Under the pieces are notes generated by a model. The model searched no databases. It worked only from the letters and a program-made list of their open reading frames with translations, and was not told where the DNA came from. A stretch of DNA of 64,000 nucleotides from Candidatus Omnitrophota bacterium (GTDB taxonomy: Bacteria > Omnitrophota > Gorgyraeia > 2-01-FULL-45-10): the NCBI GenBank assembly GCA_030695905.1, contig JAUYOL010000004.1, positions 2,874 through 66,873 on the forward strand, in the 5' to 3' direction. Shown here piece by piece: positions 1 through 64,000 of the stretch (positions are counted from its first letter, which is position 1; each line of letters starts with the position of its first letter). Made by a program: the position numbers and the translations under genes.

Positions 1-1394
1 TATCCTTTTTCCAGGAAAACCTTAATCGTAACCAGGCGGCAAAAGATTACCTGGTCTCAAGAGGCATAGGCGAAGAGATAATAAAAAACTTCAGGATAGG
101 CTATGCCCCTGACGGCTGGGAAAACGGATTGAATTTTTTTAAGAAGAGAAGCATTGATGGCGCGATCCTTGAAAAGGCGGGCCTGGCGATATCCAATGAG
201 AAGGGCGGCTACTACGACAGGTTCAGAAAACGCCTCATGTTCCCAATATTTGATCTTAAGGGCAGGGTGTTAGGGTTTGGCGGGAGAGTGCTGGATTCGA
301 GCCTTCCAAAATATATGAATTCACCTGAGACATGCATATATTCGAAGGGCCGGCATTTATATGGGTTAAATCTCAGCAAAGACGAAATAAAGAAGCAGGG
401 TTATGCGCTGATAGTGGAAGGTTATCTCGATTTTATCATACCCTATCAGGCCGGCGCGAAGAATATAATAGCTACGCTGGGCACGGCTCTTACTATAGAC
501 CAGGTGAAGCTTTTAAAGCGGTTTGCTAACACCAGTATAATGGTATATGACCCGGATGAGGCAGGCGAAGCGGCAAGCCTGCGCAATATGGATATGTTCA
601 TAGGTGAAGGGGTGAATGTTTATATAGCGGAGCTGCCCAAAGGATTTGACCCCGATAATTATATACGAAAATTCGGGACGGATGATTTCATAAAGATGAC
701 AAAGTCCAGTAAGAACCTATTTGATTACAAGCTGTACAAACTGTCATCCAGATTCGATATTAAAACAGCGCATGGCAAGGCTGCGATAGCCGGAGAGATG
801 CTGCCGACCATTTCCAGGATAGAGAACGCGGTGTTGAGATCGAATCTCGTGAAGAAATTAGCTGAAAAATTATCCGTGGACGAAGAGTCAATAAGGACCG
901 AATTAAGAAAAGTAAAACCGGATTATGGGGCGCGTACCTATAATGTTACGCCGGTGGAAGCAAGGAAGGATTCGAAGAGCGCCGAGAAGATGGTATTGGC
1001 CCTGCTGCTTGAAGGGGAGAGTTTTGTGCGGCGCGCCAAGGAGTCGCTGACATTGGATGAGTATAAGGACTCGCTGGTAAGAGATGTTATCAAAGCGGTT
1101 TACGATCTATCAAGAGAAGAAAAGAATATAACAGCCGTCAGGCTGATGAATCATTTCGACAATAACGAAGACGCTTCAGATCTTATATCCGAGGTTGTCC
1201 ATATATCGGAGACGCTGGATAATAAAGACAAGATACTCTTGGATTGTATAGCAAAGATAAAGAGGGACAACGTAAAGGACAGGCTCTCAAGGCTTCAGGA
1301 CGCCATAAAGGTTGCGCATGCTTCTAACGATGACAATTTGGTTACGAAGCTTGTTAGTGAGTATACCGAGCTTTTGAAAGTGAATAAGACTTAA
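1..1394 (+). CDS. dnaG: DNA primase DnaG, 5'-truncated by the window edge (TOPRIM and C-terminal helicase-interaction regions present)
   Basis: The frame is open from nt 3, and upstream of the listed ORF it reads ...[25 protein letters not shown], the conserved DnaG linker. A TOPRIM motif ([17 protein letters not shown]) is present. The gene sits in the canonical dnaG-rpoD operon context. Confidence 0.9.
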
Positions 1395-1396
1395 GA

Positions 1397-3085
1397 ATGA
1401 AAAAAAGTAAAAGGAAGATAATGAAAAGAAGAAAAATAATCAGAAGGCCCAGGATGAAGAGTATCTTCAAGAAATTCGACCTGAGGGCCAAGAACAAAAA
1501 AGAAGTGAAGCCGGAAATTAAAGAACCGGCGGCAAAGAGGAAGATATCCAAGGAACTTTCCGAACTGATAGCCCTGGGTAAGGAGAAGGGGCATCTTACG
1601 TTCGAAGAGGTCAATAATATACTGCCTGTAGATATAGTTTCTTCGGAAGAGATAGATGAAATACTAAGCGTATTAGGCGATGAAAATATAAAACTTGTAG
1701 ATACAGAAGAGGAACTTACCGAAAAACCCGCGGAAGAAGGAGTGGAAGAAAAGAAGGAAGAGGTGGCGCCGGTTGTGGAAGAGCCCGCCAGGACGGTGCA
1801 GGTAGACGACCCGGTAAAGATGTATCTGCGGCAGATGGGCCAGATATCGCTTTTGACCAGAAAAGAAGAACTTGAAATAGCCGGTAAGATAAAAGATTCG
1901 GAAGGTAAGCTGAGGGATGTCGTTTCAGATCTTCCGGTTGCTAAGACTAAAGCGCTTGAAATACTGGACAAGGCCTTAAAGGAAGAGGTAAATGTAGAAG
2001 AGTTCCTCAATATAGATCCAAAGTTTAAGCTTTCAAGACTGAAGAAGAAGATGGCGAGCCTGGCGGATGGCTTGAGAAAAGCCAGGACCCCTTCGAGCAT
2101 AGGACGGCTGGTAAAAGAGGCTAATTTCGCGATGCCGGTTGTTGAAGAGATGGTGAAGAAAATAGAGGAATGCCTTGTAGAACATTCCAAAGTCGAAGGG
2201 CAGTTAGCCAGAGCCAGAAAATCAAGAAGCAGGGATGATATTAAAAGGCTGCGTAAGCAAAAGAACAGAATTGAAAGGGATCTTGGTGAGCCCGCTGACG
2301 AAATGCGGGAACATTTTAAGCTCGTAAAATCATGCGAGATTAAACTTAATAAGCATAAGAAGGAACTTGTTGCGGCAAATTTAAGGCTTGTGGTAAGCAT
2401 TGCCAAAAAATATACCAATAGAGGCCTCTCATTTTTAGATCTCATACAGGAAGGTAATATCGGGCTTATGAAGGCTGTCGATAAGTTCGAATATAAGAGA
2501 GGATATAAATTTTCCACATATGCGACATGGTGGATAAGGCAGGCTATAACACGTTCGATAGCCGACCAGTCCAGGACGATAAGGATACCTGTGCATATGA
2601 CAGAGACTATAAATAAATTGATAAGGATATCCAGATCGCTCGTCCAGGAAAATGGAAAGGAGCCGACGCCTGAAGAGATAGCGCACAAGATGAGGATGCC
2701 CGTAGACAAGGTAAGAGGCATCCTTAAGATAGCGCAGGAGCCAATTTCACTGCAGACGCCTATAGGCGAAGAGGGTGATACGCATTTCGGTGATTTCATA
2801 GAGGACAAAAGAGCTGTGTCTCCTGCAAATGCTACGGCCTATTCCATGTTGAAGGAAGAGATGGATGACGTATTGGGTACTTTGACAGAGCGCGAAAAGA
2901 AGGTATTGAGGCTGCGGTTTGGAATAGGTGACGGTTATCCGAGGACGCTTGAAGAGGTGGGTGCCATATTTAAGGTTACCAGGGAGCGCGTCCGACAAAT
3001 AGAAGCGAAGGCATTGAGGAAGCTGAGACATCCGACGCGTTCAAGAAGATTGAAGAACTTTTTGGCAATGGGCTCGGGCGAGTAA
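1397..3085 (+). CDS. rpoD: RNA polymerase primary sigma factor (sigma-70, RpoD), 562 aa
   Basis: It has the region 1.1 acidic stretch, region 2 ([46 protein letters not shown]), region 3, and region 4 ([30 protein letters not shown]). It lies immediately downstream of dnaG. Confidence 0.95.
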
Positions 3086-3088
3086 GTT

Positions 3089-3394
3089 ATGCTGAAAAAA
3101 AGCGTTATCTTTTTTATCGCGACTTGTCTGTTAATGTTAGCCGCAGATTATGCGCATAGCGTATACCTAAAGGACGTTGGCCAGCAGGTGGAAGGCAGAC
3201 AGCTGACCAATAAGAAGATGTGGACAAAGATTTTAAGGGATATGCCGGCCCGGCAGATAAAGGATATATTAGGAGAGCCGGAACGCGCGGTGGAAGGTGT
3301 TACTACGATATGGTTTTATCAAAAGGGCGGCAGCGTGGAATTTTCTAATGGCAAAGTCATTAAATGGATCAAGCCCTATTCCTGGGATTATTAA
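3089..3394 (+). CDS. Small secreted hypothetical protein (101 aa, N-terminal signal peptide)
   Basis: The ORF starts 3 nt after the rpoD stop. It has a hydrophobic N-terminus (MLKKSVIFFIATCLLMLAADYA). I recognise no family. Confidence 0.45.
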   Translation: MLKKSVIFFIATCLLMLAADYAHSVYLKDVGQQVEGRQLTNKKMWTKILRDMPARQIKDILGEPERAVEGVTTIWFYQKGGSVEFSNGKVIKWIKPYSWDY

Positions 3395-3400
3395 ATCCGC

Positions 3401-3429
3401 TTTACACTTTCCTGATAATTCAGTATAAT
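3401..3429 (+). promoter_or_regulatory. Consensus sigma-70 promoter (TTTACA, 17-nt spacer, TATAAT) driving the tRNA pair
   Basis: The -35 TTTACA is at 3401-3406, followed by an exact 17-nt spacer and the -10 TATAAT at 3424-3429. The -10 ends 18 nt upstream of the tRNA 5' end. Confidence 0.7.
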
Positions 3430-3447
3430 AACACCTTCTAAAATAGT

Positions 3448-3523
3448 GGGCCCGTAGCTCAGTCGGTAGAGCAGGAGACTCATAATCTCTTGGTCCAAGG
3501 TTCGAGTCCTTGCGGGCCCACCA
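3448..3523 (+). tRNA. tRNA-Met (anticodon CAT). Elongator Met or lysidine-modified Ile2; G1:C72 argues against initiator.
   Basis: The cloverleaf was read by eye. Acceptor GGGCCCG pairs with CGGGCCC. D-arm is TAGCTCAGTCGGTAGAGC. Anticodon stem GGAGA/TCTCT carries loop CTCATAA. T-arm GGTTCGAGTCC is followed by an encoded CCA. Confidence 0.85.
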
Positions 3524-3572
3524 TACTAGTTCAGTTTACGAGTTGTTTGTAAGGTTAGCGGGTATAGAGGGC

Positions 3573-3649
3573 GGGCACTTAGCTCAGCTGGTTAGAGCGC
3601 TGCGCTCACATCGCAGAGGTCAGAGGTTCGAGTCCTCCAGTGCCCACCA
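3573..3649 (+). tRNA. tRNA-Val (anticodon CAC)
   Basis: Acceptor GGGCACT pairs with AGTGCCC. D-arm is AGCTCAGCTGGTTAGAGC. Anticodon stem CTGCG/CGCAG carries loop CTCACAT. T-arm GGTTCGAGTCC is followed by an encoded CCA. Confidence 0.85.
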
Positions 3650-3667
3650 CTTCCTGGAAATTATTTT

Positions 3668-4381
3668 ATGATAAATCTCGAAGAACAGATTAAGTTACTG
3701 GTCGAACTCCAAGGGCTCGATACGCAAATTTTCAGGCGCGAAAAAGACCTATTTGACATGCCTGAAAATTTAAAGAAGCTCGACGAAGAGTTTAAAGCCA
3801 AGATGGCAGGCCTGAAAGCCCTCGAGGATAATTTAAAATCCATGCAGGTAAAGCGCAGGGACAGGGAGAATGATCTGGCGACTAAAGAAGGCTCTATAAA
3901 GAAACTGCAGACGCAGCTGTATCAGCTTAAGACAAACAAAGAATTCTCTACGATGCAGGAAGAGATAGCCAGGATCAAAGCGGATAACTCTTTGATAGAA
4001 GAAGATATTTTAAAGATATTCGATCAGGTTGATATTGAAAATGGGAAGATCTCAAAGGAAAAAGAATTTTTGAAGGGCGAAGAGGTAAAGCTGAATGACC
4101 AGAAACGTAAAGTAGAAGAAGAGACCAAGCGCATAAAAGCAGAAGCAGATTCACTAAAGACGCAAAGGGTTGCGCTTGTGGAAAAGGTGGATAAGACAAT
4201 TCTTGCCAGATATGACAGGATAATAAAGGCGAAAGACGGCCTTGCGGTAGTGCCGGTGGCAGGCGGATCATGCCAGGGATGTTTCAGGATACTTCCTTTT
4301 CAGGTTATACACGAGATAAGGATGAAGAAGGATCTTGTTATTTGTGGAAGCTGCGCTCGGATACTTTACCTTGAAGAATAA
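3668..4381 (+). CDS. COG1579/DUF164 coiled-coil protein with C-terminal C4 zinc ribbon (237 aa)
   Basis: A long coiled-coil region is followed by CQGC...x20...CGSC at the C-terminus (VPVAGGSCQGCFRILPF...LVICGSCARILY). Confidence 0.7.
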   Translation: MINLEEQIKLLVELQGLDTQIFRREKDLFDMPENLKKLDEEFKAKMAGLKALEDNLKSMQVKRRDRENDLATKEGSIKKLQTQLYQLKTNKEFSTMQEEIARIKADNSLIEEDILKIFDQVDIENGKISKEKEFLKGEEVKLNDQKRKVEEETKRIKAEADSLKTQRVALVEKVDKTILARYDRIIKAKDGLAVVPVAGGSCQGCFRILPFQVIHEIRMKKDLVICGSCARILYLEE

Positions 4382-4787
4382 GCGCCTTGAAATTTATGTA
4401 GATGGCGGTGCCAGAGGCAATCCGGGTCCTGCGGGGGTCGGAGTTGTTATACTGGATGCCGGTGGCAAGAAGATAAAAGATGTTTCGAAATATATAGGCG
4501 AGGCCACAAATAATATCGCGGAATACAACGCGCTTATCTATGGCCTGGAAGAAGCTCTGATGCTAAGAGCCGACGAGGTAAAAATAAATCTGGATAGCGA
4601 GCTTGTAGTCAAGCAGATCAATGGTGAGTATCGAGTAAAAGATGCGAACCTGAAACCGCTTTTTGAAAGAGCGCTTAATATGTTGAAGAGTTTTAAGAAT
4701 TTCGAGATTAATCACATAGACCGCTCAAAGAATAAAGAAGCGGATAAGCTGGTAAATAGAGCTATTAACTTAGCGAGTTTAATATAG
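4335..4787 (+). CDS. rnhA: Ribonuclease HI family protein. The true start is probably the internal TTG at about 4371, overlapping the upstream stop.
   Basis: RNase H fold motifs are present (EIYVDGGARGNPGPAG, ..AEYNALIYGLE, and D/E/D residues). The annotated ORF start overlaps the upstream gene by 47 nt, so a later start is likelier. Confidence 0.8.
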   Translation: MLFVEAALGYFTLKNKRLEIYVDGGARGNPGPAGVGVVILDAGGKKIKDVSKYIGEATNNIAEYNALIYGLEEALMLRADEVKINLDSELVVKQINGEYRVKDANLKPLFERALNMLKSFKNFEINHIDRSKNKEADKLVNRAINLASLI

Positions 4788-4791
4788 TTTT

Positions 4792-5168
4792 AGCGAGCCG
4801 GATGGTCGCCCGCCGATAAGATCGGCGAGAGGAAAGTCCGAGCTCTAAAGAGCAGCGTAACGGCTAATGGCCGTCCGTCGAAAGACGAGGATTAGAGGAC
4901 AGAGACGAGGCTCCGTCAATTGTTGTATGACGGAGAGTGAGACGACCAATCTCTACGCGGAGCAAGACCAAATAGGTCTCGATTAAGGAGTTGCTCGCTC
5001 CTACTGCAAATTGATCTTCGTTAGCGGGTAGTAAATTCCGCGAAGCGAAACACGTCAGTATCGAGACGGGTAAGGTCGCTTGATCCTGCCAGTAATGGCG
5101 GGACTAGATAGATGACCATCTCATTCTGTGCAAACAGGATAAGACAAAACTCGGCTTACAGGCTCGCT
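4792..5168 (+). ncRNA. rnpB: RNase P RNA, bacterial type A (rnpB), about 377 nt
   Basis: The P4 strand GAGGAAAGTCCGAGCTC matches the universal GGAAAGTCCGGGCTC motif. GGAGCAAGACCAAATAGG matches the E. coli GGAGCAAGGCCAAATAGG. ACAAAACTCGGCTTACAGG corresponds to ACAGAACCCGGCTTA. The terminal P1 helix pairs AGCGAGCC (4792-4799) with GGCTCGCT (5161-5168). The region has no ORF. Confidence 0.9.
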
Positions 5169-5175
5169 AATATTT

Positions 5176-5209
5176 AAAGGGCGCTTCAATTCGAAGCGCC
5201 CTTTTTGTT
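5176..5209 (+). terminator. Rho-independent terminator after rnpB
   Basis: GGGCGCTTC-AATT-GAAGCGCCC is a perfect 9-bp GC-rich stem followed by TTTTTGTT. Confidence 0.8.
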
Positions 5210-5255
5210 CCTCATCCCATCAGTACTATTAGCAATAAATATACATGATAAATGC

Positions 5256-5284
5256 TTGACATGGGTGGTGGCATAGTGTATACT
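5256..5284 (+). promoter_or_regulatory. Near-consensus sigma-70 promoter (TTGACA, 17-nt spacer, TATACT) upstream of mraZ and the dcw cluster
   Basis: TTGACA is at 5256-5261, followed by a 17-nt spacer and TATACT at 5279-5284, about 50 nt upstream of the mraZ GTG start. A GGAGG RBS precedes the start. Confidence 0.65.
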
Positions 5285-5333
5285 TTATATCACGTAGTGG
5301 TGAAAAGTGGTATAAAGTGGAGGAAGGCCATCT

Positions 5334-5777
5334 GTGTTCTACGGTGAATATGAGCATACAATAGATAAGAAGGGCAGGATCATCATCCCGTCGAAGTTCC
5401 GTGATTTTTTAAAGGAATACGACATAAAAAAGATGTTCGTCACAAGAGGCCTTGATAAGTGCCTCTTTTTATTTACCGAAGATGAATGGAAGACGCAGGA
5501 GGCAAAATTTAAATCCATTCCGTTTACAAAATCTGAATCGAGAAAATTTAACAGGCTTTATTTTTCCGGCGCGGCTCTGGTCGAATGCGATGCGCAGGGC
5601 AGAATCCTTCTTCCGAAATATCTTAAGGATTTTGCCGAGATAAAAAGGGACATAATGTTTATCGGCGTTTCGAACAGAATGGAAGTCTGGTCGAAAGAAG
5701 TATGGCAGGAGTATTATAAAACTTCCAAAGGCTCTTACGAAGAGATAGCCGAAAGCCTAATGTCTGCGGAAGGGTAA
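5334..5777 (+). CDS. mraZ: Transcriptional regulator MraZ (147 aa)
   Basis: It has the duplicated DUF/MraZ fold with DxxxR-like motifs (IDKKGRIIIPSKFR ... DAQGRILLPKYLK). It is the first gene of the dcw cluster. Confidence 0.9.
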   Translation: MFYGEYEHTIDKKGRIIIPSKFRDFLKEYDIKKMFVTRGLDKCLFLFTEDEWKTQEAKFKSIPFTKSESRKFNRLYFSGAALVECDAQGRILLPKYLKDFAEIKRDIMFIGVSNRMEVWSKEVWQEYYKTSKGSYEEIAESLMSAEG

Positions 5778-5792
5778 TAATATAGATCGGAG

Positions 5793-5987
5793 GTGGCTTG
5801 TATGAGTCCCAGATATCGCAAGTGCGGCAAAAAAGTAAAACTCTATAATGCCAACATGGACGCGTTTATCGAGCGCTTAAGAAGAGTAAGGGCTCTTAAC
5901 AGCGATCCGTCCTTTTTTGGCATGGATTCAGATAACGTGAAAAAATTTTCTTTCCATAAGTTCGAGATATTAACAAAACTTTTATAA
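5793..5987 (+). CDS. Small basic hypothetical protein (61-64 aa) between mraZ and rsmH. Likely start is ATG 5802 after a GGAGG RBS.
   Basis: The ORF fills the 230-nt mraZ-rsmH gap. A GGAGGTG Shine-Dalgarno sits 8 nt upstream of ATG 5802. I recognise no family, and it could be spurious. Confidence 0.35.
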   Translation: MACMSPRYRKCGKKVKLYNANMDAFIERLRRVRALNSDPSFFGMDSDNVKKFSFHKFEILTKLL

Positions 5988-6006
5988 TAAGCGGAGTATC
6001 TGTAGT

Positions 6007-6891
6007 GTGCATCAGAGTGTAATGATTGAAGAGGCTATAAGTTCTTTGAATTTGAAACACGGTTCAATCGTGGTAGACGGGACGGTCGGCGGCGGCGGGC
6101 ATTCTCTCCAGATACTTAAGATGATAACCCCGGCCGGCCGCATGATAGGCATAGACGCGGACGCCAGCGTGTTAAAGATAGCGCAGGAAAGATTAAAAGA
6201 TTTTAGCGGCTCTTTCACATTAGTGAATGACAACTTCAGGAATATCGACAGGATACTCTCGAAAGAGAACGCAAAAGACTTGGACGCCATCCTTTTGGAT
6301 ATCGGCATATCGTCTTACCAAATAGAAGATACGTCAAGAGGGTTTAGTATAAAAAACAATAGCCGTCTCGACATGAGGATGGATCCCAGGTCCGGCATAA
6401 CGGCCTATGATATCGTAAATAGGTACAGCGAAAAAGACCTGTCGGATATTATAGAAGAATACGGCGAAGAGAGGTTCCATAATAAAGTTGCCCGCTACAT
6501 AGTTTACGCAAGGCAGAAAAAACCGATAGAGACAACTCAGGAATTGGCGCTGATTGTGCGCAGGGCAGTCGGATACAGATACAGAAATTCCAGGATAGAT
6601 CCTGCGACGCGGACATTCCAGGCTATAAGGATAGAGGTAAACGACGAACTTAGATCCCTGGAAGAAGGTTTAAAGAGCGCTATATTTTGGCTGAAAACCG
6701 GCGGACGGATAGTAGTGATATCGTTCCATTCGCTTGAAGATAGAATAGTAAAGAATTTGTTTAAAGGGTATGCGGAATTAGGGATTTTAAAAATTATAAC
6801 AAAAAAGCCTTTGACGCCTTCGCAGGATGAAGTATTTAATAATCCGCGCGCAAGAAGCGCAAAGATGAGAGTAGCGGAAAGGATTAAATAG
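6007..6891 (+). CDS. rsmH: 16S rRNA (cytosine1402-N4)-methyltransferase RsmH/MraW
   Basis: VVDGTVGGGGHS is the SAM-binding motif. Overall length and position after mraZ also fit. Confidence 0.9.
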   Translation: MHQSVMIEEAISSLNLKHGSIVVDGTVGGGGHSLQILKMITPAGRMIGIDADASVLKIAQERLKDFSGSFTLVNDNFRNIDRILSKENAKDLDAILLDIGISSYQIEDTSRGFSIKNNSRLDMRMDPRSGITAYDIVNRYSEKDLSDIIEEYGEERFHNKVARYIVYARQKKPIETTQELALIVRRAVGYRYRNSRIDPATRTFQAIRIEVNDELRSLEEGLKSAIFWLKTGGRIVVISFHSLEDRIVKNLFKGYAELGILKIITKKPLTPSQDEVFNNPRARSAKMRVAERIK

Positions 6892-6896
6892 CAATT

Positions 6897-7283
6897 ATGA
6901 GAATCGCAAGGTACGCGATATCGATATTGATATTAACGGTCGCGGCGTTAGTATATGTTCACCAGCAGATAGAGCTGGTTAAGTTAAGTTACGAAATAGA
7001 TTGCAAGGATAAAAAGGTCAAGGAGATGCTTGACCAGAGGGATATCCTGCGTTATAATATATCCAATTTAGAGTCACCCTCCAGGTTGGAGAACGCTCTT
7101 TCGCTGAAGAAGGTCGCGGTTTCTTACCCTAAGAAGGGGCAGGTTATTATTTTGTCAAAGGCGCATTCGTATTCAAGAGCTTTGCCTGTTTTGGGCACAT
7201 CTAATCTCGAAGAACGGACGCCCATTTTTAGATTTTTTGATTTTCTCGCAGGACGCGCAGAAGCGCACGCCAGAGAAAAATAG
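6897..7283 (+). CDS. ftsL: Cell division protein FtsL-like (single TM plus coiled coil)
   Basis: It is a 128-aa protein with an N-terminal TM (ISILILTVAALVYV) and a coiled coil, located between rsmH and ftsI. Confidence 0.7.
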   Translation: MRIARYAISILILTVAALVYVHQQIELVKLSYEIDCKDKKVKEMLDQRDILRYNISNLESPSRLENALSLKKVAVSYPKKGQVIILSKAHSYSRALPVLGTSNLEERTPIFRFFDFLAGRAEAHAREK

Positions 7284-7323
7284 ATTTTAATAGCATAAGC
7301 ACAGTTTTAAGGATTTTCAGTTC

Positions 7324-9033
7324 GTGCATAGCGGAATTTTTAGGACTCGCCAGGTATTCGTCTTTCTTTTTTTTCTCCTATCTTTAATGCTTCTTATCGT
7401 ACGTCTATTTTATCTCCAGGCAGTAAGATATCCTTTTTTTCATAAGTTAGCCAATGAAGAGCACGCATTTTCTGAAAAACTACAGCCGAAAAGAGGAACC
7501 ATATTCGACAGAAATATGCGCGTTCTCGCGGTTAATCTTAACAGGGAATCAGTATTTGCAAATCCACGCCAGATAAAAGATAAAAACCAGGCCGCAAAAA
7601 TCCTCGCTTCCGTATTAAGTTTAGATAAAAATGTTGTTGCGGAAAAAATTTCCAGAGACAAAGGGTTCGTGTGGATAAAGAGGAAGATTACCACAAAAGA
7701 AGCCCTTGACCTGAAAAAATGCAATCTTAAAGGCATAGACTTTGTCGAAGAGTCAAAGAGATTCTATCCCAACCTGCAGTTAGCATGCCACGTTCTCGGC
7801 TCTGTCGATATCGACAACAAGGGCTTGGAAGGCCTCGAATCCCTTTATAATAGTTATCTTAAAGGCGAGGGCGGGTGGCTGGTATCTATGCAGGACGCGA
7901 AGAAAAACCTGTTAAAATCCTACCAGGAAGAATTTTTGGCCCCGAGAAATGGTTACAACCTTGTACTTACGATAGACGACGTTATACAGAATATAGCCGA
8001 AAGAGAACTATTTAAAATGTACGATAAATATCACGCGAAAGGCGCGTCTATTGTAGTGATGGATCCAAAGAATGGCGATATCCTCGCGCTTGCCAGTTAT
8101 CCCAATTTTAACCTTAACAATGTGTCTAACAGGTCAACGGAATCTTTAAGAAACAGGGCTATAAATGATTTTTTTGAACCGGGAAGCATATTTAAGATCA
8201 TTACCGCGAGCGCCGCTCTTGAAGAAAATGTAGTAAATTTCAATGACAAGTTTAATTGCGAAAACGGCGCCTGGAAGATAGGCAAAAGGGTTTTACATGA
8301 CCACAGGCCGCATGGTATATTAACATTTAAGGAGGTCATTGAAAAATCCAGCAACATAGGTACGGTAAAAGTAGCCAGTCTTTTTGGACCCAAGAAGATG
8401 TATGAGTATATGCGTCTTTTCGGATTTTATGAAAGGACAGGCATAGATTTGCCGGGTGAGGTAGTAGGCATGAACAGGCCCCTGGCTGGCTGGACCCCAT
8501 CAAGCATGTATGCGATACCGATGGGTCAGGAGGTGACCTCCACGACCATGCAGCTTGCGCGCGCGATGGCGGTTATAGCGGATAACGGATTTTTAGTCAA
8601 ACCCCGTATAGTTAAAAAGATCATAGATGAAGATGGCGAAGTGGTGAAAGAGTTTCCTATCCAGGTGACGAGGAAGGTCATTTCTCCACAGGTTGCGGCC
8701 AAGGTAAGAGGGCTCCTGATGGGTGTCATTGAATCCGGCACAGGGCAAAAGGCCAAGATGGAAGAGTTCAGCGCGGGAGGAAAGACCGGCACGGCGCAGA
8801 AGGTAATCGGTGGTTTGTACTCGCACGATAGCTTTGTGGCTTCATTTATAGGTTTTGCTCCGGTGTCGAAACCGGTCCTCGCTGTAGCTGTATGTGTTGA
8901 TGAGCCGCGGCCTGTATATTATGGAGGTGATGTGGCCGCTCCTGTTTTTAAAAATGTCGTAGACGAGTCTTTAAAATACCTTAATATAAAAGATGCATAT
9001 ATGCCTGTGAGGCAGGCCATCGCGAAGCGATAG
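7324..9033 (+). CDS. ftsI: Peptidoglycan D,D-transpeptidase FtsI (class B PBP, PBP3)
   Basis: It has an N-terminal TM and PBP dimerisation domain. The transpeptidase motifs SIFK (SxxK), SSN and KTGT are present. Confidence 0.9.
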   Translation: MHSGIFRTRQVFVFLFFLLSLMLLIVRLFYLQAVRYPFFHKLANEEHAFSEKLQPKRGTIFDRNMRVLAVNLNRESVFANPRQIKDKNQAAKILASVLSLDKNVVAEKISRDKGFVWIKRKITTKEALDLKKCNLKGIDFVEESKRFYPNLQLACHVLGSVDIDNKGLEGLESLYNSYLKGEGGWLVSMQDAKKNLLKSYQEEFLAPRNGYNLVLTIDDVIQNIAERELFKMYDKYHAKGASIVVMDPKNGDILALASYPNFNLNNVSNRSTESLRNRAINDFFEPGSIFKIITASAALEENVVNFNDKFNCENGAWKIGKRVLHDHRPHGILTFKEVIEKSSNIGTVKVASLFGPKKMYEYMRLFGFYERTGIDLPGEVVGMNRPLAGWTPSSMYAIPMGQEVTSTTMQLARAMAVIADNGFLVKPRIVKKIIDEDGEVVKEFPIQVTRKVISPQVAAKVRGLLMGVIESGTGQKAKMEEFSAGGKTGTAQKVIGGLYSHDSFVASFIGFAPVSKPVLAVAVCVDEPRPVYYGGDVAAPVFKNVVDESLKYLNIKDAYMPVRQAIAKR

Positions 9034-9042
9034 ATAATATTT

Positions 9043-10509
9043 ATGCCCCGAATAAAAAATATATTTAATGGAATAAAATACAAGTCAGGCGCGGACTATT
9101 CAGCTATAAATATAAAAGCCATCAAGGATGATTCCAGGCAAGTCAAAAAAAGAGACCTATTTATAGCGACGCGCGGATATAGCACGGATGGGTACAGGTT
9201 TATAGGCCAGGCCATAAAGAATGGCGCGAGTGTTGTAGTTTCAGACAGGGACTTCAGGGCTCCCGGAGATATAAAAAAGATAATAGTCAAAGACGCCCGC
9301 CTCGCAGTTCCCGCGATAGCGAGTAATTTTTATGGTCATCCATCAGGCGTTTTAAAGCTCGTTGGAATTACCGGTACGAACGGGAAGACCACTATAACAT
9401 ATTTAATGGAAAACATCCTTAAGGCCGCGAAGAAGAGATCCGGAGTCATAGGTACGATAAATTACAGGATAAATGGTAGCCAGATACCCGCCACTAACAC
9501 TACGCCGGGGGCGTTGGCCCTACAGTCGCTATTGTATCAAATGCTAAAGAACAAGACGAAATATGTGCTGATGGAAGTATCGAGCCACTCACTTGATCAG
9601 GATAGGGTGGGCAAAGTATTTTTTGATGTGGGTGTGTTTACAAATATCACAAAAGAGCATCTCGACTATCATAAGACGCTCAAGAATTATCTTAAAGCCA
9701 AAACAAAATTATTCGAAAAATTGAAAAGAGATGGTGTGGCCGTGCTTAATAATGATGACAGGATGGTCGCGTCATTAAGATCCGGCATAAATAAAAAAGT
9801 TCTCACCTATGGTATCAATAAAAATTCAGATGTGACGGCAAGCAATATCAGTTTATCGATGGATTCCTCAAGCTTTACAGTCAAAACTCCAAAGGGGTCG
9901 TTTAATGTTACAACGAGGCTTATAGGCAGGCATAACATTTCGAATATTTTGGCAAGCGTGGCAGTGTCAATAGCGCTGGGTATCAAGCCGGGCGCTATAA
10001 AGAGCGGGATAGAATCTTTTAAGGTTGTGCCCGGCAGATTAGAGCCTGTAGAGGAAGGTCAGCAGTTTAAGGTATTCGTAGATTATGCTCATACGGAAGA
10101 CGCTCTGCATAATGTTTTGAGCCTTTTGAAGGATGTGACCACGGCAGGCAGGATAATAACAGTCTTTGGCTGCGGAGGGAACAGGGACAGGGCGAAGCGG
10201 CCGCTTATGGGCAGTGTGGCATGTAAATTCTCCGACAGAGTCGTAGTGACGTCCGACAACCCGAGATTTGAGGATCCAATGTCGATCATATCGCAGATCG
10301 AAGAAGGCATAAAAGATAAATTTGCAAATTACGATATAGTTCCGGATAGACATGACGCGATAAACAAGGCATTGACAATGGCACGGAAGGGAGACGTTGT
10401 ATTGATTGCCGGCAAAGGGCATGAAAAATGCCAGATAGTTAATGACAAGGCGCTTGCTTTTGATGATTGCGAAGTGACCTCATCAATACTTAGGACGATT
10501 ATAGTATGA
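9043..10509 (+). CDS. murE: UDP-MurNAc-L-Ala-D-Glu:meso-DAP ligase MurE
   Basis: Has the GITGTNGKTT P-loop. The DNPR motif (TSDNPRFEDP) indicates meso-diaminopimelate specificity. Confidence 0.9.
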   Translation: MPRIKNIFNGIKYKSGADYSAINIKAIKDDSRQVKKRDLFIATRGYSTDGYRFIGQAIKNGASVVVSDRDFRAPGDIKKIIVKDARLAVPAIASNFYGHPSGVLKLVGITGTNGKTTITYLMENILKAAKKRSGVIGTINYRINGSQIPATNTTPGALALQSLLYQMLKNKTKYVLMEVSSHSLDQDRVGKVFFDVGVFTNITKEHLDYHKTLKNYLKAKTKLFEKLKRDGVAVLNNDDRMVASLRSGINKKVLTYGINKNSDVTASNISLSMDSSSFTVKTPKGSFNVTTRLIGRHNISNILASVAVSIALGIKPGAIKSGIESFKVVPGRLEPVEEGQQFKVFVDYAHTEDALHNVLSLLKDVTTAGRIITVFGCGGNRDRAKRPLMGSVACKFSDRVVVTSDNPRFEDPMSIISQIEEGIKDKFANYDIVPDRHDAINKALTMARKGDVVLIAGKGHEKCQIVNDKALAFDDCEVTSSILRTIIV

Positions 10510-11864
10510 AAATTGAAGAAATTTTGAAAATAACAAAAGGGAAACTGTTATCCGGTGATATATCGGCCGAGATAGACCCCGCGTTGATATCGACCGATTC
10601 CAGAAATATAAAAAAAGGCGAATTCTTTTTGCCGTTGAAGGGTAGTAATTTTGACGGCGAAGAATTTATCGGCGATGTATTTAAAAAGGGCGCTATAGGC
10701 ACATTTACAACGCATAGTGCGCGATATGCGGCGCATGCCAATAAGATAATTGTAAAAGTCAGCGATACGACACTGGCGCTGCAGAAGATAGCGCATCACC
10801 ACAGGATGAAATACGATATCCCTGTCATAGGCGTTACCGGCAGTAACGGGAAGACAACGACTAAAGATATGATATCCCAGGTGCTTTCCAAAAAATTTAA
10901 TATATTAAAGAATGAAGGGACTAAGAATAACCACATCGGTTTACCGCAAACGCTTTTAAAGTTGAATAAGAAACATGATATATGTGTACTGGAGATGGGG
11001 ACGAATCATAAAGGCGAGATACGCCTATTGGCGGATATCGCAAGGCCGGGAATAGTGGTAATAACGAATATAGGGCCATCCCACCTGAAATTTTTGAAAG
11101 ATTTGAAAGGGGTTTTTGAGGCCAAGAAAGAGATATTCGAGTTCTTAGGCAAGGATGGCCTGGCGGTAGTTAATGGTGATGATAAATATCTGTCGGAGCA
11201 CAAGGGCGGAGCTTTTAAGATCGTAAAATTCGGCTTTGATGAAAGAAATGACTTCAGAGCCTCTCTTATTAGCGCCGGATTTGATGGCATAGAATTTTTA
11301 TTGAATGATAGTACGCGATTTACACTGAATGTATTGGGAACGCATAATACCTACAATGCTTTAGCCGCTATAGCCCTGGCTCGCCATTTTAAGTTAAGTT
11401 TTGAATTAATAAGAAAAGGCCTCGCCGAATATAAGCCTACCTACATGAGGCTTAATATAAAAGAGATAGGCGGATTGATAGTTATAGATGACTCGTACAA
11501 TTCAAATCCTTCATCAATGGTATGCGCTCTCCAGACCATGAAAGATCTGCCCGCAAGGTCCAAGTGGGTAGTAAGCGCTGATATGCTTGAGTTGGGATTG
11601 AGGGAGGATTATTTTCACAGGATGGTAGGCGAGTCTGTGGCTAAATTGGGTTTTAAGGGGTTACTTACCTATGGAAGCTTATCCCAGCATACATATTGCC
11701 GCGCCCTTGAGTGCGGAATGGATAAAGAGAACATATGGCACTGTTCTACCCGCGACCAGGTAGCCGATATACTGCGTAAAGTAGCCAAAAAAGGTGATGC
11801 TATATTGGTAAAGGGGTCGCGCGCGATGAAGATGGAAGAGATAATAGAAAAGCTGAAGGCTTAA
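10506..11864 (+). CDS. murF: UDP-MurNAc-tripeptide:D-Ala-D-Ala ligase MurF
   Basis: GVTGSNGKTTTKDMI is a Mur ligase motif. The gene overlaps the murE stop by 4 nt. Confidence 0.9.
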   Translation: MKIEEILKITKGKLLSGDISAEIDPALISTDSRNIKKGEFFLPLKGSNFDGEEFIGDVFKKGAIGTFTTHSARYAAHANKIIVKVSDTTLALQKIAHHHRMKYDIPVIGVTGSNGKTTTKDMISQVLSKKFNILKNEGTKNNHIGLPQTLLKLNKKHDICVLEMGTNHKGEIRLLADIARPGIVVITNIGPSHLKFLKDLKGVFEAKKEIFEFLGKDGLAVVNGDDKYLSEHKGGAFKIVKFGFDERNDFRASLISAGFDGIEFLLNDSTRFTLNVLGTHNTYNALAAIALARHFKLSFELIRKGLAEYKPTYMRLNIKEIGGLIVIDDSYNSNPSSMVCALQTMKDLPARSKWVVSADMLELGLREDYFHRMVGESVAKLGFKGLLTYGSLSQHTYCRALECGMDKENIWHCSTRDQVADILRKVAKKGDAILVKGSRAMKMEEIIEKLKA

Positions 11865-11867
11865 AAA

Positions 11868-12956
11868 ATGTTATACTATATTTTTTACTCATTAACAGGT
11901 TCTTGGTCAGGGTTCAATGTTTTCAGGTATATAACATTTCGCGCCGCCATGGCGGCGCTTACCGCGCTGGTATTGTCGCTGATATTCGGGCCTCTTGTAA
12001 TAAGCTGGCTCAAAAAGTTAAAGTTCGGACAATATATAAGGAAGGAGCATGTAGAATCTATATACGATCAGCACAGGCACAAAGAAGGCACGCCTACCAT
12101 GGGCGGCGTTCTTATAATAATTTCCATAACGCTTGCCACTATCCTGTGGGCCGATATATTAAATGTATATGTGCTGATGACGTTGGGTTCTTTCTTATTT
12201 CTTGGGGCGGTGGGATTCGCGGATGACTACATAAAGATAGTCAAGAAGAGGAACCTGGGCCTTAAGCCGGGGTCTAAATTTTTAAGCCAGGTATTACTGG
12301 CGTTTATAGTAGCTATATTCGTTATGGTCTTCACGCATATTCCCACCACATTGAATGTCCCGTTCTTTAAATTCTTTTCGCTGGAACTGGGGTTGCTCTA
12401 TGTGCTTTTTGTGCTTATCGTGATAGCGGGCTCCAGCAACGCCGTCAATCTTACCGATGGCCTGGATGGCCTTGCGATAGGCTGCACAATAATAGCGGCG
12501 CTGGCTTACACGGTGCTTACCTACATTACCGGACACTTTAAGTTTGCTGAATATCTTAACGTATTTTATTTGGAGGGCGCGGGTGAATTAGCGGTGTTTT
12601 GCGCCGCGATGGTGGGGGCAGGATTAGGATTTTTATGGTTCAATTCATACCCCGCCACGGTATTTATGGGCGACACGGGATCTCTGGCCCTGGGCGGGGG
12701 GCTGGGAGTCGTGGCTGTATTCATAAAGAAGGAGTTGTTGCTATTTTTGGTAGGCGGCATATTTGTAATCGAAGCGCTGTCAGTGTTATTACAGGTGATA
12801 TGGTTTAAGACGACAAAGAAGAGATTGTTTCTAATGTCGCCCATACATCACCACTTTCAGCTTCTGGGATGGCCTGAAGCCAAGATAACTACGCGCTTTT
12901 GGATAGTAGCCATAATACTGGCGCTGTTGAGTTTATCAACATTAAAACTACAATGA
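11868..12956 (+). CDS. mraY: Phospho-MurNAc-pentapeptide translocase MraY
   Basis: Polytopic membrane protein with the conserved NAVNLTDGLDGLA, MGDTGSLALGG and PIHHHF motifs. Confidence 0.92.
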   Translation: MLYYIFYSLTGSWSGFNVFRYITFRAAMAALTALVLSLIFGPLVISWLKKLKFGQYIRKEHVESIYDQHRHKEGTPTMGGVLIIISITLATILWADILNVYVLMTLGSFLFLGAVGFADDYIKIVKKRNLGLKPGSKFLSQVLLAFIVAIFVMVFTHIPTTLNVPFFKFFSLELGLLYVLFVLIVIAGSSNAVNLTDGLDGLAIGCTIIAALAYTVLTYITGHFKFAEYLNVFYLEGAGELAVFCAAMVGAGLGFLWFNSYPATVFMGDTGSLALGGGLGVVAVFIKKELLLFLVGGIFVIEALSVLLQVIWFKTTKKRLFLMSPIHHHFQLLGWPEAKITTRFWIVAIILALLSLSTLKLQ

Positions 12957-14293
12957 AGAATATGAAAGTTACGGTAATAGGTTTAGGGAATAGCGGACTG
13001 AACGCGGCTTTATTGCTCAAAGATTTAGGCGCCGAAGTAAGGGTTACGGAGGCTGCCGATAATGACGGAGTCAGGAGCAGCTTTAATAGGCTCGAACGCA
13101 AGGATGTGCCCTGTGAAATAGGTGGGCACACAAAAGGTTTTATGGAGGGCAGCTCCCTGGTGGTGGTTAGTCCCGGCGTCGAAGATTCATCCAGCGCGAT
13201 AAAGTGGGCGAACGAGCTTAAGATACCGATAATAAGCGAGATGGAGCTGGGGTACAGGTATTGCAAGGGCAAGATCATCGCTATTACCGGCACGAACGGT
13301 AAGAGCACGGTAACGACTTTAATAGGCGAAATACTTAAAGACGGCGGATTGCACACGGTGGTATGCGGTAATATAGGGAATTCGCTTTGCGGCGAAATAG
13401 CCCGCGTAAAGAATGAAACATGGGTTGTTCTTGAGGTTAGCTCATTTCAGCTTGAAAGAATAGAGGATTTTAGGCCAAGGATAGCCATTATATTAAATAT
13501 AACCGATGATCATCTGGACAGGTATTCAAAATTCAGCGATTATTTTAATGAAAAACTTAAGATATTCAGTAATCAGAATGAGAAAGACGTCCTGATTCTA
13601 AATCATGATGCCAAAGAATTGGAAGGGCTGGAGAGTAAGGCGAGGTCAAAAGTTTTGTATTATTCCAGGATTTCAAGCGTAAATGGCGCTTATTTGAAGG
13701 GTAGCGACATAATTTATAACCATAATGGCAAAGAAACGCAGATTTGTAATACCAGGGATATCAGGCTAAAGGGTTTGCATAACGTGGAGAACGTACTTGT
13801 ATCAAGCCTTGCGGGAATTAGCGCGGGCGTAAAGCCCTTATTGATAAAAAATACCGTTAAAAATTTTAAAGGTTTAAGCCACAGGTTTGAGACTGTCAGC
13901 GCTATGGGCGGAGTAGAATATATAGACGATTCCAAAGGAACGACAGTCGATTCCACATACAGGGCATTGCAGTCATGTCAGAGGCCCGTGATATTGATAG
14001 CCGGCGGTAAAGATAAGAACAGCAATTACTCGGTAATAAAGGATCTTGTTAAGGATAAAGTTAAACATCTTATTCTTATAGGAGAGGCCAGGCAAAGGAT
14101 AAGACAGGCGCTGGGCGATGTGGTCGAGACGCATGAGGCTGCCACAATGAACGAGGCTGTGGAGATGGCCAGAAAACTTGCCGAGGAAAATTACATGGTT
14201 CTTTTATCTCCCATGTGTTCAAGTTTTGATATGTTCAGGGACTATAAGGAGCGCGGCGATATTTTCAAAAAAGCCGTGTTAGCTATTAAATGA
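12953..14293 (+). CDS. murD: UDP-MurNAc-L-Ala:D-Glu ligase MurD (start taken at ATG 12953, overlapping the mraY stop as ATGA)
   Basis: Has MKNMKVTVIGLGNSG and ITGTNGKSTVTTLIGEIL motifs. The ORF-track start at 12899 lies inside mraY, whereas the in-frame ATG at 12953 gives a canonical 4-nt overlap. Confidence 0.9.
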   Translation: MKNMKVTVIGLGNSGLNAALLLKDLGAEVRVTEAADNDGVRSSFNRLERKDVPCEIGGHTKGFMEGSSLVVVSPGVEDSSSAIKWANELKIPIISEMELGYRYCKGKIIAITGTNGKSTVTTLIGEILKDGGLHTVVCGNIGNSLCGEIARVKNETWVVLEVSSFQLERIEDFRPRIAIILNITDDHLDRYSKFSDYFNEKLKIFSNQNEKDVLILNHDAKELEGLESKARSKVLYYSRISSVNGAYLKGSDIIYNHNGKETQICNTRDIRLKGLHNVENVLVSSLAGISAGVKPLLIKNTVKNFKGLSHRFETVSAMGGVEYIDDSKGTTVDSTYRALQSCQRPVILIAGGKDKNSNYSVIKDLVKDKVKHLILIGEARQRIRQALGDVVETHEAATMNEAVEMARKLAEENYMVLLSPMCSSFDMFRDYKERGDIFKKAVLAIK

Positions 14294-15384
14294 GGGGAAC
14301 GAGGACTTCTTTACTGATTATCGTGATGATGCTCGTTGCCATAGGCATAGTCATGATATACTCCACCAGCGCTATATATGCAAATGAAAAGATGGATGAC
14401 AGCCTTTATTTTTTGAAAAGACACCTCACATATCTTATCGCCGGATTTTTTATGATGCTTCTCGCGATGGCAGTAGATATCCAGACCTTAAGAAAATATT
14501 CGAAGCCCATAATGGCGCTGTCGATAATACTTTTAGTCCTTGTCCTTATCCCGCACATAGGCAGGCAGACTGCCGGGGCGAGAAGGTGGTTTAGGCTAGG
14601 CCCCTTGAATTTTCAGCCGTCGGAATTCGCCAAGATAGTTATCATGATATACCTGGCAGACTTACTGGCCAGGAAAGAGAAGGTGATAAAAAGTTTTTTA
14701 CACGGATACTTACCGCCCGTTCTTGTTTTAGGGTTTGTCCTTGGGCTGGTATTGCTGGAGCCGGACCTGGGCACCGCGATAGCTATATCGGTTATAGGCA
14801 TGCTGATGCTTTTTGTAAGCGGTATAAGGCCCTTATACATAGTCGGTTCAATTTTAGCGAGCTTGCCCGCGCTTTACATGTTATTATTCAGGGTGCCCTA
14901 TAGAAGAAAACGCATGATGATATTTTTAAACCCATGGTCGGATAAAAGAGGCGCGGGGTTTCAGATAATACAGTCGTTTATTGCGTTGGGCTCGGGCGGG
15001 TTGTTAGGTGTTGGATTGGGGCAATCACGGCAAAAACTATTCTATCTACCTGCCTCTCACACAGATTTTATATTTTCTATAATAGGCGAGGAGTTGGGAT
15101 TTTTGGGTGCCGCGAGCGTAGTCGTGCTATTTATTCTATTTGTTTGGGAGGGCATGAAGATAACATTTAAAGCGGCGGGGCAATTTGAAAAACTTTTAAG
15201 CATGGCTTTAGTCTGTCTTATAGCGCTGGAGGCTCTTATAAATATCGGAGTAACGGCAGGGGTTTTGCCGACTAAAGGACTGCCGCTTCCTTTTATAAGT
15301 TACGGAGGGACGTCGCTTATGTTTCATCTTGCCGCGGTAGGATTATTGCTTAATATAGCCAAGTCCGGCGAGGTGCATAGATGA
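14290..15384 (+). CDS. ftsW: Peptidoglycan glycosyltransferase FtsW (SEDS family)
   Basis: FtsW/RodA topology with 10 TM segments and conserved Gly/Pro motifs, sitting between murD and murG. Confidence 0.88.
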   Translation: MRGTRTSLLIIVMMLVAIGIVMIYSTSAIYANEKMDDSLYFLKRHLTYLIAGFFMMLLAMAVDIQTLRKYSKPIMALSIILLVLVLIPHIGRQTAGARRWFRLGPLNFQPSEFAKIVIMIYLADLLARKEKVIKSFLHGYLPPVLVLGFVLGLVLLEPDLGTAIAISVIGMLMLFVSGIRPLYIVGSILASLPALYMLLFRVPYRRKRMMIFLNPWSDKRGAGFQIIQSFIALGSGGLLGVGLGQSRQKLFYLPASHTDFIFSIIGEELGFLGAASVVVLFILFVWEGMKITFKAAGQFEKLLSMALVCLIALEALINIGVTAGVLPTKGLPLPFISYGGTSLMFHLAAVGLLLNIAKSGEVHR

Positions 15385-16481
15385 AGGTTTTAGTCGCTTG
15401 CGGAGGGTCGGGCGGGCATATATTTCCGGCTATAGCGCTTACGCAGGGCCTGAAAGAGAGAGATAAAACTATAGAATTATTGTTTGTCGGAAGCAATAAT
15501 GTCCTGGATAAACGTATATTCGAAAAGGAGCACCTTCATTATTCTTTGCTATCTTCCAACAAATTGCCGTATAAAGCATCCATGAAAACTATAATATTCT
15601 TCGTCAAACTATTTTTTGATATAATAAAATCGTTCTTTATAGTTATAAAGCATTCTCCCGACGCCGTTATAGGTTTCGGCGGTTATGTGTCAAGTCCTGT
15701 AATATTCGCGGCATATATTTTAAGAGTGCCTACAGTGATTCATGAACAGAATGTTGTGCCCGGCAGGTCGAATAGCGTCTTATTCAGGTTTGCGGACAGG
15801 ATAGCTGTAAGCTTTGAGGAAACGAAAAAATATTTGGGCCGATTCAGCACCAAGGCCGTATTTACAGGGAATCCTATCAGAGCCAATCTGTTTAAGGACG
15901 ACAAGGCGGAAAGCATAAAAAAATTCGGGCTTGACGCCGCGAAGTTTACGATTCTTATTATAGGCGGAAGCCAGGGCGCGCATAGTCTAAACAAAAATTT
16001 TTTACAGGCAATGGCAAAGCTCGACACGCAGAAGAGTTCGCTATTGCAGATAATACATATAACCGGCATAACAGATTATGAGTGGGTGAGCCGGGCGTAT
16101 GAAGAAATCGGCATCGAGCATAGGGTATTCTCTTTTATCGATAATATAGAGCAGGCTTATAGCGTATCCGATCTTGTAGTGACGAGGTCCGGCGCTTCGG
16201 CGATATTTGAAATAGCGTATTTTGGCAGGCCCATGATACTGGTTCCGTATCCATTTGCGATGAGCCATCAGGCGGAGAATGCGAAGGTATTTTCCAGAAA
16301 TGGGGCGGCGATACAGATAGATGAAAAAGAGATGTCGCCGGATATCGTAAAGAACAGGGTCGAAAGTCTTTTAGATAACAGGGCAGTTCTCGATCAGATG
16401 GCTAAAAGGGCGAAGGATTTAAGCGTTCCGGACTCATCATATAATCTTGCGGGCGAAGTTTTAAAAATTGTAAAGGGGTAA
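15381..16481 (+). CDS. murG: UDP-GlcNAc:lipid I GlcNAc transferase MurG
   Basis: MKVLVACGGSGGHIFPAIAL is the GT28 N-terminal motif. The C-terminal GT-B domain is also present. Confidence 0.9.
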   Translation: MKVLVACGGSGGHIFPAIALTQGLKERDKTIELLFVGSNNVLDKRIFEKEHLHYSLLSSNKLPYKASMKTIIFFVKLFFDIIKSFFIVIKHSPDAVIGFGGYVSSPVIFAAYILRVPTVIHEQNVVPGRSNSVLFRFADRIAVSFEETKKYLGRFSTKAVFTGNPIRANLFKDDKAESIKKFGLDAAKFTILIIGGSQGAHSLNKNFLQAMAKLDTQKSSLLQIIHITGITDYEWVSRAYEEIGIEHRVFSFIDNIEQAYSVSDLVVTRSGASAIFEIAYFGRPMILVPYPFAMSHQAENAKVFSRNGAAIQIDEKEMSPDIVKNRVESLLDNRAVLDQMAKRAKDLSVPDSSYNLAGEVLKIVKG

Positions 16482-16488
16482 TTATTAA

Positions 16489-17862
16489 ATGATATTAGAA
16501 AAAAAGAAGATGCATTTTATCGGTATAGGCGGTATAGGCATGAGCAGCATAGCAATTATACTATTGAAGATGGGGTATAAGATTTCCGGATCGGATTTAG
16601 AGTCAAACAGCCTTACCGAAAAGTTGAAAAAATTGGGCGCGGATATTTTTATCGGGCACAGCGAGGGTAATGTTGGGCCGGATGTGGAGATAGCGGTTTA
16701 CTCCTCATGTATAAATAATGCAAATCCCGAGATAGTCCAGGCAAGGCAGCGCGGTATCCCTATAGTAAAAAGGGCCGAAGTATTAGGGGAATTGCTGAAC
16801 AGTAAAAAAGGCATAGCTATAACGGGTACGCATGGAAAGACCACAACCACCTCTCTTATTTCGGTGATGCTTGAAAACGGCGGACTCGACCCTACCGTTA
16901 TAATAGGCGGAGAAGTAGCGCTATTCGGCAGTAACGCCAAATATGGCAACGGGGAATTTCTCGTTGCCGAAGCGGATGAGAGCGATGGCTCATTCATTTA
17001 TTTAAAGCCATTTTATTCCGTAATAACAAATATAGAAATGGAACACGTGGATTACTATGGGACGCTTGAGGATTCGATAACCGCGTATGCCGCTTTCGCG
17101 AATAATACAAAGAAGCAGGGGGCATTATTTTACAATAATGACGACGAAAACATAAAGAAGATGCTTAAAAATTTTAAGGGTAAATCAGAAAGCTTTTCGT
17201 TGTATAAAGGGGCGGATATATATCCTCATGAAATAAAGATGAGCGAATTTCGTTCGTCATACCTGTGTGTCTATAAAAATGAAGTTCTCGGCAGGGTATT
17301 TTTAAAAATTCCGGGCAGGCATAACATACTTAATAGCCTTGCCGCGATACAGGTAGGTTTAAAGGCCGGGCTTTCGTTTGAAAAGATAACCCAGGGCATT
17401 CAGGATTTTACCGGCACAAAAAGGCGTTTTCACTTAAGGGCTGATTGCGAAGGGGTAATGCTCATAGACGATTATGCGCACCACCCTACAGAGATACGCG
17501 CCGTACTTGAGGCATGCGGTAATTGGAAGGGGAGGCGGCTTGTGGTGATATTCCAGCCGCACAGGTATTCGCGCACGAAGTTCCTTGCGGAAGAGTTCGG
17601 CCGCTGTTTCAAAGGCTGCCATAAGCTTATATTGACAGACATATATGCGGCCAGCGAAGAACCGATAGAGGGGATCTCTTCCAAAGTTATTTATGACAGA
17701 GTGAAAAAGCATGGTCCGGATGATGTAATAATGCTGGGTAAAAAAGAGATAGCCGATCATATTATGAAATCGAAGAAAAGCGGCGATATGATATTGGTGT
17801 TGGGCGCGGGAGATATAAAGGATATTGCGAATGAACTTTCCGAAAAACTTAATAAAAGGTGA
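16489..17862 (+). CDS. murC: UDP-MurNAc:L-alanine ligase MurC
   Basis: Has IGIGGIGMSSIA and GTHGKTTTTSLI motifs. Confidence 0.9.
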   Translation: MILEKKKMHFIGIGGIGMSSIAIILLKMGYKISGSDLESNSLTEKLKKLGADIFIGHSEGNVGPDVEIAVYSSCINNANPEIVQARQRGIPIVKRAEVLGELLNSKKGIAITGTHGKTTTTSLISVMLENGGLDPTVIIGGEVALFGSNAKYGNGEFLVAEADESDGSFIYLKPFYSVITNIEMEHVDYYGTLEDSITAYAAFANNTKKQGALFYNNDDENIKKMLKNFKGKSESFSLYKGADIYPHEIKMSEFRSSYLCVYKNEVLGRVFLKIPGRHNILNSLAAIQVGLKAGLSFEKITQGIQDFTGTKRRFHLRADCEGVMLIDDYAHHPTEIRAVLEACGNWKGRRLVVIFQPHRYSRTKFLAEEFGRCFKGCHKLILTDIYAASEEPIEGISSKVIYDRVKKHGPDDVIMLGKKEIADHIMKSKKSGDMILVLGAGDIKDIANELSEKLNKR

Positions 17863-18730
17863 TTTAAGGGAACTCGAGGCGCTGTCCAGGCACACATCCT
17901 TTAAAATAGGCGGTCCGGCCGCTTTATGGGCACAGCCAAAGGATGTCAGTGAGTTAAAAAAGGTGGTGCTCTTTGCCAAAGAGAACAAGATCCACACATT
18001 TGTTATTGGCGGAGGCACAAATGTGCTTGCAAGCGATAAAGGTTTTAATGGGATAGTGATCCATCTTGGCTCACCCGAATTCAAGAAGGTATCCATAAAG
18101 GGTACGACCTTGAAGGCTGGGGCAGGATCCGCTACACCCGGACTGGTAAGGCTAAGCTGCGGTAAAGGTTTAAGCGGGCTTGAGAGCCTTGTCGGGATTC
18201 CCGGGACGATAGGCGGCGCGGTATATATGAATGCCGGCGGATGGTCGAGCCCGTTATACAAGAATATAGGCGACTATGTCAGCTCCCTTAAGGTAATGGA
18301 CTATAATGGTCGTTTAAAGACGCTTGAAAGAGAAGACATCGAATTTGGATATAGGAGATCCAGTCTTTCAGACTATATAATAACAGAGGTAACGTTGAAA
18401 CTTGGCAGAGAGGATAGTTCGGCGTTAACATCGAGATGTTTTAAATTCCTGAAGATGAAAAAAGAGAAACAGGTTCTTGATATGCCAAGCGCAGGATGTG
18501 TTTTTAAAAACCCTAAAGATTTTCAGTTCACTACCGGGCAGATGATAGACACTCTGGGCCTTAAGGGCCGCAGGGTTGGCGGCGCCGAAGTATCCGAAAA
18601 ACATGCTAATTTTATAATCAACAGGAATTCCGCCACCTCGGAAGATGTATTGAAGCTTATAGATTTTGTAAGCAAGAAGGTCATGGATAGTTACAAGGTA
18701 CCGCTTGAATTGGAGATCAAGATCATATGA
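17825..18730 (+). CDS. murB: UDP-N-acetylenolpyruvoylglucosamine reductase MurB (start uncertain between 17825 and 17831)
   Basis: FAD-binding FKIGGPA and GGGTN motifs are present. The gene overlaps the murC 3' end. Confidence 0.85.
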   Translation: MRMNFPKNLIKGDLRELEALSRHTSFKIGGPAALWAQPKDVSELKKVVLFAKENKIHTFVIGGGTNVLASDKGFNGIVIHLGSPEFKKVSIKGTTLKAGAGSATPGLVRLSCGKGLSGLESLVGIPGTIGGAVYMNAGGWSSPLYKNIGDYVSSLKVMDYNGRLKTLEREDIEFGYRRSSLSDYIITEVTLKLGREDSSALTSRCFKFLKMKKEKQVLDMPSAGCVFKNPKDFQFTTGQMIDTLGLKGRRVGGAEVSEKHANFIINRNSATSEDVLKLIDFVSKKVMDSYKVPLELEIKII

Positions 18731-19653
18731 CGCGGGCGAAGTTCGGCAGGATAGGAGTGCTGGCGGGCGGGCCGTCGAACGAAAGAGAGATAAGTCTGCG
18801 TTCAGGCGAAGCCGTCTATAACGCTCTTAAGGGTGAGGGGATCGACGCTATATTTCTGGATATAAAAGACGATATACATGATGTGGTGAAAAGGAACGCT
18901 GTAGATGTAGCGTTTATAGCCTTACACGGCAGGTTTGGCGAGGACGGTACCGTGCAAAAGATGCTGGAAGACGCGCGTATTCCTTATACGGGATCCGGAC
19001 CAGAGGCATCGGCCCTGGCGCTCGATAAGATAGCTTCCAAAGAAGCCTTCGTAAAAAGCGGTATTCCTGTCCCCAGATATATAGCATTCGAAAAGAACCG
19101 ATTCTCTTCTACTGACGCGGATGGTATCGGGTATCCTTTGGTGGTCAAGCCGCGGTTCGAGGGCTCGAGCATAGGCTTATCGATAGTTAAAGACAGTAGC
19201 CTGTTAAAAGAGGCGCTCGAAAAAGCGTTTAAATATGGCGATGTTGTGATGCTGGAGGAATATATACACGGCAGAGAGCTCACGGTAGGCATTCTCGACG
19301 ATAAGGCGCTGCCGGTTATAGAAATAGTCACGAGAAATAATGTCTATGATTATGAGGCAAAGTACAAGAACAACGATACCAGATATATCGTTCCGGCCGA
19401 GATAGGCCCGGATGCGCAAAAAAAAGCGAAAGAGCTTGGCGTAATGGCGCACAACGCGTTGGGTTGCAGGTCCTTTTCGCGTGTCGATATCATAATGGAT
19501 GATAAGGGAGAGATGTTTGTGCTGGAGGTTAATACGATACCGGGAATGACCCAGCGCAGTCTCTTACCGAAAGCTGCCCAGGCTATAGGTTTGCGTTTTA
19601 ACGAGCTTTGTGTTAAAATCCTTGAAAATACATTATCGGGAGCGAAAAAATGA
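18727..19653 (+). CDS. ddl: D-alanine--D-alanine ligase
   Basis: Has the ATP-grasp fold with LHGRFGEDGTVQKMLE and EVNTIPGMT motifs. Confidence 0.9.
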   Translation: MTRAKFGRIGVLAGGPSNEREISLRSGEAVYNALKGEGIDAIFLDIKDDIHDVVKRNAVDVAFIALHGRFGEDGTVQKMLEDARIPYTGSGPEASALALDKIASKEAFVKSGIPVPRYIAFEKNRFSSTDADGIGYPLVVKPRFEGSSIGLSIVKDSSLLKEALEKAFKYGDVVMLEEYIHGRELTVGILDDKALPVIEIVTRNNVYDYEAKYKNNDTRYIVPAEIGPDAQKKAKELGVMAHNALGCRSFSRVDIIMDDKGEMFVLEVNTIPGMTQRSLLPKAAQAIGLRFNELCVKILENTLSGAKK

Positions 19654-20453
19654 CGGTAAGAAGACAGAAAAAAAATAAGAAGATGCAGATGCCTAAGGCT
19701 ATAGAGGGCCTTAAAGAATATCTTATTAAGAAGGTGGGTATTATAATAGTCTCTGTGGTATCCGTAGCTTTAGTATGGGCCTTGACTACGGCATTTTTTG
19801 AGAAGAGCGACTATTTCAGGCTCAGAGCCGTTGAAACTAAGGGCGCCCAGGACGCAAGCCTTGCCGGTATAAGAAACGATATTTTGAAGCAATATAAGGA
19901 CAGGAACCTATTCAGGATAGATATAAAGGCCATCGCCAAAAGCATCGAACCGAAGTATCCCGACGCCAAAGAGATAGCGGTAAAGAGGGTATTGCCGGAT
20001 AAATTATTGCTGGATCTGAAATTTCGCAGGCCCGTCGCGCTTTTAGGTAACGGCCAGGTGTACCCTATAGACAGGGAAGGCGTGATACTTGTCAATATAA
20101 ACTCTATGAAATTAAAAGATTTTCCGATAATAAGAGGCATAGACCCACGGCTCGCCGGCAAGTCTTATAAGAAAAACGAGTCGAAGAATCTGGTAGTTGC
20201 GCTTAATCTTCTTGATGAGATAAGAAGGACCAGGTTTTTGGAAAAATATAATGTTCGCCTTGTTGACGCGGGCGATGTAAAGAGCCTTTCTTTTTATTTG
20301 GGGGATGGCGGCCCTGCCGTGATAATAGGGCATGAAGATTTTAGGGAGAGGCTGGCTGTATTAAAGGATACATTGCGCGATCCCAGGCTTGTGTTAGAAA
20401 AGATAAATTATATCGACGTAAGATTTAATAATGTTGCTATAAGTCCAAAATGA
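19650..20453 (+). CDS. ftsQ: Cell division protein FtsQ (TM plus POTRA domain)
   Basis: Has an N-terminal TM and a POTRA-like FRLRAVETKG segment, sitting between ddl and ftsA. Confidence 0.75.
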   Translation: MTVRRQKKNKKMQMPKAIEGLKEYLIKKVGIIIVSVVSVALVWALTTAFFEKSDYFRLRAVETKGAQDASLAGIRNDILKQYKDRNLFRIDIKAIAKSIEPKYPDAKEIAVKRVLPDKLLLDLKFRRPVALLGNGQVYPIDREGVILVNINSMKLKDFPIIRGIDPRLAGKSYKKNESKNLVVALNLLDEIRRTRFLEKYNVRLVDAGDVKSLSFYLGDGGPAVIIGHEDFRERLAVLKDTLRDPRLVLEKINYIDVRFNNVAISPK

Positions 20454-21520
20454 GCAAATCTACTATAATAACCGGTTTGGATATAAGTTCATCAAAAGTT
20501 TCCACGTTGGCTATGGAAATTTTTGGCGATGGCCATTCCGCGGTTCTTGCTTATGAAAGCCAGCCGTCAAAAGGCGTTTCCAGGGGGGGATTTTCCGATA
20601 TAGCCCAGGCGTCAAATTCGGTTGCAAAGGTTTTGACGAGACTGTGCGAGAAGATAGGTAGGCCCCCCGATAATATATATGCTAACGTAAGCGGCGACTC
20701 AATAAGAGCCGAGAGGTCGAAGGGGATGGTGCCTATCTCTTCGAGAGGCCGAGAGATTACGCAGTCCGACATCTCGCGCTGTATAGACGCGGCCAGCACG
20801 ATAAGGCTTACGTTCGACAGAGAGATCATACATAAGATAGTCCTGAACTTCTCGATAGACGATCAGTCGAGCATAAAGAACGCATTGGGCCTTTACGCGT
20901 CACGCTTGTACTGTGAAGTGTATATGGTAACGGCCAATCTTAACCATATTCAGAATATGTATAAGTGTGTGAATGACGCGGGGTATGATTTAAAAGAGGT
21001 TGTATATTCCGGTGTTGCGGATGGTGCCAGTCTTCTGGAGGATCCATGGAAAGACGAGGGGGTGGCTCTTGTGAATATAGGCGCATCCATTACCGAGCTT
21101 TCGATATTTTCAGGCGGAGCGCTGACATTTCTCGACGTACTTTGCTCAGGTGCCAATGATATAAAAGGACCATTAAAAGATAGTGTTGAATTTAGCAGCA
21201 TAACATCACGCCTTAAATCCGATATAGAAGAATTCTCAAAAAAAGGCAGCGGGATAAAATCGGTCGTTATTGCCGGCGGCCTTGCGCTTTCGGAAGGTAC
21301 CGCCGAATGTCTGGAAGAGAGGCTCGGTTATCATGTAAGAATGGGCACCGTAAAGAATGTCCATGGAAACATTTCCAGCACAGACAGCCTGCGGGCTGCT
21401 ACAGCGATAGGCTTAGCCAGATACGCACTTGGTCAATATCAGCCCAGGGCGATGCAGGCGAGAAATTTTGTCCAGAACATATCTAACAGAGTGGTAGAGA
21501 TATTCAATAATTATTTCTAA
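20450..21520 (+). CDS. ftsA: Actin-like cell division protein FtsA (356 aa, short C-terminus)
   Basis: N-terminal GLDISSSKV matches the FtsA GLDIGTSKI phosphate-1 motif. It has an actin/Hsp70 fold with ALVNIGASITELSIF and the 1C subdomain pattern. It sits at the canonical position after ftsQ. Confidence 0.8.
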   Translation: MSKSTIITGLDISSSKVSTLAMEIFGDGHSAVLAYESQPSKGVSRGGFSDIAQASNSVAKVLTRLCEKIGRPPDNIYANVSGDSIRAERSKGMVPISSRGREITQSDISRCIDAASTIRLTFDREIIHKIVLNFSIDDQSSIKNALGLYASRLYCEVYMVTANLNHIQNMYKCVNDAGYDLKEVVYSGVADGASLLEDPWKDEGVALVNIGASITELSIFSGGALTFLDVLCSGANDIKGPLKDSVEFSSITSRLKSDIEEFSKKGSGIKSVVIAGGLALSEGTAECLEERLGYHVRMGTVKNVHGNISSTDSLRAATAIGLARYALGQYQPRAMQARNFVQNISNRVVEIFNNYF

Positions 21521-21537
21521 AATTAGGAGAGCTTAAG

Positions 21538-21981
21538 ATGCTTTACACCGGCGAGAAAAGGCATTTTATAAGGCATCCTATCTGTTATCCGCTTGAATTT
21601 GAACACGCCCCGAAGAAAATCTCGGAAAAGACCAAGACCCTCAATGTAAGCGAAGGCGGCCTGATGTTTTTATCCAAATACGCGCTTAAGCGCGGTGAAT
21701 TGATAATATTAAAGATGCCTATGCAGAATAAGATGTTCAAAGTCAAGGGCAAGGTCATGCATATAACCAAAGACAGGGATAATCCCAGCTTTTTTAATGT
21801 AGGAGTGTCATTTTATCGCTATTCTGACGCTTTTAAAGTAAAGCTTATAGAACAGTTATATCTGATAGATGAATACAGGATACTGCGATCTCTTCAGCTG
21901 GGCTATGAGATTTCGATGCATAAGGCATCGGAGGAATGGGTCAAACGATATTCCAAAAGATTTGCGCGGTTATATTGGTAG
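21538..21981 (+). CDS. PilZ-domain protein (predicted c-di-GMP receptor), 147 aa
   Basis: Both PilZ signature motifs are present: RxxxR (RHFIRH) and D/NxSxGG (NVSEGG). It is tightly coupled (17 nt, RBS AGGAGAG) to the ftsA stop. Confidence 0.7.
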   Translation: MLYTGEKRHFIRHPICYPLEFEHAPKKISEKTKTLNVSEGGLMFLSKYALKRGELIILKMPMQNKMFKVKGKVMHITKDRDNPSFFNVGVSFYRYSDAFKVKLIEQLYLIDEYRILRSLQLGYEISMHKASEEWVKRYSKRFARLYW

Positions 21982-22001
21982 TCTAATTATGAGGCAGCCA
22001 A

Positions 22002-22826
22002 ATGAAATATTTTGCGGTAGATAAATTTAAATGCGTCAGGTGCGGCGCATGCATAGCAGTTTGCCCGATAAAGATCTTAAAGATAGATGAAGCAAGCCGC
22101 CTTCCCGCTATGGTTAACAGGGGAGATAAGATATGCATAAAGTGCGGACACTGCATTACGGTATGTCCGCATAGAGCTATCTCTATGCAGCATATGCGCG
22201 CGGAGAGCCACCACCCGTTAAGACATGATTGGCGCATAACACCGGAAAAAGTGGAGCAACTATTAAAAGGGCGAAGAAGTATTCGTAACTATAAAAATGA
22301 GGCGGTGGACAGGGAAAAACTGAAAAAAGTTATCGATATAGCGCGATACGCGCCATCGGGGATAAATAGACAGCCGGTAAGATGGGGAATAATATACTAT
22401 AAAGAAAGGGTAAGACGACTTTCGGAAGTAGTTATAAAGTGGATGCGCTTCCAAATGTCGATAGATTCGCCGCTTGCAAAGTCCATGCGCATGAAGCGTA
22501 TAGTAGCCGCATGGGAGAATCATAATGACTGGATATGTCGCGGCGCTCCCCATGTCGTCATAGCTTACGCGCCAAAAAATGATTTAAGCGCCGCTCAAGA
22601 TACTACCGTTGCCCTCACATATTTTGAAATTGCCGCGGCGTCGATACACCTGGGCACTTGTTGGGCGGGATATCTGGCCATTGCGATAAATATGAGCCCT
22701 GAAGTGCGCAGATTTGTATTCTTGTCGAGCAGAATGGCATGTTTTGGCGCTATGATGGTGGGTTATCCCAGATTCAGTTATCATCGAATCCCGATCCGCA
22801 ATAAGCCGCATATTATATGGCGGTAA
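22002..22826 (+). CDS. Fusion of a 2x[4Fe-4S] ferredoxin domain and a nitroreductase-family flavoprotein
   Basis: Has two CxxCxxCxxxCP motifs (CVRCGACIAVCP and CIKCGHCITVCP). These are followed by nitroreductase-fold motifs (RRSIRNY and APSGINRQPVRW). Confidence 0.75.
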   Translation: MKYFAVDKFKCVRCGACIAVCPIKILKIDEASRLPAMVNRGDKICIKCGHCITVCPHRAISMQHMRAESHHPLRHDWRITPEKVEQLLKGRRSIRNYKNEAVDREKLKKVIDIARYAPSGINRQPVRWGIIYYKERVRRLSEVVIKWMRFQMSIDSPLAKSMRMKRIVAAWENHNDWICRGAPHVVIAYAPKNDLSAAQDTTVALTYFEIAAASIHLGTCWAGYLAIAINMSPEVRRFVFLSSRMACFGAMMVGYPRFSYHRIPIRNKPHIIWR

Positions 22827-22843
22827 ATAGGAGATAGAATAAT

Positions 22844-23629
22844 ATGCCATTTATGCAGTCCGTATTATTTACGATACCAACGCCTGTATTGTGTCTTTTA
22901 ATTGTCGGAGGGTCTGTGGCTATATCTGTGGGCGCGTTGCTCGTAGTCCGATCATTTGTTCCTCACCACAGGTTGAAACAACATAATGACGTAACAGGCT
23001 CTGTATTTGCTACCGTCGGGGTACTTTACGCGGTATTACTTGCATTTGTTGTAATCGCGGTGTGGCAGGACTTTGATAAGGCTATCATTAATGTGCAAAG
23101 AGAGGCAAACTGTCTTGTGGATCTTTATAGGGATGCCGAAGCTTTTTCGCCCGATTTTAGAAGCCAGGTGCGGGGACTGTTAAAGGACTATGCGAATGCT
23201 GTTACTGGTGAAGAGTGGAAGTCTATGGAAAGAGGCCAGCCCAGCATGCGCGTTACGGAGATAGTGAAGAATGTGTGGCTTTTATATAGCTCTTATATGC
23301 CTAAGAATATTACCGAACAAACCTTTTTTGAAGAATCCGTACGCAAATTAAATGAATTAGGCGAATCGCGCCGGATGCGAATTATGTCTTCGCGTAGCGG
23401 TGTTCATCCCGTACTGTGGTTTGTGCTGGCGGTAGGCGGGATAGTTACCATGATCTTCATATCTTTTTTCGGCGCGGAAAACCTAAGAGCGCAAATTATT
23501 ATGGCGTTTCTTCTCGCCATGCTGGTGGGCCTTATACTATTTACGATCGCCGTTATGGATTATCCTTTTACCGGCGGCGTATCTGTATCTTCAGAAGTAT
23601 TTAAGTCAATGGCGCCATGCGTGGAATAG
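22844..23629 (+). CDS. Hypothetical integral membrane protein (about 4 TM; resembles the DUF4239 family)
   Basis: Has two hydrophobic helices at each end flanking a soluble central segment. The family assignment is recalled and unverified. Confidence 0.45.
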   Translation: MPFMQSVLFTIPTPVLCLLIVGGSVAISVGALLVVRSFVPHHRLKQHNDVTGSVFATVGVLYAVLLAFVVIAVWQDFDKAIINVQREANCLVDLYRDAEAFSPDFRSQVRGLLKDYANAVTGEEWKSMERGQPSMRVTEIVKNVWLLYSSYMPKNITEQTFFEESVRKLNELGESRRMRIMSSRSGVHPVLWFVLAVGGIVTMIFISFFGAENLRAQIIMAFLLAMLVGLILFTIAVMDYPFTGGVSVSSEVFKSMAPCVE

Positions 23630-24138
23630 TTGTTTTGGCGCTGATATATTTACTCAACCCCGTATTTGCGGATGCCGCAACCGATAAGGAGACAGATATG
23701 AAACTTACCAGTCCGGCGTTTGAAGACAATTCGAATGTGCCATCCAAATTCACCTGTGAGGGGCAGGATGTAAACCCTTCTCTTGTTATCGAAAATATTC
23801 CGTCCGGGACAAAAAGCCTGGCATTAATAGTGGACGATCCTGACGCGCCGATGAAGACATGGGTTCATTGGGTAGTGTATGATATAGCTCCTGTAAATAA
23901 GATAGATGAGAATAGCGTACCCGGCAAACAGGGGGTCAATGATTTTGACAGGATGGATTGGGGAGGGCCATGTCCTCCGTCGGGAACACACCGGTACTAT
24001 TTCAAGCTATATGCGCTGGACAAGATCCTGGGCCTTAAAGAGGGTGTTGGTAAAGCAACTTTAGAAAAATCCATGGAAGGGCATATAATTGCCAGAGCCC
24101 AACTGGTCGGATTATATAAACTTGGCCCCAAAAAATAG
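23617..24138 (+). CDS. YbhB/YbcL-type PEBP family protein, secreted
   Basis: Has a signal peptide followed by the PEBP motifs DDPDAP and WVHWVVYDI, and GPCPPSGTHRYYFKLYALD. Confidence 0.8.
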   Translation: MRGIVVLALIYLLNPVFADAATDKETDMKLTSPAFEDNSNVPSKFTCEGQDVNPSLVIENIPSGTKSLALIVDDPDAPMKTWVHWVVYDIAPVNKIDENSVPGKQGVNDFDRMDWGGPCPPSGTHRYYFKLYALDKILGLKEGVGKATLEKSMEGHIIARAQLVGLYKLGPKK

Positions 24139-24165
24139 TTTTAAATAAAATTTTAGGAGGCACTA

Positions 24166-24528
24166 ATGTCTAAGCATAGGATTATGGCCGTAATTATTAT
24201 CCTTTTTTTGGCAGCGCTATTTTCTGTAGTGCCATCTTACTCTCAAGATGACAATCCCCCTATATGGGATAGGCGCGGCAGTGATCCTATAGTTAGGACG
24301 ATCGATGGCAAGGTAATATCGGTTGACCCGCAGGATTCGACGATTACGGTGAAGATGGTGGAGGCGCTCGTAATTTCTGTTCCATCTTCAGCCAGCGTTA
24401 CTAATAAAGATGGTTTTAGCATACAGTTGTCGCAGATAAATCCCGGCAATTATGTTATGGTGGAATATTATGACGACAAGTCAGGCAAGCATATAGCCAG
24501 GGGAATTAATGTCGAATACGGCGATTAG
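24166..24528 (+). CDS. Small secreted hypothetical protein (120 aa)
   Basis: Has a signal peptide (MAVIIILFLAALFSVVPSYSQ) and an RBS (AGGAGG). I recognise no family. Confidence 0.5.
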   Translation: MSKHRIMAVIIILFLAALFSVVPSYSQDDNPPIWDRRGSDPIVRTIDGKVISVDPQDSTITVKMVEALVISVPSSASVTNKDGFSIQLSQINPGNYVMVEYYDDKSGKHIARGINVEYGD

Positions 24529-25327
24529 GCTGATAATAACCGCAGCACTTATTCTGGCCACATCTATTTTCACGCGACCTGCTTTTTCTCAGGAAGAAAC
24601 CGAATATAAAAAATTCAAACTCGAGGACGCTTCTTGCGACGTAGGTGTGCGTTATAAGAATACTCCGCAAGGCCTGATCGTCGGTATCTGCGCCATCGCG
24701 ACCGGCAAGGGGGCAGAATTCCGAAAATGGAGCGTATCCGAAATAAAAATTCGCGTAGGCGATAAAAGATTAAGGCCGGACAAGGACGGCAAGTCCTATG
24801 TTACTGAAGAATCGCTTTTCAGAGTGCCTGGAGCTGTTATATTCGCCGCGATAGGCGCGTTTGGGGAATATGGCGGAAGTAATTTTAATAATAATTTTTC
24901 AAAAGTGGGAATGGCGCTCGGCTTGGGCCTTATAGCCTTACAGGCAAAAGGCGAGATAACGGGTGAACGCTGTGTATTTTATATACCCAAAGAAGTTGCC
25001 GAAAAGATAGAGGAAGGCAAAGATAATATTGAAATTGTCGTAGAGAATGAGGGCCTGCATATTAAAGAAAATATAAAGATAGGGCTTGTTATACCTACAG
25101 GCGATACTGTGAAGAAATATAATTTTGACAATATGAATGAAGACGAGTTATCAAATAGGATGGACATAATCAGATCCGAGATAGTTTCGCTTGAAGAGCG
25201 GCAATCGTCATATAAATATGGCCAAGATCCGCAATACGACGCTATTCAAAAGAAGATAGAGGGTCTTGAAACAGAGCGTGGTCTCGCCTACAACGCATGG
25301 TTCGAAAAAAGGCATGGACGAGATTAG
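24509..25327 (+). CDS. Secreted hypothetical protein (272 aa)
   Basis: Has a signal peptide and a glycine-rich hydrophobic segment. I recognise no family. Confidence 0.5.
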   Translation: MSNTAIRLIITAALILATSIFTRPAFSQEETEYKKFKLEDASCDVGVRYKNTPQGLIVGICAIATGKGAEFRKWSVSEIKIRVGDKRLRPDKDGKSYVTEESLFRVPGAVIFAAIGAFGEYGGSNFNNNFSKVGMALGLGLIALQAKGEITGERCVFYIPKEVAEKIEEGKDNIEIVVENEGLHIKENIKIGLVIPTGDTVKKYNFDNMNEDELSNRMDIIRSEIVSLEERQSSYKYGQDPQYDAIQKKIEGLETERGLAYNAWFEKRHGRD

Positions 25328-25583
25328 TTACAGCAAAAAACAGGACGCATATTTTCTTGAGCATGAAGCGCTGTGCAAGCGATGCGGAAGGTGTTGCGGC
25401 GCCGATACGGCAGAACCTTGCTCAAACCTCGTCAAAGATCCAAGCGGTAAATTCTATTGCAAATCCTACGAAAATAGACTAGGGCTTCAGCGCACAATCT
25501 CCGGCCGCACCTTCACATGTGTCGATATAAGAGATGTCCTCGCCAAAGGCCTTCCATACGAAGGCTGCGGCTACGCTGCCTGA
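25314..25583 (+). CDS. YkgJ/UPF0153 family Fe-S/zinc cluster protein (CxxCxxCC motif)
   Basis: Has the CKRCGRCCG signature plus downstream Cys residues. I chose the ATG 25314 start because the longer ORF start overlaps the upstream gene. Confidence 0.6.
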   Translation: MDEISYSKKQDAYFLEHEALCKRCGRCCGADTAEPCSNLVKDPSGKFYCKSYENRLGLQRTISGRTFTCVDIRDVLAKGLPYEGCGYAA

Positions 25584-25605
25584 AAATTTGACATCCCACT
25601 TCTGC

Positions 25606-25634
25606 TTGACTTTTGACGGCATTTGTGATATCTT
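25606..25634 (+). promoter_or_regulatory. Putative sigma-70 promoter (TTGACT, 17-nt spacer, TATCTT) upstream of yggS
   Basis: It lies in a 70-nt gap that is the first real intergenic break after the dcw block. The -10 is weak. Confidence 0.35.
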
Positions 25635-25653
25635 ATCCCGTCATTAAAACCTT

Positions 25654-26325
25654 ATGATAGCCGATAACTTAAGAGACGTAACGCTAAGAATATCAAGGTG
25701 TTGCGAGAAGTCTGGCAGGTTCGCATCGAGCGTTAAGCTGGTATGCGTTTCCAAGCAGGCATCCATAGACCAGATGAGAGAAGTTATGGGCCTTAATCGT
25801 AGGGATTTTGGCGAGAATAGACTCCAGGATGCCATTGTTAAGTATAAGTCTATAGGTGATAGGGCGATATGGCATCTGATAGGGCACCTGCAGACGAACA
25901 AAGTTAAAGATGCTGTAAAAATATTCTCGCTTATACATTCCGTAGATAGCGTCCGCCTGGCTAAAGAGATATCCAAAGAGGCGAATAAGATAGATAAAAT
26001 ACAAGATATACTCATCCAGGTCAATACATCGGGGGAGATGAGTAAATTCGGCATTGCTCCGGGGGAAGTTTTAAGTTTAGTTAGGGAAATTAGTTTATAT
26101 CCTAATATTAATATATTAGGCCTTATGACTATAGCCCCTGAAGTGGATGATCCCGAGAAGGTTAGGCCATATTTCAGGAGATTAAGACAGCTTAGTGATG
26201 AAATAGCGGGCTTACAGCTTACAGCTTATAGCCTACAGCTTTCGATGGGCATGACAAACGATTTTGAAGTTGCCATAGAAGAGGGCGCGACGATGGTGCG
26301 AATAGGGAGGGCGATATTCAAATGA
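25654..26325 (+). CDS. yggS: YggS family pyridoxal-phosphate homeostasis protein (alanine-racemase N-terminal fold)
   Basis: Has the KLVCVSKQ lysine motif, the length of a TIM-barrel, and conserved context with proC and yggT. Confidence 0.85.
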   Translation: MIADNLRDVTLRISRCCEKSGRFASSVKLVCVSKQASIDQMREVMGLNRRDFGENRLQDAIVKYKSIGDRAIWHLIGHLQTNKVKDAVKIFSLIHSVDSVRLAKEISKEANKIDKIQDILIQVNTSGEMSKFGIAPGEVLSLVREISLYPNINILGLMTIAPEVDDPEKVRPYFRRLRQLSDEIAGLQLTAYSLQLSMGMTNDFEVAIEEGATMVRIGRAIFK

Positions 26326-27137
26326 TGAATAAAAAGATAGGGATTATCGGCTGCGGCAATATGGGCGAAGCGATCCTTGGCAGACTCGTTAACGTAATGG
26401 AGAAGAGCACCTCTATTATGGTCAGCGAGTTCGACGCCAAGAGAAGAGATTATCTTCAGGGTAAATATAAGATGATAATCGAAATAGATAACAACGAAAT
26501 CGTTAAATTCTCCGACGTTATTATACTCGCGGTGAAGCCTAAAGATATCGATGGCTTATTGAAGCAGGAAGTATGCTGCGGCGTTTCAAAAAATAAGCTT
26601 ATAATCTCAATAGCGGCCGGAATTACAATAAAACATATCGAAGATATGGTAGGAAAAGATGTGCCGGTTATAAGGGCTATGCCTAACCTGGGCGCTATAA
26701 TCGGCCATGCAGTGACAAGCTTGAGCGCGGGAGAGTCGGTGAACAAAGAAGATATCGAGCTTGCCAAAAATATATTTTCTCTTATAGGAGACGTTGTAGA
26801 GGTTGATGAGAAATTAGTGGATGCCGTTACGGCAGTAAGCGGGAGCGGGCCGGCATATTTCTTCTATTTTGTGGAATCGCTTTATGAAGTGGCACAAGAG
26901 CTAAAACTGCCGCCTGGAATAGCGAAGGCGCTTGTTATTAAGACGGCCCTTGGAAGCATAAAATTGCTTGACGAACTTAAAGAAGACCCCGCGGCCTTAA
27001 GGAAAAAGGTTACATCAAAGGGCGGGACGACAGAAGCGGCATTCAAGGTGCTGGAGTATAAAAAAGTAAAAAATATAATCAAGGACGCGGTAAAGGAAGC
27101 CTGCAAGCGTTCGAAAGAAATATCTAAGGGGAAATAA
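26322..27137 (+). CDS. proC: Pyrroline-5-carboxylate reductase
   Basis: IGIIGCGNMGEAIL is the Rossmann motif. The C-terminal P5CR dimerisation domain (SGSGPAYFFYFVESL) is present. Confidence 0.88.
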   Translation: MMNKKIGIIGCGNMGEAILGRLVNVMEKSTSIMVSEFDAKRRDYLQGKYKMIIEIDNNEIVKFSDVIILAVKPKDIDGLLKQEVCCGVSKNKLIISIAAGITIKHIEDMVGKDVPVIRAMPNLGAIIGHAVTSLSAGESVNKEDIELAKNIFSLIGDVVEVDEKLVDAVTAVSGSGPAYFFYFVESLYEVAQELKLPPGIAKALVIKTALGSIKLLDELKEDPAALRKKVTSKGGTTEAAFKVLEYKKVKNIIKDAVKEACKRSKEISKGK

Positions 27138-27141
27138 CCAT

Positions 27142-27441
27142 ATGTTCGTAGCGGGTAATTTTGTAGTGGCGATCGCCACAATATTGGATTACATCCTGAC
27201 AATAGCGAATTGGTTGATAATAATAAGGGCTCTTATAAGCTGGGTCAATCCGGATCCATACAATGTGATAGTGCGGTTTTTATACAAGACGACGGAGCCT
27301 TTGCTGGCTCCTTTTAGAAGATTTCTGCCGGCATATTCTATAGGTATAGATCTATCGCCCATATTTGCGCTCTTGGTAATATGGTTCCTGAAATTATTTT
27401 TGGTAAGAACTCTATACGGTTTCGCTATGAGATTGGGATAG
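27142..27441 (+). CDS. yggT: YggT family membrane protein
   Basis: A 99-aa 2-TM protein with the YGGT signature region (IIIRALISWVNPDPYN). Confidence 0.8.
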   Translation: MFVAGNFVVAIATILDYILTIANWLIIIRALISWVNPDPYNVIVRFLYKTTEPLLAPFRRFLPAYSIGIDLSPIFALLVIWFLKLFLVRTLYGFAMRLG

Positions 27442-27451
27442 GAAGGATTTT

Positions 27452-28321
27452 ATGGCTGGAAAGATTGGTATCATAGGCGGAAGCGGTTTTTATCACATAG
27501 ACGGCATAAAAGATATTAAAGAGGTGAAGGTAAAGACGCCTTTTGGGGATCCGTCCAGTGAATTTATAACCGGTGGTCTGGAAGGTAAAGAAGTCGTATT
27601 TTTGGCAAGACACGATAAGGGCCACAGGATCCTTCCGAGCGAAATAAATTACCGTGCCAATATATACGGGATGAAGAAGCTCGGCGTTGAGAGGATAATA
27701 TCCGTGTCCGCATGCGGAAGCCTTAAAGAGGAGTTGAAGCCACTCGACATAGTGATACCTATGCAATTCGTAGATAGGACAAATTACGGCCGACAGATGA
27801 CGTTTTTCGGCAGCGGTATAGTGGCGCATATACAGTTTGCCGAGCCTATATGCCCGCATCTATCCAAGGCGCTGTACGAGGCGGGAATGGCCCTGGGAGC
27901 CAATATGCATCTGGGCGGCACATATTTAAACATGGAGGGGCCGCAATTTTCCACAAAGGCGGAATCTTATCTCTACAGGTCATGGGGGATGGATATAATC
28001 GGTATGACAAATTTAGCGGAAGCTAAGCTTGCCAGGGAAGCCGAAATTTGTTACTCGACACTCGCTTGCATTACGGATTACGATTGCTGGCACATGGATC
28101 AATCCGTAGAGTCAGTATCTATAGAGATGATAGTGCAGAATCTTTGCAAAAATGTGGATAAGTCAAAAGGCATAATCAAGACGGTATTGAAGAAATTGGG
28201 CAACGAACGAACCTGTGTATGCGCGTCAGCGCTTAAGGATTCTATCGTAACGAGGCCTGAATCTATACCTCAAAAAACGAAGAAGGATTTGGATCTGATA
28301 ATTGGAAAATATATTAAATAA
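27452..28321 (+). CDS. mtnP: S-methyl-5'-thioadenosine phosphorylase (PNP/MTAP family)
   Basis: Has IGIIGGSGFY and the MTAP-type active-site region (FLARHDKGHRILPSEINYRANIYGMKKLGVERIISVSACGSL). Confidence 0.85.
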   Translation: MAGKIGIIGGSGFYHIDGIKDIKEVKVKTPFGDPSSEFITGGLEGKEVVFLARHDKGHRILPSEINYRANIYGMKKLGVERIISVSACGSLKEELKPLDIVIPMQFVDRTNYGRQMTFFGSGIVAHIQFAEPICPHLSKALYEAGMALGANMHLGGTYLNMEGPQFSTKAESYLYRSWGMDIIGMTNLAEAKLAREAEICYSTLACITDYDCWHMDQSVESVSIEMIVQNLCKNVDKSKGIIKTVLKKLGNERTCVCASALKDSIVTRPESIPQKTKKDLDLIIGKYIK

Positions 28322-28322
28322 G

Positions 28323-31043
28323 ATGGACTACAAAAATACATTAAATCTACCGAAGACGGATTTCCCGATGAAGGCGGATCTGCCCAATAGGGAGCCGAAG
28401 TTTGTGAAGCATTGGCAGGATATAGGCCTTTATGAGAAGCTGCGCAAACTTTATAAAGGAAAGAAGAAATTTATTCTTCATGACGGGCCGCCATACGCTA
28501 ATGGCAATATACACATGGGCCATGCTCTTAATAAAATATTGAAGGATATAGTGATACGGTATCAAACTATGCGCGGGTTCGATTCGCCATATATCCCCGG
28601 ATGGGACTGCCACGGGCTTCCCGTAGAGCATCAGCTCTTCAAGGAATTGAAGATGACGAAGTACGATATCGACCAGGTAAAGTTTAGGAAGAAAGCGTAT
28701 GACTACGCCATGAAATATGTGGCCATCCAGAGGGAGCAATTTAAGCGTCTTGGAATAATGGGTGGATGGGAAACGCCGTACCTGACTCTTTCAAGGGATT
28801 ATGAGGCCCAGATCGTAAGGTCATTTGGCAAACTGGTGGACAAAGGCTACGTATACAAAGATCTAAAACCGGTCAACTGGTGCGCTACCTGCGAAACGGC
28901 ATTGGCGGAAGCGGAGGTTGAATATGAGAATAAAACCTCGCCGTCCATTTATGTAACGTTTAATCTTAAGGATAATGTCTATTTTATCATCTGGACCACG
29001 ACACCATGGACATTATTGGCAAACGTCGCGATAGCTCTTCACCCTGAAGCTGAATATGTATTTGCGGATGTCGCCGGAGGCAAGACATATATACTCGCTA
29101 AAGCGCTTCTCGATAATGTTATGGCCAAGATCGGGATCAAGGATTATAAGATATCGAAGACCGTTAAAGGTAAAGAACTCGAAGGCCTTGAGGTGAAGCA
29201 TCCTTTTATAGATAGAAAAGCGAAGGTGGTTACCGCAAGCTACGTTTCTATGGAAGATGGCGCCGGCTGTGTTCATACCGCGCCCGGCCACGGGCAGGAA
29301 GATTATATGACGGGTAAGCGCTATAACCTGCCGACTATAATGCCCGTAGACTCAAAAGGTAAATTTGACAGTTCTTGCGGCGAATTCAGCCATATGGATG
29401 TTATAAAAGCGAATAAGCCTATACTTGAAAAACTGGCATCCATTAAACATCTTTTGCATGAAGAAGAGGTCACGCACTCATACCCGCATTGCTGGCGCTG
29501 CAAGAGGCCGATCATCTTCAGGGCAACGGAGCAGTATTTTTTAAGAATAGACCATAAAGATTTAAGAAAGCGCATGCTTAAGAGTATATCTTCGGATATA
29601 AAATGGATACCGCAGGTCGGAGAGTCAAGGATCTCCTCAATGGTAGAGAACAGGCCCGACTGGTGTTTGTCGCGTCAACGGTACTGGGGCGTGCCTATAG
29701 TGGCTTTCTATTGCACTTCATGCAACGAAGTGCTGTTAGACGCAAAAGTTATAGAACATGTGGCGTCTATCTTTGAAAAGGAGAGCGCGGATGCCTGGTT
29801 TATCAATAAAGAAGAGGATCTAATACCAGCGGGAACAAAGTGTAAAAAATGCGGCAAGTCCGGATTCAGAAAAGAGACCGACATCCTTGACGTATGGTTC
29901 GATTCCGGTATAAGCCATCAGGCTGTATTGAAAAATAACAAAGATCTTGATTATCCATGTGAGCTGTATCTGGAAGGCTCCGATCAGCACAGGGGATGGT
30001 TTCAGTCGGCTTTGATAACCGGTATGGGCATCGACGAAAGACCGCCCTATAAGAGCGTACTCACGCATGGTTTTGTTGTAGATGGCGAAGGTAAAAAGAT
30101 GTCGAAGTCTTTGGGGAACGTAATAACGCCCGAAGAAGTCATGAAGAAATATGGCGCAGATATATTGAGATTATGGGTAGCGTCGAGTGACTATTCGGAA
30201 GATATAAGGATGTCGGGTGAGATATTGACGCGCCTGGCAGATGCCTATAGAAAGATCCGCAATACATACAAGTATCTATTGAGTAACTTATATGACTTCG
30301 ATCCTGAAAAAGACAAAGTCGAGTACAAGAATATGCTCGAGATAGACAGGTGGATACTGAATGAACTCGCAGCTCTTGTAAAAGACTCGAGTCGTAACTA
30401 TGAGACTTACGCGTTCCATAAAGTGTATCGGGATGTGTATAATTTCTGCGTTAATGAAGTCTCGTCTATATATCTTGATGTGTTGAAGGACAGGATGTAT
30501 ACATTTTCAAAGTCTTCTCCGGAGAGGAAAAGCGGCCAGACCGCGATGTTCGAGGTGCTTTCGGCGCTATTAAAGATAATGGCGCCTCTGTTAGCGGTTA
30601 CGACCGATGAAGCATGGGGATATCTGTCGGTCAAAGATAAAAAAGAGTCGGTTCATTTAGAGTCATGGCCGGATGAGAGCATATGTCAAAAGTGGATAGA
30701 TAAAGAGCTTGAGGATAAATGGAAAGTCCTGGCGGGTGTCAGAGAAACGGTATTGAAGAAGATAGAAGAGAAGCGTTCCCGGGGAGATATAGGCGCGAGC
30801 CTCGAGGCGGCGGTTACAGTGGTGACCAACGATGCTAAGACAATGAAGATATTGTCAGAGGATAAAGATTTCCTGCGGTATCTATTTATAGTTTCACAGG
30901 CCAATATTGAAGAAGGTGAGCCGGACATATTGGTTCAGAAGGCCGCAGGGATAAAGTGTTCAAGATGTTGGAATTATAGCGACACGGTAGGCATGGATAA
31001 GGCCCATCCTACACTTTGTGAAAGATGCATAAAGAATATTTAG
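28323..31043 (+). CDS. ileS: Isoleucine--tRNA ligase (start taken at ATG 28323)
   Basis: Has HMGH and KMSKS motifs. The N-terminus MDYKNTLNLPKTDFPMKADL is canonical. A C-terminal zinc finger (CSRCWNYS...CERC) is present. Confidence 0.95.
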   Translation: MDYKNTLNLPKTDFPMKADLPNREPKFVKHWQDIGLYEKLRKLYKGKKKFILHDGPPYANGNIHMGHALNKILKDIVIRYQTMRGFDSPYIPGWDCHGLPVEHQLFKELKMTKYDIDQVKFRKKAYDYAMKYVAIQREQFKRLGIMGGWETPYLTLSRDYEAQIVRSFGKLVDKGYVYKDLKPVNWCATCETALAEAEVEYENKTSPSIYVTFNLKDNVYFIIWTTTPWTLLANVAIALHPEAEYVFADVAGGKTYILAKALLDNVMAKIGIKDYKISKTVKGKELEGLEVKHPFIDRKAKVVTASYVSMEDGAGCVHTAPGHGQEDYMTGKRYNLPTIMPVDSKGKFDSSCGEFSHMDVIKANKPILEKLASIKHLLHEEEVTHSYPHCWRCKRPIIFRATEQYFLRIDHKDLRKRMLKSISSDIKWIPQVGESRISSMVENRPDWCLSRQRYWGVPIVAFYCTSCNEVLLDAKVIEHVASIFEKESADAWFINKEEDLIPAGTKCKKCGKSGFRKETDILDVWFDSGISHQAVLKNNKDLDYPCELYLEGSDQHRGWFQSALITGMGIDERPPYKSVLTHGFVVDGEGKKMSKSLGNVITPEEVMKKYGADILRLWVASSDYSEDIRMSGEILTRLADAYRKIRNTYKYLLSNLYDFDPEKDKVEYKNMLEIDRWILNELAALVKDSSRNYETYAFHKVYRDVYNFCVNEVSSIYLDVLKDRMYTFSKSSPERKSGQTAMFEVLSALLKIMAPLLAVTTDEAWGYLSVKDKKESVHLESWPDESICQKWIDKELEDKWKVLAGVRETVLKKIEEKRSRGDIGASLEAAVTVVTNDAKTMKILSEDKDFLRYLFIVSQANIEEGEPDILVQKAAGIKCSRCWNYSDTVGMDKAHPTLCERCIKNI

Positions 31044-31169
31044 GGTCTATTTCGCTGTTCAACATGTATAATTCGGGTACAGCTTCGTAGGACTTCGCTA
31101 CTGATTCCTGCGAAGCCCTACCAGTTATGATAGGTTGAAGGGCGGAGCAGAAAAGGAGAATAAGGTAAT

Positions 31170-31646
31170 ATGAAGAAAAAGAATAAGATGATCAAGAAGA
31201 AAGCGGTAAAAAGAATGAAAGTAAAAGCGAAGAACGCTGTGAAGAAAGCAGAGAAGACGTTTAAGATTAAAAAAATGTCAAGCAAGGATCTGAAGAAATA
31301 TAAAGAGCTTCTTCTCAAGGAACGCGAGAAGATCGGGAGCGGCATTAATCACATAGCCCAGGATACGCTCAAGACATCCCAAAGGGACGCGTCGGGGGAT
31401 CTTTCCGGTTACTCATTTCATATGGCGGATATGGCCAGCGACAACTATGAAGTAGAATTCTCTTTAGGCAGAGCCAGTGACGAACAGGATGTTCTCTACT
31501 CTATAGATGAGGCATTGAAGAGGGTGGCGGATGGCACATACGGCAATTGTCCGCAGTGCGGAAAACAGATACCGAAAAGACGGCTTGACGCCATACCGCA
31601 TACGGAACTTTGTATAGCTTGCCAGTCCAAGAATGAAAGCAAATGA
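31170..31646 (+). CDS. DksA/TraR family C4-type zinc-finger protein with a lysine-rich N-terminal extension
   Basis: The C-terminus has CPQCGKQIPKRRLDAIPHTELCIAC. A good SD (AAGGAG) precedes ATG 31170. Residues 1-35 are K-rich. Its position between ileS and lspA mirrors ylyA in Firmicutes. Confidence 0.75.
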   Translation: MKKKNKMIKKKAVKRMKVKAKNAVKKAEKTFKIKKMSSKDLKKYKELLLKEREKIGSGINHIAQDTLKTSQRDASGDLSGYSFHMADMASDNYEVEFSLGRASDEQDVLYSIDEALKRVADGTYGNCPQCGKQIPKRRLDAIPHTELCIACQSKNESK

Positions 31647-32092
31647 CCTGTCTGGTTTTGATAGCGTCGCTGGTTATCATAATTGACAGACTTGCCAAGT
31701 TTCTGGTATTCAACAATATGCTCGAAGGGCAGTCCGTAGAAATCTTGCCCAAGATTTTTCACATCACACTGGTGTTGAATACCGGTGCAGCCTTTGGATT
31801 ATTCAAAGACAAAAACCAATTCTTCATAGTCATGTCTTTCATCGTTGTCGCGCTTATATTTGCGTACGTATGGCTCGGCAAGCGCAAGGACCTCGTCAGC
31901 TTAAGCGCGCTGGGCCTTATTCTTGGCGGAGCGGCCGGCAACGTGATAGACCGCCTTATATTTGGCCATATTATAGATTTCCTGGATTTTCGCGTATGGC
32001 CCGTATTCAATGTGGCCGATTCATCAATAACTATTGGCGCTGTATTACTGGTTTTGAGGTTATTCTCCGGTAAAAAATGCTGTACTCAATAG
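31643..32092 (+). CDS. lspA: Lipoprotein signal peptidase II
   Basis: Has the conserved NTGAAFGLF and FNVADSSITIGAVLL motifs and 4 TM segments. Confidence 0.9.
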   Translation: MTCLVLIASLVIIIDRLAKFLVFNNMLEGQSVEILPKIFHITLVLNTGAAFGLFKDKNQFFIVMSFIVVALIFAYVWLGKRKDLVSLSALGLILGGAAGNVIDRLIFGHIIDFLDFRVWPVFNVADSSITIGAVLLVLRLFSGKKCCTQ

Positions 32093-33309
32093 GATTTTTT
32101 ATATTTTCACTGCTTTATCTGCCTACCCTTATCTTTAAGGGCAAGCTTCACGCGGATTTTGGCGAGAGGTTTGCCATATTTGATAAGATGAAGGAGAGGG
32201 CTCTGCTTTCCGGCAGGGACCGCATATGGATACAGGCGGTTAGTGTAGGCGAAGTCGCGCTTTGTAAGAGCTTTATACCGGTTTTGAAAGAAAAATTCCC
32301 GGATCGGGATATAGTCATTTCGACTATAACCAAGGCAGGGAATGACCTGGCCCGAAAAATTTTCGGCAAAGATGTTGTAATCATATATTTTCCTCTCGAT
32401 TTTAAGGCTATAGTTAGAAAAACGATAAGCCTGATTAAACCCGCTTTATATATAATGATAGAGACTGAGATATGGCCCAATCTTTTGGCGGAGCTTTCTT
32501 CGCGCGCTATATCTTCAGCGCTTATTAACGGCAGGATATCCGATCGTTCCATAGGAAAATACAGGTTCGCAAAGCCATTTTTGAAGAAGACCCTGGAAAG
32601 TATAAATATATTTTGTATGCAGGATAGCATAGATGCCGAGAGAATAATAGAATTGGGCGCGCCGAAGGAGAGGGTAAGGATAACGGGCAATATGAAATTC
32701 GATATAGAGCTTCCGGCAAATGTAAAAGATATCGAGGCGGTACGCGACCTGTTTGGGCTCAAAGCTGGCGAAGAGCTATTCGTAGCAGGGAGTACGCGCG
32801 AGGGCGAAGAAGAGATTGTTCTCGATGTATTTAATAGGCTTTTGGCCGATTTCCCGAATTTAAGGCTGCTCATAGCCCCAAGGCATATTGATAGGGCAGT
32901 CCAGATCGATAAGTTAATACAGACCCTGACCCCAGATTCTAAATCCCGGATTATATTGCTCGACACGATAGGCCATCTTAATGAGGCGTACTCTGTCGCA
33001 ACTATTGTTTTTGTAGGCGGCAGTCTTATAAAACACGGGGGGCATAATCCTATAGAGCCGGCATATTTTGCCAAGCCGATACTCTTCGGGCTTAATATGT
33101 TTAATTTTAAATATATCGCAGCCGTTTTTTTAAGGAACAAGGCCGCGCTGCAGGTTTTTAACGGTGAAGACCTTTACGAAAAATGTAAACTTCTTTTACG
33201 TGATGCCGCAGCAAGGGGCCTTTTGGGTAAAAATGCGAAGAAGACGATCGTTGAAAATGCCGGCGCGACGGGGAAAAATGTTATCGAAATCGCGGGAGTC
33301 TTGAAATGA
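32077..33309 (+). CDS. waaA: 3-deoxy-D-manno-octulosonic acid (Kdo) transferase
   Basis: N-terminal RIWIQAVSVGEV matches the Kdo transferase signature. It has a GT-B C-terminal domain and lies adjacent to lpxK. Confidence 0.88.
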   Translation: MLYSIGFFIFSLLYLPTLIFKGKLHADFGERFAIFDKMKERALLSGRDRIWIQAVSVGEVALCKSFIPVLKEKFPDRDIVISTITKAGNDLARKIFGKDVVIIYFPLDFKAIVRKTISLIKPALYIMIETEIWPNLLAELSSRAISSALINGRISDRSIGKYRFAKPFLKKTLESINIFCMQDSIDAERIIELGAPKERVRITGNMKFDIELPANVKDIEAVRDLFGLKAGEELFVAGSTREGEEEIVLDVFNRLLADFPNLRLLIAPRHIDRAVQIDKLIQTLTPDSKSRIILLDTIGHLNEAYSVATIVFVGGSLIKHGGHNPIEPAYFAKPILFGLNMFNFKYIAAVFLRNKAALQVFNGEDLYEKCKLLLRDAAARGLLGKNAKKTIVENAGATGKNVIEIAGVLK

Positions 33310-34343
33310 GGGACTTCATATATTCGTTAATGACCGATAAGAAGAATGGTTTTTTCTACGACATCTTTAAATTTAAGCTCTATCTGGTTTCGCTTATATA
33401 TGGTTTCGCTATAGCGGTCAGAAGAGTCTTTTATAAATTCGGCATATTTAAGATGCGTAAGGCGCCCCTTAAGGTTATAAGCGTCGGGAACATAACTTTA
33501 GGCGGTACGGGTAAGACGCCTTTCGTGGTGACACTGGGCCACATTTTAGAGTCGGAGCTTAAGAAGAACGCGTGTGTGCTTATACGCGGTTATGGCTGGG
33601 ACGAGCAGGCGATGCTGAAGAATAAACTCACCGATATACCGGTTCTTGTAGGCGAAGACAGGGCGCGCTCGGCTTTGAAAGCGGTTAAGCTTTATGGTTC
33701 AAATACAGCGATACTTGACGATGGATTTCAGCATTGGGAGCTTGGCCGGGATCTTGATATAGTGCTTGTCGATTCAAGGAATCCTTTCGGTAATTTGCAA
33801 TTATTTCCCAGGGGAGTATTAAGAGAGCCCAAAAAGGCTTTGCAGAGGGCTGACATTATAGTTTTTACGAAAACTGACGGAAAGAATATCAATTTGGAAA
33901 ATTTAAAGGCCGAGGCAGGCAATATAAACAGAACCGCTGTTTTTTTGGAAGCTGTTCATAAGCCGACTTATTTATATGAGAACAAAACTAGGATCACGCG
34001 CGATCTTTCTTATGTAAAGGGCAAGCGCGTTATCTTATTCTCAAGCATAGGCGATCCGTCGCATTTTGAAGAGACCGTCAGGGCCATGGGCGCGGAAGTG
34101 GTCGAGCACATAAAATTTACGGATCACCATAACTACAAGAAGAGCGACATAGAGCATATTTTAAAAAGATGCAGCGAAAGAAGTTTTGACTTCGTGCTTA
34201 CGACAGAAAAGGATATCGTGAAATTAAACAGGCTCGGGCTGTATATTGGATCCTATACAGTCATGGTTGTAGTGATAAACCTTGAAATAACGCTGGGGAA
34301 GGAGATCTTGATTGATAGACTCAATCGCCTCTATACTCGTTAG
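33306..34343 (+). CDS. lpxK: Tetraacyldisaccharide 4'-kinase
   Basis: VISVGNITLGGTGKTP is the LpxK P-loop. The gene overlaps waaA by 4 nt. Confidence 0.9.
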   Translation: MRDFIYSLMTDKKNGFFYDIFKFKLYLVSLIYGFAIAVRRVFYKFGIFKMRKAPLKVISVGNITLGGTGKTPFVVTLGHILESELKKNACVLIRGYGWDEQAMLKNKLTDIPVLVGEDRARSALKAVKLYGSNTAILDDGFQHWELGRDLDIVLVDSRNPFGNLQLFPRGVLREPKKALQRADIIVFTKTDGKNINLENLKAEAGNINRTAVFLEAVHKPTYLYENKTRITRDLSYVKGKRVILFSSIGDPSHFEETVRAMGAEVVEHIKFTDHHNYKKSDIEHILKRCSERSFDFVLTTEKDIVKLNRLGLYIGSYTVMVVVINLEITLGKEILIDRLNRLYTR

Positions 34344-36255
34344 AGGGCTGAATATCATATTTCATTTTATTCCAATAGAGTTCAACCTTTGGATAGGCAG
34401 GCGTATAGGTTCCGCTGCCTTCTTTATTAATAAGAAAAGGCGCATGATAGCCTACGCCAATCTTAAGGCAGCGTTCGCGAACGAGAAGCCCCCGAAAGAG
34501 TTGCGTGCGATCACTAAAAGAGTTTATATAAACCTCGTCCAAAGCTTTGCCGAGATCTTAAGCCTTACCAAGGTAAGTAAATCCTATGTGAATAAATATG
34601 TTGAAGTTGTAAATATGAACCGTATAGAGGACGCCGGGAAATCAGGCAGGGGCACCATACTTCTCACGGCTCACTACGGCGACTGGGAACTGTCGAGCCT
34701 GGTAAGCGCTATGAAGGGTTTTCCTATAACGGTCCTTGCCCGCGAGCAGAAGATGAAACGGCTTAATGAACTTTTAAACCGCCTCAGAGAGTCGAAGGGA
34801 TGTAAGGTTGTAAGGAAGGGGATGTCCACAAAGCTTATCTTCAAAGAACTTTATAAGAAGGATATGGTAGGGATATTGTCGGATCAGGATGCCGGCAAGA
34901 ACGGTACTTTTGTAAACTTTTTTGGCAGGCCAACATCGGCGCATGTCGGGCCTTTTGAAATAGCCAAGCATACGGATTCTATAATATTACCCAATTTTAT
35001 CGTAAGGACGGCCGGTCCATTTCATAAATTATACCTGGAAGATTACATAGATATGAGGGATGCCAAAACTCAGGAAGATGTGAAGGATAGTCTGCAGAAA
35101 TATATGTCTTTGCTGGAAAAGTACATCAGGCAGTATCCTGATCAGTGGTTATGGCTTCACAAGAGGTGGAAATCCACCCCAAAAAGGACCATCCTTGTTT
35201 TAAATGACGGCAAGGCGGGCCATCTGAACCAATCGCTTGCGGTAGCGCGCGAGATACAGAGGGCGAGGATGACCCAGGGATACAAAATAGAGGATACTTC
35301 AATAGTTACGGTGAGTGTTGAGTATAAAAACAAATTATTAAGACTTCTATTGGCATGTATTGTGCCCTTTGCAAGTTGGCGCTGTCAGGGCCGCATGTAT
35401 TGCTTGAGGATGTGCCTGAAGAAAGATTCTTACGAAAATTTAATGAAGACATACGCGGAATTTATAGTCTCCTGCGGTTCGAGCTTAGCTCCCGTGAATG
35501 TATTTATGAAAAAGGAAAACAACGCCAGGAATGTTGTAATTATGAAGCCGTGCCTTTTATTCGGTTTAAGAAAGTTTAATTTTATAATCGCGCCCAAACA
35601 TGACAGAATATGTGAACGTAAAAATGTTGTTATTACGACTTTAGCGCCCAATCTGGTGGACAGCCAGGCGCTGAAAGCCGCGGGAGAGAAATTGTCGGCC
35701 GGTGTGCGACTTGAAGGCAACAAGGTTATGGGGCTTCTGATAGGCGGCGATAATCCGGAGTTCAGGCTTTCGGGAGATTTATTAAAAAAAGTCATAAACG
35801 ATGTGCTCAAAGTTTGCGAATCGAATAACGCGGATCTGCTGGTAACGACTTCCAGGCGCACAAATAAAGAGCAGGAGTCGATTATAAAATCTATGTTACA
35901 GGGTAACTCCAGATGTAAACTGCTTGTAATAGCGAATGAGAGCAATCCAGAAGAGACGCTGACAGGCATACTGGCCTTAAGTAACGTCGCTATCGTTTCG
36001 GGCGAATCAATATCAATGATTTCCGAGGCGGTGAGTTCAGGTAAAAAGACAGTAGCTTTTGGCCTTAAGAAGAAGAAAAATTCTATTACAAAACACGAAC
36101 GTGTTCTCGAAAATCTGGCAAGAGATGGGTACATATCAATAGCCAGGGCCGGAGAGATGATATCGCTGGCCTCAAGAGCGCTAAAAGACACGTCGCCCGC
36201 GAAAAAGGTCGGAGATACGGACAAAATTTACGAAGCCATGAGGGCGCTCATATAA
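34312..36255 (+). CDS. Two-domain protein: N-terminal LpxL/HtrB-family lipid A acyltransferase fused to a C-terminal ELM1/GtrOC1-like putative glycosyltransferase domain (647 aa)
   Basis: Residues 1-290 have the lysophospholipid-acyltransferase HX4D-type motif (LTAHYGDWEL) and the LpxL fold. Residues 300-647 resemble the ELM1/DUF1022 family (KAGHLNQSLAVA ... LLIGGDNPEF ... VIANESNPEE). The C-terminal domain assignment is recalled and unverified. Confidence 0.65.
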   Translation: MIDSIASILVRGLNIIFHFIPIEFNLWIGRRIGSAAFFINKKRRMIAYANLKAAFANEKPPKELRAITKRVYINLVQSFAEILSLTKVSKSYVNKYVEVVNMNRIEDAGKSGRGTILLTAHYGDWELSSLVSAMKGFPITVLAREQKMKRLNELLNRLRESKGCKVVRKGMSTKLIFKELYKKDMVGILSDQDAGKNGTFVNFFGRPTSAHVGPFEIAKHTDSIILPNFIVRTAGPFHKLYLEDYIDMRDAKTQEDVKDSLQKYMSLLEKYIRQYPDQWLWLHKRWKSTPKRTILVLNDGKAGHLNQSLAVAREIQRARMTQGYKIEDTSIVTVSVEYKNKLLRLLLACIVPFASWRCQGRMYCLRMCLKKDSYENLMKTYAEFIVSCGSSLAPVNVFMKKENNARNVVIMKPCLLFGLRKFNFIIAPKHDRICERKNVVITTLAPNLVDSQALKAAGEKLSAGVRLEGNKVMGLLIGGDNPEFRLSGDLLKKVINDVLKVCESNNADLLVTTSRRTNKEQESIIKSMLQGNSRCKLLVIANESNPEETLTGILALSNVAIVSGESISMISEAVSSGKKTVAFGLKKKKNSITKHERVLENLARDGYISIARAGEMISLASRALKDTSPAKKVGDTDKIYEAMRALI

Positions 36256-36270
36256 AATTTTTCTCATGCT

Positions 36271-36471
36271 GCACGGCGGACCTTGCGGGATTCCACCTTC
36301 AGCGGACATAAATTTGGATTGGGCATCCAAATTTACTCGGAAAATTTTTGATGGCCGTCTAACCTGGCAACTATTATACAATTGCCCAGTTTGTCCGGCC
36401 GTTCTGGATCGCCAAAAGGAATCAAAATTTTTGACGCCGCTTCAGGCGGAATCCCGCAAGGTCCGCCTGTG
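36271..36471. repeat. GC-rich 201-nt structured element bounded by 35-nt imperfect inverted repeats (20-bp perfect core GGCGGACCTTGCGGGATTCC), with internal hairpins. Candidate ncRNA or MITE-like element.
   Basis: The left arm (36271-36305) pairs with the right arm (36437-36471). An internal hairpin AAATTTGGAT-tgggc-ATCCAAATTT lies at 36311-36334. Further complementarity includes TGGCAA/TTGCC and GGCCG/CGGCC. The only ORFs here are two mirror-image artefacts. Confidence 0.55.
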
Positions 36472-36803
36472 AAATGGGCGAAAAATTTTACGATCTGAGG
36501 CAGTTTAGGCCTAACCCTTTTGATCAAGAACAGCTCAGGCTAATATTAAGAGAGCAAGAAAAAATATTGAAAAAATAGTAAATGATAATTTATGATTTGG
36601 GTAGATTTGGCAGGTTGGGAAGCACAAAGGATTTTGTAAGTGGCCATTGTAAAACCTAAAATTATAGTTATGTAAGCACAATAAAAATGTTAGGTCTTTT
36701 GTAATGACGAAAAACGGTTATATTTAACATTTTTCTTATAAGATTTTTATCTTATTTGTGCGAACATAACGAGTTTTAGGTTTAAAGGAAGCACGAAAAG
36801 TTT

Positions 36804-38906
36804 ATGAACATATTACAGATATTACCATCACTGGAAGTTGGCGGGGTCGAGACCGGGACGATTGATCTGGCGAGGTACCTTGTAAAGAAATGCCACAAGG
36901 TGATCGTCATTTCGGGAGGCGGCCGGCTTGTAAGAGAGCTCGATAAGATGGGCGCGCGCCACTATACGTTACCGGTAGGGAAGAAGTCTATTTTTAATAT
37001 GATACGCATGGTTCGCGCGGTGGCCGATATCATAAAAAATGAAGATATCGATATCGTACATGTGCGCTCGCGCGTGCCGGCGCTTATAGCGTTTATAGCT
37101 TCCAGAATGACCAATCGTGTATTTATGACTACCGCTCATGGTTACTACAAAAAAAGTTTTATGAGTAGCGTAATGGGTTGGGGCAGATTCGTGATAGTGC
37201 CATCCAATATAATAGCTAAGCATATGGTAAGCGATTTTGGCGTGCCCCATGATCGCATACGTTTTATTCCCCGCGGCGTGGATCTGACAAGATTCAAATT
37301 CAGGAATCCTAAGACGCATTCCTCAAAGGGTTTTACCGTGGGGATGATATCAAGAATAACGCCTTTAAAAGGCCATGCCTATTTTATAAAAGCGATATCT
37401 CTTTTATATCGAAAGATCCCCAATCTTAAAGTTGTAATAGTAGGCAGCGCCCCAAAAGAAAAATACAAAGAGGACCTGGATCTGTTAGTAAGAAGGCTCG
37501 GCCTTGCAAATATTGTGCAGTTTGTGGGCGCCAAAGAAGATATCCCATCTGTAATGAAAGACCTGGATTGTCTTGTATCCGCTACAATCACCCCGGAAGC
37601 GTTCGGCAGGTCCATTGTGGAGGCACAGGCGTCCGGTGTACCGGTGGTTTCGACCAGAGTGGGCGGCGTTGTCGATATCATAGAGGATAATAAAACGGGC
37701 CTATTCTGTGACGCGCAGGACCCGCGCGATATGGCCGATAAGATATCGAGGCTTTACCAGGACAGAGCCTTATGGGAAGAGTTTGTGATCCAGGGCAGAA
37801 AGCGCGTGGAGGATAATTTTAATCTCGATCTTATGATGACCAAGACTATTAGCGTATATGAAGAAGCCTTGAAAAGTTTAAATATTCTGGTGATAAAATT
37901 AAGCGCGATAGGCGATGTTATATTAAGCACGCCTTCGCTTCGTTCAATACGCGCAAAACACAAGGACTCTGTGATAAAGGTTCTCGTTGGGCTCCAGGCC
38001 AAAGAAGTGTTGGATAGATGCCCGTATATAAATGACAGGATAATATGTGACTTTAAGGGCAAGAATAAAGGCTTTATTGGGCTATGGAGGTTGTCAGAGG
38101 AATTAAGGAAGGGCTGTTTTGATATAGTAATAGATCTGCAGAATAATAAAAAGAGCCACATACTTTCATTTTTGTCTATGGCGCCGCTTCGCTACGGTTA
38201 CGACAACGGAAAATTTTCTTTTCTATTGAACAAGAGGATAAAGGATGACGCGCCGTATCTGGATCCTATAGACCATCAGTTCAGGGTATTAAAGCTCGCG
38301 GGTATAAAACCTCTGGATAAACATCTGGAGATATGGCCTTCGCCTTCCGACGATGAAAAGGTAAGCGGTTTGCTCAATGAGAGCTGGATCAAATCAACGC
38401 AAAATATAGTAGGTATAAACGTGAGAGCCTCTTCGCGCTGGCTTTCTAAGAATTGGCCGGCTAAGTATATAGCCGAACTTTGTGACAGGCTCGCGAAAGA
38501 ATTCAACGTGCGCACAGTGCTTACAGGGACTAAGGATGATATCCCTTTCATAGAAAGGATAAGCCAGAACACTTCCTCGAAACCTATAGTGGCCGCAGGT
38601 AAGACAGGCATGCTTGAATTGGCGAGCCTTATAAAAAGATGCCGGGCTTATATAACGCCCGATTCCGCGCCTATGCACATCGCCTCGGCCGTAGGCACCC
38701 CATTTATAGGCTTGTTCGGCCCTACGGATCCGGCAAGGCATATAGCGCCATCAAAAAAATACGTAGTAATGAAGAAGGATCTAAAGTGCAGCCCATGCTA
38801 TAACCCGAACTGTTTGAAAAAAGTTAAATGCATGAAAGAGATAACGGTCGACGAGGTTTTTAAAGCTACCAAGGATATCTTAACCCAGAATGGCGCCGGA
38901 CAATGA
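36804..38906 (+). CDS. Bifunctional glycosyltransferase: N-terminal GT4 (GT-B, EX7E motif) fused to a C-terminal GT9 heptosyltransferase-like domain (700 aa)
   Basis: The N-terminal half has EAFGRSIVEAQASGVPVVSTRVGGVVDIIE, a GT4 EX7E region. The C-terminal half has ILVIKLSAIGDVILSTP and DSAPMHIASAVGTPFIGLFGPTDP, the GT9/WaaC-WaaF-WaaQ signatures. Confidence 0.8.
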   Translation: MNILQILPSLEVGGVETGTIDLARYLVKKCHKVIVISGGGRLVRELDKMGARHYTLPVGKKSIFNMIRMVRAVADIIKNEDIDIVHVRSRVPALIAFIASRMTNRVFMTTAHGYYKKSFMSSVMGWGRFVIVPSNIIAKHMVSDFGVPHDRIRFIPRGVDLTRFKFRNPKTHSSKGFTVGMISRITPLKGHAYFIKAISLLYRKIPNLKVVIVGSAPKEKYKEDLDLLVRRLGLANIVQFVGAKEDIPSVMKDLDCLVSATITPEAFGRSIVEAQASGVPVVSTRVGGVVDIIEDNKTGLFCDAQDPRDMADKISRLYQDRALWEEFVIQGRKRVEDNFNLDLMMTKTISVYEEALKSLNILVIKLSAIGDVILSTPSLRSIRAKHKDSVIKVLVGLQAKEVLDRCPYINDRIICDFKGKNKGFIGLWRLSEELRKGCFDIVIDLQNNKKSHILSFLSMAPLRYGYDNGKFSFLLNKRIKDDAPYLDPIDHQFRVLKLAGIKPLDKHLEIWPSPSDDEKVSGLLNESWIKSTQNIVGINVRASSRWLSKNWPAKYIAELCDRLAKEFNVRTVLTGTKDDIPFIERISQNTSSKPIVAAGKTGMLELASLIKRCRAYITPDSAPMHIASAVGTPFIGLFGPTDPARHIAPSKKYVVMKKDLKCSPCYNPNCLKKVKCMKEITVDEVFKATKDILTQNGAGQ

Positions 38907-40012
38907 AAGTACTGCATGTAAATACGCACATGAATATAGGCGGTATCGGCCGGTATATACTTTCATTGTGCAATGCGATGAAGAAGATGGGGATAGATTG
39001 TTCCGTTGCCTCAAGCGGAGGCAACCTGGAAGATGAGTTAAAAGAAAACGGTATAAAGCATAAGTACATAGGTATAAAGACAAAATTTGAATTTGGCCCG
39101 AAAGTTTTTAGCGCGGTATCGCCTTTAGCTAATATAATTATGGAGGAAGGCGTAAATTTGGTCCATGCGCACACAAGGGTTTCGCAAGTTGTCTCTTTCC
39201 TGGCATCACGTAAAGCAGAGGCTCATTATGTATCGACGTGCCATGGTTTTTTTAAACCCAAATTATCGAGAAAACTGTTTGATACATGGGGAGAGAGAGT
39301 AGTCGCGATAAGTGAGCCTGTAAAGGCCCATCTGGAAAGAGATTTTGGTATAAATTCAGAACGCATAGGGCTTATACATAACGGAGTCGATATGGATAAA
39401 TTCTCGAAAAATTTTTCGAACGACGAAATATCCAAACTAAAAAGATCAATAACGCTTAAAGAAGGCCCTGTAGTGGGGACTATTGGCAGGCTCTCCTCTG
39501 TTAAAGGCCAGAAATTTCTTATTGAGGCGATGAAGAACGTGATTTCTAAAAATAATCTGGCGCAATGTCTTATCATAGGTGAGGGGCCGGAAGAAGATGA
39601 ATTGAAAAAGTTGGCCGTTGATTTGGGCATAGAAAATAACGTAAAATTCGCGGGCCCTATCTATAAAGACGCTAATATGTATCTTGCATGCATGGATGTA
39701 TTTGTGCTGCCTTCGATAAAAGAGGGGCTGGGCCTTGCGCTGCTCGAGGCGATGGCCGCCGCAAGACCGTGCGTAGCATCAGATATAGGCGGAATAAGGG
39801 ATATAGTTAAGGACAGGGATAATGGCATGCTCGTCCCTGTGGCCGATATCAGCGCGATGGCAGATTCTATATCGAAACTTTTGAGTGATAAGGCCGCCGC
39901 GATGCGGCTTGGGCAAAATGGAAGAGAGTTTGTGAAAGAAAATTTCTCAATTACCGTTATGGCTGAAAAGATGAGCAGGCTCTACAGGGAGGTAGTAAGT
40001 GGCAAACAGTAA
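38903..40012 (+). CDS. GT4-family glycosyltransferase (369 aa)
   Basis: GT-B fold with an EX7E region (EGLGLALLEAMAAARPCVASDIGGIRDIV). It overlaps the upstream gene as ATGA. Confidence 0.8.
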   Translation: MKVLHVNTHMNIGGIGRYILSLCNAMKKMGIDCSVASSGGNLEDELKENGIKHKYIGIKTKFEFGPKVFSAVSPLANIIMEEGVNLVHAHTRVSQVVSFLASRKAEAHYVSTCHGFFKPKLSRKLFDTWGERVVAISEPVKAHLERDFGINSERIGLIHNGVDMDKFSKNFSNDEISKLKRSITLKEGPVVGTIGRLSSVKGQKFLIEAMKNVISKNNLAQCLIIGEGPEEDELKKLAVDLGIENNVKFAGPIYKDANMYLACMDVFVLPSIKEGLGLALLEAMAAARPCVASDIGGIRDIVKDRDNGMLVPVADISAMADSISKLLSDKAAAMRLGQNGREFVKENFSITVMAEKMSRLYREVVSGKQ

Positions 40013-40793
40013 GAAGCGCATATTATTAGTTGCCGCTACTACAATAGCAGTCCTGTTAATTGCCTCGATAGGTTATGTTGATGTAAAATCTTCCTCGGTC
40101 GTTCCGATATTAATGTACCATTCTTTTGAGGTTGAGGATCCCGGAACCACGCCCAATGTTACGCCCGAAATATTCCGTAAGCAGATAGAGTTTTTTGTTA
40201 AACATAAATATAATATAGTAGGTCTGGACAAGGTTGTAGTTTATATGACAAAAAAAGAAAAGATGCCTTCAAGGGCAGTCGCTATAACAGTTGATGACGG
40301 CTTGCGCAGTTTTTATAAAAATGCTTATCCTATATTAAAAGAGTACGGTGTGCATGCCGCGCTCTTTATGGCTGCGGATCGCGTAGGAGAGCCGGGTTAT
40401 ATGAGCTGGAAAGAGTTGCGCGAAGTCTCCGATTCAGGCTTAGTTATGGTTGAAAGCCACACGGCGTCGCATCCATGGCTTCCGACTATTTCTGTTGATG
40501 AAAAAAAACTGCATGAAGAAATTATAGGCTCTAAGGAGATTTTTGAGTACGGGCTACGAAAAAAAGTGGACTATATATGTTATCCTAACGGCGGATTCAA
40601 TGACCTGGTAAAGGAGACGGCAAGATTGGCAGGGTACGAGGGTGCCTTTACAACCAATCCGGATAAGAAAAGCGCGATCAATGATATATACGCGATAAGA
40701 CGGCTTAAGATGTCATCGTCGTCCAGGACCCCTCTGGTGATTTGGGGCAAGGTAAACAGATTTTATGCTTGGTGGAAGGAGACCAGATGGTAG
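39999..40793 (+). CDS. Polysaccharide deacetylase (CE4 / NodB homology domain) with N-terminal TM anchor
   Basis: Has the NodB motifs TVDDG, a catalytic His/Asp pattern (ESHTASHP) and YPNGGFN. An N-terminal TM is present. Confidence 0.75.
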   Translation: MANSKKRILLVAATTIAVLLIASIGYVDVKSSSVVPILMYHSFEVEDPGTTPNVTPEIFRKQIEFFVKHKYNIVGLDKVVVYMTKKEKMPSRAVAITVDDGLRSFYKNAYPILKEYGVHAALFMAADRVGEPGYMSWKELREVSDSGLVMVESHTASHPWLPTISVDEKKLHEEIIGSKEIFEYGLRKKVDYICYPNGGFNDLVKETARLAGYEGAFTTNPDKKSAINDIYAIRRLKMSSSSRTPLVIWGKVNRFYAWWKETRW

Positions 40794-41812
40794 GCGGTAG
40801 TAAAAAAATACTTATAGTAAACGTGAACTGGATAGGGGACGTAATATTTTCGACTCCGTTTATAAAGACCATCCGCGACGCCTATCCGGATAGCTATATA
40901 GCCTGCCTTTTACATCCGCGCTGTATCGATGTGTTGAAAGACAACCCGCGTATCGACGAGATAATAATCTACGATGAAGAAGGCGCGCACAAAGGCCTTA
41001 TCGGTAAATTAAAATTAATAGCTTACTTAAGAAAGAAGAGATTTGATATAGCGTTTATACTGCACAGGTCATTTACAAAAGCGCTTATAACGTTTTTAGC
41101 TGCGGTTAAAGAGCGGGTAGGATATCCTACCAAGAAGCGCGGCATGTTTTTAACTAAACTTGTGGAGATTTCGGATGAAGAGATCCACAAGGTAGAGTAT
41201 TTTCTTAATTTAGCCAGAGCATACGGGATAGCGGTAGGCGATGTCGCGTATGAATTTTTCGTAAAACAGTCAGACCGGCAAAAGATAAAGCAGTTTTTAA
41301 ATGAAAATGGTATAGGCGATAAAGATCTTCTAATAGTGCTTTGCCCGGGCGGTAACTGGAATCCTAAAAGGTGGCCAAGGGAAAATTTCGCGCAATTAGC
41401 CGATATATTTATAGAAAGACTTAACGCGAAGGTGGTAATATCCGGAGCGAAAAAGGATATCGCGCTGGCAGAAGATATAGGAAGATCAATGAAGAATAGG
41501 CCGGTCATTTCCTGCGGCAAAACAGATTTAAAAGGGCTGGGAGCTTTGATGGAGCGCGCAAACCTGGTAGTGGCAAATGATACGGGTCCTATGCACATTG
41601 CCGTAGCGATGAAAAGTAATGTTATAGCGTTATTCGGGCCGACATCCGCTGGGCTTACGGGCCCTTACGGGAAGGGCAGTTATAACGTAATCTCGAAAAA
41701 CGAAGAATGCGACGTCCCTTGTTATGATATGACATGCACAGATAACCGTTGTATGGCGCTTATAAAACCGGAAGACGTGTTTAAGGAAGCCCTAAAATTA
41801 ATTAAACCATGA
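40787..41812 (+). CDS. GT9 ADP-heptose:LPS heptosyltransferase family protein (paralog 1; start at ATG 40787 after GGAAGGAG)
   Basis: Has ILIVNVNWIGDVIFSTP and NDTGPMHIAVAMKSNVIALFGPT motifs. Confidence 0.85.
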   Translation: MVGGSKKILIVNVNWIGDVIFSTPFIKTIRDAYPDSYIACLLHPRCIDVLKDNPRIDEIIIYDEEGAHKGLIGKLKLIAYLRKKRFDIAFILHRSFTKALITFLAAVKERVGYPTKKRGMFLTKLVEISDEEIHKVEYFLNLARAYGIAVGDVAYEFFVKQSDRQKIKQFLNENGIGDKDLLIVLCPGGNWNPKRWPRENFAQLADIFIERLNAKVVISGAKKDIALAEDIGRSMKNRPVISCGKTDLKGLGALMERANLVVANDTGPMHIAVAMKSNVIALFGPTSAGLTGPYGKGSYNVISKNEECDVPCYDMTCTDNRCMALIKPEDVFKEALKLIKP

Positions 41813-42786
41813 AAATAGATAAAGATCAGATAAAGCGAATACTCGTTATAACTTTGAGCAACATAGGCGATATTATTCTTACCACGCCTGTTATAAGGAC
41901 GCTTTCAAAAGAGTTTCCATCTTCAAGAATAGATGTGATGGTAGGGCCAAATGGCAGAGATATTTTTAATAAGGATCCGCGGATCTTTAAGCTGGTCATA
42001 TATGATAAGCATATATCTATAGTCGAAAAGAGAAGGCTGCAGTTAAAATTAAAGAGGTTAAAATATGATCTCGTAGTCGATCTAAAGAATACGGCCTTTC
42101 CTATTTTGCTGATGCCAAAGTATAGAACCAGCTCTATGCAGACATTTCCCAAAAGCATTATCCATAAAAAAGAAAAACACCTGTATAGGCTTCACCCGCT
42201 TGGGATGCAGAATATCAAGGAAGATTCATATATTTACATTCCGCAAGAGGATGAAAGATATGTGCAGAACCTGCTGGCGGAGTGTAATATATCCGATCCT
42301 ATAGTTGTTATCAATCCGGGCGCTAAGAGCCACCTTAAAAGATGGACGGCCGAGGGATTTGCCAGTGTCGCGGATAGGCTGGCCAGCGAAAGCAGTGCGA
42401 GCATTGTCTTCATAGGCATGGGAGAAGACGGCGGGGTTGTTAGCGAAGTAACTAGAAGGATGAAGGGCAAATTTTATAACTTTACGAACAAGACCAATAT
42501 AAGGCAGTTGGCGGCATTATTGAAAAGAGCGAAATTGCTGATAACAAACGATAGTGCGCCATTACATCTGGGTTGCACTATGGGAACAAGGGTATTGGCC
42601 ATATTCGGCCCAACCGATCCTAAAAAATACGGCCCAACGGGAGAGCTTGACGCGGTTATCAATAAAAAGTTGTTTTGTTCCCCCTGCGAAAGTGCTGTAT
42701 GTAAGTATAATCACGAATGTATGAAACTGATTTCGCCGGACGAGGTCTATGACTTTGCAAAGATGATGGTGGAAGGATATGAGTAA
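41809..42786 (+). CDS. GT9 heptosyltransferase family protein (paralog 2)
   Basis: Has ILVITLSNIGDIILTTP and NDSAPLHLGCTMGTRVLAIFGPTDP motifs. It overlaps the upstream gene as ATGA. Confidence 0.85.
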   Translation: MKIDKDQIKRILVITLSNIGDIILTTPVIRTLSKEFPSSRIDVMVGPNGRDIFNKDPRIFKLVIYDKHISIVEKRRLQLKLKRLKYDLVVDLKNTAFPILLMPKYRTSSMQTFPKSIIHKKEKHLYRLHPLGMQNIKEDSYIYIPQEDERYVQNLLAECNISDPIVVINPGAKSHLKRWTAEGFASVADRLASESSASIVFIGMGEDGGVVSEVTRRMKGKFYNFTNKTNIRQLAALLKRAKLLITNDSAPLHLGCTMGTRVLAIFGPTDPKKYGPTGELDAVINKKLFCSPCESAVCKYNHECMKLISPDEVYDFAKMMVEGYE

Positions 42787-43840
42787 AATCCCAAATCCCA
42801 AATCCCAAATTACAAAGTACAAAAAAATTCTTATTGTCAGGACGGATAAGATAGGGGACCTTGTTCTATCCACACCTGTTATAAAGGCCGTGCGCGACGC
42901 GTATCCGGATAGCTACATAGCGGCGGTCGTCAGGCCTTACGCGCATGAAGTAATTAAGGGCAATCCGTATCTAAACGAGGTTATAACATATGAGAAGTCA
43001 AAAAAAGGCATGAGCATCTTAAGTGACCTCAAATTTATATTAGGGTTAAGAAAAAAGAAATTCGATCTGGCGTTTATACTTCACCCAAAAAACAGGACGC
43101 ACATAATAATGTTTCTGGCCGGAATTCCCAAAAGGATAGGCTACGACAAAAAGCTTGGGATTCTTTTGACGAAGAGGATCCCGCATCTGAAGGAATATGG
43201 GCTGAAACACGAAATAGACTATACGCTCGATATAGTGCGTTATGCGGGTATTGAACCAAAAGAGAAGACCCTGCATGTGACCGCGGATGGGGCCGCAGAA
43301 AAAAAAGTGGACGATATTTTTGCCAAGAGCGGCATATCCAAGGACAATATGGTGATAGCGGTACATCCCGGCGCAAGTTGTCTTTCAAAAAAATGGAAAG
43401 TAGAGCGTTTTGCGAAGGTAGCGGATTCACTCGCCGAAAAGTATAATGCGAAGATTGTTATAATAGCAGGGTCTGTGGACAAAAAACTTGGAGACAGGAC
43501 GGCGGAGCTGATGATTTCCGGCAATGTGAACCTGTCGGGCAAGACCACCGTATCGGATGTCGTAAGCGTGTTAAAGCGTTCGAACCTATTTATATCGAAT
43601 GATTCAGGCCCAGTACATATAGCCTGCGCTGTGGGAACGCCGACAATATCTATATTCGGACGAAATGACAGAGGGCTTTCGCCGCAGCGCTGGAGGCCCA
43701 TAGGCAAGAAAGACATAGCTTTGCATAAGGATGTCGGATGCAAATTATGCCTTGCCCATAACTGCAAGCGCGGCTTCGCGTGCCTGGAAGCTATAAGCGT
43801 AGATGACGTGCTTGCCGCCGCGCAAACAATATTGCGTTGA
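42779..43840 (+). CDS. GT9 heptosyltransferase family protein (paralog 3). A 7-nt x3 tandem repeat sits at its 5' end.
   Basis: Has ILIVRTDKIGDLVLSTP and NDSGPVHIACAVGTPTISIFG motifs. The N-terminal codons KIPNPKSQI are encoded by (AAATCCC)x3. Confidence 0.85.
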   Translation: MSKIPNPKSQITKYKKILIVRTDKIGDLVLSTPVIKAVRDAYPDSYIAAVVRPYAHEVIKGNPYLNEVITYEKSKKGMSILSDLKFILGLRKKKFDLAFILHPKNRTHIIMFLAGIPKRIGYDKKLGILLTKRIPHLKEYGLKHEIDYTLDIVRYAGIEPKEKTLHVTADGAAEKKVDDIFAKSGISKDNMVIAVHPGASCLSKKWKVERFAKVADSLAEKYNAKIVIIAGSVDKKLGDRTAELMISGNVNLSGKTTVSDVVSVLKRSNLFISNDSGPVHIACAVGTPTISIFGRNDRGLSPQRWRPIGKKDIALHKDVGCKLCLAHNCKRGFACLEAISVDDVLAAAQTILR

Positions 43841-43881
43841 CGAGGCTCGACGCCTTGTGATAAGATATTGATTCTTTAAGG

Positions 43882-44826
43882 ATGTATTTAATGCAAAAGA
43901 GAGTAGACCTATCCAAAATAAGGACCATACGCCTTGATACTCGCAAGTGCAAGGTGTCCGTGAAGGACTTTGCGCACCTTGTAAAAAAGGGGTCGAGTTT
44001 TAAAGATTTTTACAATTCATTGCCCGCTATTCTCGCCGCCAATAATTTTAAAACTGTAGTAGACGATATCATTGCCGCCCACAAAAAGAAGAAGATGGTT
44101 ATATTTATGATGGGCGCGCATGTAATAAAGTGCGGCCTGTCGCCGTTGGTCATAGACCTGATGAAGCGTGGTGTTGTAAGAGCAGTCGCGTTAAATGGAG
44201 CCGGCATAATACATGATACCGAGGTCGCTATGATAGGCAGGACGAGCGAAGATGTCGGTGAGGGCATAGTTGACGGCTCGTTCGGCATGGCGGAAGATAC
44301 AGCTTCGTTTATCAACGGCTCGATAAACTATGGGTTTAGAAACGGCGTTGGTATAGGAGAGGCCCTTGGCAGCCGAATATTGAAGTCAAAATTTTCGTGC
44401 AAAGGTTTAAGCATTTTGGCGGAAGGTTACAGATTAGGCATACCGGTAACGGCTCATGTAGCGATAGGAACAGACATAATACACCAGCATCCCAGTGCGG
44501 TAGGGATGGCTATAGGAGAGGGGTCGCTTCTTGACTTCAAAAACTTTATCTACAGCGTTTCAAAGCTTGATGGAGGCGTGGCCGCCAATATCGGTTCGGC
44601 CGTGATTTTACCCGAAGTATTCTTAAAAGCGGTAACAGTCGCCAGAAATTTAGGATACAAGGTAGATAAATTTACGACGGCAAGTTTTGATATGATTAGC
44701 CAGTACAGGGTGCATCAGAATGTCATATCCAGGCCGACATCAAAGGGCGGCAAAGGGTACAGCATTATAGGGCATCATGAAATAATGATTCCGCTGCTTC
44801 ACAGATCGATAATAGAAAAGATATAA
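43882..44826 (+). CDS. Deoxyhypusine synthase-like family protein (314 aa), function unknown in this context
   Basis: [42 protein letters not shown] aligns by eye with eukaryotic DHS [55 protein letters not shown] resembles HNIPVFSPALTDG. The similarity is recalled and unverified. Confidence 0.4.
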   Translation: [314 protein letters not shown]

Positions 44827-44830
44827 AATT

Positions 44831-45838
44831 ATGGAAAAACAGAATTTCAACAAGCTGAAACAGATAGTATCAAATTTTAAGGACGCGAACGTTCTGGTCA
44901 TAGGCGACCTTATTCTTGACGAATTTATATGGGGAGACGTTTCCCGCATATCTCCCGAAGCGCCTGTGCCGGTGGTGTGGGTCAGACGTGAAAGTTTCAT
45001 GCCCGGAGGGGCGTCAAATGTCGCGAATAATTTGAGAAGTTTGGGTGCGCACACCTTCATAGCCGGAGTGATCGGCGATGATGAAAGGGGCGCTATACTC
45101 AAGGGAGAGCTTGAGCAGAAAGGCATCGATACCGGCGGTATAGTCGTGGATGAGTCCAGGCCGACCACTCTAAAGACGCGCGTTGTCGCCCATCACCAGC
45201 AGGTTGTTAGAATAGATAAGGAGAAAAAGGACGCGTTAAGCGACGTGATGATATCGCGTATCATCGATTATACTAAAAAGATAATAGACAGTATAGACGC
45301 GGTTATAATCGAGGACTATGGCAAAGGAGTCATAACTCCTAAGCTGCTGAAGAGTATAGTGCCGTTAGCCAGATCGCGAAAAAAGATAATATCTGTCGAC
45401 CCCAAAGAGGAACATCTGAAATATTATCAGGGGATAAGCCTTATCACTCCGAATAATCATGAGGCGTCCAAGGCCGTTGGCTTTGAAATAAAAGATAACG
45501 CGACATTAAAAAAGGCCGGTGAGGCCATGCTCAAAAAATTCAAATGCAAAATAGCCCTGATAACACTGGGCGAGAATGGTATGGCGGTTTTTCAGAAGGA
45601 TAAACCTATGAAGCATATACCTACGGTGGCGCAGGAAGTATTCGATGTGTCCGGCGCGGGAGATACAGTGATAGCCTCTTATACGCTTGCGCTCGCGTCC
45701 GGAGCGAGTCCTGTGCAGGCGGCGCATATTTCTAACTGCGCGGGCGGCATTGTTGTCGGCAAGGTAGGTATCGCGGTTGTAACGCCGGATGAATTGATAG
45801 ATAGAGTAAGAAAAGAATCCGGAATAATAAATAATTAA
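44831..45838 (+). CDS. hldA: D-glycero-beta-D-manno-heptose-7-phosphate kinase (HldE domain I only; PfkB carbohydrate kinase)
   Basis: Has VLVIGDLILDEFIWGDVSRISPEAPVPVV and DVSGAGDTVIA (PfkB signature 2). There is no C-terminal cytidylyltransferase-like domain II. Confidence 0.85.
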   Translation: MEKQNFNKLKQIVSNFKDANVLVIGDLILDEFIWGDVSRISPEAPVPVVWVRRESFMPGGASNVANNLRSLGAHTFIAGVIGDDERGAILKGELEQKGIDTGGIVVDESRPTTLKTRVVAHHQQVVRIDKEKKDALSDVMISRIIDYTKKIIDSIDAVIIEDYGKGVITPKLLKSIVPLARSRKKIISVDPKEEHLKYYQGISLITPNNHEASKAVGFEIKDNATLKKAGEAMLKKFKCKIALITLGENGMAVFQKDKPMKHIPTVAQEVFDVSGAGDTVIASYTLALASGASPVQAAHISNCAGGIVVGKVGIAVVTPDELIDRVRKESGIINN

Positions 45839-45859
45839 AAATCGGAGGAGTCAGTAAAA

Positions 45860-46606
45860 GTGAAAGCTATAGGGGTAATACCCGCAAGATGGGGTTCCAC
45901 AAGATTTGAAGGTAAGGTACTGGCGGATCTTCTGGGTAAGCCGGTGATACAGCATGTTTGGGAGAGCGCGAAAAAGGCGAAGACGCTGGACGACCTTGTT
46001 GTTGCGTGTGATGATGAGCGCATAATGAAGGTTGTGCAGGAGTTCGGCGGGAAAGCGGTCTATACGTCCGTCGACCAGCCGTCCGGCACCGACCGGCTCG
46101 CGGAAGTAGTGAACCCTCTGGACGTGAAGATAGCGGTAAATATACAGGGCGATGAGCCGCTTGTTAAGCCCATCATGATAGATAATCTCGTGATGGCTCT
46201 TGAAGATGAGAAGACCGCGCAGATGGCGACTATGGTAAAGAAGATAGAAGACGAAGAAGAGCTTACGAATTCAAATGTGGTAAAGGCTATCTTTGATAAG
46301 AATGGATACGCGATATATTTTTCGCGTTACGCTATACCGTATAATAGGACAAACAGCGTCGATAAAGATAAGAAGCCGGTATATTATAAACATATAGGCA
46401 TGTACGCGTTTACCAAGGACTTTTTATTCACATTCAGAAATCTGCCTAAATCATCTCTCGAAAACGCGGAAAAACTTGAACAGCTGCGCGTGCTGGAGTA
46501 TGGTTACAAGATAAAGATAGTTGAAACGAAGTTCGATACAATCGGTGTTGATACGCATGAAGATCTGTTGAGAGTAAAAGAGATGATGTTGTCTGAAAGA
46601 TACTAA
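45860..46606 (+). CDS. kdsB: 3-deoxy-manno-octulosonate cytidylyltransferase (CMP-Kdo synthetase)
   Basis: IGVIPARWGSTRFEGK is the nucleotidyltransferase motif. The length is as expected for KdsB. Confidence 0.9.
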   Translation: MKAIGVIPARWGSTRFEGKVLADLLGKPVIQHVWESAKKAKTLDDLVVACDDERIMKVVQEFGGKAVYTSVDQPSGTDRLAEVVNPLDVKIAVNIQGDEPLVKPIMIDNLVMALEDEKTAQMATMVKKIEDEEELTNSNVVKAIFDKNGYAIYFSRYAIPYNRTNSVDKDKKPVYYKHIGMYAFTKDFLFTFRNLPKSSLENAEKLEQLRVLEYGYKIKIVETKFDTIGVDTHEDLLRVKEMMLSERY

Positions 46607-46618
46607 AGGTAAAATATA

Positions 46619-47443
46619 ATGCAGTCTACCAAAGAGATAAAGATAGGCAATGTAAAGATAGGGGCGGGTAATCCGCTTGTCCTTATCGCGGGGCCATGTG
46701 TTATAGAATCCGAATCAAGCGCCGTAAGGCACGCGAAGGCGTTAAAAGATGTAACGAGGCGGCTTGGAGTGCCTTTTATATTCAAATCAAGTTACGATAA
46801 AGCGAATAGATCCTCCGTGAATTCATTCAGGGGCCCCGGACTTAAGAAGGGATTGAAGATACTGCATAAGATAAAAGAGGAATTGGCCCTACCCATCCTT
46901 TCCGATGTACACTGCAAGGAAGAGGTTAGGGAAGCTTCAAAGGTGCTGGACGTAATCCAGATACCGGCTTTTCTCTCAAGACAGACGGATCTGATATTGG
47001 CGGCGGCCAATACAGGCAAAGTAGTCAATATAAAGAAGGGGCAGTTCTTAGCGCCCTGGGACATGCGCAATGTAGTTAAGAAGATAGAGTCGAGCGGAAA
47101 CAAAAAGATAATTCTTACCGAAAGGGGAGTAAGCTTCGGTTATAATAATCTTGTAAGTGATTTCAGGTCTGTGCTGATAATGAAAGAGATGGGTTATCCG
47201 GTTGTATACGACGCGACTCACTCTGTCCAGATGCCGGGGGGGTTAGGGGATAAATCCGGCGGTGAAAGCAAATTCATACCATATCTATCGATGGCCGCGG
47301 TTGCCTGCGGTGTCGATGGTATCTTTATAGAGGTACACGAAAATCCTTCAAAGTCATTGAGTGACGGTCCCAATATGGTAAAGCTCTCCGAGCTTGAAAA
47401 AATACTGATGAAGTTAAAGAAGATAGAAAGGGCGGCAAGATAA
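46619..47443 (+). CDS. kdsA: 2-dehydro-3-deoxyphosphooctonate aldolase (Kdo-8-P synthase)
   Basis: Has LIAGPCVIES of the DAHP/KDO8P synthase family. The gene is 274 aa. Confidence 0.9.
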   Translation: MQSTKEIKIGNVKIGAGNPLVLIAGPCVIESESSAVRHAKALKDVTRRLGVPFIFKSSYDKANRSSVNSFRGPGLKKGLKILHKIKEELALPILSDVHCKEEVREASKVLDVIQIPAFLSRQTDLILAAANTGKVVNIKKGQFLAPWDMRNVVKKIESSGNKKIILTERGVSFGYNNLVSDFRSVLIMKEMGYPVVYDATHSVQMPGGLGDKSGGESKFIPYLSMAAVACGVDGIFIEVHENPSKSLSDGPNMVKLSELEKILMKLKKIERAAR

Positions 47444-48402
47444 TGGCTAAAAGAATAGCCAAAAATGTCCTTACGATAGAACGCGACGCTTTATCTGATC
47501 TGATAAAGAGGATAGACTCCGGTTTTGAAAAGGCTGTAAACGCCTTGTATAAAACAAAAGGGCGCGTGATAGTCACGGGAATGGGCAAGCCCGGTTTTAT
47601 CGCGCAGAAGATATCGGCAACACTCTCTTCTACCGGCACACCTTCGCTGTATCTGCATCCGGCAGAAGCGTTGCACGGCGACTTAGGTAGAGTGACGAAG
47701 GAAGATATTATACTGGCGCTTTCAAATAGCGGCGAGACGGATGAAATAATCAAATTTTTACCTATTGTGAAGAAGATAGGCGCGAAATTGATCGCTATGG
47801 TCGGAAATACAAAATCCACACTCGCGAAGAACGCGGATTATATTATAAATACCTCGGTAAAGAGAGAGGCGTGTTCGTTAGGACTGGCTCCCACAACATC
47901 GACCACAGCAATGCTCGCCATGGGAGACGCTCTTGCGGTAGCCCTGCTTGATAAAAAAGGTTTTAAGGAGAATGATTTTGCTTTCTTTCACCCGGGAGGG
48001 ATACTGGGCAAGAGGTTATTGTTAAGCGTAGGCGATATCATGAGGAAGGGCAGCGATAACCCTATAGTTAACGAGAATTGCCCTGTCAAAAGAGTTTTGC
48101 TTGCTATAACAAAGGCACGCGCGGGAAGCGCAAGCGTGGTTGATTTTAAGGGTAAGCTGATCGGAATATTTACCGACGGTGACTTAAGAAGGCACATAGA
48201 AGGCCAACCCGATCTTATTAATAAAAAAGTCAGGGACGTCATGACTAAAAATCCGGTAACTATAAGCAAAGACAGGCTGGCGGCGGAAGCCTTTGATATA
48301 CTCCGATCAAAAAAGATAGACGAAATTCCGGTTGTCGATAACAAAAAGCGGCCTGTTGGATTGTTAGATGTGCAGGATCTGCTTAAAGCAGGGCTCGTAT
48401 GA
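47443..48402 (+). CDS. kdsD: Arabinose-5-phosphate isomerase (SIS domain plus tandem CBS)
   Basis: Has the SIS motif (VIVTGMGKPGFIAQKISATLSSTG) and two C-terminal CBS domains. Confidence 0.88.
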   Translation: MAKRIAKNVLTIERDALSDLIKRIDSGFEKAVNALYKTKGRVIVTGMGKPGFIAQKISATLSSTGTPSLYLHPAEALHGDLGRVTKEDIILALSNSGETDEIIKFLPIVKKIGAKLIAMVGNTKSTLAKNADYIINTSVKREACSLGLAPTTSTTAMLAMGDALAVALLDKKGFKENDFAFFHPGGILGKRLLLSVGDIMRKGSDNPIVNENCPVKRVLLAITKARAGSASVVDFKGKLIGIFTDGDLRRHIEGQPDLINKKVRDVMTKNPVTISKDRLAAEAFDILRSKKIDEIPVVDNKKRPVGLLDVQDLLKAGLV

Positions 48403-48929
48403 TAAGTAAAGAGATCGTGGAAAAAGCGAAGCGCGTGAAGATGCTTATCAGCGACATAGACGGTGTTATGACCGACGGCCGTATAGTATACAGCATTTAC
48501 GGCGATGAACTGAAATTTTTTGATGTCACAGACGGTTTCGGTATGTCGCTTTTGAACAGGGCCGGCATAAAGACCGTCATAATGACCGCGAAAAAATCCA
48601 GGATAGTGAAGATGCGCGGCCGCGATTTAAAGGTGGCAAGAGTGTATGCCGGGTTCCTGGATAAGATGATACCTTTTAACGACCTATTAAAAAGATTCAA
48701 GATTAATCCCGAAGAGATATGTTTTATAGGGGATGACCTAATAGACCTTCCGGTATTGAAGAGGGTGGGCTTTGCCGTATCTGTGCCAAACGCTATGGAA
48801 GAGGTAAAAGTAGCCGCGCACTACGTTACCTCAAAATCAGGCGGACGCGGCGCTGTGCGCGAAGTCTGCAATCTTATCTTAAAGAGCCAGGACAAGTGGG
48901 ACCAGGCCACAGCCAAATACTTCAAGTAG
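48399..48929 (+). CDS. kdsC: Kdo-8-phosphate phosphatase (HAD-IIIA)
   Basis: Has LISDIDGVMTDGRIVY (HAD motif I), together with FIGDDLIDLP. Confidence 0.88.
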   Translation: MISKEIVEKAKRVKMLISDIDGVMTDGRIVYSIYGDELKFFDVTDGFGMSLLNRAGIKTVIMTAKKSRIVKMRGRDLKVARVYAGFLDKMIPFNDLLKRFKINPEEICFIGDDLIDLPVLKRVGFAVSVPNAMEEVKVAAHYVTSKSGGRGAVREVCNLILKSQDKWDQATAKYFK

Positions 48930-48980
48930 CATCCATCCGCCTTGACATTGTAACCTTATTATTATATATTTATATGGTTT

Positions 48981-49874
48981 ATGAAATATAAGTATAGGAG
49001 GTATTATCTATATTACCTCGGAAGGGTTGCCGCGTTTTTAGTATATTTACTGCCTATGAGCGTCAGTTCGGCGATTGCCGCTTTTTTCGGCAGATGCGCG
49101 TTTTTCCTTCTTCCCAAATATAGAGATATAGCCATAGATAACCTTACTCACGCTTTTGGCGCGGAAAAGACACCGCGCCAGATTAAGGATATCGCGATTA
49201 AGGTATTTGAAAATCTCGGCAGAAACGCCGCCGAGCTTATCAATTTTCCGAAGATAAAAGAAGATAATATAGACCGCTTTGTTAGCGTAGAAGGCCTTGA
49301 TACTGTAGACGGATCTTTCGCAAGAGGTAAGGGTACCATAATACTGGCATCCCACTTCGGTAATTGGGAGCTTTTGGGGCTGACATTCCGCGTTAAAGGC
49401 TATCCGGGCTCTACCATAGGCCGGAAGATATATTTTTATAAATACGACAACTGGCTTAATAACCTGCGAAGGGCGCGGGATATCAATGTCATCTACCGTG
49501 ATGAGTCGCCAAGGAAGATGCTAAGGGTGCTGAAGGATAACAAGATACTTGGCATAGTCGCGGACCAGGATGTTGATTCGGTCGAAGGCGTATTCGTGAA
49601 TTTTTTCGGGAGGCCCGCTTATACACCAGTGGGTCCGGCGGTGTTGGCTCAAGCTACAGGAGCCAGCCTGATACCGACTTTTGTGATCCGCGAAGGCAAT
49701 CGTCACCGTTTTGTTGTAGAAAAACCGGTAGAATTGATAAATACCGGAAATAAAGAGGCGGATATAGTAACGAATACTCAAAAATGGTCGGATGTTGTAG
49801 AATCGTACATAAGACGCTACCCGGAACAGTGGGTATGGGTGCATAAACGCTGGAAGACCAAAAAAGAAAGTTAA
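48981..49874 (+). CDS. Lipid A biosynthesis lauroyl/myristoyl acyltransferase (LpxL/LpxM family), stand-alone paralog
   Basis: Has the HX4D-type motif (ASHFGNWEL), an N-terminal TM, and QWVWVHKRWK near the C-terminus, as in LpxL. Confidence 0.8.
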   Translation: MKYKYRRYYLYYLGRVAAFLVYLLPMSVSSAIAAFFGRCAFFLLPKYRDIAIDNLTHAFGAEKTPRQIKDIAIKVFENLGRNAAELINFPKIKEDNIDRFVSVEGLDTVDGSFARGKGTIILASHFGNWELLGLTFRVKGYPGSTIGRKIYFYKYDNWLNNLRRARDINVIYRDESPRKMLRVLKDNKILGIVADQDVDSVEGVFVNFFGRPAYTPVGPAVLAQATGASLIPTFVIREGNRHRFVVEKPVELINTGNKEADIVTNTQKWSDVVESYIRRYPEQWVWVHKRWKTKKES

Positions 49875-49875
49875 A

Positions 49876-50667
49876 ATGAAAAAATATTTATTATTAGGAT
49901 TGCTTATAACGGCCTTTATATCCACCGGCTGCGGCAAGAAAGAACCGCCCAGGGTGGAAGACGCCGCGTCTTCGAGCGATACTCAAGAGGCAAGCTCTTC
50001 CGGAGCGAAAAAAGACGGTGTAGAGCATAAGGTGCTTTCTTTTAACCTCGAAGGCCTTACCGACAAGGGAGAAAAGAAGTGGGAGGTTATAGGCAGGACA
50101 GCCCGCTCCATATCAGAAAATGAGATAAGGCTGGGCGATATTATCGCTAAGACATATGGCGATCAGGAAGCTGTTATAACCGCGGATCAGGGTGTATACG
50201 ATAAATCGAAGAATAATGTCAGGCTTGAAAAGAATGTAAAGGCGACTATAGAGAATGCCGGTTCGGTAATGAAAGATCAGATAGGTTTTCCGATAGATAC
50301 TGTCGCTTCAGAAAAAAAAGATCTTCCAGGTAACAGGAAGAAGATAGTGATTACCTGTGACGGAGAGGTGGAATTCGATTATGCAAAGAACCTGGCGTAT
50401 TTCAGGAAGAACGTAAAAGTAAGAAGTGAAGACGGTGACATAGACGCGGACAGGATAACCGTTAATCTGGATCCGAAGACGAAGAAGATAAACGATATAG
50501 TTGCTGATGGGCGGGTAAAGATCACGCAGAAAGAGAATGTGGCCTACAGCGACAACGCTAAATATAGCGAAGCGGATAAGAAAGTTCTATTGAGCGGAAG
50601 CCCCAAGATAGAGATGGCTCAAGACACCGGTGATAGTTTTGTAAAAGACAGATTCCCAGAGAGGTAA
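49876..50667 (+). CDS. LptC/LptA (OstA-like fold) LPS-transport protein, predicted lipoprotein (lipobox ISTGC)
   Basis: Has a lipoprotein signal peptide and an OstA-like beta-jellyroll segment (ITADQGVYDKSKNNVRLEKNVKA). It lies immediately upstream of lptB. Confidence 0.6.
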   Translation: MKKYLLLGLLITAFISTGCGKKEPPRVEDAASSSDTQEASSSGAKKDGVEHKVLSFNLEGLTDKGEKKWEVIGRTARSISENEIRLGDIIAKTYGDQEAVITADQGVYDKSKNNVRLEKNVKATIENAGSVMKDQIGFPIDTVASEKKDLPGNRKKIVITCDGEVEFDYAKNLAYFRKNVKVRSEDGDIDADRITVNLDPKTKKINDIVADGRVKITQKENVAYSDNAKYSEADKKVLLSGSPKIEMAQDTGDSFVKDRFPER

Positions 50668-50670
50668 AAT

Positions 50671-51393
50671 ATGCATCTATTAGAAACGACCGGTTTGGTA
50701 AAGGTGTATGGTAAAAGGTGCGTCGTTGATTCTGTAGATATAAATGTCAAGAGGGGCGAAGTTGTTGGGTTGCTCGGCCCAAACGGCGCCGGCAAAACTA
50801 CCACATTTTATATGATAACCGGCCTGATACAACCTGACCGGGGCAGAATAATATTTGACAGGCAGGATATTACCGGTACGCCGATGCATATACGCGCGCG
50901 TTCCGGGATAGGGTATCTATCCCAGGAGCCGTCCATATTCAGAAAACTGACCGTTGAAGAAAATATCATGGCCGTTTTAGAGACGCTCGATTTTTCTCCC
51001 CGCGAAAGAAAAAGAAGATGTGATGAGTTATTGGGTGAGCTTAAAATAAGCCACTTGAGGAAGAACATGGCATATACGCTTTCGGGCGGAGAGAAGAGGC
51101 GTGTTGAGATAACGAGGGCGCTGGTAACGAATCCTATGTTTATTCTTCTGGACGAACCTTTTAGCGGCATAGACCCGATAGCCGTGGGCGAGTGCCAGGA
51201 GATAATAAAAGAGTTGCGCGACAAAGGGTTGGGCATACTCTTAACCGACCACAATGTGAGAGAGACGCTCACGATATGCGACAGGTCGTACTTAATGGCA
51301 GATGGAAGGATATTGATTTCAGGGCCAAAGGAAGATCTAATATCAAATCCCAGGGCCAGAGAGATATACTTAGGCGAAAAATTTACGATGTAA
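50671..51393 (+). CDS. lptB: LPS export ABC transporter ATP-binding protein LptB
   Basis: Has Walker A (GLLGPNGAGKTT), signature (LSGGEKRR) and Walker B (ILLDEPFSGID) motifs. The gene is 240 aa. Confidence 0.88.
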   Translation: MHLLETTGLVKVYGKRCVVDSVDINVKRGEVVGLLGPNGAGKTTTFYMITGLIQPDRGRIIFDRQDITGTPMHIRARSGIGYLSQEPSIFRKLTVEENIMAVLETLDFSPRERKRRCDELLGELKISHLRKNMAYTLSGGEKRRVEITRALVTNPMFILLDEPFSGIDPIAVGECQEIIKELRDKGLGILLTDHNVRETLTICDRSYLMADGRILISGPKEDLISNPRAREIYLGEKFTM

Positions 51394-51407
51394 ATTAAGC
51401 ACCTTTG

Positions 51408-51416
51408 TGATATAAT
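51408..51416 (+). promoter_or_regulatory. Possible extended -10 promoter (TGA-TATAAT) for tig
   Basis: TGnTATAAT is at 51408-51416, about 40 nt upstream of the tig ATG. I found no good -35. Confidence 0.35.
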
Positions 51417-51456
51417 CTACACTTCCCAAAAAAAGAAAGATAAGGTAAAAGATAAG

Positions 51457-52734
51457 ATGAAGTCAAAAGTAAAACCGATAGAAGAATGTACGACGCTTTT
51501 TGAGATAGAAGTGCCCAAAGAGACTATAGATCAGGCGTTCGAAGAGGCATATGCCCAGATAACAAAGGTGGCTTCGTTGCCGGGTTTCAGGGCGGGAAAA
51601 GTACCCAGGGATCTCGTTAAGAAGCATTTCGCTAAAGAAGCCAAGAAGGATGTCATAGACCGTGTGATATCGGATGCCTACCAGAAGGCCCTCGAAGAGC
51701 ACAAGATAGAGCCCATAGGTTTCCCCGACATAACCGACCTGGTGCTGGAAGAAGGCAGTCCGATGTCTTTTAAGGCCAGTGTAGACACGCGCCCGAAGTT
51801 TAAGATTAAAAATTATAAAGGTATTCAGGTTGACAAGAAAAAGGTGCAGATTAAGGACGAGGACGTAAAAAAAGCTATAGATAATCTTCGTGAGTATACG
51901 GCGAAATATGTAGCCGTCGAAGACAGGCCCGCGCAGTGGGAAGATTATATCGTAACCGATCTTGAACGCTCCATCGAGGGTAAGCCTGGGTGCGAGAAGA
52001 AGGATAATTTCTGGCTGCTGCTTGATAAAGAGTCCCTGCTAAGCGGATTAACGGAAAAAATAATAGGCATGAAGAAGGGCGAAGAACGCGATATAGAAGT
52101 TAATATGCCGGAAAAATATCCCGATAAGGATTTGGCCGGTAAAAAAGCGAAGTACCATGTAAAGATCAAAGAGATAAAGTTGAGACAGTTGCCCAATATA
52201 GATGACGATTTTGCCAAGGATCTGGGTAAGGAAAATTTAGAAGATCTAAAAAAAGAGATAGCGGCGGAGTTGGAAAAAAAGATGAAGTCGGATAGCGAGA
52301 TAGCTACGGAGAACCAGCTCCTCAATAAGCTCATGGATGAGAACAGCTTTTCCGTGCCGTCATCTTTGGTTAACAAACAGATACGCCTTATGACGGAGAA
52401 CGCGAAGGCGAAACTTACGCAAAAAGGATTCAGCAAAGAAGACCTCGAAAAAAAGAATGAAGAATTTACGGGCCGGTTCAAAGATGACGCGGTAAGGCAG
52501 GTCAGGCTTCTGTTTATTCTGGACAGGATAGCTACCAGCGAAAATATAGATGCTGACCAGAAGGATCTCGATAGCGCGTACAAGTCGATATCCATTCAGT
52601 CGGGCAAGGGCGAACAGGAAGTAAAAAGTTATTACGAAAAAGAGGGGTTGGTAGATAATCTTTTGGAGAGGATAAGAGAAGAGAAGACGATAGAATTCTT
52701 ACTCAAGTCCGCTGACGTAAAAGAAAAGGATTAA
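51457..52734 (+). CDS. tig: Trigger factor
   Basis: Has the N-terminal ribosome-binding domain (GFRAGKVP), a central PPIase domain and a C-terminal domain. It sits in the canonical tig-clpP order. Confidence 0.9.
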
Positions 52735-52751
52735 CCTTAAGGAGGGGCCAG

Positions 52752-53351
52752 ATGAGCGTATTAGTTCCTATGGTAATTGAGACTACGGGAAGAGGCGAGA
52801 GAGCTTACGATATCTACTCCAGACTGTTAAAGGACAGGATAATCTTTGTAGGCACCGCGATTGACGATGTGGTCGCCAATCTTATTATCGCTCAATTGCT
52901 TTTCCTGCAGATGGAAGAACCCGACAAAGAGATATCGATGTATGTAAATACGCCGGGTGGTTCTGTTACCAGTGGGCTCGCTATATACGATACAATGCAG
53001 TTTGTTAAGCCGGATGTGAGCACTTATTGTGTTGGCCAGGCCTCAAGCATGGGAGCGCTATTGTTGTCGGCGGGTACAGCCGGTAAGCGCTACGCTCTTC
53101 CGCATTCACGTATAATGATACATCAGCCTTGGGGCGGCGTGCAGGGTGCCGCGGCGGATATAAGCATACAGGCCCAGGAGATCTTAAGGCTGCGCGCGAG
53201 ATTAGAAGAGGTGCTCGCAAAGCATACGAAGCAGCCGCTGGAAAAGATAAAGAAAGACACTGACAGGGACTATTTTATGTCCGCGGAAGAGGCAAAGGCT
53301 TACGGAATAGTGGATGAAGTTATAGAGAATATCGCAAAGAAGAAGAAGTAA
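52752..53351 (+). CDS. clpP: ATP-dependent Clp protease proteolytic subunit
   Basis: Has [19 protein letters not shown] and the catalytic Ser context ([11 protein letters not shown]), with His and Asp downstream. Confidence 0.92.
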
Positions 53352-53374
53352 TTTAGCTATTAAGAGAGGACGAC

Positions 53375-54505
53375 ATGAGTAAGAAGTATTTGATGACGCC
53401 CGGGCCTACACCGGTACCAGAAGATATACGGCTTGAGATGGCAAAGCCTATAATTCACCACAGGACAAAGGAATATCAGGCCATATTCAAAGACGCTACG
53501 GAAGGCTTAAAAAAGATATTCAAGACATCTAATGATGTGTATACTTTTACGTCCAGCGGTACGGGAGCCATGGAGGCGTCTATAGCGAATGTTCTTTCGC
53601 AAGGTGATAAAATAATAGTGGTGCGCGGCGGAAAATTCGGTGAAAGATTTGGCGAGATAGCCAAAGCATATGGCGTGGAACCGATAAATATTGATGTCCA
53701 GTGGGGTTCTGCACCTAGTCCGGAATTGATAAAAGATACCTTAAAGAAGAACCCAGGCGTTAAGGGTGTGTATACAACGCTCTGTGAAACATCTACCGCC
53801 ACAGTATTTGATATAAAAGCTATCGGCGAAATTGTGAGGGGTACCAATGCTTTGTTTGTGGTAGATACGATAAGCGGTCTTGGCGCGGATAAATTTGAAA
53901 ATGACGCATGGAACGTTGATATAGCAGTCTGCGGTTCGCAAAAAGGCTTAATGATACCGCCAGGACTTGCTTTCTGTTCTGTCAGCGAGAAGGCATGGAA
54001 AGCTGTCGAGAGCTCTAAAATCCCGAAATTTTATTTCAATTTCAAAAAGTATAAGAAGGCTTGGATGGATACCGATACACCGTTTACATCAGCGATAACA
54101 CTTGTTATAGGGTTGAAGAAGGCGGTGGAGATGATAAATAAGAAGGGCATAGACAGCGTTATAGCCGAGCACGATGCCCAGGCCCGCGCGTTCCGTGATG
54201 CATGTAAAGCGATTGGGTTAGGTGTATTCTCCAAATCGCCTTCATCGGCGGTCACAGCTATTAATACACCCGTTGGCATGGATGCGGATAACCTAATAAA
54301 ACTTTTAAAGACCGAATTTGGGGTAACATTTGCCGGGGGGCAGGAGAGCCTTAAAGGCAAGATATTCAGATGCGCTCACATGGGCGGCATAGATAAAGAG
54401 CATACTATAGAGTCGGTAAAGGCGCTTGAGCAGGCATTAATAAAGCTGGGGCATAATTTTAAAACAGGAACAGCCGTGGCGATAGTAGAGAAAGCACTGC
54501 GGTAA
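53375..54505 (+). CDS. Class V aminotransferase (AGXT/phosphoserine aminotransferase-like), likely SerC-type given the adjacent serA
   Basis: Has a PLP-fold V with SQKGLMIPPGL (the lysine region). It lies immediately upstream of serA. Confidence 0.7.
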   Translation: MSKKYLMTPGPTPVPEDIRLEMAKPIIHHRTKEYQAIFKDATEGLKKIFKTSNDVYTFTSSGTGAMEASIANVLSQGDKIIVVRGGKFGERFGEIAKAYGVEPINIDVQWGSAPSPELIKDTLKKNPGVKGVYTTLCETSTATVFDIKAIGEIVRGTNALFVVDTISGLGADKFENDAWNVDIAVCGSQKGLMIPPGLAFCSVSEKAWKAVESSKIPKFYFNFKKYKKAWMDTDTPFTSAITLVIGLKKAVEMINKKGIDSVIAEHDAQARAFRDACKAIGLGVFSKSPSSAVTAINTPVGMDADNLIKLLKTEFGVTFAGGQESLKGKIFRCAHMGGIDKEHTIESVKALEQALIKLGHNFKTGTAVAIVEKALR

Positions 54506-54530
54506 ACTTTTAGATAATAGGGAGAAGGTT

Positions 54531-56120
54531 ATGCCATACAAGGTTCTTATAAGCGATTCGCTTTCCAAGGAGGCTGTAGAGATCCTCGAGAAAGAGAAAG
54601 ATCTTAAAGTAGACGTTAATACAAAGCTTACGCCCGAGGAGCTCAAGAAAGTCATAAAAGATTATGACGCGCTGTTAGTCCGCTCCAGCACTAAAGTCAC
54701 AAAAGACGTAATAAACGCTGCGGATAAGCTCAAAATAATCGGTCGCGCAGGGGTAGGATTGGATAATGTCGATGTTGAAGCTGCTTCCAAGAAGGGCATT
54801 ATTGTAATAAATACTCCCGGCGGTAATACTATATCTACAGCCGAACATACATTCTCGATGATGTTATCGCTTTCCCGCCGCATACCGCAGGCTGACCTAT
54901 CTATGAAAAAAGGCGAATGGGAAAGAAAGAAATTTATGGGCGTCGAACTCTATGGTAAGGTGCTTGGCATTGTAGGACTTGGAAGAATAGGAACAGAGGT
55001 GGCGAAGAGGGCGTTAAGTTTTAATATGAAGGTCGTGGCATATGATCCGTATCTTTCGTTCGAAAAAGCCAAAGAGCTTGGAATAGAATCTTCAGACCTG
55101 GATAATCTATTAAAAAAATCCGATTATATTACGGTCCATACACCTCTTACAGATGACACAAGGCATGCTATTTCCGATAAGCAGTTTGAGATGATGAAGA
55201 AGGGTGTGAGGATAATAAACTGTGCCAGGGGCGGTATTATAGATGAAGCCGCGCTTATCAAGGCCATAGAATCCGGTAAAGTAGCCGGAGCGGCGATGGA
55301 TGTATACGAAGAAGAGCCGCCGGCGAAAGATTCGAAACTCTTAAAATTGGACAAAGTTGTTTTAACCCCTCATCTTGGCGCGTCGACCGAGGAGGCGCAG
55401 GTCAATGTAGCCATAGATATAGCGAATACGGCCCGCGATATACTTTTGGGCCGCTGCATAAGAAATGCAGTAAATATGCCCTGTGTGGACCCGGAGGTAT
55501 TTAAGGTTATCGAGCCCTATTTAAAGCTTTCGGAAAAGATAGGTTTGATAACAGCGCAGATAGTTGAAGGCCATATTAAGAAGGTTAAGGTAAGATACGT
55601 AGGAGATATATTAAAGTATGATCTTTCGCCCTTTACGGTATCTGTTATGAAGGGTATGCTTACGCCGATATTGCAGGAGACAGTTAATTTTGTAAACGCC
55701 CTGGTGATAGCCAAAGAGCGCGGGATAAGCGTAGTTGAATCAAAGACCACGGAAATCCAGGACTTCGCGAGCCTTATAATAGTGGATGTCGAGACAGACA
55801 AAGCCAAGAGCATGGTGGCAGGAACTTTGTTTACAAAGACGGACCTGAAGATAGTGAAGGTAAATGAGTTTTGGGTCGACTGCGCACCTGAAGGGAATAT
55901 GCTATTCGTATTTAACAAGGACGTTCCCGGCATCATAGGAGAGATAGGAACGATATTCGGCAAGAATAATATAAATATAGCCAGTGTCTCGTTTGGAAGA
56001 GATGTCAAAGGCGGTAAGGCTGTGAGCGTATGGAATGTCGATAGCGATGTGCCCAAAAAAGTGCTGGACGATATTAGAAATGCTAAGAATATACAGGAAG
56101 TGAAGTTAGCAAAATTATAA
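54531..56120 (+). CDS. serA: D-3-phosphoglycerate dehydrogenase with C-terminal ACT domain
   Basis: Has GIVGLGRIGTEVAKRA (NAD-binding) and the 2-hydroxyacid dehydrogenase catalytic region. The 529-aa length allows the ASB and ACT domains. Confidence 0.9.
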   Translation: MPYKVLISDSLSKEAVEILEKEKDLKVDVNTKLTPEELKKVIKDYDALLVRSSTKVTKDVINAADKLKIIGRAGVGLDNVDVEAASKKGIIVINTPGGNTISTAEHTFSMMLSLSRRIPQADLSMKKGEWERKKFMGVELYGKVLGIVGLGRIGTEVAKRALSFNMKVVAYDPYLSFEKAKELGIESSDLDNLLKKSDYITVHTPLTDDTRHAISDKQFEMMKKGVRIINCARGGIIDEAALIKAIESGKVAGAAMDVYEEEPPAKDSKLLKLDKVVLTPHLGASTEEAQVNVAIDIANTARDILLGRCIRNAVNMPCVDPEVFKVIEPYLKLSEKIGLITAQIVEGHIKKVKVRYVGDILKYDLSPFTVSVMKGMLTPILQETVNFVNALVIAKERGISVVESKTTEIQDFASLIIVDVETDKAKSMVAGTLFTKTDLKIVKVNEFWVDCAPEGNMLFVFNKDVPGIIGEIGTIFGKNNINIASVSFGRDVKGGKAVSVWNVDSDVPKKVLDDIRNAKNIQEVKLAKL

Positions 56121-56139
56121 TAATAGAGGGGTGTGATAA

Positions 56140-57378
56140 ATGAAGAAGCAGGGCAAGATTTACATACTTGATGTTACGAACAGAGACGGTGTGCAGACAT
56201 CCAGGCTGGGTCTGGCAAAACTACAAAAGACGATGATCAATATCTACCTGAATGAAATGGGTGTCGCGCAGTCTGAGTTTGGTTTTCCGGTTACGCGCCA
56301 TGAAACAAATTATCTTAACGCCAACCTTGAGCTTGCTAAGATGGGTGTGCTAAAGCCTATAGTTTTAAGCGGCTGGATCAGGGCGATAAAAGAAGATGTC
56401 GAAAAGGCGTGCAAGATGACGAAGATCGAAAATCTTAACCTTTCGATATCTACATCCGATCAGATGATAGGTGGAAAGTTTCAGGGTAAATATACAAAAG
56501 ATGATGTTATAAAAGAGATGACGGAAGCCGTACGCACCGCGCGTAAGCTCGGTGTAAAACTTATCGGCGTAAATTCCGAAGACGCCTCAAGGACACGCAT
56601 AGACTATCTTATAAAATTTGCCAGAGCCGCGAAGAAAGCAGGCGCTGACAGGATCCGCTATTGTGACACGCTTGGGTATGACGACCCATTTTCGATTTAT
56701 GACAGGATAAAGATCCTGGCAGAGGAAGTTAAACTTCCCATAGAATTGCATTGCCATAATGATCTGGGTATGGCCGTCGCCTGTTCGGTTGCGGGCGCGA
56801 AAGCCGCCATAGATGCGGGTGTAAACGCTTATATCAATACCACGGTCAATGGCATGGGCGAAAGAGCGGGTAATGCCGATCTGGTGAGCGTAATACTGGC
56901 GATAAAATATTCCAGCGGTCTGCGGGATAAGTATATTTTGGACGAGAGAATAAAGCTCTCCTGCGCATGGAAGATAGCGAAATACGCATCATATGCTTTT
57001 GGTGTGCCGCTGCCGATAAATCAGCCGGGTGTGGGGGCCAATGCTTTTGCGCACGAATCCGGTATACACGCGGATGGCGCTTTGAAGGATAGAAGAAATT
57101 ATGAATTGTATGATTTTGAAGAGCTGGGCCGGGGAGAACCAGAACTGATAGAGACCGGCAGGCAGATTACCGCCGGAGAATATAGCGGTATAAAAGGCTT
57201 CAGGAACGTTTATGAAAAGCTCGAGATAAAATTTAAAGATGAAAAAGACGCCGCAAAGATCCTGGAGCTTGTTCGCTATGCGAACGTCCACACCCAGAGG
57301 CCTCTCACAGAAGATGAGTTAAGGTTTATTGCGACCTATCCAGAAATCGCGCGTAAAATATTTACGATGACCCCATAA
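56140..57378 (+). CDS. HMGL-like (pyruvate carboxyltransferase) family synthase. It is 2-isopropylmalate/homocitrate/citramalate synthase-like, and the substrate is unclear.
   Basis: YILDVTNRDGVQTS corresponds to the DTTLRDGEQ motif. Has the TIM-barrel HxH region (ELHCHNDLGMAVA). Confidence 0.6.
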   Translation: MKKQGKIYILDVTNRDGVQTSRLGLAKLQKTMINIYLNEMGVAQSEFGFPVTRHETNYLNANLELAKMGVLKPIVLSGWIRAIKEDVEKACKMTKIENLNLSISTSDQMIGGKFQGKYTKDDVIKEMTEAVRTARKLGVKLIGVNSEDASRTRIDYLIKFARAAKKAGADRIRYCDTLGYDDPFSIYDRIKILAEEVKLPIELHCHNDLGMAVACSVAGAKAAIDAGVNAYINTTVNGMGERAGNADLVSVILAIKYSSGLRDKYILDERIKLSCAWKIAKYASYAFGVPLPINQPGVGANAFAHESGIHADGALKDRRNYELYDFEELGRGEPELIETGRQITAGEYSGIKGFRNVYEKLEIKFKDEKDAAKILELVRYANVHTQRPLTEDELRFIATYPEIARKIFTMTP

Positions 57379-57395
57379 TATAAGGAGGGTGAGTC

Positions 57396-58028
57396 ATGAG
57401 GAAGATGCTTTTTTTTGCAGCAGCTATGATTATTGTATCGGTTCTGTTTTTAGATATGGCTAAATGCGAAGAAAAAAAACAATCCGGTCAGGCGCCTGAA
57501 AGAATGAGCGTGCTGGACAGGATCAAAAAAAGTTATAACGATTTTAGGAATCGCGGCCAAGTGAAAAAAGCGAGCGTTCCTGTGCCGGCGCCTATAGCCA
57601 AAAAAGAAGAGAAGAAAAAGCCCGCCACCAAAGAAGAATTGCTGCAAGATATTAAAGATGACCTCAAGACGCAGGAAGAGATACTTGAGGCTATGCCTTC
57701 TCTAAAGGCGGAAAAAGACAGCGAAGGAAAAGTGTTCTACGCATTCAATGGCGTAAAAATAGATGACATGAGCAAGGAGGAATTGGAGCAGCTGTTCAGC
57801 AAAGTTGGGCAATTAGCTGTAAAATTCAGGACAGAAAGAATACAGAGGCAGTTAGATACGGTAAGACAGGCTAATCAGGGCGGGCCGGGTAGAGTCCCTG
57901 TGGCAGCGCCTTCCGCGCCTCAATCCCTGCGTGCCCCAACGCTGCCAGCACCCCCAAGAGCATCGGCACCACCGCCAGCTCCGCCAAGAGCATCGGCACC
58001 ACCGCCAGCTCCGCCTTCGCGAAGGTAA
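57396..58028 (+). CDS. Secreted protein with Pro/Ala-rich C-terminal tandem repeat tail
   Basis: Has a signal peptide (MRKMLFFAAAMIIVSVLF). A KE-rich middle region is followed by ...LPAPPRASAPPPAPPRASAPPPAPPSRR at the C-terminus. Confidence 0.55.
   Translation: MRKMLFFAAAMIIVSVLFLDMAKCEEKKQSGQAPERMSVLDRIKKSYNDFRNRGQVKKASVPVPAPIAKKEEKKKPATKEELLQDIKDDLKTQEEILEAMPSLKAEKDSEGKVFYAFNGVKIDDMSKEELEQLFSKVGQLAVKFRTERIQRQLDTVRQANQGGPGRVPVAAPSAPQSLRAPTLPAPPRASAPPPAPPRASAPPPAPPSRR
57954..58013 (+). repeat. Perfect 30-bp tandem duplication (CCAAGAGCATCGGCACCACCGCCAGCTCCG x2, plus a degenerate third copy upstream) inside the Pro-rich protein gene
   Basis: The repeat was read directly from the sequence. 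It is a GC-rich island in an AT-rich genome. Confidence 0.85.
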
Positions 58029-58038
58029 TGGATAATAA

Positions 58039-59316
<1,278 letters not shown>

Positions 59317-59338
59317 CCTTCTTTAAATTTCGATCAAA

Positions 59339-60037
59339 ATGTCTAATACACCAGAACACGTCGCGATCATAATGGACGGTAACGGCAGGTGGGCGAGGAA
59401 AAGAGGCCTGCCTAAAATAGCCGGGCACCGCGCCGGCGCAAAGTCGGTTAGGGAAGTTATCAAGGCCGCTAAAGAGTCCGGTGTAAAGATCCTTACCTTA
59501 TATACATTCTCCACAGAAAACTGGAAGAGGCCTAAACATGAAGTGGCCGCGCTCTTCAAATTACTCGAAGATTATCTATGCAAAGAGATTGAATCCTTTC
59601 ATAAAAATGATATAAAACTATCGGTTATAGGCAGGATGGAAGAGCTGCCTGAGAACACGCAAAGAAAGTTGGCGGATGTTATTAATAAGACAAAAGATAA
59701 TAAATCCCTGATATTAAATCTGGCGCTGAACTATGGGAGCAGGACTGAAATATTGGATGCCGTGCGCAAGATAGCGGATGACTGCGTCTTGGGAAGGCTC
59801 AAGGCGGACCAGGTGGACGAAAAAACCTTTAGCAGATATCTTTATACAAAGGATCTTCCGGACCCCGACCTTTTAATAAGAACCTCCGGGGAGATGAGGG
59901 TATCAAATTTTCTTTTATGGCAGATATCGTACGCGGAATTATATGTGACAAGTAAGCTTTGGCCTGATTTCAGATCGTCCGATTTTAAGAAGGCGGTAAA
60001 AGAGTATCAGGACAGGGAGAGAAGATATGGCGGATAA
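59339..60037 (+). CDS. uppS: Undecaprenyl-diphosphate synthase (cis-prenyltransferase)
   Basis: Has HVAIIMDGNGRWA and FSTENWKRP motifs. Confidence 0.92.
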   Translation: MSNTPEHVAIIMDGNGRWARKRGLPKIAGHRAGAKSVREVIKAAKESGVKILTLYTFSTENWKRPKHEVAALFKLLEDYLCKEIESFHKNDIKLSVIGRMEELPENTQRKLADVINKTKDNKSLILNLALNYGSRTEILDAVRKIADDCVLGRLKADQVDEKTFSRYLYTKDLPDPDLLIRTSGEMRVSNFLLWQISYAELYVTSKLWPDFRSSDFKKAVKEYQDRERRYGG

Positions 60038-60848
60038 TAGTTCCCTGGGCAAAAGAGTTGTAAGTTCCGTAATAATACTTACTCTGGTGGGGCTCGTTAT
60101 ATTTTGTTTTCCGAATTGGGTCTTCGCGCTGCTTGCCTGCGCGATGATAGGCCTTGGGTTATGGGAATTTTTCAGCCTCGCGGAGAAGAAGGGTATATTC
60201 GTCTATAAATATTTTGGCATACTTATAGGTATGCTCGTTCCGGTAATAATATATTTTCAAATGGGTATGGAAGGCTATGTCACGACCGAGCCATTTATTA
60301 TAGTGATAGCGTGTCTATTCACATTCGTTCTTTTATTTACAAGAAGGGAAAACTCACAGGCTCTTGCCAGCGTAGCGGTGACGATGTTCGGCCTTTTATA
60401 CATAGCATGGTTCTTTTCATTTTTTATAAAACTGAAGTTTCTGCCGCAAGGGTCATTATTGGTGGTCTTTTTGATAGTTGTAACCAAGATGGGTGATGTA
60501 GGAGCGTATTTTATAGGAAAATCTTTCGGTAAACACAGTCTTATACCGCGCATCAGCCCCAATAAAACCGTTGAGGGGACAATAGGAGGCCTGCTTTTCA
60601 GCGTAGGCAGCGCCCTTGCGGGCAAACTATATCTTCCCAATTTTTCATTTGCGCATCTTTTGACCTTAGGGTTTCTATTGGGGATACTGGCGCAGATGGG
60701 AGACCTTGCCGAGTCGCTTATAAAAAGAGATTGTTCGGTCAAGGACGCCAGTGGCAGCATACCAGGATTCGGAGGCATGCTCGATATTATAGATAGTCTT
60801 ATCTTCACCGTCCCCATATTTTATTTTTACGTAAAGGTGCTGGTTTAA
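60027..60848 (+). CDS. cdsA: Phosphatidate cytidylyltransferase
   Basis: Polytopic membrane protein with the C-terminal CDS signature region (SLIKRDCSVKDASGSIPGFGGMLD). Confidence 0.85.
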   Translation: MADNSSLGKRVVSSVIILTLVGLVIFCFPNWVFALLACAMIGLGLWEFFSLAEKKGIFVYKYFGILIGMLVPVIIYFQMGMEGYVTTEPFIIVIACLFTFVLLFTRRENSQALASVAVTMFGLLYIAWFFSFFIKLKFLPQGSLLVVFLIVVTKMGDVGAYFIGKSFGKHSLIPRISPNKTVEGTIGGLLFSVGSALAGKLYLPNFSFAHLLTLGFLLGILAQMGDLAESLIKRDCSVKDASGSIPGFGGMLDIIDSLIFTVPIFYFYVKVLV

Positions 60849-62000
60849 ATGCCAAGAAGAATTGCCATCCTCGGCTCGACGGGCTCAATAGGAGTTAATG
60901 CGTTAAAGGTAGCGTCTTCCCTCGGTAAAGAGGTAGAAATTATCGCCCTTTCCGCCGATTCCAATATAAAGGTGTTAGCCCGGCAGGTTAATATTTTTAA
61001 TCCCAAGGTAATATGCGTAAGGGATGGATCTTATGCGCAAAAAATAAAAAAAATAATCCCTTCGTGTGTAAAAGTGCTCTGCGGCAATGACGGCCTCGAA
61101 GAAATAGCTTCAAGAGCAGATATCGATACGGTTCTATTCGCTATAAGCGGCTTATCATGCACTAAACCCTTGATAAAGGCCATAGAAAGCAAAAAAAAGA
61201 TAGCCCTTGCCAATAAAGAAGCGCTGGTAAGCGCGGGCTCTATCATAATGCGCCTTGCAAAAGAGAATGGCGTTAATATCATACCGATAGATAGCGAACA
61301 TAGCGCGATATTTCAGTGCCTGGAAGGCAAAAGAGAGTATCTGAAGAAGCTCTATCTTACAGCCACCGGAGGGCCGCTTCGCGATATTCCAAAAAGCAGG
61401 TTTGATAGGTTATCCCCCAATTTTATTCTAAATCACCCTAAGTGGAAGATGGGTAAAAAAATATCAGTAGATTCAGCGACTATGATGAATAAAGGACTGG
61501 AGATTATTGAGGCTAAATGGCTTTTTGACGTGGACGCAGGCGATATTGAGGTCGTAGTGCATCCCGAAGCTATAATACATTCGATGATAAGTCTTATAGA
61601 CGGCACTTTTTTCGCTCAATTGAGCGTTCCGGACATGCGCCTTCCGATTCAGTATGCGATAACATATCCGGTCCGCTTTGATACAAAATTGAGAAGTTTG
61701 AATTTTTCGCAGATAAGGAGTCTTTCGCTGGAAAGACCCGATACGAAGAAATTTCCGTGTCTTAACCTTGCGCAAAGAGCGCTTGAGATGGCAGGAGTGT
61801 ATCCGGCGCTTCTCAATGCCGCCAATGAGGAGGCTGTGAAAAAATATTTGGAATGTAAAATTAAATTTAGCCGCATACCTTATATAATAGAGAAGGTGCT
61901 GGCCGGATACACCGGCTCAAAGATAAAGGAATTATCGTTGAATGAAATAATCGGTGCGGAATGTTGGGCAAGAGAGGAGGCCTTAAGACTTTGTCATTAA
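60849..62000 (+). CDS. dxr: 1-deoxy-D-xylulose 5-phosphate reductoisomerase
   Basis: IAILGSTGSIGVNAL is the NADPH-binding motif. The gene is 383 aa and sits in the uppS-cdsA-dxr-rseP order. Confidence 0.92.
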   Translation: MPRRIAILGSTGSIGVNALKVASSLGKEVEIIALSADSNIKVLARQVNIFNPKVICVRDGSYAQKIKKIIPSCVKVLCGNDGLEEIASRADIDTVLFAISGLSCTKPLIKAIESKKKIALANKEALVSAGSIIMRLAKENGVNIIPIDSEHSAIFQCLEGKREYLKKLYLTATGGPLRDIPKSRFDRLSPNFILNHPKWKMGKKISVDSATMMNKGLEIIEAKWLFDVDAGDIEVVVHPEAIIHSMISLIDGTFFAQLSVPDMRLPIQYAITYPVRFDTKLRSLNFSQIRSLSLERPDTKKFPCLNLAQRALEMAGVYPALLNAANEEAVKKYLECKIKFSRIPYIIEKVLAGYTGSKIKELSLNEIIGAECWAREEALRLCH

Positions 62001-63070
62001 TCTATTTTTTGATCGTATTAAGCATCCTGGTTTTGATACATGAATTCGGCCATTTTATCGTGGCAAAAAAATTGGGTGTGCGTGTAGAAAAATTTTCTTT
62101 TGGTTTTGGCCCGAAGCTTTTTTCCATCAAAAAGGGCGAAACAGAGTATCTGATATCCGCGATTCCTTTGGGTGGATATGTGAAGATGGCCGGAGACGAG
62201 CCTGGCGAGGCATTAAAGGGCGAAAGATGCGAATTTTTATCGAGATCGATACTGGATCGCTTCAATATAATATTCGCGGGCCCACTTTTAAACTATATCC
62301 TGGCATTCGTAATATTCTCTGTTATATTTATGTTCGGAAGCCCTACTCTTACCACAGAGGTAGGGTCTCTCATGAACGACTATCCCGCGGCCAAGAGCGG
62401 TATATCTATAGGGGATAGAGTAATGCAGATAGACGGTAAAAGTGTCAAATACTGGGAAGATATGACGGCTATTATACATAAGCATCTGGATGGCCCCATA
62501 AAGTTGAAGATCCAGAGAAAGGATGCAATTGTAGATTTTGAGATACAGCCCGTCATCCGTGACATGAAAGATATCTTCGGCAAGACAAATAGAATTGCCC
62601 TTCTTGGCATAGCGCCGTCACAGAAGATAGAAAATGTTAAGTATGGATTTTTCGACGCGTTTGGAATGGGTTTTAAGAAGCTCGTGGACCTCACTGTTAT
62701 AACCTACAGGGCGTTGTGGTCAATAATATGCGGCAAGATGTCGCTTAAAGAGTCTATGACGGGTCCTATAGGTATATTTATAATAACGGGTAAGGCGGCG
62801 CAGATGGGCCTGATATATCTTGTGCATCTTATGGGGCTATTGAGCGCGTCTCTTGCGATATTTAATTTGTTGCCTCTGCCTGTGCTTGACGGGGGGCATA
62901 TATTGTTTCTCGCGATAGAGAAGTTGAGGGGGAAGCCTCTTTCTATGAAGACCCAGGAAGTTATCGCAAATGTCGGGGTGGCCTTTCTGATATTATTAAC
63001 GGTATTTATATTTTACAATGACATAATAAAGTTCGGTGTGTTTAAAAATATGGCTAAATTTTTCAAATGA
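61961..63070 (+). CDS. rseP: RIP metalloprotease RseP (site-2 protease, HExxH plus PDZ)
   Basis: Has HEFGHF, a PDZ segment, and a C-terminal LDGG motif (NLLPLPVLDGGHILF). Confidence 0.88.
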   Translation: MLGKRGGLKTLSLIYFLIVLSILVLIHEFGHFIVAKKLGVRVEKFSFGFGPKLFSIKKGETEYLISAIPLGGYVKMAGDEPGEALKGERCEFLSRSILDRFNIIFAGPLLNYILAFVIFSVIFMFGSPTLTTEVGSLMNDYPAAKSGISIGDRVMQIDGKSVKYWEDMTAIIHKHLDGPIKLKIQRKDAIVDFEIQPVIRDMKDIFGKTNRIALLGIAPSQKIENVKYGFFDAFGMGFKKLVDLTVITYRALWSIICGKMSLKESMTGPIGIFIITGKAAQMGLIYLVHLMGLLSASLAIFNLLPLPVLDGGHILFLAIEKLRGKPLSMKTQEVIANVGVAFLILLTVFIFYNDIIKFGVFKNMAKFFK

Positions 63071-64000
63071 TAACCAGACGCAAAACAAGACAGGTTAAAG
63101 TCGGGAATGTAAAGATAGGAGGCAACGCGTCCGTATCGATACAGTCGATGGCGAAGTTTGACACATCTAACGTGGCAAGAGTTGTATCTCAGATTGAGGG
63201 CCTTGAAAAATGCGGATGTGAGATCATAAGAGTCGCGGTCAAGACAACCGAAGACGCGAAGGCGATCAAAGAGATAAAGAAGAAAATAGGCATACCGCTC
63301 GTTGCGGATATCCATTTTGATTATAGACTGGCGCTCGAGTCCATAAAAAGCGGCGCGGATAAGATACGCCTTAATCCCGGGAATATGAAGAATCGCGACG
63401 AGATTGCGCAGGTAGTGCGGGCCGCGAAGAAGGCAAGGATACCGATAAGGATTGGCGTCAATTCAGGATCGACATCGTGCGACTTCGTTGATTCGGCGTT
63501 AAAATACGTCAAATTATTTGAGGATTTGGATTTTCATGATATAATCATCTCTCTTAAAGGATCGGATGTTTCACAGACCGTAGAAGCTTATAGGAGAATA
63601 TCGAAGCGGTGTGATTACCCACTGCATCTGGGTGTTACGGCTTCCGGTCCATACGATTGCGGTATAATAAAGTCATCGATAGGGATAGGTACGCTGCTTT
63701 TAGACGGCATAGGGGATACTATAAGAGTATCATTGACGGCCGAGCCCAAAACCGAAGTGGTGGCGGCAAAGAGAATTTTAAGCTCTTTAGGCTTGAGGAA
63801 ATTCGGTCCGGAAATTATTTCGTGCCCTACATGCGGCCGCTGTCAGGTGGATCTTGTGAGCATAGTCCAGGAGTTAGAGGATGAGTTTGCGGCCTATGGC
63901 TCAAAGTCCAAAACAAAGAAGCCCGTAACAATAGCGGTGATGGGTTGCGAAGTGAATGGGCCCGGCGAAGCCAGTCAGGCCGATATAGGGATAGCATTCG
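63067..64000 (+). CDS. ispG: 4-hydroxy-3-methylbut-2-enyl diphosphate synthase IspG/GcpE, 3'-truncated by the window edge
   Basis: The N-terminus is TRQVKVGNVKIGGNASVSIQSM, followed by the TIM-barrel region. The frame is open to the window end. The ATG overlaps the rseP stop as ATGA. Confidence 0.88.
   Translation, partial: MITRRKTRQVKVGNVKIGGNASVSIQSMAKFDTSNVARVVSQIEGLEKCGCEIIRVAVKTTEDAKAIKEIKKKIGIPLVADIHFDYRLALESIKSGADKIRLNPGNMKNRDEIAQVVRAAKKARIPIRIGVNSGSTSCDFVDSALKYVKLFEDLDFHDIIISLKGSDVSQTVEAYRRISKRCDYPLHLGVTASGPYDCGIIKSSIGIGTLLLDGIGDTIRVSLTAEPKTEVVAAKRILSSLGLRKFGPEIISCPTCGRCQVDLVSIVQELEDEFAAYGSKSKTKKPVTIAVMGCEVNGPGEASQADIGIAF

Follow-up and report, generated by a model that had tools for sequence, protein, structure and literature searches.

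A dcw cluster of Omnitrophota that ends at ftsA without ftsZ encodes a short-form FtsA lacking the core of subdomain 2B

The canonical dcw cluster ends with ftsQ-ftsA-ftsZ, and in the Bacillus-type arrangement it is followed by ylmE(yggS)-sepF-ylmG(yggT)-...-ileS-ylyA-lspA. In the 64-kb stretch of Omnitrophota DNA analysed here (the window), ftsA is followed by seven other genes and then by yggS. The initial annotation left open whether ftsZ has been relocated or whether the lineage divides without FtsZ, and regarded the seven genes as an accessory-like block in the ftsZ slot. The locus thus raises the question of what became of ftsZ, whether the block is connected with its absence, and in which form FtsA has been kept.

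All genes of the cluster lie on the plus strand. It begins with mraZ (5334..5777; TIGR00242, 145.9 bits) and rsmH (6007..6891; TIGR00006, 337.9 bits). An ftsL-like gene (6897..7283) is located between rsmH and ftsI; its product combines a transmembrane segment with a downstream coiled coil and matches DivIC weakly (E = 0.025). Then come ftsI, encoding a class B PBP (7324..9033; PBP transpeptidase families), murE, murF, mraY and murD (9043..14293; NCBIfam equivalogs, above cutoff), ftsW and murG (14290..16481; TIGR02614, 416 bits; TIGR01133, 309 bits), murC, murB and ddl (16489..19653; Mur_ligase, MurB_C and Dala_Dala_lig domains), ftsQ (19650..20453; POTRA_1 and FtsQ_DivIB_C domains) and ftsA (20450..21520; 356 aa, MDP3790603.1; TIGR01174, SHS2_FTSA). 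The calls for mraZ, rsmH, ftsI, murE, murF, mraY, murD, ftsW and murG were made with NCBIfam, those for murC, murB and ddl with Pfam. The stop of ftsQ and the start of ftsA overlap at 20450-20453. From mraZ to ftsA the cluster is therefore intact in the window, as initially described, gene calls and families being in agreement with the earlier list.

Downstream of the seven genes, the plus strand continues with yggS, proC, yggT and a gene for an mtaP-like phosphorylase (25654..28321; TIGR00044; P5CR, YGGT, PNP_UDP_1), followed by ileS, a dksA/traR-type zinc-finger gene (ylyA-like) and lspA (28302..32092; translation; zf-dskA_traR, Peptidase_A8). The window thus shares with the canonical dcw region the order from mraZ to ftsA and the continuation yggS...yggT...ileS-dksA/ylyA-lspA; it differs in lacking ftsZ and sepF and in having proC and the mtaP-like gene in the neighbourhood. 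A sepF gene had been placed between yggS and yggT, but the gene at this position is proC (Pfam P5CR).

The ftsA gene ends at 21520 and the ATG of a PilZ-domain gene follows at 21538. The 17-nt gap contains an AGGAG ribosome-binding site and no terminator-like site was found in it, so that the PilZ gene is probably co-transcribed with ftsA. GenBank protein numbering (FtsA ...603, YggS ...611) is consistent with seven intervening genes, and the coordinates confirm the order initially reported. A tblastn search of the 64-kb window with E. coli and B. subtilis FtsZ gave nothing better than E = 1, which bears out the reported lack of ftsZ after ftsA.

The initial annotation proposed a comparison of dcw ends in relatives, and we analysed 30 related loci with up to 10 kb on each side of ftsA. 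A scan of genome contigs with a single FtsA query retrieved 0 loci, an alignment-based query 26. Together with the window's own Logan contig, 31 loci (about 410 kb) were fetched, in which no FtsZ-like sequence was found by tblastn. The nearest relative shows 71-74% protein identity, a distance at which synonymous sites of ftsA would be saturated. In all 30 related loci the dcw cluster ends at ftsA and ftsZ is absent from its vicinity. The ftsQ gene is located directly upstream of ftsA in all loci with the upstream side recovered and an FtsQ match past the filter (26 of the 30). Six loci (L011, L012, L013, L014, L016, L022) have yggS roughly 66-490 nt after ftsA with nothing between; FtsA identity in relatives with this direct adjacency is 45-53%. 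These deeper relatives run from ftsA directly into yggS-proC-yggT-mtaP-ileS-dksA-lspA. In L001-L005, L007-L010 and the window, ftsA and yggS are 0.7-4.2 kb apart, and the content of the interval varies.

FtsA, PilZ and YggS of the window are matched exactly by proteins from MAGs of Candidatus Omnitrophota. Omnitrophota is a PVC phylum, and the lack of ftsZ after ftsA is not new but a published, little-noticed trait of this phylum. Seymour et al. (2023) report in a supplementary note that ftsZ is absent phylum-wide; the single exception given there shares 89% identity with an archaeal protein. A figure legend in Pende et al. (2021) counts Omnitrophica among the FtsZ-less PVC phyla. In the data table of that study, three Omnitrophica genomes have FtsA without FtsZ or SepF, and a fourth is listed without FtsA, FtsZ and SepF. 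The only FtsZ-positive 'Omnitrophica' there, OLB16, is today classified in Candidatus Hinthialibacterota. One recent paper groups Omnitrophota with phyla of 'highly conserved' dcw genes and does not single out ftsZ; a 2026 preprint on 176 complete Omnitrophota genomes mentions neither FtsZ nor FtsA in its accessible text and supplement. Reviews of PVC cell division are inconsistent in their treatment of Omnitrophota. What the present locus adds is the state of FtsA, which was kept in the phylum and then lost its FtsZ-binding subdomain in a large subclade.

The FtsA of the window scores above cutoff with TIGR01174 (198.3 bits, cutoff 175.85) and SHS2_FTSA (73.5, cutoff 25.4). The Pfam FtsA domain stays below its cutoff (28.5, cutoff 31.8) because the C-terminal half of the protein is shortened. 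The SHS2 domain, or subdomain 1C, by which late divisome proteins are recruited in E. coli, comprises residues 82-161. Structure prediction (pLDDT 81, pTM 0.80; confident across the 2B deletion junction) gives a model with the actin-like fold and the 1C (SHS2) insertion, and the best match in the PDB is Vibrio FtsA (7q6i, TM 0.82). PilM, the FtsA-related protein of type IV pili, resembles the short FtsA in its length of about 350 aa and its actin-like fold, and forms the second-best structural group. However, its TM is about 0.6, TIGR01175 yields 15.8 bits for the window protein against a cutoff of 133, and the window gene, unlike that of PilM, follows ftsQ in the dcw operon.

FtsAs of 344-361 aa, which we refer to as the short form, were found in at least 20 clusters (50% identity), including that of the window. 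They lack about 55 residues of subdomain 2B, where the C-terminal peptide of FtsZ docks. In the window FtsA, comparison with solved and canonical FtsAs puts the loss at about 55-65 residues, between the phosphate-2 hairpin/helix and the strand preceding the GG adenosine motif. A profile-based alignment with the FtsAs of Vibrio and E. coli jumps from about chain residue 244 to about 309, and eight divergent short forms aligned with canonical FtsAs share one gap, about 55 residues long, at the identical position. The equivalents of E. coli residues 244-271 and 284-304, including R286, are absent. In a library-wide search, hits of 344-361 aa were single-stretch, while canonical FtsAs (403-436 aa) were split at profile position ~243. 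All short forms that carry a name are from Omnitrophota. We found no report of a short-form FtsA without 2B in the literature. The same region has been removed by engineering in E. coli: deletion of 2B or of strands S12-S13 abolishes the FtsA-FtsZ interaction (Rico et al., 2004, as summarised in PMC4281207), and the 2B deletion is described in that summary as a loss of function with no FtsZ binding and filamentation. The window-type deletion, in contrast, is natural, its position is constant in all divergent short forms aligned, and the protein is otherwise conserved.

The C-terminus of the window FtsA (residues 343-356, NISNRVVEIFNNYF) is amphipathic, a predicted membrane-targeting helix. Its hydrophobic moment of 0.59 is within the top 1.4% of shuffles (0.28 +/- 0.13) and compares with 0.57 for the E. 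coli membrane-targeting sequence; F352, N353, Y355 and F356 are invariant across 41 relatives. Of the nucleotide-binding motifs phosphate-1 DxG, phosphate-2 DxG and adenosine GG, the residues D11, G211 and G276 are invariant in these 41 relatives. The phosphate-2 DxG reads NxG in the window FtsA and in 27 of the 41, which may indicate altered or lost ATPase activity. The nearest canonical FtsAs (L028-L031, one cluster labelled Omnitrophica) have kept 2B, yet their dcw clusters also end without ftsZ. We therefore rejected the 2B deletion as a phylum-wide mark of FtsZ loss: loss of 2B is not a necessary outcome of losing FtsZ, and where 2B is kept with no ftsZ nearby it must have other roles, for example in filament contacts.

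The seven genes between ftsA and yggS, all on the plus strand, begin with that for the PilZ-domain protein (21538..21981; PF07238, E = 1.7e-10, 41.6 bits, cutoff 22.5), in which the RxxxR motif is read as R8-HFI-R12 (RHFIR) and the NxSxxG motif as N36-VSEGG (NVSEGG). It is followed by genes for a nitroreductase with a fused 2x[4Fe-4S] ferredoxin domain (22002..22826; Pfam Fer4_7, Nitroreductase), a bestrophin-like membrane protein (22844..23629; PF14023, E = 8.9e-69), a member of the PEBP / YbhB-YbcL family whose N-terminus is signal-like (23617..24138; PF01161, TIGR00481), two proteins (120 and 272 aa), likewise with signal-like N-termini (24166..25327), for which profile searches gave no family matches, and a small CxxCxxCC protein (25314..25583, with a possible ORF start at 25266). 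The latter had been named YkgJ. The CxxCxxCC motif in the translation is the sole basis for this identity; Pfam gave no match at E <= 1, and the YkgJ / UPF0153 model (PF03692) was unmatched.

The distribution of these genes is patchy. PilZ directly follows ftsA in seven of the nine closest relatives (75-82% identical). The family-less pair recurs in L002, L003, L005, L007 and L008, as does the CxxCxxCC gene, and the 272-aa protein occurs alone in L004. Among the relatives, the ferredoxin-nitroreductase and PEBP genes were found only in L008; the bestrophin-like gene occupies this position in the window alone and in none of the related loci. As deeper relatives without ftsZ have a bare ftsA-yggS junction, the block is a later insertion and not an ftsZ replacement; loss of ftsZ came first and is unrelated to the block. 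The description as an accessory block in the ftsZ slot therefore holds for its position and not for a substitute. We also considered the block as a mobile island, but there is no shift in GC or skew, no meaningful flanking repeat and no integrase or transposase. A PilZ gene near ftsA in L028 was considered as a sign of a deep PilZ-FtsA linkage; with 25% identity to the window PilZ over 81 residues and opposite strands, its position is possibly coincidental.

Could ftsZ simply be encoded elsewhere after a rearrangement of the dcw cluster? The window covers only 64 kb of the genome, and some PVC bacteria have a fragmented dcw cluster. However, bacterial ftsZ is absent according to the phylum surveys, ftsA has no ftsZ in its vicinity in any of the 30 related loci, and an FtsA without its FtsZ-binding subdomain is hard to square with a working FtsA-FtsZ pair. 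We consider relocation very unlikely and, of the two initial options, favour the FtsZ-less PVC lineage on grounds of phylum, surveys and the 30 loci; absence of ftsZ from the window's own genome is extrapolated from synteny and from those surveys, which mostly cover incomplete MAGs. Since the source is a metagenome-assembled genome, the ftsA/PilZ junction might also be a chimera of assembly or binning that removed ftsZ. This is hardly conceivable: an independent Logan assembly of SRR13727529 (L027) reproduces the order from murG to yggT with the block included, so that the junction is not such an artefact. Moreover, ftsA-PilZ is common to seven relatives and ftsA-yggS to others, and GC content and skew are uniform across the junction.

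A gene of the block, for example PilZ, might have assumed the role of FtsZ. The block occupies the ftsZ position, and PilZ, in tight linkage with ftsA, is within the window's family more conserved than FtsA (75-82% against 61-71%). Against this, the block is missing in deeper relatives that also have no ftsZ there, its content differs even between close relatives, no cytoskeletal or GTPase fold is found by family assignment, and flanking repeats and mobility genes are absent; the proposal is most improbable. Somewhat less remote, though still unlikely, is a constriction scaffold formed by a highly divergent cytoskeletal protein, of the tubulin superfamily or another, that lies elsewhere in the genome and was overlooked by marker-gene surveys, for example an FtsZ-like family or, by analogy with Chlamydia, MreB; FtsA would then be an accessory. 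Published absence calls relied on standard marker models, and a table of Seymour et al. (2023) has mreB, mreC and mreD (K03569-K03571) beside ftsA in at least one genome entry. The retention of FtsA, FtsQ, FtsL, FtsW and FtsI in one tightly packed operon argues against it.

The locus is thus probably an ordinary Omnitrophota dcw end, in which ftsZ was lost, FtsA was kept, the block was inserted later and the 2B core was lost in a subclade. Upon loss of ftsZ in the phylum, ftsQ-ftsA would have come to abut the old neighbourhood yggS-proC-yggT-mtaP-ileS-dksA-lspA, and the ftsA-yggS junction would later have become a variable spot. The window's family would have gained PilZ first and then the trio of two secreted proteins and the CxxCxxCC protein; the window and its closest relative would also have acquired the ferredoxin-nitroreductase and PEBP genes, and the window alone the bestrophin-like gene, none of the seven substituting for FtsZ. 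FtsA was retained, and the large subclade that includes the window genome has lost the core of 2B, with its docking function for the FtsZ C-terminal peptide, while retaining the nucleotide-binding motifs of the actin fold (in the window with NxG at phosphate 2), 1C and the C-terminal amphipathic helix. We infer that division may proceed without a Z-ring, and that membrane-bound FtsA, FtsQ/FtsL and the FtsW-FtsI synthase may organise septal peptidoglycan synthesis, FtsA acting as an FtsZ-independent scaffold. A more far-reaching and rather doubtful proposal is a third type of FtsZ-independent division in PVC bacteria, in which 2B-less FtsA anchored in the membrane would be the primary scaffold for FtsQ/FtsL and FtsW-FtsI and, in the window's family, the highly conserved and probably co-transcribed PilZ protein would add c-di-GMP control.

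The parallel initially drawn to Chlamydiae and Planctomycetes holds for PVC bacteria without FtsZ, but is imperfect because both have also lost FtsA, which the window lineage retains. Chlamydiae divide independently of FtsZ with a septal peptidoglycan ring that depends on MreB, RodZ and FtsK. Like the window lineage they lack ftsZ and keep peptidoglycan precursor genes together with FtsQ, FtsW and FtsI; their FtsA is also lost according to the data of Pende et al. (2021), whereas that of the window is kept in the operon and conserved. Planctomycetes, also FtsZ-less, divide by budding or binary fission, and their dcw genes are non-essential in Planctopirus limnophila. They have lost ftsA, their dcw cluster is fragmented and some orders lack peptidoglycan genes, in contrast to the complete and contiguous mraZ-ftsA cluster of the window.

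The short-form FtsA represents a natural separation-of-function variant. It bears on activities of FtsA that are independent of the Z-ring, namely membrane binding, polymerisation and recruitment via 1C, and provides a concrete protein for heterologous systems. In GenBank, the window FtsA and other short forms are labelled 'hypothetical protein', and automated surveys can therefore miscount FtsA.

The dcw cluster of the window runs mraZ, rsmH, an FtsL-like gene, ftsI, murE, murF, mraY, murD, ftsW, murG, murC, murB, ddl, ftsQ and ftsA (5334–21520, + strand), an order proposed in the initial annotation and now confirmed by gene family matches. Most of its genes overlap or lie a few bases apart. 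The next gene after the ftsA stop at 21520 is, again as proposed, a PilZ gene (21538–21981, +), which is preceded by an AGGAG ribosome-binding site. No terminator-like site was found between the two genes, and the PilZ gene is probably co-transcribed with ftsA. All seven genes predicted between ftsA and yggS were located before the yggS start at 25654 (+). Those following the PilZ gene encode a Fer4–nitroreductase fusion, a bestrophin-like membrane protein, a PEBP/YbhB protein, two proteins with signal-like N-termini and no family match, and a small CxxCxxCC protein; we refer to the last three as the trio. Two details had to be revised: the name ‘YkgJ’ for the CxxCxxCC protein has the motif behind it and no Pfam support, and proC, rather than sepF, lies between yggS and yggT. 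The FtsA, PilZ and YggS proteins match exactly MDP3790603.1, MDP3790604.1 and MDP3790611.1 from a 105,498-bp contig of one Candidatus Omnitrophota MAG. An independent Logan assembly (run SRR13727529; locus L027) reproduces murG to yggT including the whole block, and the ftsA/PilZ junction is therefore real.

With E. coli and B. subtilis FtsZ as queries, tblastn gave no match below E = 1 in the 64-kb window. We fetched 31 ftsA loci (about 410 kb): L027, 26 Omnitrophota loci from an alignment-based scan that sampled each GTDB species through a single genome and took up to 10 kb to either side of ftsA, and four loci (L028–L031) taken from the nearest canonical FtsAs. None contains FtsZ-like sequence at E ≤ 1; the comparison of dcw ends in relatives that the initial annotation had suggested thus gave the same result in 30 of 30 related loci. 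Absence of ftsZ from the whole genome has strong, though indirect, support from published surveys and synteny. In 421 Omnitrophota genomes, Seymour et al. (2023; PMC10066038) reported ftsZ to be absent, with a single exception that shares 89% identity with an archaeal protein and was taken for contamination or a recent transfer. In the part of the annotation table from that study that we searched, TIGR01174 (ftsA) occurs three times, and TIGR00065 (ftsZ) and K03531 never. According to the passage on ftsZ in the Supplementary Note of the same paper, ftsY and ribosomal protein L30 are missing throughout the lineage as well. Pende et al. (2021; PMC8178401) placed Omnitrophica among the FtsZ-less lineages, alongside Planctomycetes and Chlamydiae. 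In their table, three Omnitrophica genomes have FtsA without FtsZ or SepF, a fourth lacks all three, and FtsZ is present only in ‘Omnitrophica bacterium OLB16’. The same table gives two FtsAs for SM23_29. As OLB16 is now placed in Candidatus Hinthialibacterota (NCBI taxonomy), the only FtsZ-positive Omnitrophica case is gone. Its reassignment answers the question, left by Rivas-Marin et al. (2016), of whether such absences are real. A 2025 paper puts Omnitrophota among the phyla with ‘highly conserved’ dcw genes; the absence of ftsZ has therefore not been widely absorbed. An inconsistency in recent reviews on Omnitrophota, a member of the PVC group, is hereby corrected.

The FtsA of the window is a short form that lacks subdomain 2B, where the FtsZ peptide is bound in PDB 4A2A. 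Its close homologues (at least 120, among the matches listed) have 321–381 residues, nearly all 355–363. Against the solved FtsA structures of Vibrio and E. coli, a profile of 41 homologues aligned as two segments, with the chain between residues ~244 and ~309 left out. Alignment with an E. coli FtsA sequence that agrees with the stretches displayed in the alignment to PDB 7q6d leaves E. coli residues 244–271 and 284–304, R286 included, without counterpart. In an independent alignment with retrieved canonical FtsAs, eight mutually divergent short forms (25–48% identical to the window FtsA) all lack about 55 residues at this site. In the AlphaFold model (pLDDT 81, pTM 0.80; pLDDT 85–95 across the junction), the 2B site is reduced to a single long helix and a short helical link, and structural comparison ranks FtsA (7q6i, TM 0.82) first, ahead of PilM. 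Subdomain 2B, specifically its S12–S13 strands, is needed for FtsA–FtsZ binding (Rico et al., 2004, via PMC4281207).

Across 1.84 billion representative proteins searched, the matches fell into two groups. Short forms of 344–361 residues, in at least 20 clusters at 50% identity, were matched in a single stretch; canonical matches of 403–436 residues were split at profile position ~243. All short forms bearing a name are from Omnitrophota. In GenBank, MDP3790603.1 is labelled ‘hypothetical protein Q8R38_00980’ and several other short forms of the phylum are also called ‘hypothetical protein’, so automated surveys may undercount Omnitrophota FtsA.

Other parts of FtsA are retained. The 1C/SHS2 subdomain is present, D11, G211 and G276–G277 are invariant, and the C-terminal amphipathic helix has a computed hydrophobic moment matching that of the E. 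coli membrane-targeting sequence. The phosphate-2 DxG of the actin fold is NxG in the window (Asn-209, 21074–21076, +) and in 27 of 41 relatives, with Asp kept in 11; this exchange may alter ATP hydrolysis.

The nearest canonical FtsAs (403–409 residues, one cluster labelled Candidatus Omnitrophica) contain 2B, and their dcw clusters (L028–L031) also end without ftsZ, which indicates that ftsZ was lost before 2B. The same loci rule out deletion of 2B as an obligatory consequence of FtsZ loss; it looks like a later loss, in one subclade, of a domain no longer needed. Downstream of ftsA, L029 continues with yggS-proC-yggT-mtaP-ileS, the yggT, mtaP and ileS products being 65–68% identical to those of the window.

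Among relatives with FtsA 45–53% identical to that of the window (L011, L012, L013, L014, L016 and L022), yggS follows ftsA after about 66–490 nt. Where the contig continues, proC-yggT-mtaP-ileS-dksA-lspA comes next (lspA is reached in L012, L013 and L022). A gap of 0.7–4.2 kb with variable content separates ftsA and yggS in L001–L005 and L007–L009 (FtsA identity 61–71%) and in L010 (55%). In L001 it holds PilZ alone. L002 and L005 have PilZ, the trio and two more ORFs; L003 and L007 lack PilZ and carry the trio with additional ORFs. L008 combines PilZ, ferredoxin-nitroreductase and PEBP with the trio, and L010 has a TPR protein. Among the loci compared, the bestrophin-like gene occurs at this position in the window only. 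The block shows no compositional shift, flanking repeats or mobility genes. The most parsimonious order has ftsZ already missing while ftsA still lay directly next to yggS, with the block building up later at an insertion-tolerant junction. Thus the block does occupy the ftsZ slot by position, as initially described, but does not replace ftsZ, because the more distant relatives run from ftsA straight into yggS.

We propose that these cells would divide without a Z-ring, and that membrane-bound FtsA, FtsQ/FtsL and FtsW–FtsI would organise septal peptidoglycan synthesis; the genes for all of these lie within one compact operon. The PilZ protein, with both its RxxxR and NxSxxG motifs intact, is more conserved than FtsA within the window's family, to which its linkage with ftsA is limited, and may tie c-di-GMP signalling to the division machinery. 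In loci without ftsZ, the neighbours of ftsA are repeatedly pili- or c-di-GMP-related (PilZ at 21538–21981 of the window; L028, 11234–11668, −; L029, 11251–11976; L030, 7679–8779), and include an unrelated opposite-strand PilZ, an N_methyl prepilin-type protein and a T2SSE ATPase. If genes of these kinds are common across the phylum, the pattern may be no more than chance.

That Omnitrophota lack ftsZ has been published before. No description of a retained, 2B-deleted FtsA was found in the searchable literature. This FtsA sets the lineage apart from Chlamydia and Planctomycetes, which have lost FtsA as well (PMC8178401). We rate the whole system as a so far undescribed variant of FtsZ-independent PVC division. 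It overturns nothing, and offers a natural separation-of-function FtsA.

About 60 genes lie in the whole 64 kb, all on the + strand, and GC content is uniform (0.42–0.47). From 1 to 64000 every substantial ORF is on this strand, an unusually strict co-directionality over such a length, and GC skew is positive throughout (+0.11 to +0.25). No cytoskeletal gene was found elsewhere in the window. The remainder holds dnaG, rpoD, two tRNAs, RNase P RNA, an RNase H-domain gene, lipid A, Kdo and LPS-core genes, lptC/A, lptB, tig, clpP, serC, serA, a homocitrate/isopropylmalate synthase-like (HMGL-domain) gene, purA, uppS, cdsA, dxr and rseP. The tRNAs (tRNA-Met, 3448–3523; tRNA-Val, 3573–3649) sit between rpoD and a gene upstream of the dcw cluster (3668–4381), whose product has a coiled-coil hairpin and a C4 zinc ribbon as in the family known from Chlamydia CT398. 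Class A RNase P RNA (4790–5174, 207.6 bits) lies directly upstream of mraZ. Within the lipid A/LPS-core run, one ORF (34312–36255) joins an LpxL-like lipid A acyltransferase domain to an ELM1/PF06258 domain.

Follow-up and report, generated by a model that had tools for sequence, protein, structure and literature searches.

We found that a single Omnitrophota gene encodes an LpxL/LpxM-type late acyltransferase domain fused to an ELM1/GtrOC1-like domain, and that this arrangement recurs across the phylum. The product is probably (roughly 60%) a bifunctional LPS enzyme tethered to the inner membrane, in which late acylation would be coupled with the first step of core extension past Kdo2. The window, i.e. 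the whole stretch of DNA that was analysed, has a length of 64,000 nucleotides, and the features under discussion are listed in Table 1.

Table 1. Positions of the fused gene, its motifs and its neighbours in the window
Feature	Position	Strand	Basis or remark
waaA, Kdo transferase, opens the conserved module	32077..33309	+	PF04413, E 3.7e-56
lpxK, lipid A 4'-kinase	33306..34343	+	PF02606, E 6.6e-73
AGGAG, Shine-Dalgarno-like	34300..34304	+	7 nt 5' of TTG; within lpxK 3' end
lpxL-ELM1 fused gene	34312..36255	+	one ORF, 647 aa, TTG start, stop included
LpxL/LpxM-type late acyltransferase domain	34312..35187	+	aa 1-292
Putative catalytic motif H121-Y-G-D-W-E126, HX4E dyad	34672..34689	+	conservation in fused homologues
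Domain junction HKRWKSTPKRT	35158..35190	+	no linker
ELM1/GtrOC1-like domain, predicted GT-B	35188..36252	+	aa 293-647
D299-G-K-A-G-H304 loop after first beta strand, then Q307	35206..35223	+	
P428-K-H430-D431 motif	35593..35604	+	
T512-T-S-R-R-T517 motif, C-terminal Rossmann half	35845..35862	+	
G-E-S-I-S-M-I-S-E-A motif (S566, S568, M569, E572)	36001..36030	+	
GT4-GT9 fusion, 700 aa	36804..38906	+	Pfam GT4 + PF01075
LpsB-like GT4 domain of GT4-GT9	36804-37874	+	A. baumannii LpsB match
Second GT4 glycosyltransferase, 369 aa	38903..40012	+	Pfam
kdsB, kdsA, kdsD, kdsC-like, CMP-Kdo supply	45860..48929	+	CTP_transf_3, DAHP_synth_1, SIS+CBS, HAD
Stand-alone LpxL/LpxM paralogue	48981..49874	+	297 aa; NCBIfam LpxL-type models

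The lpxL-ELM1 ORF is a real single gene. The lpxK stop codon at 34343 gives a 32-nt overlap with it, and this overlap is kept in related loci; the AGGAG element was read directly from the sequence. NCBI holds an identical 647-aa protein whose source is an Omnitrophota MAG, and both domains are present in all 120 of the 120 best-matching clusters. The first-pass annotation had proposed the fusion and had named two findings that would speak against it, a C-terminal half unrelated to PF06258 and a frameshift merging two genes. The C-terminal half matched PF06258, and the frame is kept in at least 73 species-level genomes. It runs without a stop across 35150-35250, and the junction HKRWKSTPKR/TILVLNDGKAGH (aa 283-304, nt 35158-35223), which contains neither stop nor linker, is gap-free in an alignment with 22 homologues at 59-83% identity. 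A full-length AF2 model of the protein reached a pLDDT of 91.5 and a pTM of 0.86, with a pLDDT of about 91-96 over aa 271-300. HMM searches, alignments and structure prediction thus bore out both domain assignments. The 549-nt spacer 3' of the gene gave only sub-threshold chance matches to Rfam.

The LpxL-type acyltransferase had been placed in the N-terminal part of the protein, where PF03279 (Lip_A_acyltrans) indeed matches aa 9-287 (E 3.9e-50, 171.2 bits versus a Pfam cut-off of 22.3). This half resembles A. baumannii LpxM in sequence and in fold as well, its modelled structure being LpxM/PatA-like. The HX4D reading of LTAHYGDWEL had to be corrected: the pattern is H121-x4-E126, as in LpxL/LpxM, and D124 is not the dyad partner. 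HYGDWE aligns with HFGTWE of A. baumannii LpxM, and all 58 fused homologues compared, at identities down to 30%, retain H121, G123, W125 and E126. Among 91 long representatives, 88 carry H-x-x-x-W-E and one more carries HEGSFE. As for the N-terminal TM, a hydrophobic segment is present, but it is marginal, with a Kyte-Doolittle maximum of 1.65 over aa 4-22 and the charged residues R11 and E23 within or next to it; the AF2 model shows three helices at this end of the protein.

We take the N-terminal domain to be a putative late (secondary) lipid A acyltransferase of the LpxL/LpxM type, with lipid A as the likely substrate because the waaA, lpxK, kds and lpt gene context supports it. Assignment to LpxL, LpxM or LpxP specifically was not supported, since all 17 matches to the NCBIfam LpxL/LpxM equivalog models fell below the curated cut-offs (best 168.5 versus 248), and the E values against the two A. 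baumannii paralogues (6e-16 and 6e-15) do not discriminate between them. Compared with LpxL/LpxM proteins such as A. baumannii LpxM (PDB 5KN7/5KNK) and E. coli LpxL, the fused protein differs in these sub-cut-off scores and in its additional 355-aa C-terminal domain with a predicted GT-B fold. The second LpxL paralogue annotated downstream is real. It is 33% identical to the fused acyltransferase domain (E 7e-63), carries the motif HFGNWE, and likewise stays below every curated cut-off of the NCBIfam LpxL-type models.

The C-terminal stretch of about 350 aa had been likened to the ELM1 family, and PF06258 (Mito_fiss_Elm1) was recovered at aa 302-627 (E 1.9e-48, 165.6 bits versus a Pfam cut-off of 27), the sole Pfam family to match this domain even at E<=10. 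The domain was modelled with a pLDDT of 95.7 as a GT-B (double Rossmann) fold, and a phmmer search of PDB sequences with it returned no match. Bacterial ELM1-like proteins have been described as having "no known function in bacteria" (PMC10327509). The domain is a homologue of A. baumannii GtrOC1/A1S_2903 as judged by profile and sequence comparison: hhalign gave a probability of 99.7% (E 2.9e-25, 247 columns) and tblastn with GtrOC1 an E value of 2.5e-16, at an identity of about 24-25%. Common to both are DGKxGH, PxHD, GG, TTSRRTP and (E/D)SxSMxxEA; an insertion of about 45 aa in the Omnitrophota domain is absent from GtrOC1.

We then compared these motifs in a 70-sequence alignment and in the 58 fused homologues. 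D299, G303, H304 and Q307 are invariant in the alignment, the counterpart in GtrOC1 being SDGKAGHRSQ, and in our view this N-terminal G-x-G-H loop resembles that of inverting GT-B transferases (GT1/GT28). H430 and D431 are also invariant there and P428 nearly so (>=90%), all three being invariant in the fused homologues, and GtrOC1 has PEHD at this position. Of three residues in the C-terminal Rossmann half, the alignment shows S514 and R516 as invariant and R515 as nearly so; the fused homologues keep all three without exception, and GtrOC1 has an identical TTSRRTP. This motif is likely to be a phosphate- or nucleotide-binding element. S566 and M569 are invariant in the alignment, with S568 and E572 nearly so, and the four are invariant in the fused homologues; the GtrOC1 counterpart is EDSVSMVFEA. 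Altogether about 20 Asp, His, Arg, Ser, Glu and Gly residues stay invariant among homologues at identities down to 30% and recur in GtrOC1, which argues for a ligand-binding or catalytic site.

In A. baumannii, GtrOC1/A1S_2903 and the GT4 enzyme LpsB add KdoIII and GlcNAcA to Kdo2-lipid A, and deletion of either 2903 or lpsB leaves Kdo2 only (PMC10936431). When 2903 and LpsB were co-expressed with gna, Kdo2-lipid A gained Kdo and GlcNAcA, in A. baumannii as well as in E. coli WBB06 (PMC10936431). The 2903 protein has neither a TM segment nor a signal sequence; in this single experimental study its contribution could not be separated from that of LpsB, an assistive, non-catalytic role was left open, and neither the choice between transferase and helper nor the formation of a complex was settled (PMC10936431).

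The gene order waaA - lpxK - [lpxL-ELM1] - [GT4-GT9] was conserved. In related loci, waaA precedes lpxK in 55 of 59 cases, lpxK abuts the fusion gene in 59 of 59, and a single GT4-GT9 ORF lies 3' of the ELM1 gene in all 62 of 62 loci. Its second domain is heptosyltransferase II-like (TIGR02195, 155 bits versus a cut-off of 134.6). A. baumannii LpsB matched the GT4 domain with 31% identity over the full LpsB length (E 5.6e-51), and the second GT4 gene more weakly (E 5.6e-19). Searching back against 7.3 Gb of PLSDB at E<=1e-35 recovered only LpsB (4 records) and a Methylophaga LpsB-like gene. By sequence comparison, then, LpsB and the downstream GT4 domain are reciprocal best matches, and at the genomic level an LpsB-type GT4 partner accompanies the ELM1 gene throughout these loci. 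An LpsB-like GT4 domain also lies 3' of a stand-alone ELM1 gene in one locus (L003). The pairing is not universal in the family, because the GT4 gene adjoining a stand-alone ELM1 gene in Roseomonas is not LpsB-like. The genes for CMP-Kdo supply share the cluster with lpxL-ELM1. Further downstream of the window, the contig carries only uppS-cdsA-dxr-rseP-ispG-proS-efp-rimP-nusA.

Both the Omnitrophota and the A. baumannii systems lie in LPS core/lipid A gene contexts, and in A. baumannii lpsB is directly downstream of a lauroyl acyltransferase gene. They differ in their wiring. LpxL, GtrOC1 and LpsB of A. baumannii are separate proteins, with gtrOC1 in a different locus (the OC locus), whereas in Omnitrophota ELM1 is fused to LpxL and the LpsB-like domain to a heptosyltransferase; the counterparts are only 24-31% identical. 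A. baumannii LOS is not known to contain heptose.

The distribution of the fusion was surveyed with a scan that used a 7-sequence alignment and yielded 80 GTDB species loci, all in Omnitrophota. LpxL-ELM1 occurred in 73 of the 80 species-level genomes and LpxK-ELM1 in the other 7. Metagenomic clusters, hundreds of them and built with many assemblers, showed the same uninterrupted LpxL-ELM1 frame. Of the 150 best representatives at 50% identity, 91 were 600-720 aa long, 89 of these with the LpxL-type H-x4-E motif and 2 of LpxK type. The architecture had been called unusual; it is rare outside the phylum (in Proteobacteria) but standard within Omnitrophota. The survey of relatives showed that the ELM1 domain sits on LpxK instead of LpxL in some Omnitrophota; in the tree, the seven LpxK-ELM1 proteins group as a single clade that arises from within LpxL-ELM1. 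These loci (e.g. CP070837.1, L045:4930-7065) share the ELM1 domain, the downstream GT4-GT9 gene and the upstream waaA, but ELM1 is joined to the 4'-kinase in place of the acyltransferase, and the lpxL part is missing at that position. This is consistent with an in-frame loss of the lpxL segment, the gene order being lpxK followed by lpxL-ELM1.

Outside the phylum, a 674-aa protein of Methylophaga pinxianii plasmid pWTT2411 (WP_226069883.1) carries PF03279 followed by PF06258. Its locus also has an LpsB-type GT4 gene after the fusion (an LpsB orthologue with 46% identity), then further GT4, GT9 and O-antigen ligase genes. This protein is 23-25% identical to the window protein and differs from it in an interdomain linker of about 70 aa. 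Among its relatives, two-domain proteins were recovered in one near-identical cluster only, and its ELM1 domain branches outside all Omnitrophota ELM1 domains, so it is most likely an independent fusion. Environmental Gammaproteobacteria likewise join LpxL to lipid A/core enzymes, as WaaA+LpxL (about 730 aa), LpxL+GT9, LpxL+GT2 and LpxL+EptA; among the gammaproteobacterial LpxL multidomain proteins listed, PF06258 was found only in the Methylophaga cluster. Databases already list the fusion proteins with automated names, and each of the two domains belongs to a known family. The searchable literature held nothing relevant on Omnitrophota lpx genes or LpxL fusion architectures, so the LpxL-ELM1 fusion appears undescribed, although it is not a new kind of system.

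Our proposal builds on the fusion, its conservation, the two predicted folds, the GtrOC1/LpsB homology and the synteny; the catalytic activities, the donor sugars and the rationale for tethering or channelling are what we infer from them. The acyltransferase domain would use the H121/E126 dyad to acylate Kdo2-lipid IVA. The ELM1-like domain and the downstream LpsB-type GT4 domain would work jointly on that same Kdo2-lipid A and attach the first residues after Kdo2, which by analogy would be a third Kdo and a second sugar. Fusion to the acyltransferase may serve as a membrane tether, GtrOC1, the one studied member, having no anchor of its own, and would also set the stoichiometry. The tether idea is supported by the LpxK-ELM1 clade, in which the partner was swapped and ELM1 stayed on a lipid A enzyme.

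Several other explanations were weighed against this coupling of acylation and core extension. That misassembly or a frameshift had merged two genes into the long ORF was rejected as practically negligible in probability, given the recurrence of this ORF in 73 of the 80 independent genomes at species level and among the metagenomic clusters, the conserved linker-free junction and the confident AF2 model there. Alternatively, the ELM1-like domain could be a non-catalytic adaptor that recruits or activates the LpsB-type GT4 (and GT9) at the membrane, leaving the chemistry to the GT4. Plant ELM1, the namesake of the family, is an adaptor that recruits a dynamin-related protein, and what stays constant across lineages is that ELM1 is linked, physically or genetically, with a GT4 gene and with lipid A enzymes bound to the membrane; an assistive role of 2903 was also explicitly mentioned in the A. 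baumannii study (PMC10936431). However, the roughly 20 invariant residues are typical of an active or ligand-binding site rather than a docking surface, and E. coli WBB06 gained two sugars with only 2903, LpsB and Gna (PMC10936431), so that two transferase activities would be needed. We therefore consider an adaptor unlikely.

The reconstitution in E. coli (PMC10936431), which needs a second transferase, also weighs against a sugar-nucleotide-modifying enzyme, 2-epimerase- or hydrolase-like, that would prepare the donor for the GT4. No UDP-GlcNAc 2-epimerase (PF02350) profile or signature was found in the ELM1-like domain even at E<=10, and its identity to epimerases is 10-12%. Its G-x-G-H loop is presumably of the inverting GT-B type, and fusion to a membrane lipid A enzyme makes little sense for an enzyme of soluble substrates; we regard this role as improbable. 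The idea that the domain replaces LpxB, the lipid A disaccharide synthase, would explain the fusion to LpxK or LpxL. LpxB shares the GT-B fold, LpxK, to which one clade fuses ELM1, acts next after LpxB in the pathway, and tblastn with E. coli LpxA, LpxB and LpxD gave no match either to the window or to roughly 1 Mb of related loci, sequences that cover operon neighbourhoods only. The ELM1-like domain did not match the LpxB profile (GT19, PF02684), and such a replacement seems very doubtful.

Beyond the coupled-enzyme reading, tandem transfer by "2903 + LpsB", presented in 2024 as an A. baumannii peculiarity (PMC10936431), might be an ancient cross-phylum module for Kdo2-lipid A extension. Omnitrophota would then have hard-wired all of the late Raetz pathway and of the inner-core pathway as a membrane assembly line made up of fusion enzymes. 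There, WaaA (sometimes fused to LpxK), LpxL-ELM1 or LpxK-ELM1, and LpsB-WaaF would pass the substrate between active sites. We offer this as a tentative possibility, with the odds somewhat against it; if true, the fusions would be Rosetta-stone evidence for complexes of ELM1-like and late lipid A enzymes in bacteria generally.

An independent comparative argument for the place of the ELM1 domain rests on four observations: its covalent fusion, throughout the phylum, with LpxL or, in a single clade, with LpxK; the LpsB-type GT4 gene adjoining the ELM1 gene; the apparently independent origin of the same fusion in Methylophaga; and the lpxL-lpsB adjacency in A. baumannii. Taken together, these observations argue for a site of action at the membrane, where the ELM1 domain would work on Kdo2-lipid A in coordination with late acylation and LpsB. 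With both putative activities in one polypeptide, the fusion is a natural compact construct for biochemistry and structure determination. It also offers an initial outline of how the LPS inner core is put together in Omnitrophota, which are known largely from metagenome-assembled genomes, and a useful, if not radical, clue to inner-core construction in lipopolysaccharide.

The fusion gene, lpxL-ELM1, is one uninterrupted ORF of 647 codons that starts with TTG, 7 nt after an AGGAG sequence (34300-34304), and its 5' end overlaps the lpxK stop by 32 nt. Both halves of the encoded protein matched Pfam families far above the curated cut-offs, which upholds the two-domain fusion proposed in the first-pass annotation. 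The domains meet without a linker, HKRWKSTPKR being followed directly by TILVLNDGKAGH, and this junction was conserved and gap-free in an alignment (A1) of 22 homologues at 59-83% identity; the single reading frame runs through it without a stop. NCBI already has an identical 647-aa protein from an Omnitrophota MAG, named automatically as 'ELM1/GtrOC1 family putative glycosyltransferase', and close relatives at JGI are called 'KDO2-lipid IV(A) lauroyltransferase'; each name covers just one half. The fusion is thus already in databases under partial automated names, and no description of the architecture was found in the searchable literature.

Coordinates of the features described (window positions unless a locus is named)
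Feature	Position	Strand	Remarks
waaA	32077-33309		
lpxK	33306-34343		
lpxL-ELM1 fusion gene	34312..36255	+	647 codons
PF03279 (Lip_A_acyltrans)	aa 9-287 of fusion protein		Pfam, E 3.9e-50
PF06258 (Mito_fiss_Elm1)	aa 302-627 of fusion protein		Pfam, E 1.9e-48
Inverted repeat, 31-nt arms	36275-36305 and 36437-36467		90% complementary, arms 131 nt apart
GT4-GT9 fusion, 700 aa	36804-38906		LpsB-like GT4 (36804-37874) and heptosyltransferase II-like GT9
314-aa ORF	43882-44826		
Stand-alone LpxL paralogue, 297 aa	48981-49874		
LptC/LptA-like protein, 263 aa	49876-50667		LptC, aa 43-128; LptA/LptD_N OstA fold, aa 165-250
ABC-transporter ATPase gene	50671-51393		presumably lptB
LpxK-ELM1	L045:4930-7065		complete 1.55-Mb chromosome CP070837.1; PF02606 aa 28-343, PF06258 aa 364-688
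Other LpxK-ELM1 loci	L033, L035, L036, L039, L048, L051		
WaaA-LpxK fusion, 784 aa	L006:5678-8032		GCA_016206925.1; PF04413 and PF02606
Stand-alone ELM1 paralogue, 369 aa	L001:8001-9110		Omnitrophota MAG GCA_030698625.1
780-aa 'ELM1/GtrOC1' protein	L092:4639-6978		Pseudomonas sp. JS425 plasmid pPNP1
A. baumannii lauroyl acyltransferase gene and lpsB	L096:3806-6107		CP035931.1

The acyltransferase half matched A. baumannii LpxM (5KN7) in sequence (E 3.6e-15), and H121, G123, W125, E126 and D191 did not vary across 58 fused homologues with identities as low as 30%. It scored under all NCBIfam equivalog cut-offs and is therefore not assigned to LpxL over LpxM. The first-pass annotation was confirmed in its observation and supported in its interpretation overall, with some details revised: the motif it gave as HX4D is the HYGDWE dyad, H121-x4-E126, which is the pattern of LpxL/LpxM, and its N-terminal TM segment is a marginal hydrophobic stretch only. 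The second, stand-alone LpxL paralogue that it listed is real and shares 33% identity with the fused domain (E 7e-63).

The ELM1 half was modelled with very high confidence (pLDDT 95.7, pTM 0.90) and has a predicted GT-B fold. No family member is known to have a solved structure, and a phmmer search of PDB sequences gave no match to this domain. Across 58-70 sequences, D299, G303, H304, Q307, S387, G389, P428, H430, D431, G478, G479, S514, R515, R516, S566, S568, M569 and E572 were invariant or nearly so. One Omnitrophota MAG (L001) also carries a stand-alone ELM1 paralogue, which lies in a non-LPS context of radical SAM, ResB-like and two-component genes and has SLRT instead of SRRT.

We searched exhaustively with HMMER using the ELM1 domain alone, which returned 2151 representatives (50% identity) at E<=1e-3. 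Among the best 150, 91 had lengths of 600-720 aa, and their ELM1 domain lay at about aa 300-650; the LpxL-type H-x4-E motif was present in 89 of these (88 H-x-x-x-W-E, one HEGSFE), and the remaining two were LpxK-type. All named members were Omnitrophota. When one genome was scanned for each GTDB species, 475 relatives were confirmed; the 80 top-ranking loci came from Omnitrophota MAGs, some labelled 'uncultured Planctomycetia' in third-party assemblies. LpxL-ELM1 was found in 73 of these 80 species loci, and both domains were present, at about 647 aa, in all of the best 120 clusters (90% identity); against such numbers, the chance that the long ORF is an artefact is negligible.

The other 7 of the 80 loci carry LpxK-ELM1 in place of LpxL-ELM1, as proteins of about 711-747 aa with a linker of about 10-25 aa, and the GT4-GT9 gene is still found downstream. 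Two further LpxK-ELM1 proteins (P0128 and P0153) turned up in the set of representatives at 50% identity. Neighbour-joining analysis of ELM1 domains placed the seven proteins from the species loci in one clade nested within LpxL-ELM1 diversity. Because the gene order is lpxK followed by lpxL-ELM1, in-frame loss of the lpxL segment would yield exactly LpxK-ELM1, and the sister form could have arisen in this way. The feature is a domain architecture found throughout the phylum, together with a sister form in which the partner has been exchanged.

The gene order in the window is lspA, waaA, lpxK, the fusion gene and GT4-GT9. Beyond these lie, in order, genes for a second GT4, a polysaccharide deacetylase, three GT9 enzymes and a PfkB kinase, then kdsB, kdsA, kdsD, kdsC, the LpxL paralogue and genes for an LptC/LptA-like protein and an ABC-transporter ATPase. 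The fusion gene was abutted by lpxK in 59/59 loci, with waaA 5' of lpxK in 55 of the 59, and a single GT4-GT9 ORF lay no more than 700 nt 3' of the ELM1 gene in all 62 loci with enough downstream DNA. At one locus (L007), the four-gene module is isolated amid unrelated genes; at another (L003, a 479-kb contig), a stand-alone ELM1 gene still precedes GT4-GT9, GT4 and three GT9 genes. The GT9 half of the GT4-GT9 protein exceeded the TIGR02195 heptosyltransferase II cut-off, and, as the second conserved LPS fusion here, GT4-GT9 may merit a separate entry. At L006, WaaA and LpxK form one protein encoded directly 5' of LpxL-ELM1, the operon's third type of fusion.

Several further observations concern the window itself. 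The spacer between the fusion gene and GT4-GT9 is 549 nt (0-100 nt in most relatives) and holds an inverted repeat, for which no second copy was found in the window, no copy in 94 further loci searched and no match in Rfam. The 263-aa protein may be an LptC-LptA fusion, its LptC match alone falling under the Pfam cut-off. An ORF of 314 aa within the LPS core cluster, situated between the genes for a GT9 enzyme and the PfkB kinase, had no Pfam match at E<=1e-3. Across positions 1-64000, all ORFs with assigned function are on the + strand, minus-strand ORFs nested in them are presumably spurious, and GC skew was positive in each 2-kb bin (0.12-0.23); strand bias and skew are consistent with one long co-oriented leading-strand stretch comprising the dcw cluster, LPS cluster and isoprenoid genes.

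PF06258 has been described as having 'no known function in bacteria' (PMC10327509), to which VanOtterloo et al. 2024 provide one exception (PMC10936431). A. baumannii without A1S_2903 (gtrOC1, hereafter 2903) or without lpsB has Kdo2 only, and co-expression of 2903, LpsB and gna added a third Kdo and GlcNAcA onto Kdo2-lipid A in A. baumannii and E. coli WBB06; singly, 2903 or LpsB had no function, and GtrOC1 has no membrane anchor (PMC10936431). GtrOC1, taken from the OC locus (ilvE...aspS; L089), matched the Omnitrophota ELM1 domain profile with 99.7% probability (E 2.9e-25) and shares the motifs SDGKAGHRSQ, PEHD, GG, TTSRRTP and EDSVSMVFEA; the Omnitrophota domain differs by some 45 additional residues, inserted at about aa 330-375. 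The best window match of A. baumannii LpsB was the GT4 domain of GT4-GT9, with 31% of residues identical along the whole length (E 5.6e-51), against only E 5.6e-19 for the second GT4 gene. In the reverse search of 7.3 Gb of PLSDB at E<=1e-35, the hits of this GT4 domain were confined to four A. baumannii LpsB records and a single Methylophaga gene. Given the two-way match and the GtrOC1 homology, the window carries, as judged by sequence, a counterpart of each member of the 2903/LpsB pair; the two are adjacent, and each is joined to a further LPS enzyme. The A. baumannii lpsB gene itself is immediately 3' of, and co-directional with, a gene for a lauroyl acyltransferase, which parallels the Omnitrophota and Methylophaga arrangements.

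The Methylophaga pinxianii plasmid pWTT2411 was found by tblastn of PLSDB with the LpxL domain. Its 674-aa protein WP_226069883.1 carries PF03279 (aa 11-296) and PF06258 (aa 374-660), but with a linker of about 70 aa and only 23-25% identity to the window protein, and in the tree its ELM1 domain fell outside the Omnitrophota sequences altogether; most likely, this fusion arose independently. The adjacent gene product is 46% identical to LpsB (E 1e-101), and beyond it lie genes for a further GT4 enzyme, a GT9 enzyme and an O-antigen ligase. The first-pass view of the fusion as unusual does not stand within Omnitrophota but holds outside, where only one other two-domain cluster, near-identical, occurred among WP_226069883.1 relatives. 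In gammaproteobacterial MAGs (P0287-P0400), its LpxL relatives were very often fused to LPS enzymes, as WaaA+LpxL of about 730 aa (dozens of clusters), LpxL+GT9, LpxL+GT2, LpxL+EptA-like sulfatase and LpxL+GNAT, and several forms of 520-620 aa had extensions without annotation; LpxL is therefore a recurrent fusion partner for lipid A/core enzymes. Taken over the Omnitrophota, Methylophaga and A. baumannii loci, a late acyltransferase, an ELM1-like protein and an LpsB-type GT4 are thus linked in three lineages in three ways. The ELM1/LpsB-type GT4 pairing is not universal: a stand-alone ELM1 gene in Roseomonas adjoins a GT4 gene that is not LpsB-like, and that of Microbulbifer neighbours GT2 and pyruvyltransferase genes. 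A Pseudomonas plasmid (L092) encodes a 780-aa protein whose first 440 aa matched no Pfam family, close to lptG and to genes for a metallophosphoesterase and an LpxO-like Asp/Asn beta-hydroxylase.

On the architecture, conservation, folds, homologies and synteny established here, we read the protein as bifunctional, a late acyltransferase joined to a GT-B domain that is paired with the downstream LpsB-like GT4 (probability about 0.6). LpxK and WaaA would first make Kdo2-lipid IVA, to which the N-terminal domain would add a secondary acyl chain via the H121/E126 dyad, as in its homologues. The C-terminal domain and the LpsB-like GT4 of the next protein would then add the first residues past Kdo2, by analogy with A. 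baumannii a third Kdo and another sugar; the cluster also holds CMP-Kdo genes. The GT9 domain joined to that GT4 would subsequently add heptose. For 2903, the authors prefer two cooperating transferases while still allowing a helper role (PMC10936431). For the ELM1 domain of the fusion, a non-catalytic adaptor is unlikely, modification of sugar nucleotides is a shade less probable still, and substitution for LpxB is highly improbable.

If the bifunctional reading is right, attachment to LpxL or LpxK would place the ELM1 domain where its substrate is made, in a 1:1 ratio, which would be useful because GtrOC1 has no anchor of its own while the substrate is a membrane lipid. Since the partner was swapped to LpxK in one clade, tethering and proximity seem to outweigh coupling to acylation as such. 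The value of the finding is comparative, in that it strengthens and generalises the recent A. baumannii 2903/LpsB result, and LpxL-ELM1 proteins offer natural single-chain constructs for biochemistry.

Follow-up and report, generated by a model that had tools for sequence, protein, structure and literature searches.

Module B, a candidate family of small interspersed palindromes from a Candidatus Omnitrophota clade

The intergenic element described here, termed module B, probably represents a new family, not described before, of small non-coding palindromes that are interspersed in the genomes of a Candidatus Omnitrophota clade and are MITE/ERIC/REPIN-like in character. Its copies are found in both orientations in intergenic sites unrelated to one another, and an orthologous site may carry a copy or lack it. 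The copies often abut other hairpin modules or are nested with them, and they are conserved well above neutral DNA, with compensatory changes. Dispersal, occurrence in both orientations, presence/absence, clustering with other modules, contig breaks, and a non-coding nature together form the pattern of the ERIC, Correia/MITE, and REPIN repeats. No description of interspersed repeats or small RNAs from Omnitrophota was found in Rfam or in the literature on repeats and palindromes of this phylum.

Genomic setting

The window, that is the whole 64-kb stretch of DNA analysed, is compact, with 62 of its 63 ORFs of at least 90 aa on the plus strand. It carries dnaG, rpoD, RNase H, the RNase P RNA, and the start of the dcw cluster (mraZ, rsmH, PBP, and Mur ligase genes), together with waaA, lpxK, lpxL, heptosyltransferases, and kdsABCD-type genes. 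The gap of 548 nt that harbors module B is the largest intergenic space in the window. Its features, in window coordinates, are the following:

34312-36255, plus strand: LpxL-ELM1 fusion gene, the upstream flank (Pfam Lip_A_acyltrans and Mito_fiss_Elm1)
36266-36472, plus strand: spurious 68-aa ORF spanning the element; no Pfam match, and not on record by exact look-up
36271-36471, minus strand: whole element, "module B", 201 nt; its structure-selected strand, the "F strand", is the window minus strand
36271-36307, no strand assigned: left arm of P1, the long terminal stem; 3' arm on the F strand, with a 20-bp perfect core at 36275-36294
36299-36300, minus strand: 3' half of the tandem G.A/A.G mismatch inside P1, opposite 36442-36443
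36308-36336, minus strand: P3 hairpin of 11-12 bp, TAAATTTGGAT-loop-ATCCAAATTTA (inner repeat, consensus fold)
36333-36527, minus strand: spurious 64-aa ORF on the F strand, not on record, used as a handle for finding further copies in protein databases
36339-36436, minus strand: P2, the long inner hairpin (inner repeat, consensus fold)
36348-36377, plus strand: sigma-70-like TTGATG-18-TATTAT, a 9/12 consensus match only, inside the element and pointing to the glycosyltransferase (GT) operon
36437-36471, no strand assigned: right arm of P1; 5' arm on the F strand, core at 36448-36467
36442-36443, minus strand: 5' half of the tandem G.A/A.G mismatch inside P1, opposite 36299-36300
36472-36803, plus strand: AT-rich spacer outside the element, with promoter-like sites upstream of the GT4-GT9 gene
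36804-38906, plus strand: GT4-GT9 fusion glycosyltransferase gene, the downstream flank and first gene of the heptosyltransferase/Kdo cluster

The LpxL-ELM1 protein is 100% identical to one encoded on a 105-kb contig of a Candidatus Omnitrophota MAG and has hundreds of homologues within the phylum. The stop codon of its gene, at 36255, lies 15-16 nt upstream of the element, in agreement with the 16 nt given in a preliminary description of this DNA. The AT-rich region that this description placed after the element was also recovered: GC content falls to 21-34% over 36500-36800, and the spacer (~330 nt) holds four promoter-like sites for the GT operon, recognized as consensus matches. No counterpart of the spacer is found in the two related contigs L017 and L018 (see below). 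Neither strand of 35900-37000 contains a terminator-like site, and the palindrome, as described earlier, is not a canonical intrinsic terminator composed of a stem and a U-tract. The Logan contigs of the run SRR13727529 match the window exactly but break off at 36331 and start again at 36673.

Architecture and fold of the element

A repeat search delineated inverted arms at 36275-36305 and 36437-36467 that are 31 nt long, 90% complementary, and separated by 131 nt; allowing one bulge, the arms reach 36271 and 36471. The hairpin of about 200 nt with inverted arms and a 20-bp perfect core is thereby confirmed, with arms of 31-35 nt. The 20-mer of the core, GGCGGACCTTGCGGGATTCC, occurs exactly twice in the 64-kb window, once on each strand, where none is expected (100 shuffles). 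The element ranks first among the inverted repeats of the whole window, which contains no second repeat of this type. Between the arms, P3 comprises a perfect 11-bp helix (36309-36319/36325-36335); the inner hairpin had been reported as perfect, which holds, and as 10 bp long, which was one pair short. The further complementary segments of the interior were found as well: they form the base of P2, AAAAATTTTGAT/ATCAAAAATTTT (36341-36352/36421-36432), continued by an inner stem (GGCCG/CGGCC and GGCAA/TTGCC) and capped by an AT-rich, variable apical loop at ~36373-36381. Describing the element as GC-rich suits the arms (~69% GC) but not the whole, which has 50% GC against 44% for the window.

RNA folding of either strand, a check proposed earlier, gave energies well below those of shuffled sequences. 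The minus-strand RNA reaches -109.4 kcal/mol (z -11.0) and the plus-strand RNA -98.3 kcal/mol (z -7.8), with none of 200 shuffles as good in either case. A 2x2 internal loop at the tandem G.A mismatch is present in every fold computed; the equivalent positions on the plus strand read U.C/C.U. A covariance model of the element, R1, scores 211.9 bits on 36271-36471 of the minus strand, versus 56.9 bits on the plus strand.

The element does not code for a protein. The two ORFs drawn across it both read GGPCGIPP and are, as already noted, mirror-image artefacts. Substitutions in the F-strand ORF are spread evenly over the codon positions (36/38/45), its synonymous to nonsynonymous ratio of 16:74 equals that of control frames, and its starts and stops vary among copies. 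The small protein suggested by the apparent "peptide" ILI.YGN.ERPDKL....GRLDGHQNFSE was rejected on these three grounds.

Searches of known families and mobile elements

The whole window was searched against Rfam at the gathering threshold, and 36150-36850 also at E<=10; neither search returned a family for the element, 6S RNA included. At E<=1, three homologous loci gave no family match either, permissive thresholds yielding noise only. The likeness to 6S RNA (RF00013) put forward in the preliminary description is one of size (~200 nt) and of paired, closed 5' and 3' ends. Module B, however, has no covariance-model match and forms a three-way junction instead of a rod with a central bubble; it is found at several unrelated loci, in both orientations, and is absent in relatives. 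A 6S RNA or another known small-RNA family has thus next to no probability, being refuted within the limits of Rfam 15.

The exact 20-nt arm core was looked up in GTDB representative genomes and in JGI metagenomes. This arm-sequence check for other copies, one of those proposed at the outset, gave no further copy: besides the single palindrome in the window, it produced only single-arm chance matches of 20-22 nt, located in high-GC genomes (such as Streptomyces, Actinomadura, and Myxococcales) that show no other similarity. Viral contigs scanned with a 21-mer of the conserved interior gave no match, nor did blastn against plasmid and phage collections. No transposase or recombinase was found among the 35 neighboring ORFs scanned. 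An integron attC site was also considered and rejected: the GTTRRRY/RYYYAAC core sites are absent from both element ends, and the flanks are housekeeping genes rather than a cassette array.

Copies at unrelated loci

Copies were searched by running a profile of the spurious F-strand ORF against protein databases, which yielded 13 clusters and then 36 representative clusters carrying the element. These ORF clusters display at least 12 different N- or C-terminal flanks, and many of them come from contigs of 0.5-1.5 kb. Dispersal is verified by DNA or by gene context at four loci at least, the 12 or more flanks being inferred from ORFs. The homologous copies, located in other contigs of Candidatus Omnitrophota, are 76-85% identical, and full homologues were delineated in L017 (5721-5921), L019 (4053-4255), and L021 (4133-4334). 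The L019/L020 copy lies between lpxB and an HTH-glnA gene and is preceded by another hairpin, "module A". That of L021/L022 lies between genes for a histidine phosphatase (His_Phos_1) and an MscS-like protein and is preceded by a hairpin termed "module C". A further copy, P0126, known from gene context only, stands beside ABC-2 transporter genes. In four independent assemblies, contigs end at or within the element region.

Module A also precedes module B in the ORFs P0138 and P0153. The order A-then-B recurs at two unrelated loci. An obligatory A+B composite was nonetheless rejected, since only ~4 of the 17 informative cases have A before B, the better-folding strand of A is opposite to that of B, and the window has no A.

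The F strand is sense to host transcription at two loci and antisense at two. L017 and L021 stem from the same sample, and their tetranucleotide correlation of 0.92 is at the level observed between pieces of the window itself; both points would fit two copies in a single genome, a plausible reading. Three approaches (the 20-mer, the repeat search, and R1) detected no second copy within the 64-kb window, and neither there nor in 10 other loci did R1 reveal an additional or a diverged copy. The single copy in 64 kb counts against a mobile repeat, and so does the divergence of the copies, which differ by 15-24% even if they reside in one genome and give no sign of a recent burst. This divergence pattern looks like long-term purifying selection and would fit a functional RNA too.

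The orthologous gap in relatives

The lpxL/GT gap was recovered from four relatives, in which it shows four different arrangements. In L015, whose flanking protein is 83% identical, the element is found at the same place and in the same orientation, with 84% identity over 98 nt; its interior after P3 (that is, P2) is replaced by a foreign GC-rich palindromic insert, and the contig then ends. L016 (79%) possesses other hairpins in the gap and reaches its contig end 91 nt past the stop codon. L017 (74%) harbors module A, here a 250-nt rod-like hairpin, followed by the element in reversed orientation, directly before the GT gene and at a different position within the gap than in the window; this copy is ~78% identical to that of the window over 197 nt. 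In L018 (74%), the gap is 76 nt long and contains no element, providing an empty orthologous site.

A MITE-like element, as raised in the preliminary description, finds support in the copies elsewhere, the empty orthologous site, and the two orientations. The single window copy, the lack of a visible target-site duplication, and the outermost termini, the least conserved part, do not suggest a classical cut-and-paste MITE. No consistent or convincing duplication was seen at the window, L017, L019, and L021 copies, whose ends are not fixable to the base without a closely related empty site. This absence counts against a mobile repeat, along with that of a nearby transposase and of a known parent IS.

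The same comparison bears on a regulatory role confined to this locus. According to that explanation, the palindrome evolved in place as a cis-regulatory RNA of the lpx/LPS-core junction, serving as a terminator substitute, an RNase III site, or an insulator. Its position 16 nt past the lpxL-ELM1 stop where no other terminator is present, its conservation at the same place in the relative with 83% identity, and the fact that two of the four known contexts adjoin lipid A genes (lpxL and lpxB) all speak for it. The element, however, also resides at unrelated loci in both orientations, its selected strand is antisense to the operons here, and it is absent from L018 and replaced by other modules in L016. 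As a primary explanation, a cis-regulatory RNA is therefore very unlikely and largely refuted, surviving only as a secondary, host-level effect.

The reversed copy of L017 calls to mind an inverton, as in Bacteroides: recombination between the 31-nt arms, whether site-specific or homologous, would invert the 131 bp enclosed by them and switch the promoter of the LPS-core GT operon, leading to glycan phase variation. Inverted repeats do enclose ~130 bp directly upstream of a surface-glycan operon, related copies occur at several loci, and the orientation is opposite in the same gap of L017. Furthermore, the internal sigma-70-like match points to the operon, a Logan contig from the same sample ends within the element, and Correia elements have been reported to invert (PMC10969869). 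Yet the interior is self-complementary and paired, P2 and P3 covary, and the G.U and G.A pairs are strand-specific, none of which an inverton needs; most copies lie away from glycan genes, next to unrelated ones (glnA, MscS-like, ABC transporter). TTGATG belongs to the P2 stem and is for this reason kept in other copies, whereas the -10-like part sits in the variable apical loop and is not conserved. Independent insertion explains the flip in L017, where the position within the gap differs, and the Logan break is at 36331 rather than at the core edge (36294), the point at which the assembly graph would fork under an inversion polymorphism. With, in addition, no recombinase or invertase among the 35 nearby ORFs, an inverton appears highly improbable.

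Conserved structure and strand preference

Four full copies and a partial one share a Y-shaped fold in which P1, P2, and P3 meet at a three-way junction. In the alignment of these five sequences, which was model-fitted to the same structure being scored, 97.2% of the pair cells are paired and 20 of 69 pairs are changed on both sides, values that none of 500 shuffles reaches; controls with slid partners are paired at 28-47%. Changes on both sides affect 13 of 25 pairs in P1 and 3 of 10 in P3, whose cells are 100% paired. P2 exhibits 2:2 covariation at pairs 43-188 (AU/CG) and 88-163 (CG/GC). Compensatory change in a palindrome may also come from hairpin-templated repair at the DNA level.

Conservation is distributed unevenly over the fold. 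Hardly any change is seen at the junction, in the G.A region, or in P3, while conservation is lowest at the outermost termini. Variation peaks in the outer 20 bp of P1, which read GGCGGACCTTGCGGG in the window and GGCGTAATTTGCGG in L017, with a perfectly matched partner arm in each. The tandem GA/AG identity is retained in the window, L015, L017, L019, and L021; in the last of these, the flanking U-A pair beside it is lost from both arms.

Among the imperfect pairs, G.U exceeds A.C by 15:1 (p=5e-4), and in all four full copies the same element strand folds better, by 8-15 kcal/mol. The structure is, from these sequence comparisons, apparently selected on one element strand whatever the direction of the host genes. 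The strand difference amounts to 15 kcal/mol with RNA parameters and to 3.4 with DNA parameters; the smaller value with the latter mildly favors RNA over ssDNA as the presumed selected form.

This constraint contrasts with the saturation of neutral sites around it. Four-fold sites of lpxL-ELM1 are only 41% (L015) and 37% (L017) identical to those of the window, hence near saturation, compared with 84% and 77% for the element. Either strong purifying selection would act on every copy, or the family would be younger than the split of its hosts and have moved between lineages.

Such a degree of conservation also fits structured ncRNA genes, free-standing or embedded in transcripts, with few paralogues per genome and a selected cellular function, any mobility being incidental or ancient and the long P1 being an RNase III processing or protective helix. 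A junction, a G.A motif, and a P3 better conserved than the termini, together with a covarying closing stem, form the usual pattern of functional RNAs. The excess of G.U over A.C, the strand asymmetry that is larger with RNA than with DNA parameters, the 76-85% identity with no burst signature, and a conservation far exceeding that of four-fold sites agree with it as well. An ncRNA gene, however, would have to manage with an F strand that shows neither a conserved upstream promoter nor a downstream U-tract or terminator, with a variable upstream sequence (module A, module C, or AT-rich spacer), and with a sense orientation at two loci and an antisense one at two. Its absence at the same site in the close relative L018, the lack of an Rfam family match, and perfect duplexes of 17-20 bp, unusual for stable bacterial sRNAs, also stand against it, and we regard such genes as unlikely.

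Comparison with known repeat systems

A dispersed palindromic repeat remains the favored reading, and three families provide its closest models. ERIC, or IRU, sequences of Enterobacteriaceae are 127-bp imperfect palindromes that are likewise small, non-coding, and intergenic, are found in both orientations, and may be missing from orthologous sites, with a low to moderate copy number. Their sequence is reported to be conserved far above the surrounding intergenic DNA (Hulton 1991; Wilson & Sharp 2006). Module B differs from them by the lack of sequence similarity, a greater length (200 nt), a Y-shaped fold, and its occurrence in another phylum. ERIC sequences are thought to function as RNA hairpins within transcripts (PMC10969869).

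REPINs, which are REP doublets mobilised by RAYT transposases, cluster by inserting beside or into other elements and leave no obvious target-site duplication; they form long hairpins in ssDNA or mRNA, across which compensatory changes are common (PMC3116915). The A+B, C+B, and nested L015 arrangements match this clustering. In contrast, the arms of module B are not self-palindromic REPs and carry no GTAG/CGTC tag, and the element is about twice as long. A RAYT (Y1 transposase), the partner in the REP-RAYT system, was not found among the ORFs scanned near module B.

Correia elements of Neisseria (CREE/NEMIS) and classical bacterial MITEs share with module B a length below 500 bp (here 201 nt), terminal inverted repeats of ~30 bp (here 31-35 nt), an intergenic location by gene starts and ends, an internal promoter-like sequence, and a dsRNA stem that is in principle cleavable by RNase III. 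The non-coding character typical of MITEs is found here too, given the lack of a Pfam match and the non-codon-like substitutions. Module B nevertheless shows no visible TA or other target duplication, is not AT-rich (50% GC, above the 44% of the window), and has no known parent IS. Moreover, its outermost termini covary and show the lowest conservation, unlike a conserved transposase site. Target-site duplications are known to decay with age (PMC10969869).

Proposed mechanism

The family would be mobile, or would once have been so, in a non-autonomous manner, with a folded single strand of RNA or ssDNA as its active form. Its behavior would be nearer that of the REPIN/ERIC type than that of a classical cut-and-paste MITE, and the recognized part would probably be the inner junction with the G.A region rather than the outermost termini. 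Since selection on one strand holds regardless of gene direction, the selected form is inferred to serve the element's own biology and not the regulation of its neighbors. It may be a folded RNA or an ssDNA intermediate or product of the element itself.

A bolder variant, which we hold to be distinctly unlikely, would see in module B a new structured RNA/ssDNA class, corresponding either to a small-RNA gene that moves or to a novel transposition system of Omnitrophota that works through ssDNA or RNA. The element would then be a promoter-independent cassette, with a closing helix of ~30 bp that allows RNase III-type excision, or recognition, wherever it has landed. It would pass through a single-stranded intermediate handled by an enzyme not yet linked to it, with selection acting on the three-way junction and on the tandem G.A as a protein-binding site.

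Under the favored reading of a mobile palindromic repeat, the window copy would be a solo B module inserted antisense between lpxL-ELM1 and the LPS-core glycosyltransferase operon. Because all genes here are on the plus strand, read-through RNA would carry the complementary, weaker hairpin, still at about -93 kcal/mol and with its 20-bp perfect duplex. The likeliest local effect would be to uncouple the two gene groups through a structural barrier or a site of RNase III-type processing, as this plus-strand hairpin could block the read-through from lpxL-ELM1 or be cleaved in it. The AT-rich spacer would then provide the GT operon with its own promoters. Such a role as RNase III site or operon insulator is plausible as a host-level side effect.

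Significance

Omnitrophota form a large uncultured phylum, and module B offers, from four full sequences only, a clean signature: 20 covarying pairs, a 15:1 G.U bias, and a conservation about twice that of synonymous sites. With this signature, it is well placed to become a curated family of RNAs or repeats. There are practical consequences for genome annotation and assembly, as the element generates spurious "hypothetical proteins" (at least 36 clusters), and contigs end at or inside it in several independent metagenome assemblies, the lpx/LPS-core junction being among the sites. At this junction, module B may uncouple the lipid A genes from the core-glycosyltransferase genes, which are near-contiguous in relatives (76 nt in L018).

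Genomic Context of the Window Copy

The window is a strongly co-directional housekeeping region. Of its 63 ORFs that reach 90 aa or more, 62 are on the + strand, and the junctions are short or the ORFs overlap. The cumulative GC skew climbs steadily across 34000-39000, the part profiled. An RNase P RNA and two tRNA genes are located between rpoD and the RNase H gene on one side and the mraZ/dcw cluster on the other. Module B, the ~200-nt Y-shaped palindromic repeat with stems P1, P2, and P3, lies farther along, between two gene fusions.

Features of the window
3448-3520: tRNA gene
3573-3646: tRNA gene
4790-5174: RNase P RNA, class A (207.6 bits)
34312-36255: LpxL-type lipid A late acyltransferase fused to an ELM1/GtrOC1-type glycosyltransferase (LpxL-ELM1), 647 aa
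36271-36471: module B
36804-38906: fusion of a GT4 with a GT9 heptosyltransferase, 700 aa

The LpxL-ELM1 fusion has 937 homologues at E<=1e-30; among the best matches listed, every one possesses the two domains, and all that bear a name belong to the Omnitrophota. Logan contigs of run SRR13727529 match the window with 100% identity. One of them stops at 36331, inside the P3 hairpin, and the next one starts at 36673, the MAG assembly being the sole support for the 341 nt between them.

The Arm 20-mer in High-GC Genomes

The perfect core of the P1 arm, GGCGGACCTTGCGGGATTCC, is also found, extended to 21-22 nt, in several high-GC genomes (7 genome and 5 metagenome matches). The loci harboring it include L001, L003, and L006, among others, and belong to Streptomyces, Actinomadura, Myxococcales, and Dehalococcoidia. 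Outside the 20-mer, no similarity to module B was found at these high-GC loci. This recurrence is probably that of codon-biased coding sequence.

Neighboring Hairpin Modules

Module B is not the only hairpin repeat at the loci of the Omnitrophota relatives. At two unrelated loci, it is immediately preceded by module A, a second, rod-like hairpin repeat of ~250 nt that is unrelated to it. Module A displays 32-nt terminal arms with inverted repeats nested inside, and its predicted folding energy ranges from -121 to -146 kcal/mol; the strand that gives the slightly better fold is the opposite of module B's. The sequence of its apex varies from copy to copy while palindromy is kept. A third type of rod hairpin, module C (AAATTCGAGGGG...CCCCTCGAATTT), is ~150 nt long.

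Copies of modules A and C
L017, 5455-5704: module A, at the orthologous lpxL|GT gap of a relative
L019, ~3805-4056: module A, on the contig with module B between lpxB and glnA
L016, ~6005-6035: module A, beginning only, on a relative's contig
L021, ~3945-4095: module C, at the His_Phos_1|MscS locus, where it precedes module B

The L021 contig, which is Omnitrophota-like, also carries at 7726-7944 a gene matching Pfam MamI, a magnetosome protein.

Further palindromes occur at the orthologous gap. In the closest relative (L015, 6040-6111), the GC-rich palindromes CCACCGACTTTAGTCGGTGG and GGGGCGTGGGGGCGATAGGCCCCAC replace or interrupt the P2 interior of module B, after which the contig terminates; they may represent a nested insertion. 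In L018, the 76-nt orthologous gap that separates lpxL-ELM1 from the GT gene (5445-5520) is devoid of module B, yet harbors an inverted repeat of 15 bp, ATCCCGTTACATCTC ... GAGATGTAACGGGAT.

Chimeric Gene Calls

Two database ORFs, P0138 (152 aa) and P0153 (464 aa), read through module A. In both, gene callers have continued the reading frame from modules A and B into a real downstream gene. These "proteins" are thus chimeric, their first ~150 residues being translated repeat.

Follow-up and report, generated by a model that had tools for sequence, protein, structure and literature searches.

A fused GT4-GT9 glycosyltransferase in the lipopolysaccharide gene cluster of Omnitrophota

The glycosyltransferases most closely comparable to the protein described here are known mainly as separate enzymes. 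In E. coli the GT9 heptosyltransferases WaaF and WaaC of lipopolysaccharide (LPS) core synthesis are stand-alone proteins, and WaaG of E. coli and P. aeruginosa, the textbook GT4 enzyme that acts after the heptosyltransferases, is a core glucosyl- or GalNAc-transferase on Hep II. Fusion of LPS-pathway enzymes has a precedent in HldE, a bifunctional heptose kinase/adenylyltransferase, and a multi-enzyme chain is also found in a multi-GT capsule synthase (PDB 8QOY), to which our protein shows a weak multi-module fold match; unlike it, both combine other modules for other chemistry. The gene analysed here lies in a 64-kb stretch of DNA, called the window throughout, and is one genuine in-frame gene encoding a complete GT4 followed by a complete GT9.

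Like WaaF (PDB 1PSW; Foldseek TMt 0.82), the GT9 half has a GT-B fold and passes the cut-off of the heptosyltransferase II model TIGR02195; like WaaC, it keeps the catalytic and ADP-heptose-binding residues (D13, K192, D261 and H266 in the E. coli enzyme), and its gene shares an LPS cluster with that of a heptose-7-P kinase. Its identity is 28% to WaaF and 19% to WaaC, however, and unlike them it is fused to a GT4; the cluster has four paralogous GT9 modules, this one included, and three of the four exceed the HepII cut-off. Among solved structures its nearest relative is a GT9 protein of Veillonella parvula (PDB 3TOV; E 2.4e-32, TMt 0.89, rmsd 2.7), a structural-genomics entry from the Negativicutes. 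That protein differs in being stand-alone, with 349 aa; it shares about 27% identity and lacks a GT4 module.

For the GT4 half the closest solved relative comes from Rickettsia africae (PDB 7MI0; about 45% identity over the full module, E 4e-58, TMt 0.85), and the GGVE, R/K and EX7E motifs are common to both. In contrast to the fused module, 7MI0 is stand-alone, at about 385 aa, and belongs to a Rickettsiales family whose gene in R. canadensis has rpsD and a UbiA gene as neighbours and neither a GT9 nor a lipid A gene beside it. WaaG is of the same CAZy family and fold class (P. aeruginosa WaaG, PDB 8B62, Foldseek E 2.9e-13), but BLASTP similarity between the GT4 half and E. coli WaaG is undetectable, and with only the generic fold match to the P. 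aeruginosa protein, WaaG orthology is ruled out; the acceptor of the fused GT4 may not be heptose.

The fusion is an uncharacterised architectural variant of known families rather than a system of a new kind. Each domain is an ordinary member of a well-known family, and neighbours in a pathway often become fused in evolution. Our literature searches returned nothing on 7MI0 (no citing paper), on CP070780, on Omnitrophica with heptosyltransferase or on a GT4/GT9 fusion; for Omnitrophota with LPS the titles and abstracts held nothing relevant, the GtrOC1/ELM1 papers dealt with yeast and mouse Elm1 only, and those on Rickettsia heptose were uninformative. We know of no LPS chemistry on record for Omnitrophota.

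The fused gene and its two modules

The gene is a single uninterrupted ORF with an ATG start, and its stop codon, TGA, overlaps the start codon of the following GT4 gene in the ATGA at 38903-38906. An NCBI protein 100% identical to its product (P0001) is entered as 'MAG: lipopolysaccharide heptosyltransferase II [Candidatus Omnitrophota bacterium]'. Its features are as follows.

36804..38906, + strand: fused GT4-GT9 gene, 700 aa plus stop
36804..37874, + strand: GT4 module (aa 1-357), retaining-type GT-B, from Pfam, the 7MI0 match and fold
36840-36851, + strand: GGVE in the Gly-rich N-terminal loop of the GT4 module (G13-G14, E16)
37137-37139, + strand: H112 of the GT4 module
37353-37370, + strand: R184/K189, Arg/Lys phosphate-binding pair of the GT4 module
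37596-37622, + strand: EX7E motif EAFGRSIVE of the GT4 module, aa 265-273 (E265/E273)
37875..37880, + strand: GT4-GT9 junction (aa 358-359, 'SL'), from AF2 secondary structure and alignment
37881..38882, + strand: GT9 module (aa 360-693), heptosyltransferase-type GT-B, from PF01075, TIGR02195 and fold
37914-37916, + strand: D371 (catalytic) of the GT9 motif ILVIKLSAIGD
38448-38456, + strand: K549/W551 of the GT9 module
38661-38678, + strand: DSAPMH of the GT9 module (D620-H625)
38715-38732, + strand: FGPTDP of the GT9 module (DSAPMH to FGPTDP together aa 620-643, nt 38661-38732)
38787..38831, + strand: C-x2-C-x4-C-x5-C near the C-terminus of the GT9 module (C662, C665, C670, C676)

The preliminary description had proposed a 700-aa polypeptide joining a GT4 to a GT9 domain, citing an EX7E region and two GT9 signatures, and had suggested a domain search and a check of the junction for a stop or frameshift. 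The proposal holds in each of these respects. All three motifs are found where it had placed them, and three Pfam domains score far above their cut-offs: PF13439 with 99.4 bits against 28.5 (aa 12-163), PF00534 with 123 against 26.4 (aa 165-334) and PF01075 with 122.1 against 22 (aa 428-671, profile positions 2-242 of 247). To these is added the NCBIfam HepII equivalog TIGR02195, with 155.2 bits against 134.6 over aa 360-693, and a mechanical ORF listing gives neither a stop nor a frame change at 37875-37880.

There is no linker between the modules. In the AF2 secondary structure the last GT4 helix (residues 341-357) abuts the first GT9 beta-strand (360-364), the junction is without indels in 22 of 22 sequences, and the distance from Y352 to D371 is the same in 75 of 76 full-length proteins, the residues flanking the junction being conserved as well. 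These 76, on which all counts of invariance given here are based, are the window protein and the full-length proteins of 75 other species representatives. The AF2 model of the whole chain has a pLDDT of 83.8 and a pTM of 0.82, the latter being a proxy only for a fixed geometry between the modules; Foldseek found no solved PDB chain that spans both halves (best TMq 0.47).

Within the GT4 half, residues G13, G14, E16, H112, R184, K189, E265 and E273 are invariant in 76/76 orthologues; of these we take G13, G14, R184, K189, E265 and E273 to correspond to functional residues of PimA and WaaG. The AF2 model of this half is of GT-B fold, superimposing on 7MI0 with an rmsd of 2.9, and Foldseek also matches it to BshA, MshA and PimA. 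No NCBIfam equivalog reaches its cut-off here, the best being models of exopolysaccharide (EPS) type far under threshold, with partial matches to EpsE, stp2 and PelF (88 bits for PelF against a cut-off of 100).

In the GT9 half, D371, K549, D620 and H625 align with the four WaaC residues given above, in that order, and are likewise invariant in all 76 orthologues. So is the four-cysteine motif, which also occurs in the cluster's three other GT9 paralogues and is missing from E. coli WaaC, WaaF and WaaQ; it lies in a region of low to medium pLDDT in the AF2 model and is possibly metal-binding or structural. The TIGR02195 cut-off is also passed by the paralogues GT9b (183.3 bits) and GT9d (146.2), so that the HepII label of the fused GT9 half is not discriminating. 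HepI identity is ruled out by a score of 71.9 against a cut-off of 185.3 with TIGR02193 and by the low identity to WaaC (35 bits); the second HepI model, NF008204, does not match the fused protein, and all GT9 modules of the cluster stay below the HepI cut-off. The GT9 half cannot be assigned to any one of Hep I, II and III, and the 'heptosyltransferase II' of the NCBI name is an insecure step assignment.

The LPS gene cluster and the upstream gap

The fused gene lies within a large cluster of genes for lipid A, Kdo, heptose and LPS export (Lpt), conserved among relatives, which bears out the LPS-core context given in the preliminary description.

32077-33309, + strand: WaaA (Kdo transferase), upstream end of the syntenic unit
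33306-34343, + strand: LpxK, also of the upstream end (32077..34343)
34312..36255, + strand: LpxL-ELM1 fusion, 647 aa, PF03279 (LpxL-type late acyltransferase of lipid A) and PF06258 (ELM1)
36256..36803, no strand: intergenic gap of 548 bp between the LpxL-ELM1 and GT4-GT9 genes
36268..36479, + strand: palindromic multi-helix structured element, about 200 nt, from inverted repeat, fold and covariance
38903-40012, + strand: GT4b, core-glycosylation gene downstream of the fused gene
39999-40793, + strand: polysaccharide deacetylase, downstream
40742-41812, + strand: GT9b, downstream
41809-42786, + strand: GT9c, downstream
42779-43840, + strand: GT9d, downstream, end of the block 38903..43840
44831-45838, + strand: HldA (heptose-7-P kinase), TIGR02198, 399.6 bits against a cut-off of 345
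43882..51393, + strand: remaining LPS supercluster, with GSU2086-family, HldA, KdsB, KdsA, KdsD, KdsC, second LpxL, LptC/A-like and LptB

The order WaaA, LpxK, LpxL-ELM1 fusion, GT4b, deacetylase, three GT9s, HldA, KdsBADC and Lpt is found phylum-wide, with the GT4-GT9 gene directly after LpxL-ELM1, and the cluster holds at least seven glycosyltransferase modules (ELM1, two GT4 and four GT9). LpxL-ELM1 is a second conserved fusion, full length and adjacent to GT4-GT9 in related loci, and the two genes are probably translationally coupled in the relatives. Of the ADP-heptose pathway the 64-kb window has HldA alone, GmhA, GmhB, HldC and HldD not being found within it. The HldE model matches part of this HldA, which is not fused here.

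The preliminary description had placed the gene first in the core operon, preceded by a long AT-rich promoter region. The same-strand unit in fact begins at least at waaA, and in relatives the gene follows lpxL-ELM1; the long AT-rich region is real in this genome but not conserved. The gap as a whole has a GC content of 0.378, and the AT-rich 3' part outside the inserted element one of 0.30, against 0.443 for the window. Its 548 bp make it the largest such gap; in the 72 related loci the median is 14.5 bp and none exceeds 475 bp, with a gap of -1 (adjacent or overlapping) at 14 loci. The five sigma-70-like hexamers in it, where 1.6 are expected, make a local promoter possible in the window's genome. 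We found no terminator 3' of lpxL-ELM1 and no convincing small ORF inside the gap.

Much of the length of the gap is due to the insertion of the structured element of about 200 nt. It has a 31-nt inverted repeat, a fold z-score of -6.1 and compensatory changes in 22 of 64 pairs, with clean controls, and a covariance model finds 10 copies at differing intergenic sites and in differing orientations, other genomes included. Rfam has no family for it at the gathering threshold, giving only chance-level matches at E up to 1.

Proposed function and its alternatives

The fused protein is likely to be a bifunctional LPS-core glycosyltransferase, using ADP-heptose and an NDP-hexose. It would act on the cytoplasmic side of the inner membrane. 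There the GT9 module would transfer heptose from ADP-heptose with inversion, D371 serving as general base as in WaaC, while the GT4 module, through its EX7E pocket, would use an NDP-sugar to add a hexose or hexosamine in alpha linkage, as a retaining enzyme. Both would have the growing Kdo-lipid A inner core as acceptor, probably at neighbouring steps, and it is plausible, both active sites being intact, that two consecutive sugars are added, a hexose and a heptose, as had first been suggested. The fusion would give the two activities 1:1 stoichiometry and place both active sites on one membrane-associated scaffold, which would work beside the LpxL-ELM1 protein encoded immediately upstream. 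In favour of two joined enzymes, stand-alone counterparts of the GT4 half (P0303, P0309, P0322) and of the GT9 half (P0300) occur elsewhere, one of the former in a GT9-ELM1-GT4 operon. The two adjacent fusions together suggest that inner-core enzymes act as physical complexes, and the GT4-GT9 gene provides a natural Rosetta-stone link between the uncharacterised 7MI0 GT4 family, also conserved in Rickettsiales, and heptosyltransferase-dependent LPS core assembly.

The modules may both be active on the LPS core at steps that are not consecutive, the fusion serving co-expression, stoichiometry or complex formation; this is a possibility to be taken seriously, although not one that we favour. The cluster encodes at least seven glycosyltransferase modules, and other lineages have other fused pairings, namely GT4-GT4, GT9-GT9 and GT4-GT9-GT9, all seen in metagenomes, and GT4-PDA-GT4, a variety that suggests opportunistic fusion of neighbouring genes. 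The statement that heptosyltransferases are normally stand-alone is broadly true, with GT9-GT9 and GT4-GT9-GT9 fusions as exceptions. Candidates for the reverse order, GT9 then GT4, proved by Pfam to be GT4-GT4, triple GT4 or GT9-GT9 tandems, and no true GT9-GT4 fusion was seen in an exhaustive search. ELM1 and GT4 adjoin as separate genes in loci L090 and L091, a conserved adjacency. Adjacency of both halves as separate genes, which would make a Rosetta-stone pair, did not turn up; the neighbours of the GT4 counterpart in L090 are ELM1 and a GT9d-like gene rather than the counterpart of the fused GT9, which again fits non-consecutive steps. Against these observations stands the stability of the GT4-GT9 pairing and its linker-less junction, phylum-wide and down to some 30-40% identity, which goes beyond the needs of co-expression alone.

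A further reading, which we think doubtful, sees in the protein more than two joined enzymes: it would be the rigid core scaffold on which the LPS core is assembled, with LpxL-ELM1 physically coupled to it, and catalytically dead versions would be kept as a conserved pseudo-glycosyltransferase. It arises from some positional orthologues in which catalytic residues have degenerated, in the GT4 half alone in P0262 and at locus L094, and in both halves in P0284, P0286, P0302 and P0350 and at L093, while length, junction and operon slot are retained. Their retention implies that the fold is kept without catalysis and has a non-catalytic role in at least some lineages, and they constitute a natural test of a scaffolding role for glycosyltransferases; if the scaffold reading were true, late lipid A acylation would be linked to core glycosylation. 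The same proteins could be cited in favour of a protein that is effectively monofunctional, with one working module and the other a structural or scaffolding domain, but this is improbable for the window protein and the 75 other full-length representatives, in which the catalytic and donor-binding residues of both halves are invariant. The GT4 half is in fact slightly the more conserved of the two (mean identity 57.2%, vs 54.0% for the GT9 half), and this, with the invariant residues, argues for selection on both activities.

It is also quite unlikely that the target is something other than the LPS core, such as an exopolysaccharide or capsule, a glycolipid, an alpha-glucan or, as with TibC, a protein. 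The EPS-type character of the best partial NCBIfam matches of the GT4 half, and the name 'PelF' given by NCBI to some orthologues, point that way, as do the divergent orthologues at L081 and L092, which sit away from LPS clusters, and the single stand-alone GT4 counterpart that lies 20 bp downstream of GlgC. Weighing against this, the gene is embedded phylum-wide among lpxL-ELM1, GT4 and GT9 genes, waaA, lpxK, hldA, kdsBADC and lpt, in frames that overlap or nearly abut, and its GT9 half passes the cut-off for LPS heptosyltransferase II, with no match to the TibC/Aah model. The GlgC linkage is absent from the other informative contexts; since it does not recur, ADP-glucose as GT4 donor was set aside and is kept as a weak lead only.

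Distribution in Omnitrophota

One ORF of 692-740 aa, colinear with the window's, is present in 74 of 80 species-representative genomes, which come from many studies and include three single-cell genomes, and an exhaustive search gives about 50 colinear GT4-GT9 clusters at the 50% identity level; orthologue identity to the fused protein falls to 42% at full coverage. That a lost stop or a frameshift near 37875 has artificially joined separate GT4 and GT9 genes, a concern raised by the window's source in a metagenome-assembled genome and by the broken ORFs of a few relatives (L037, L054), is therefore excluded for practical purposes by this conservation in independent genomes, single-cell ones among them, together with the recurrence of the layout across the clusters and the constant junction spacing.

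We define the family as a single ORF of about 690-740 aa with GT4 then GT9 and a fixed linker-less junction, located 3' of lpxL-ELM1 and 5' of a second GT4, as is the window protein. So defined, the fusion is a marker across an uncultured phylum and a compact target, one protein with two predicted activities. The public names of its members, 'heptosyltransferase II', 'PelF' and 'GT9 family protein', each cover only half of the protein. All named members are from Omnitrophota except for one MAG labelled Margulisiibacteriota, and some genome records of family members are titled 'uncultured Planctomycetia'.

The fused protein and its conservation

Of central interest is the gene for the GT4-GT9 fusion, which places two complete, intact GT-B catalytic modules on one chain within a conserved lipid A/Kdo/heptose/Lpt cluster. 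It is one plus-strand open reading frame (36804-38906) with an ATG start and no stop or change of frame, including at the proposed GT4/GT9 join, so that the single 700-aa polypeptide of the preliminary description is borne out, and the GT4 and GT9 motifs quoted there are all found in the ORF. The Pfam models of both families score far over their gathering scores: Glyco_transf_4 covers aa 12-163 (99.4 bits), Glycos_transf_1 aa 165-334 (123 bits) and Glyco_transf_9 aa 428-671 (122.1 bits, profile positions 2-242 of 247), while the NCBIfam heptosyltransferase II (HepII) model matches aa 360-693 end to end (155.2 bits against a cut-off of 134.6).

Motifs of the fusion gene (window coordinates)
37596-37622, plus strand: EAFGRSIVE (E265-x7-E273), the GT4 EX7E motif
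37914-37916, plus strand: D371, in the GT9 strand-loop ILVIKLSAIGD
38661-38732, plus strand: DSAPMH...FGPTDP, GT9
38787-38831, plus strand: C-x2-C-x4-C-x5-C, near the C-terminus of the GT9 module

The GT4-half residues G13, G14, E16, H112, R184, K189, E265 and E273 are invariant in all 76 full-length proteins, as are D371, K549, D620 and H625 of the GT9 half, which align with D13, K192, D261 and H266 of E. coli WaaC. Mean identity is 57.2% for the GT4 half and 54.0% for the GT9 half, the GT4 half being the higher in 65 of 75 comparisons. Judged by these invariant residues and the conservation of both halves, both modules appear to be under selection as enzymes. Four cysteines near the C-terminus (C662, C665, C670 and C676) are likewise invariant (76/76). 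The same C-x2-C-x4-C-x5-C pattern is found close to the C-terminus in each of the cluster's four GT9 modules, those of the fusion, GT9b (40742-41812), GT9c (41809-42786) and GT9d (42779-43840), and is absent from E. coli WaaC, WaaF and WaaQ in the alignment; it may be a metal-binding structural motif.

The junction, VYEEALKxxNILVIK, has no indels among 22 homologues down to 64% identity, and 75 of the 76 full-length proteins share a Y352-to-D371 spacing of 20 residues. In the AlphaFold2 model (pLDDT 83.8) two residues separate the final helix of the GT4 module (aa 341-357) from the strand that opens the GT9 module (aa 360-364). As the chain has four Rossmann domains, its pTM of 0.82 suggests that the relative arrangement of the modules is defined. 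A fold search matched the GT4 half to 7MI0 (Rickettsia africae GT4; TMt 0.85) and the GT9 half to 3TOV (Veillonella GT9; TMt 0.89), and found no solved chain spanning both halves (best query-normalised TM 0.47).

A 100% identical protein (P0001) is already deposited, on a 105-kb contig, as 'MAG: lipopolysaccharide heptosyltransferase II [Candidatus Omnitrophota bacterium]', and the two domains are each ordinary members of known families. The same Pfam set is present in more than 120 clusters (90% identity) of 695-720 aa, down to 64% identity. From a scan taking one genome per GTDB species (115 relatives), 80 were kept, all titled Omnitrophota/Omnitrophica or automatically labelled 'uncultured Planctomycetia' MAGs; these match residues 1 to about 695 of the fusion at 42-76% identity. 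Both halves lie in one unbroken ORF of 692-740 aa at 74 of the 80 loci, the six exceptions being three contig ends (L005, L060, L079), one trivial end-coordinate mismatch (L064) and two broken genes (L037, L054). Three of the 80 genomes are single-cell genomes, and with this spread of intact loci an artificial joining of two genes, a doubt raised in the preliminary description, is ruled out. In the two broken genes (L037 6001-8159 and L054 1527-3616) the ORF runs for only 539 or 613 aa, and the GT9 part is either out of frame with it or incomplete; frameshift, pseudogene or assembly error may be responsible.

An exhaustive HMMER search of 1.84 billion representatives yielded some 50 clusters of colinear GT4-to-GT9 proteins about 700 aa long, with identity as low as about 25-30%. 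A search seeded with a divergent member again returned only Omnitrophota names (including Candidatus Aceula, placed in that phylum by NCBI), bar one MAG labelled Margulisiibacteriota. The literature searched contained no account of this architecture; the fusion is a phylum-wide, tightly constrained and uncharacterised architectural variant. Public names are inconsistent, each covering one half ('lipopolysaccharide heptosyltransferase II', 'glycosyltransferase family 9 protein', 'GT4 family glycosyltransferase PelF'; P0001, P0115, P0467, P0498 and others), and many genome records carrying the fusion bear the title 'uncultured Planctomycetia'.

The LPS cluster and the upstream gap

The fusion gene sits inside a same-strand LPS supercluster running from WaaA to LptB and followed downstream by housekeeping genes.

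Genes of the LPS supercluster (window coordinates)
32077-33309, plus strand: WaaA
33306-34343, plus strand: LpxK
34312-36255, plus strand: LpxL-ELM1 fusion, 647 aa (PF03279 aa 9-287, ELM1/PF06258 aa 302-627)
36804-38906, plus strand: GT4-GT9 fusion
38903-40012, plus strand: GT4b
39999-40793, plus strand: polysaccharide deacetylase
40742-43840, plus strand: GT9b, GT9c, GT9d
43882-44826, plus strand: GSU2086-family protein (NCBIfam NF052581, 418 bits; no Pfam match)
44831-45838, plus strand: HldA
45860-51393, plus strand: KdsB, KdsA, KdsD, KdsC, second LpxL, LptC/A-like protein, LptB

By tblastn against the 80 loci, the order WaaA-LpxK-LpxL/ELM1-fusion-GT4b-(deacetylase)-GT9b-GT9c-GT9d is kept phylum-wide, and the fusion gene's stop overlaps the GT4b start (ATGA) here and in many relatives. 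Directly upstream is a second conserved fusion, of a lipid A late acyltransferase (PF03279) with an ELM1/PF06258 domain, which we take from the NCBI ELM1/GtrOC1 family name to be a putative glycosyltransferase; it is found at full length and adjoining the GT4-GT9 gene in related loci. The GSU2086-family gene, between those for GT9d and HldA, holds the same position in several of them. A 263-aa protein (49876-50667, plus strand) has an LptC-like match at aa 43-128 and a separate LptA/LptD_N-like match at aa 165-250, and is possibly a fusion of LptC with LptA, or else an Lpt bridge protein of two domains. Far upstream of the cluster, at 3448-3649 and 4790-5174, are tRNA-Met (CAT), tRNA-Val (CAC) and a class A bacterial RNase P RNA (207.6 bits).

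The fusion gene had been described as the first of the core operon behind a long AT-rich promoter region. The AT-rich gap is real (548 bp, GC 0.378 overall and 0.30 in its 3' part), but it is not conserved: among 72 related loci the distance from lpxL-ELM1 to the fusion gene is 14.5 bp at the median and 475 bp at most, making the window's gap the largest, and in 14 it is -1 (adjacent or overlapping). The conserved transcriptional unit most likely starts upstream, at or before waaA. In the window's genome the gap may hold a secondary promoter, with sigma-70-like hexamer pairs numbering 5 in it against 1.6 in shuffles; no terminator-like site was found there.

Within the gap, at 36268-36479 (plus strand), lies a palindromic element of about 200 nt bounded by a 31-nt inverted repeat and folding at -100 kcal/mol (z = -6.1). 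Since it recurs at other intergenic sites in other Omnitrophota genomes, in either orientation, the long gap is best explained, at least in part, by insertion. Across copies the element is a multi-helix structure of about 170-250 nt that matches no Rfam family and presumably resembles the small palindromic mobile repeats of ERIC/Correia type. Pairing holds for 90.5% of the cells in an alignment from five genomes (31-48% in slid controls), and 22 of 64 pairs, internal hairpins included, show compensatory double changes (1-6 in slid controls), a value reached by none of 500 shuffles. A covariance model found 10 copies over about 1.08 Mb of loci. Each occupies a gap between mapped or called genes, in either orientation; they precede waaA, lie between lpxL-ELM1 and the fusion gene or follow GT9d, with one at another site.

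Copies of the element in related loci (covariance model)
L006 1013-1225; L008 13082-13292; L030 13229-13439; L037 5722-5973; L084 1429-1593
Minus strand: L010 5761-5973; L018 13109-13277; L007 1509-1677; L011 1609-1762

Relatives of each half and the proposed activity

Among themselves the cluster's four GT9 modules share 29-35% identity; with E. coli WaaC, from which all are distant, they share 19-23%. Among the E. coli enzymes the fused GT9 is closest to WaaF (92 bits), then WaaQ (76) and WaaC (35). The HepII model is passed by GT9b and GT9d as well, and the HepI model by none of the cluster's GT9 modules, so the fused GT9 has no secure step assignment; a HepI identity is rejected, given the sub-threshold score and the weak match to WaaC. 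For the GT4 half no similarity to E. coli WaaG was found, which disposes of a WaaG-like reading, and no NCBIfam equivalog cut-off is reached. The 7MI0 protein, about 45% identical to it over the full length, is the representative of an unnamed GT4 family that is well conserved in Rickettsiales as stand-alone proteins; in R. canadensis the gene does not adjoin LPS or GT9 genes.

Stand-alone counterparts of both halves exist elsewhere: those of the fused GT4 type score 276-303 bits with the fused GT4 and about 160 with GT4b, and the fused GT9 type scores 304 against 177 bits. L090 and L091 have a GT9(d-like), ELM1 and GT4 in that order, ELM1 being a separate gene and the gene ends overlapping, which reproduces without fusion the window's ELM1-to-GT4 adjacency. 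In L084 (3725-6089; CP070780.1, a closed 1.43-Mb genome), a locus that also bears a copy of the palindromic element, a bona fide GlgC (glucose-1-phosphate adenylyltransferase; 589.5 bits against a cut-off of 537) is followed after 20 bp by a stand-alone GT4 counterpart (45% identity). This single case, which does not recur in L087 or L090, hints at ADP-glucose as the GT4 donor.

GT9 enzymes are inverting, with an ADP-heptose donor and an Asp general base; GT4 enzymes are retaining, with an NDP-sugar donor and the EX7E motif. On that footing, the Kdo-lipid A inner core would receive one heptose from the GT9 module and one alpha-linked hexose or hexosamine from the GT4 module, both at the cytoplasmic side of the inner membrane and probably in neighbouring steps, with the fusion fixing the stoichiometry and proximity of the modules. 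By analogy with these families, the protein is probably a bifunctional LPS-core glycosyltransferase; that the two steps are strictly consecutive we hold with less confidence.

Other fusions and degenerate orthologues

The statement in the preliminary description that heptosyltransferases are normally stand-alone needs qualifying, as other GT9 fusions (GT9-GT9, GT4-GT9-GT9) are seen among relatives. Fusion of core-GT modules recurs in the same exhaustive search, among whose fusions a true GT9-to-GT4 order was not seen.

Other fusions among relatives
GT4-GT9-GT9: P0268, 1081 aa
GT4-GT4 tandems and one protein with three GT4 modules: among P0281, P0287, P0292, P0294, P0308, P0319 and P0321
GT9-GT9: P0357; P0360, from Wallbacteria
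GT9-only product, probably GT9-GT9 by its length: L093 12022-14037, 671 aa
GT4...deacetylase...GT4: P0327, Omnitrophota, 1416 aa

Key residues of both halves are missing from four divergent clusters (P0284, P0286, P0302 and P0350; 25-32% identity). In their GT4 part GGVE is replaced by SYD, the R184/K189 motif is absent and the first Glu of EX7E is gone; in their GT9 part the GD, KxW, DSAPMH and FGPTD motifs and all four cysteines are missing. In P0262 the GT4 set alone is lost. These orthologues retain the length and the linker-less junction, and P0284 (L093 7001-9091) and P0262 (L094 1140-3278) occupy the same operon slot as the window's fusion gene. That all this is kept despite the lost residues argues that the fold persists in some lineages as a probable pseudo-glycosyltransferase, and hints at a non-catalytic (scaffold) role beside catalysis. 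A further reading, in which the protein also serves as scaffold to an assembly line for the LPS core and is coupled to LpxL-ELM1, is unlikely. The window's fusion protein retains every residue that the degenerate orthologues have lost.
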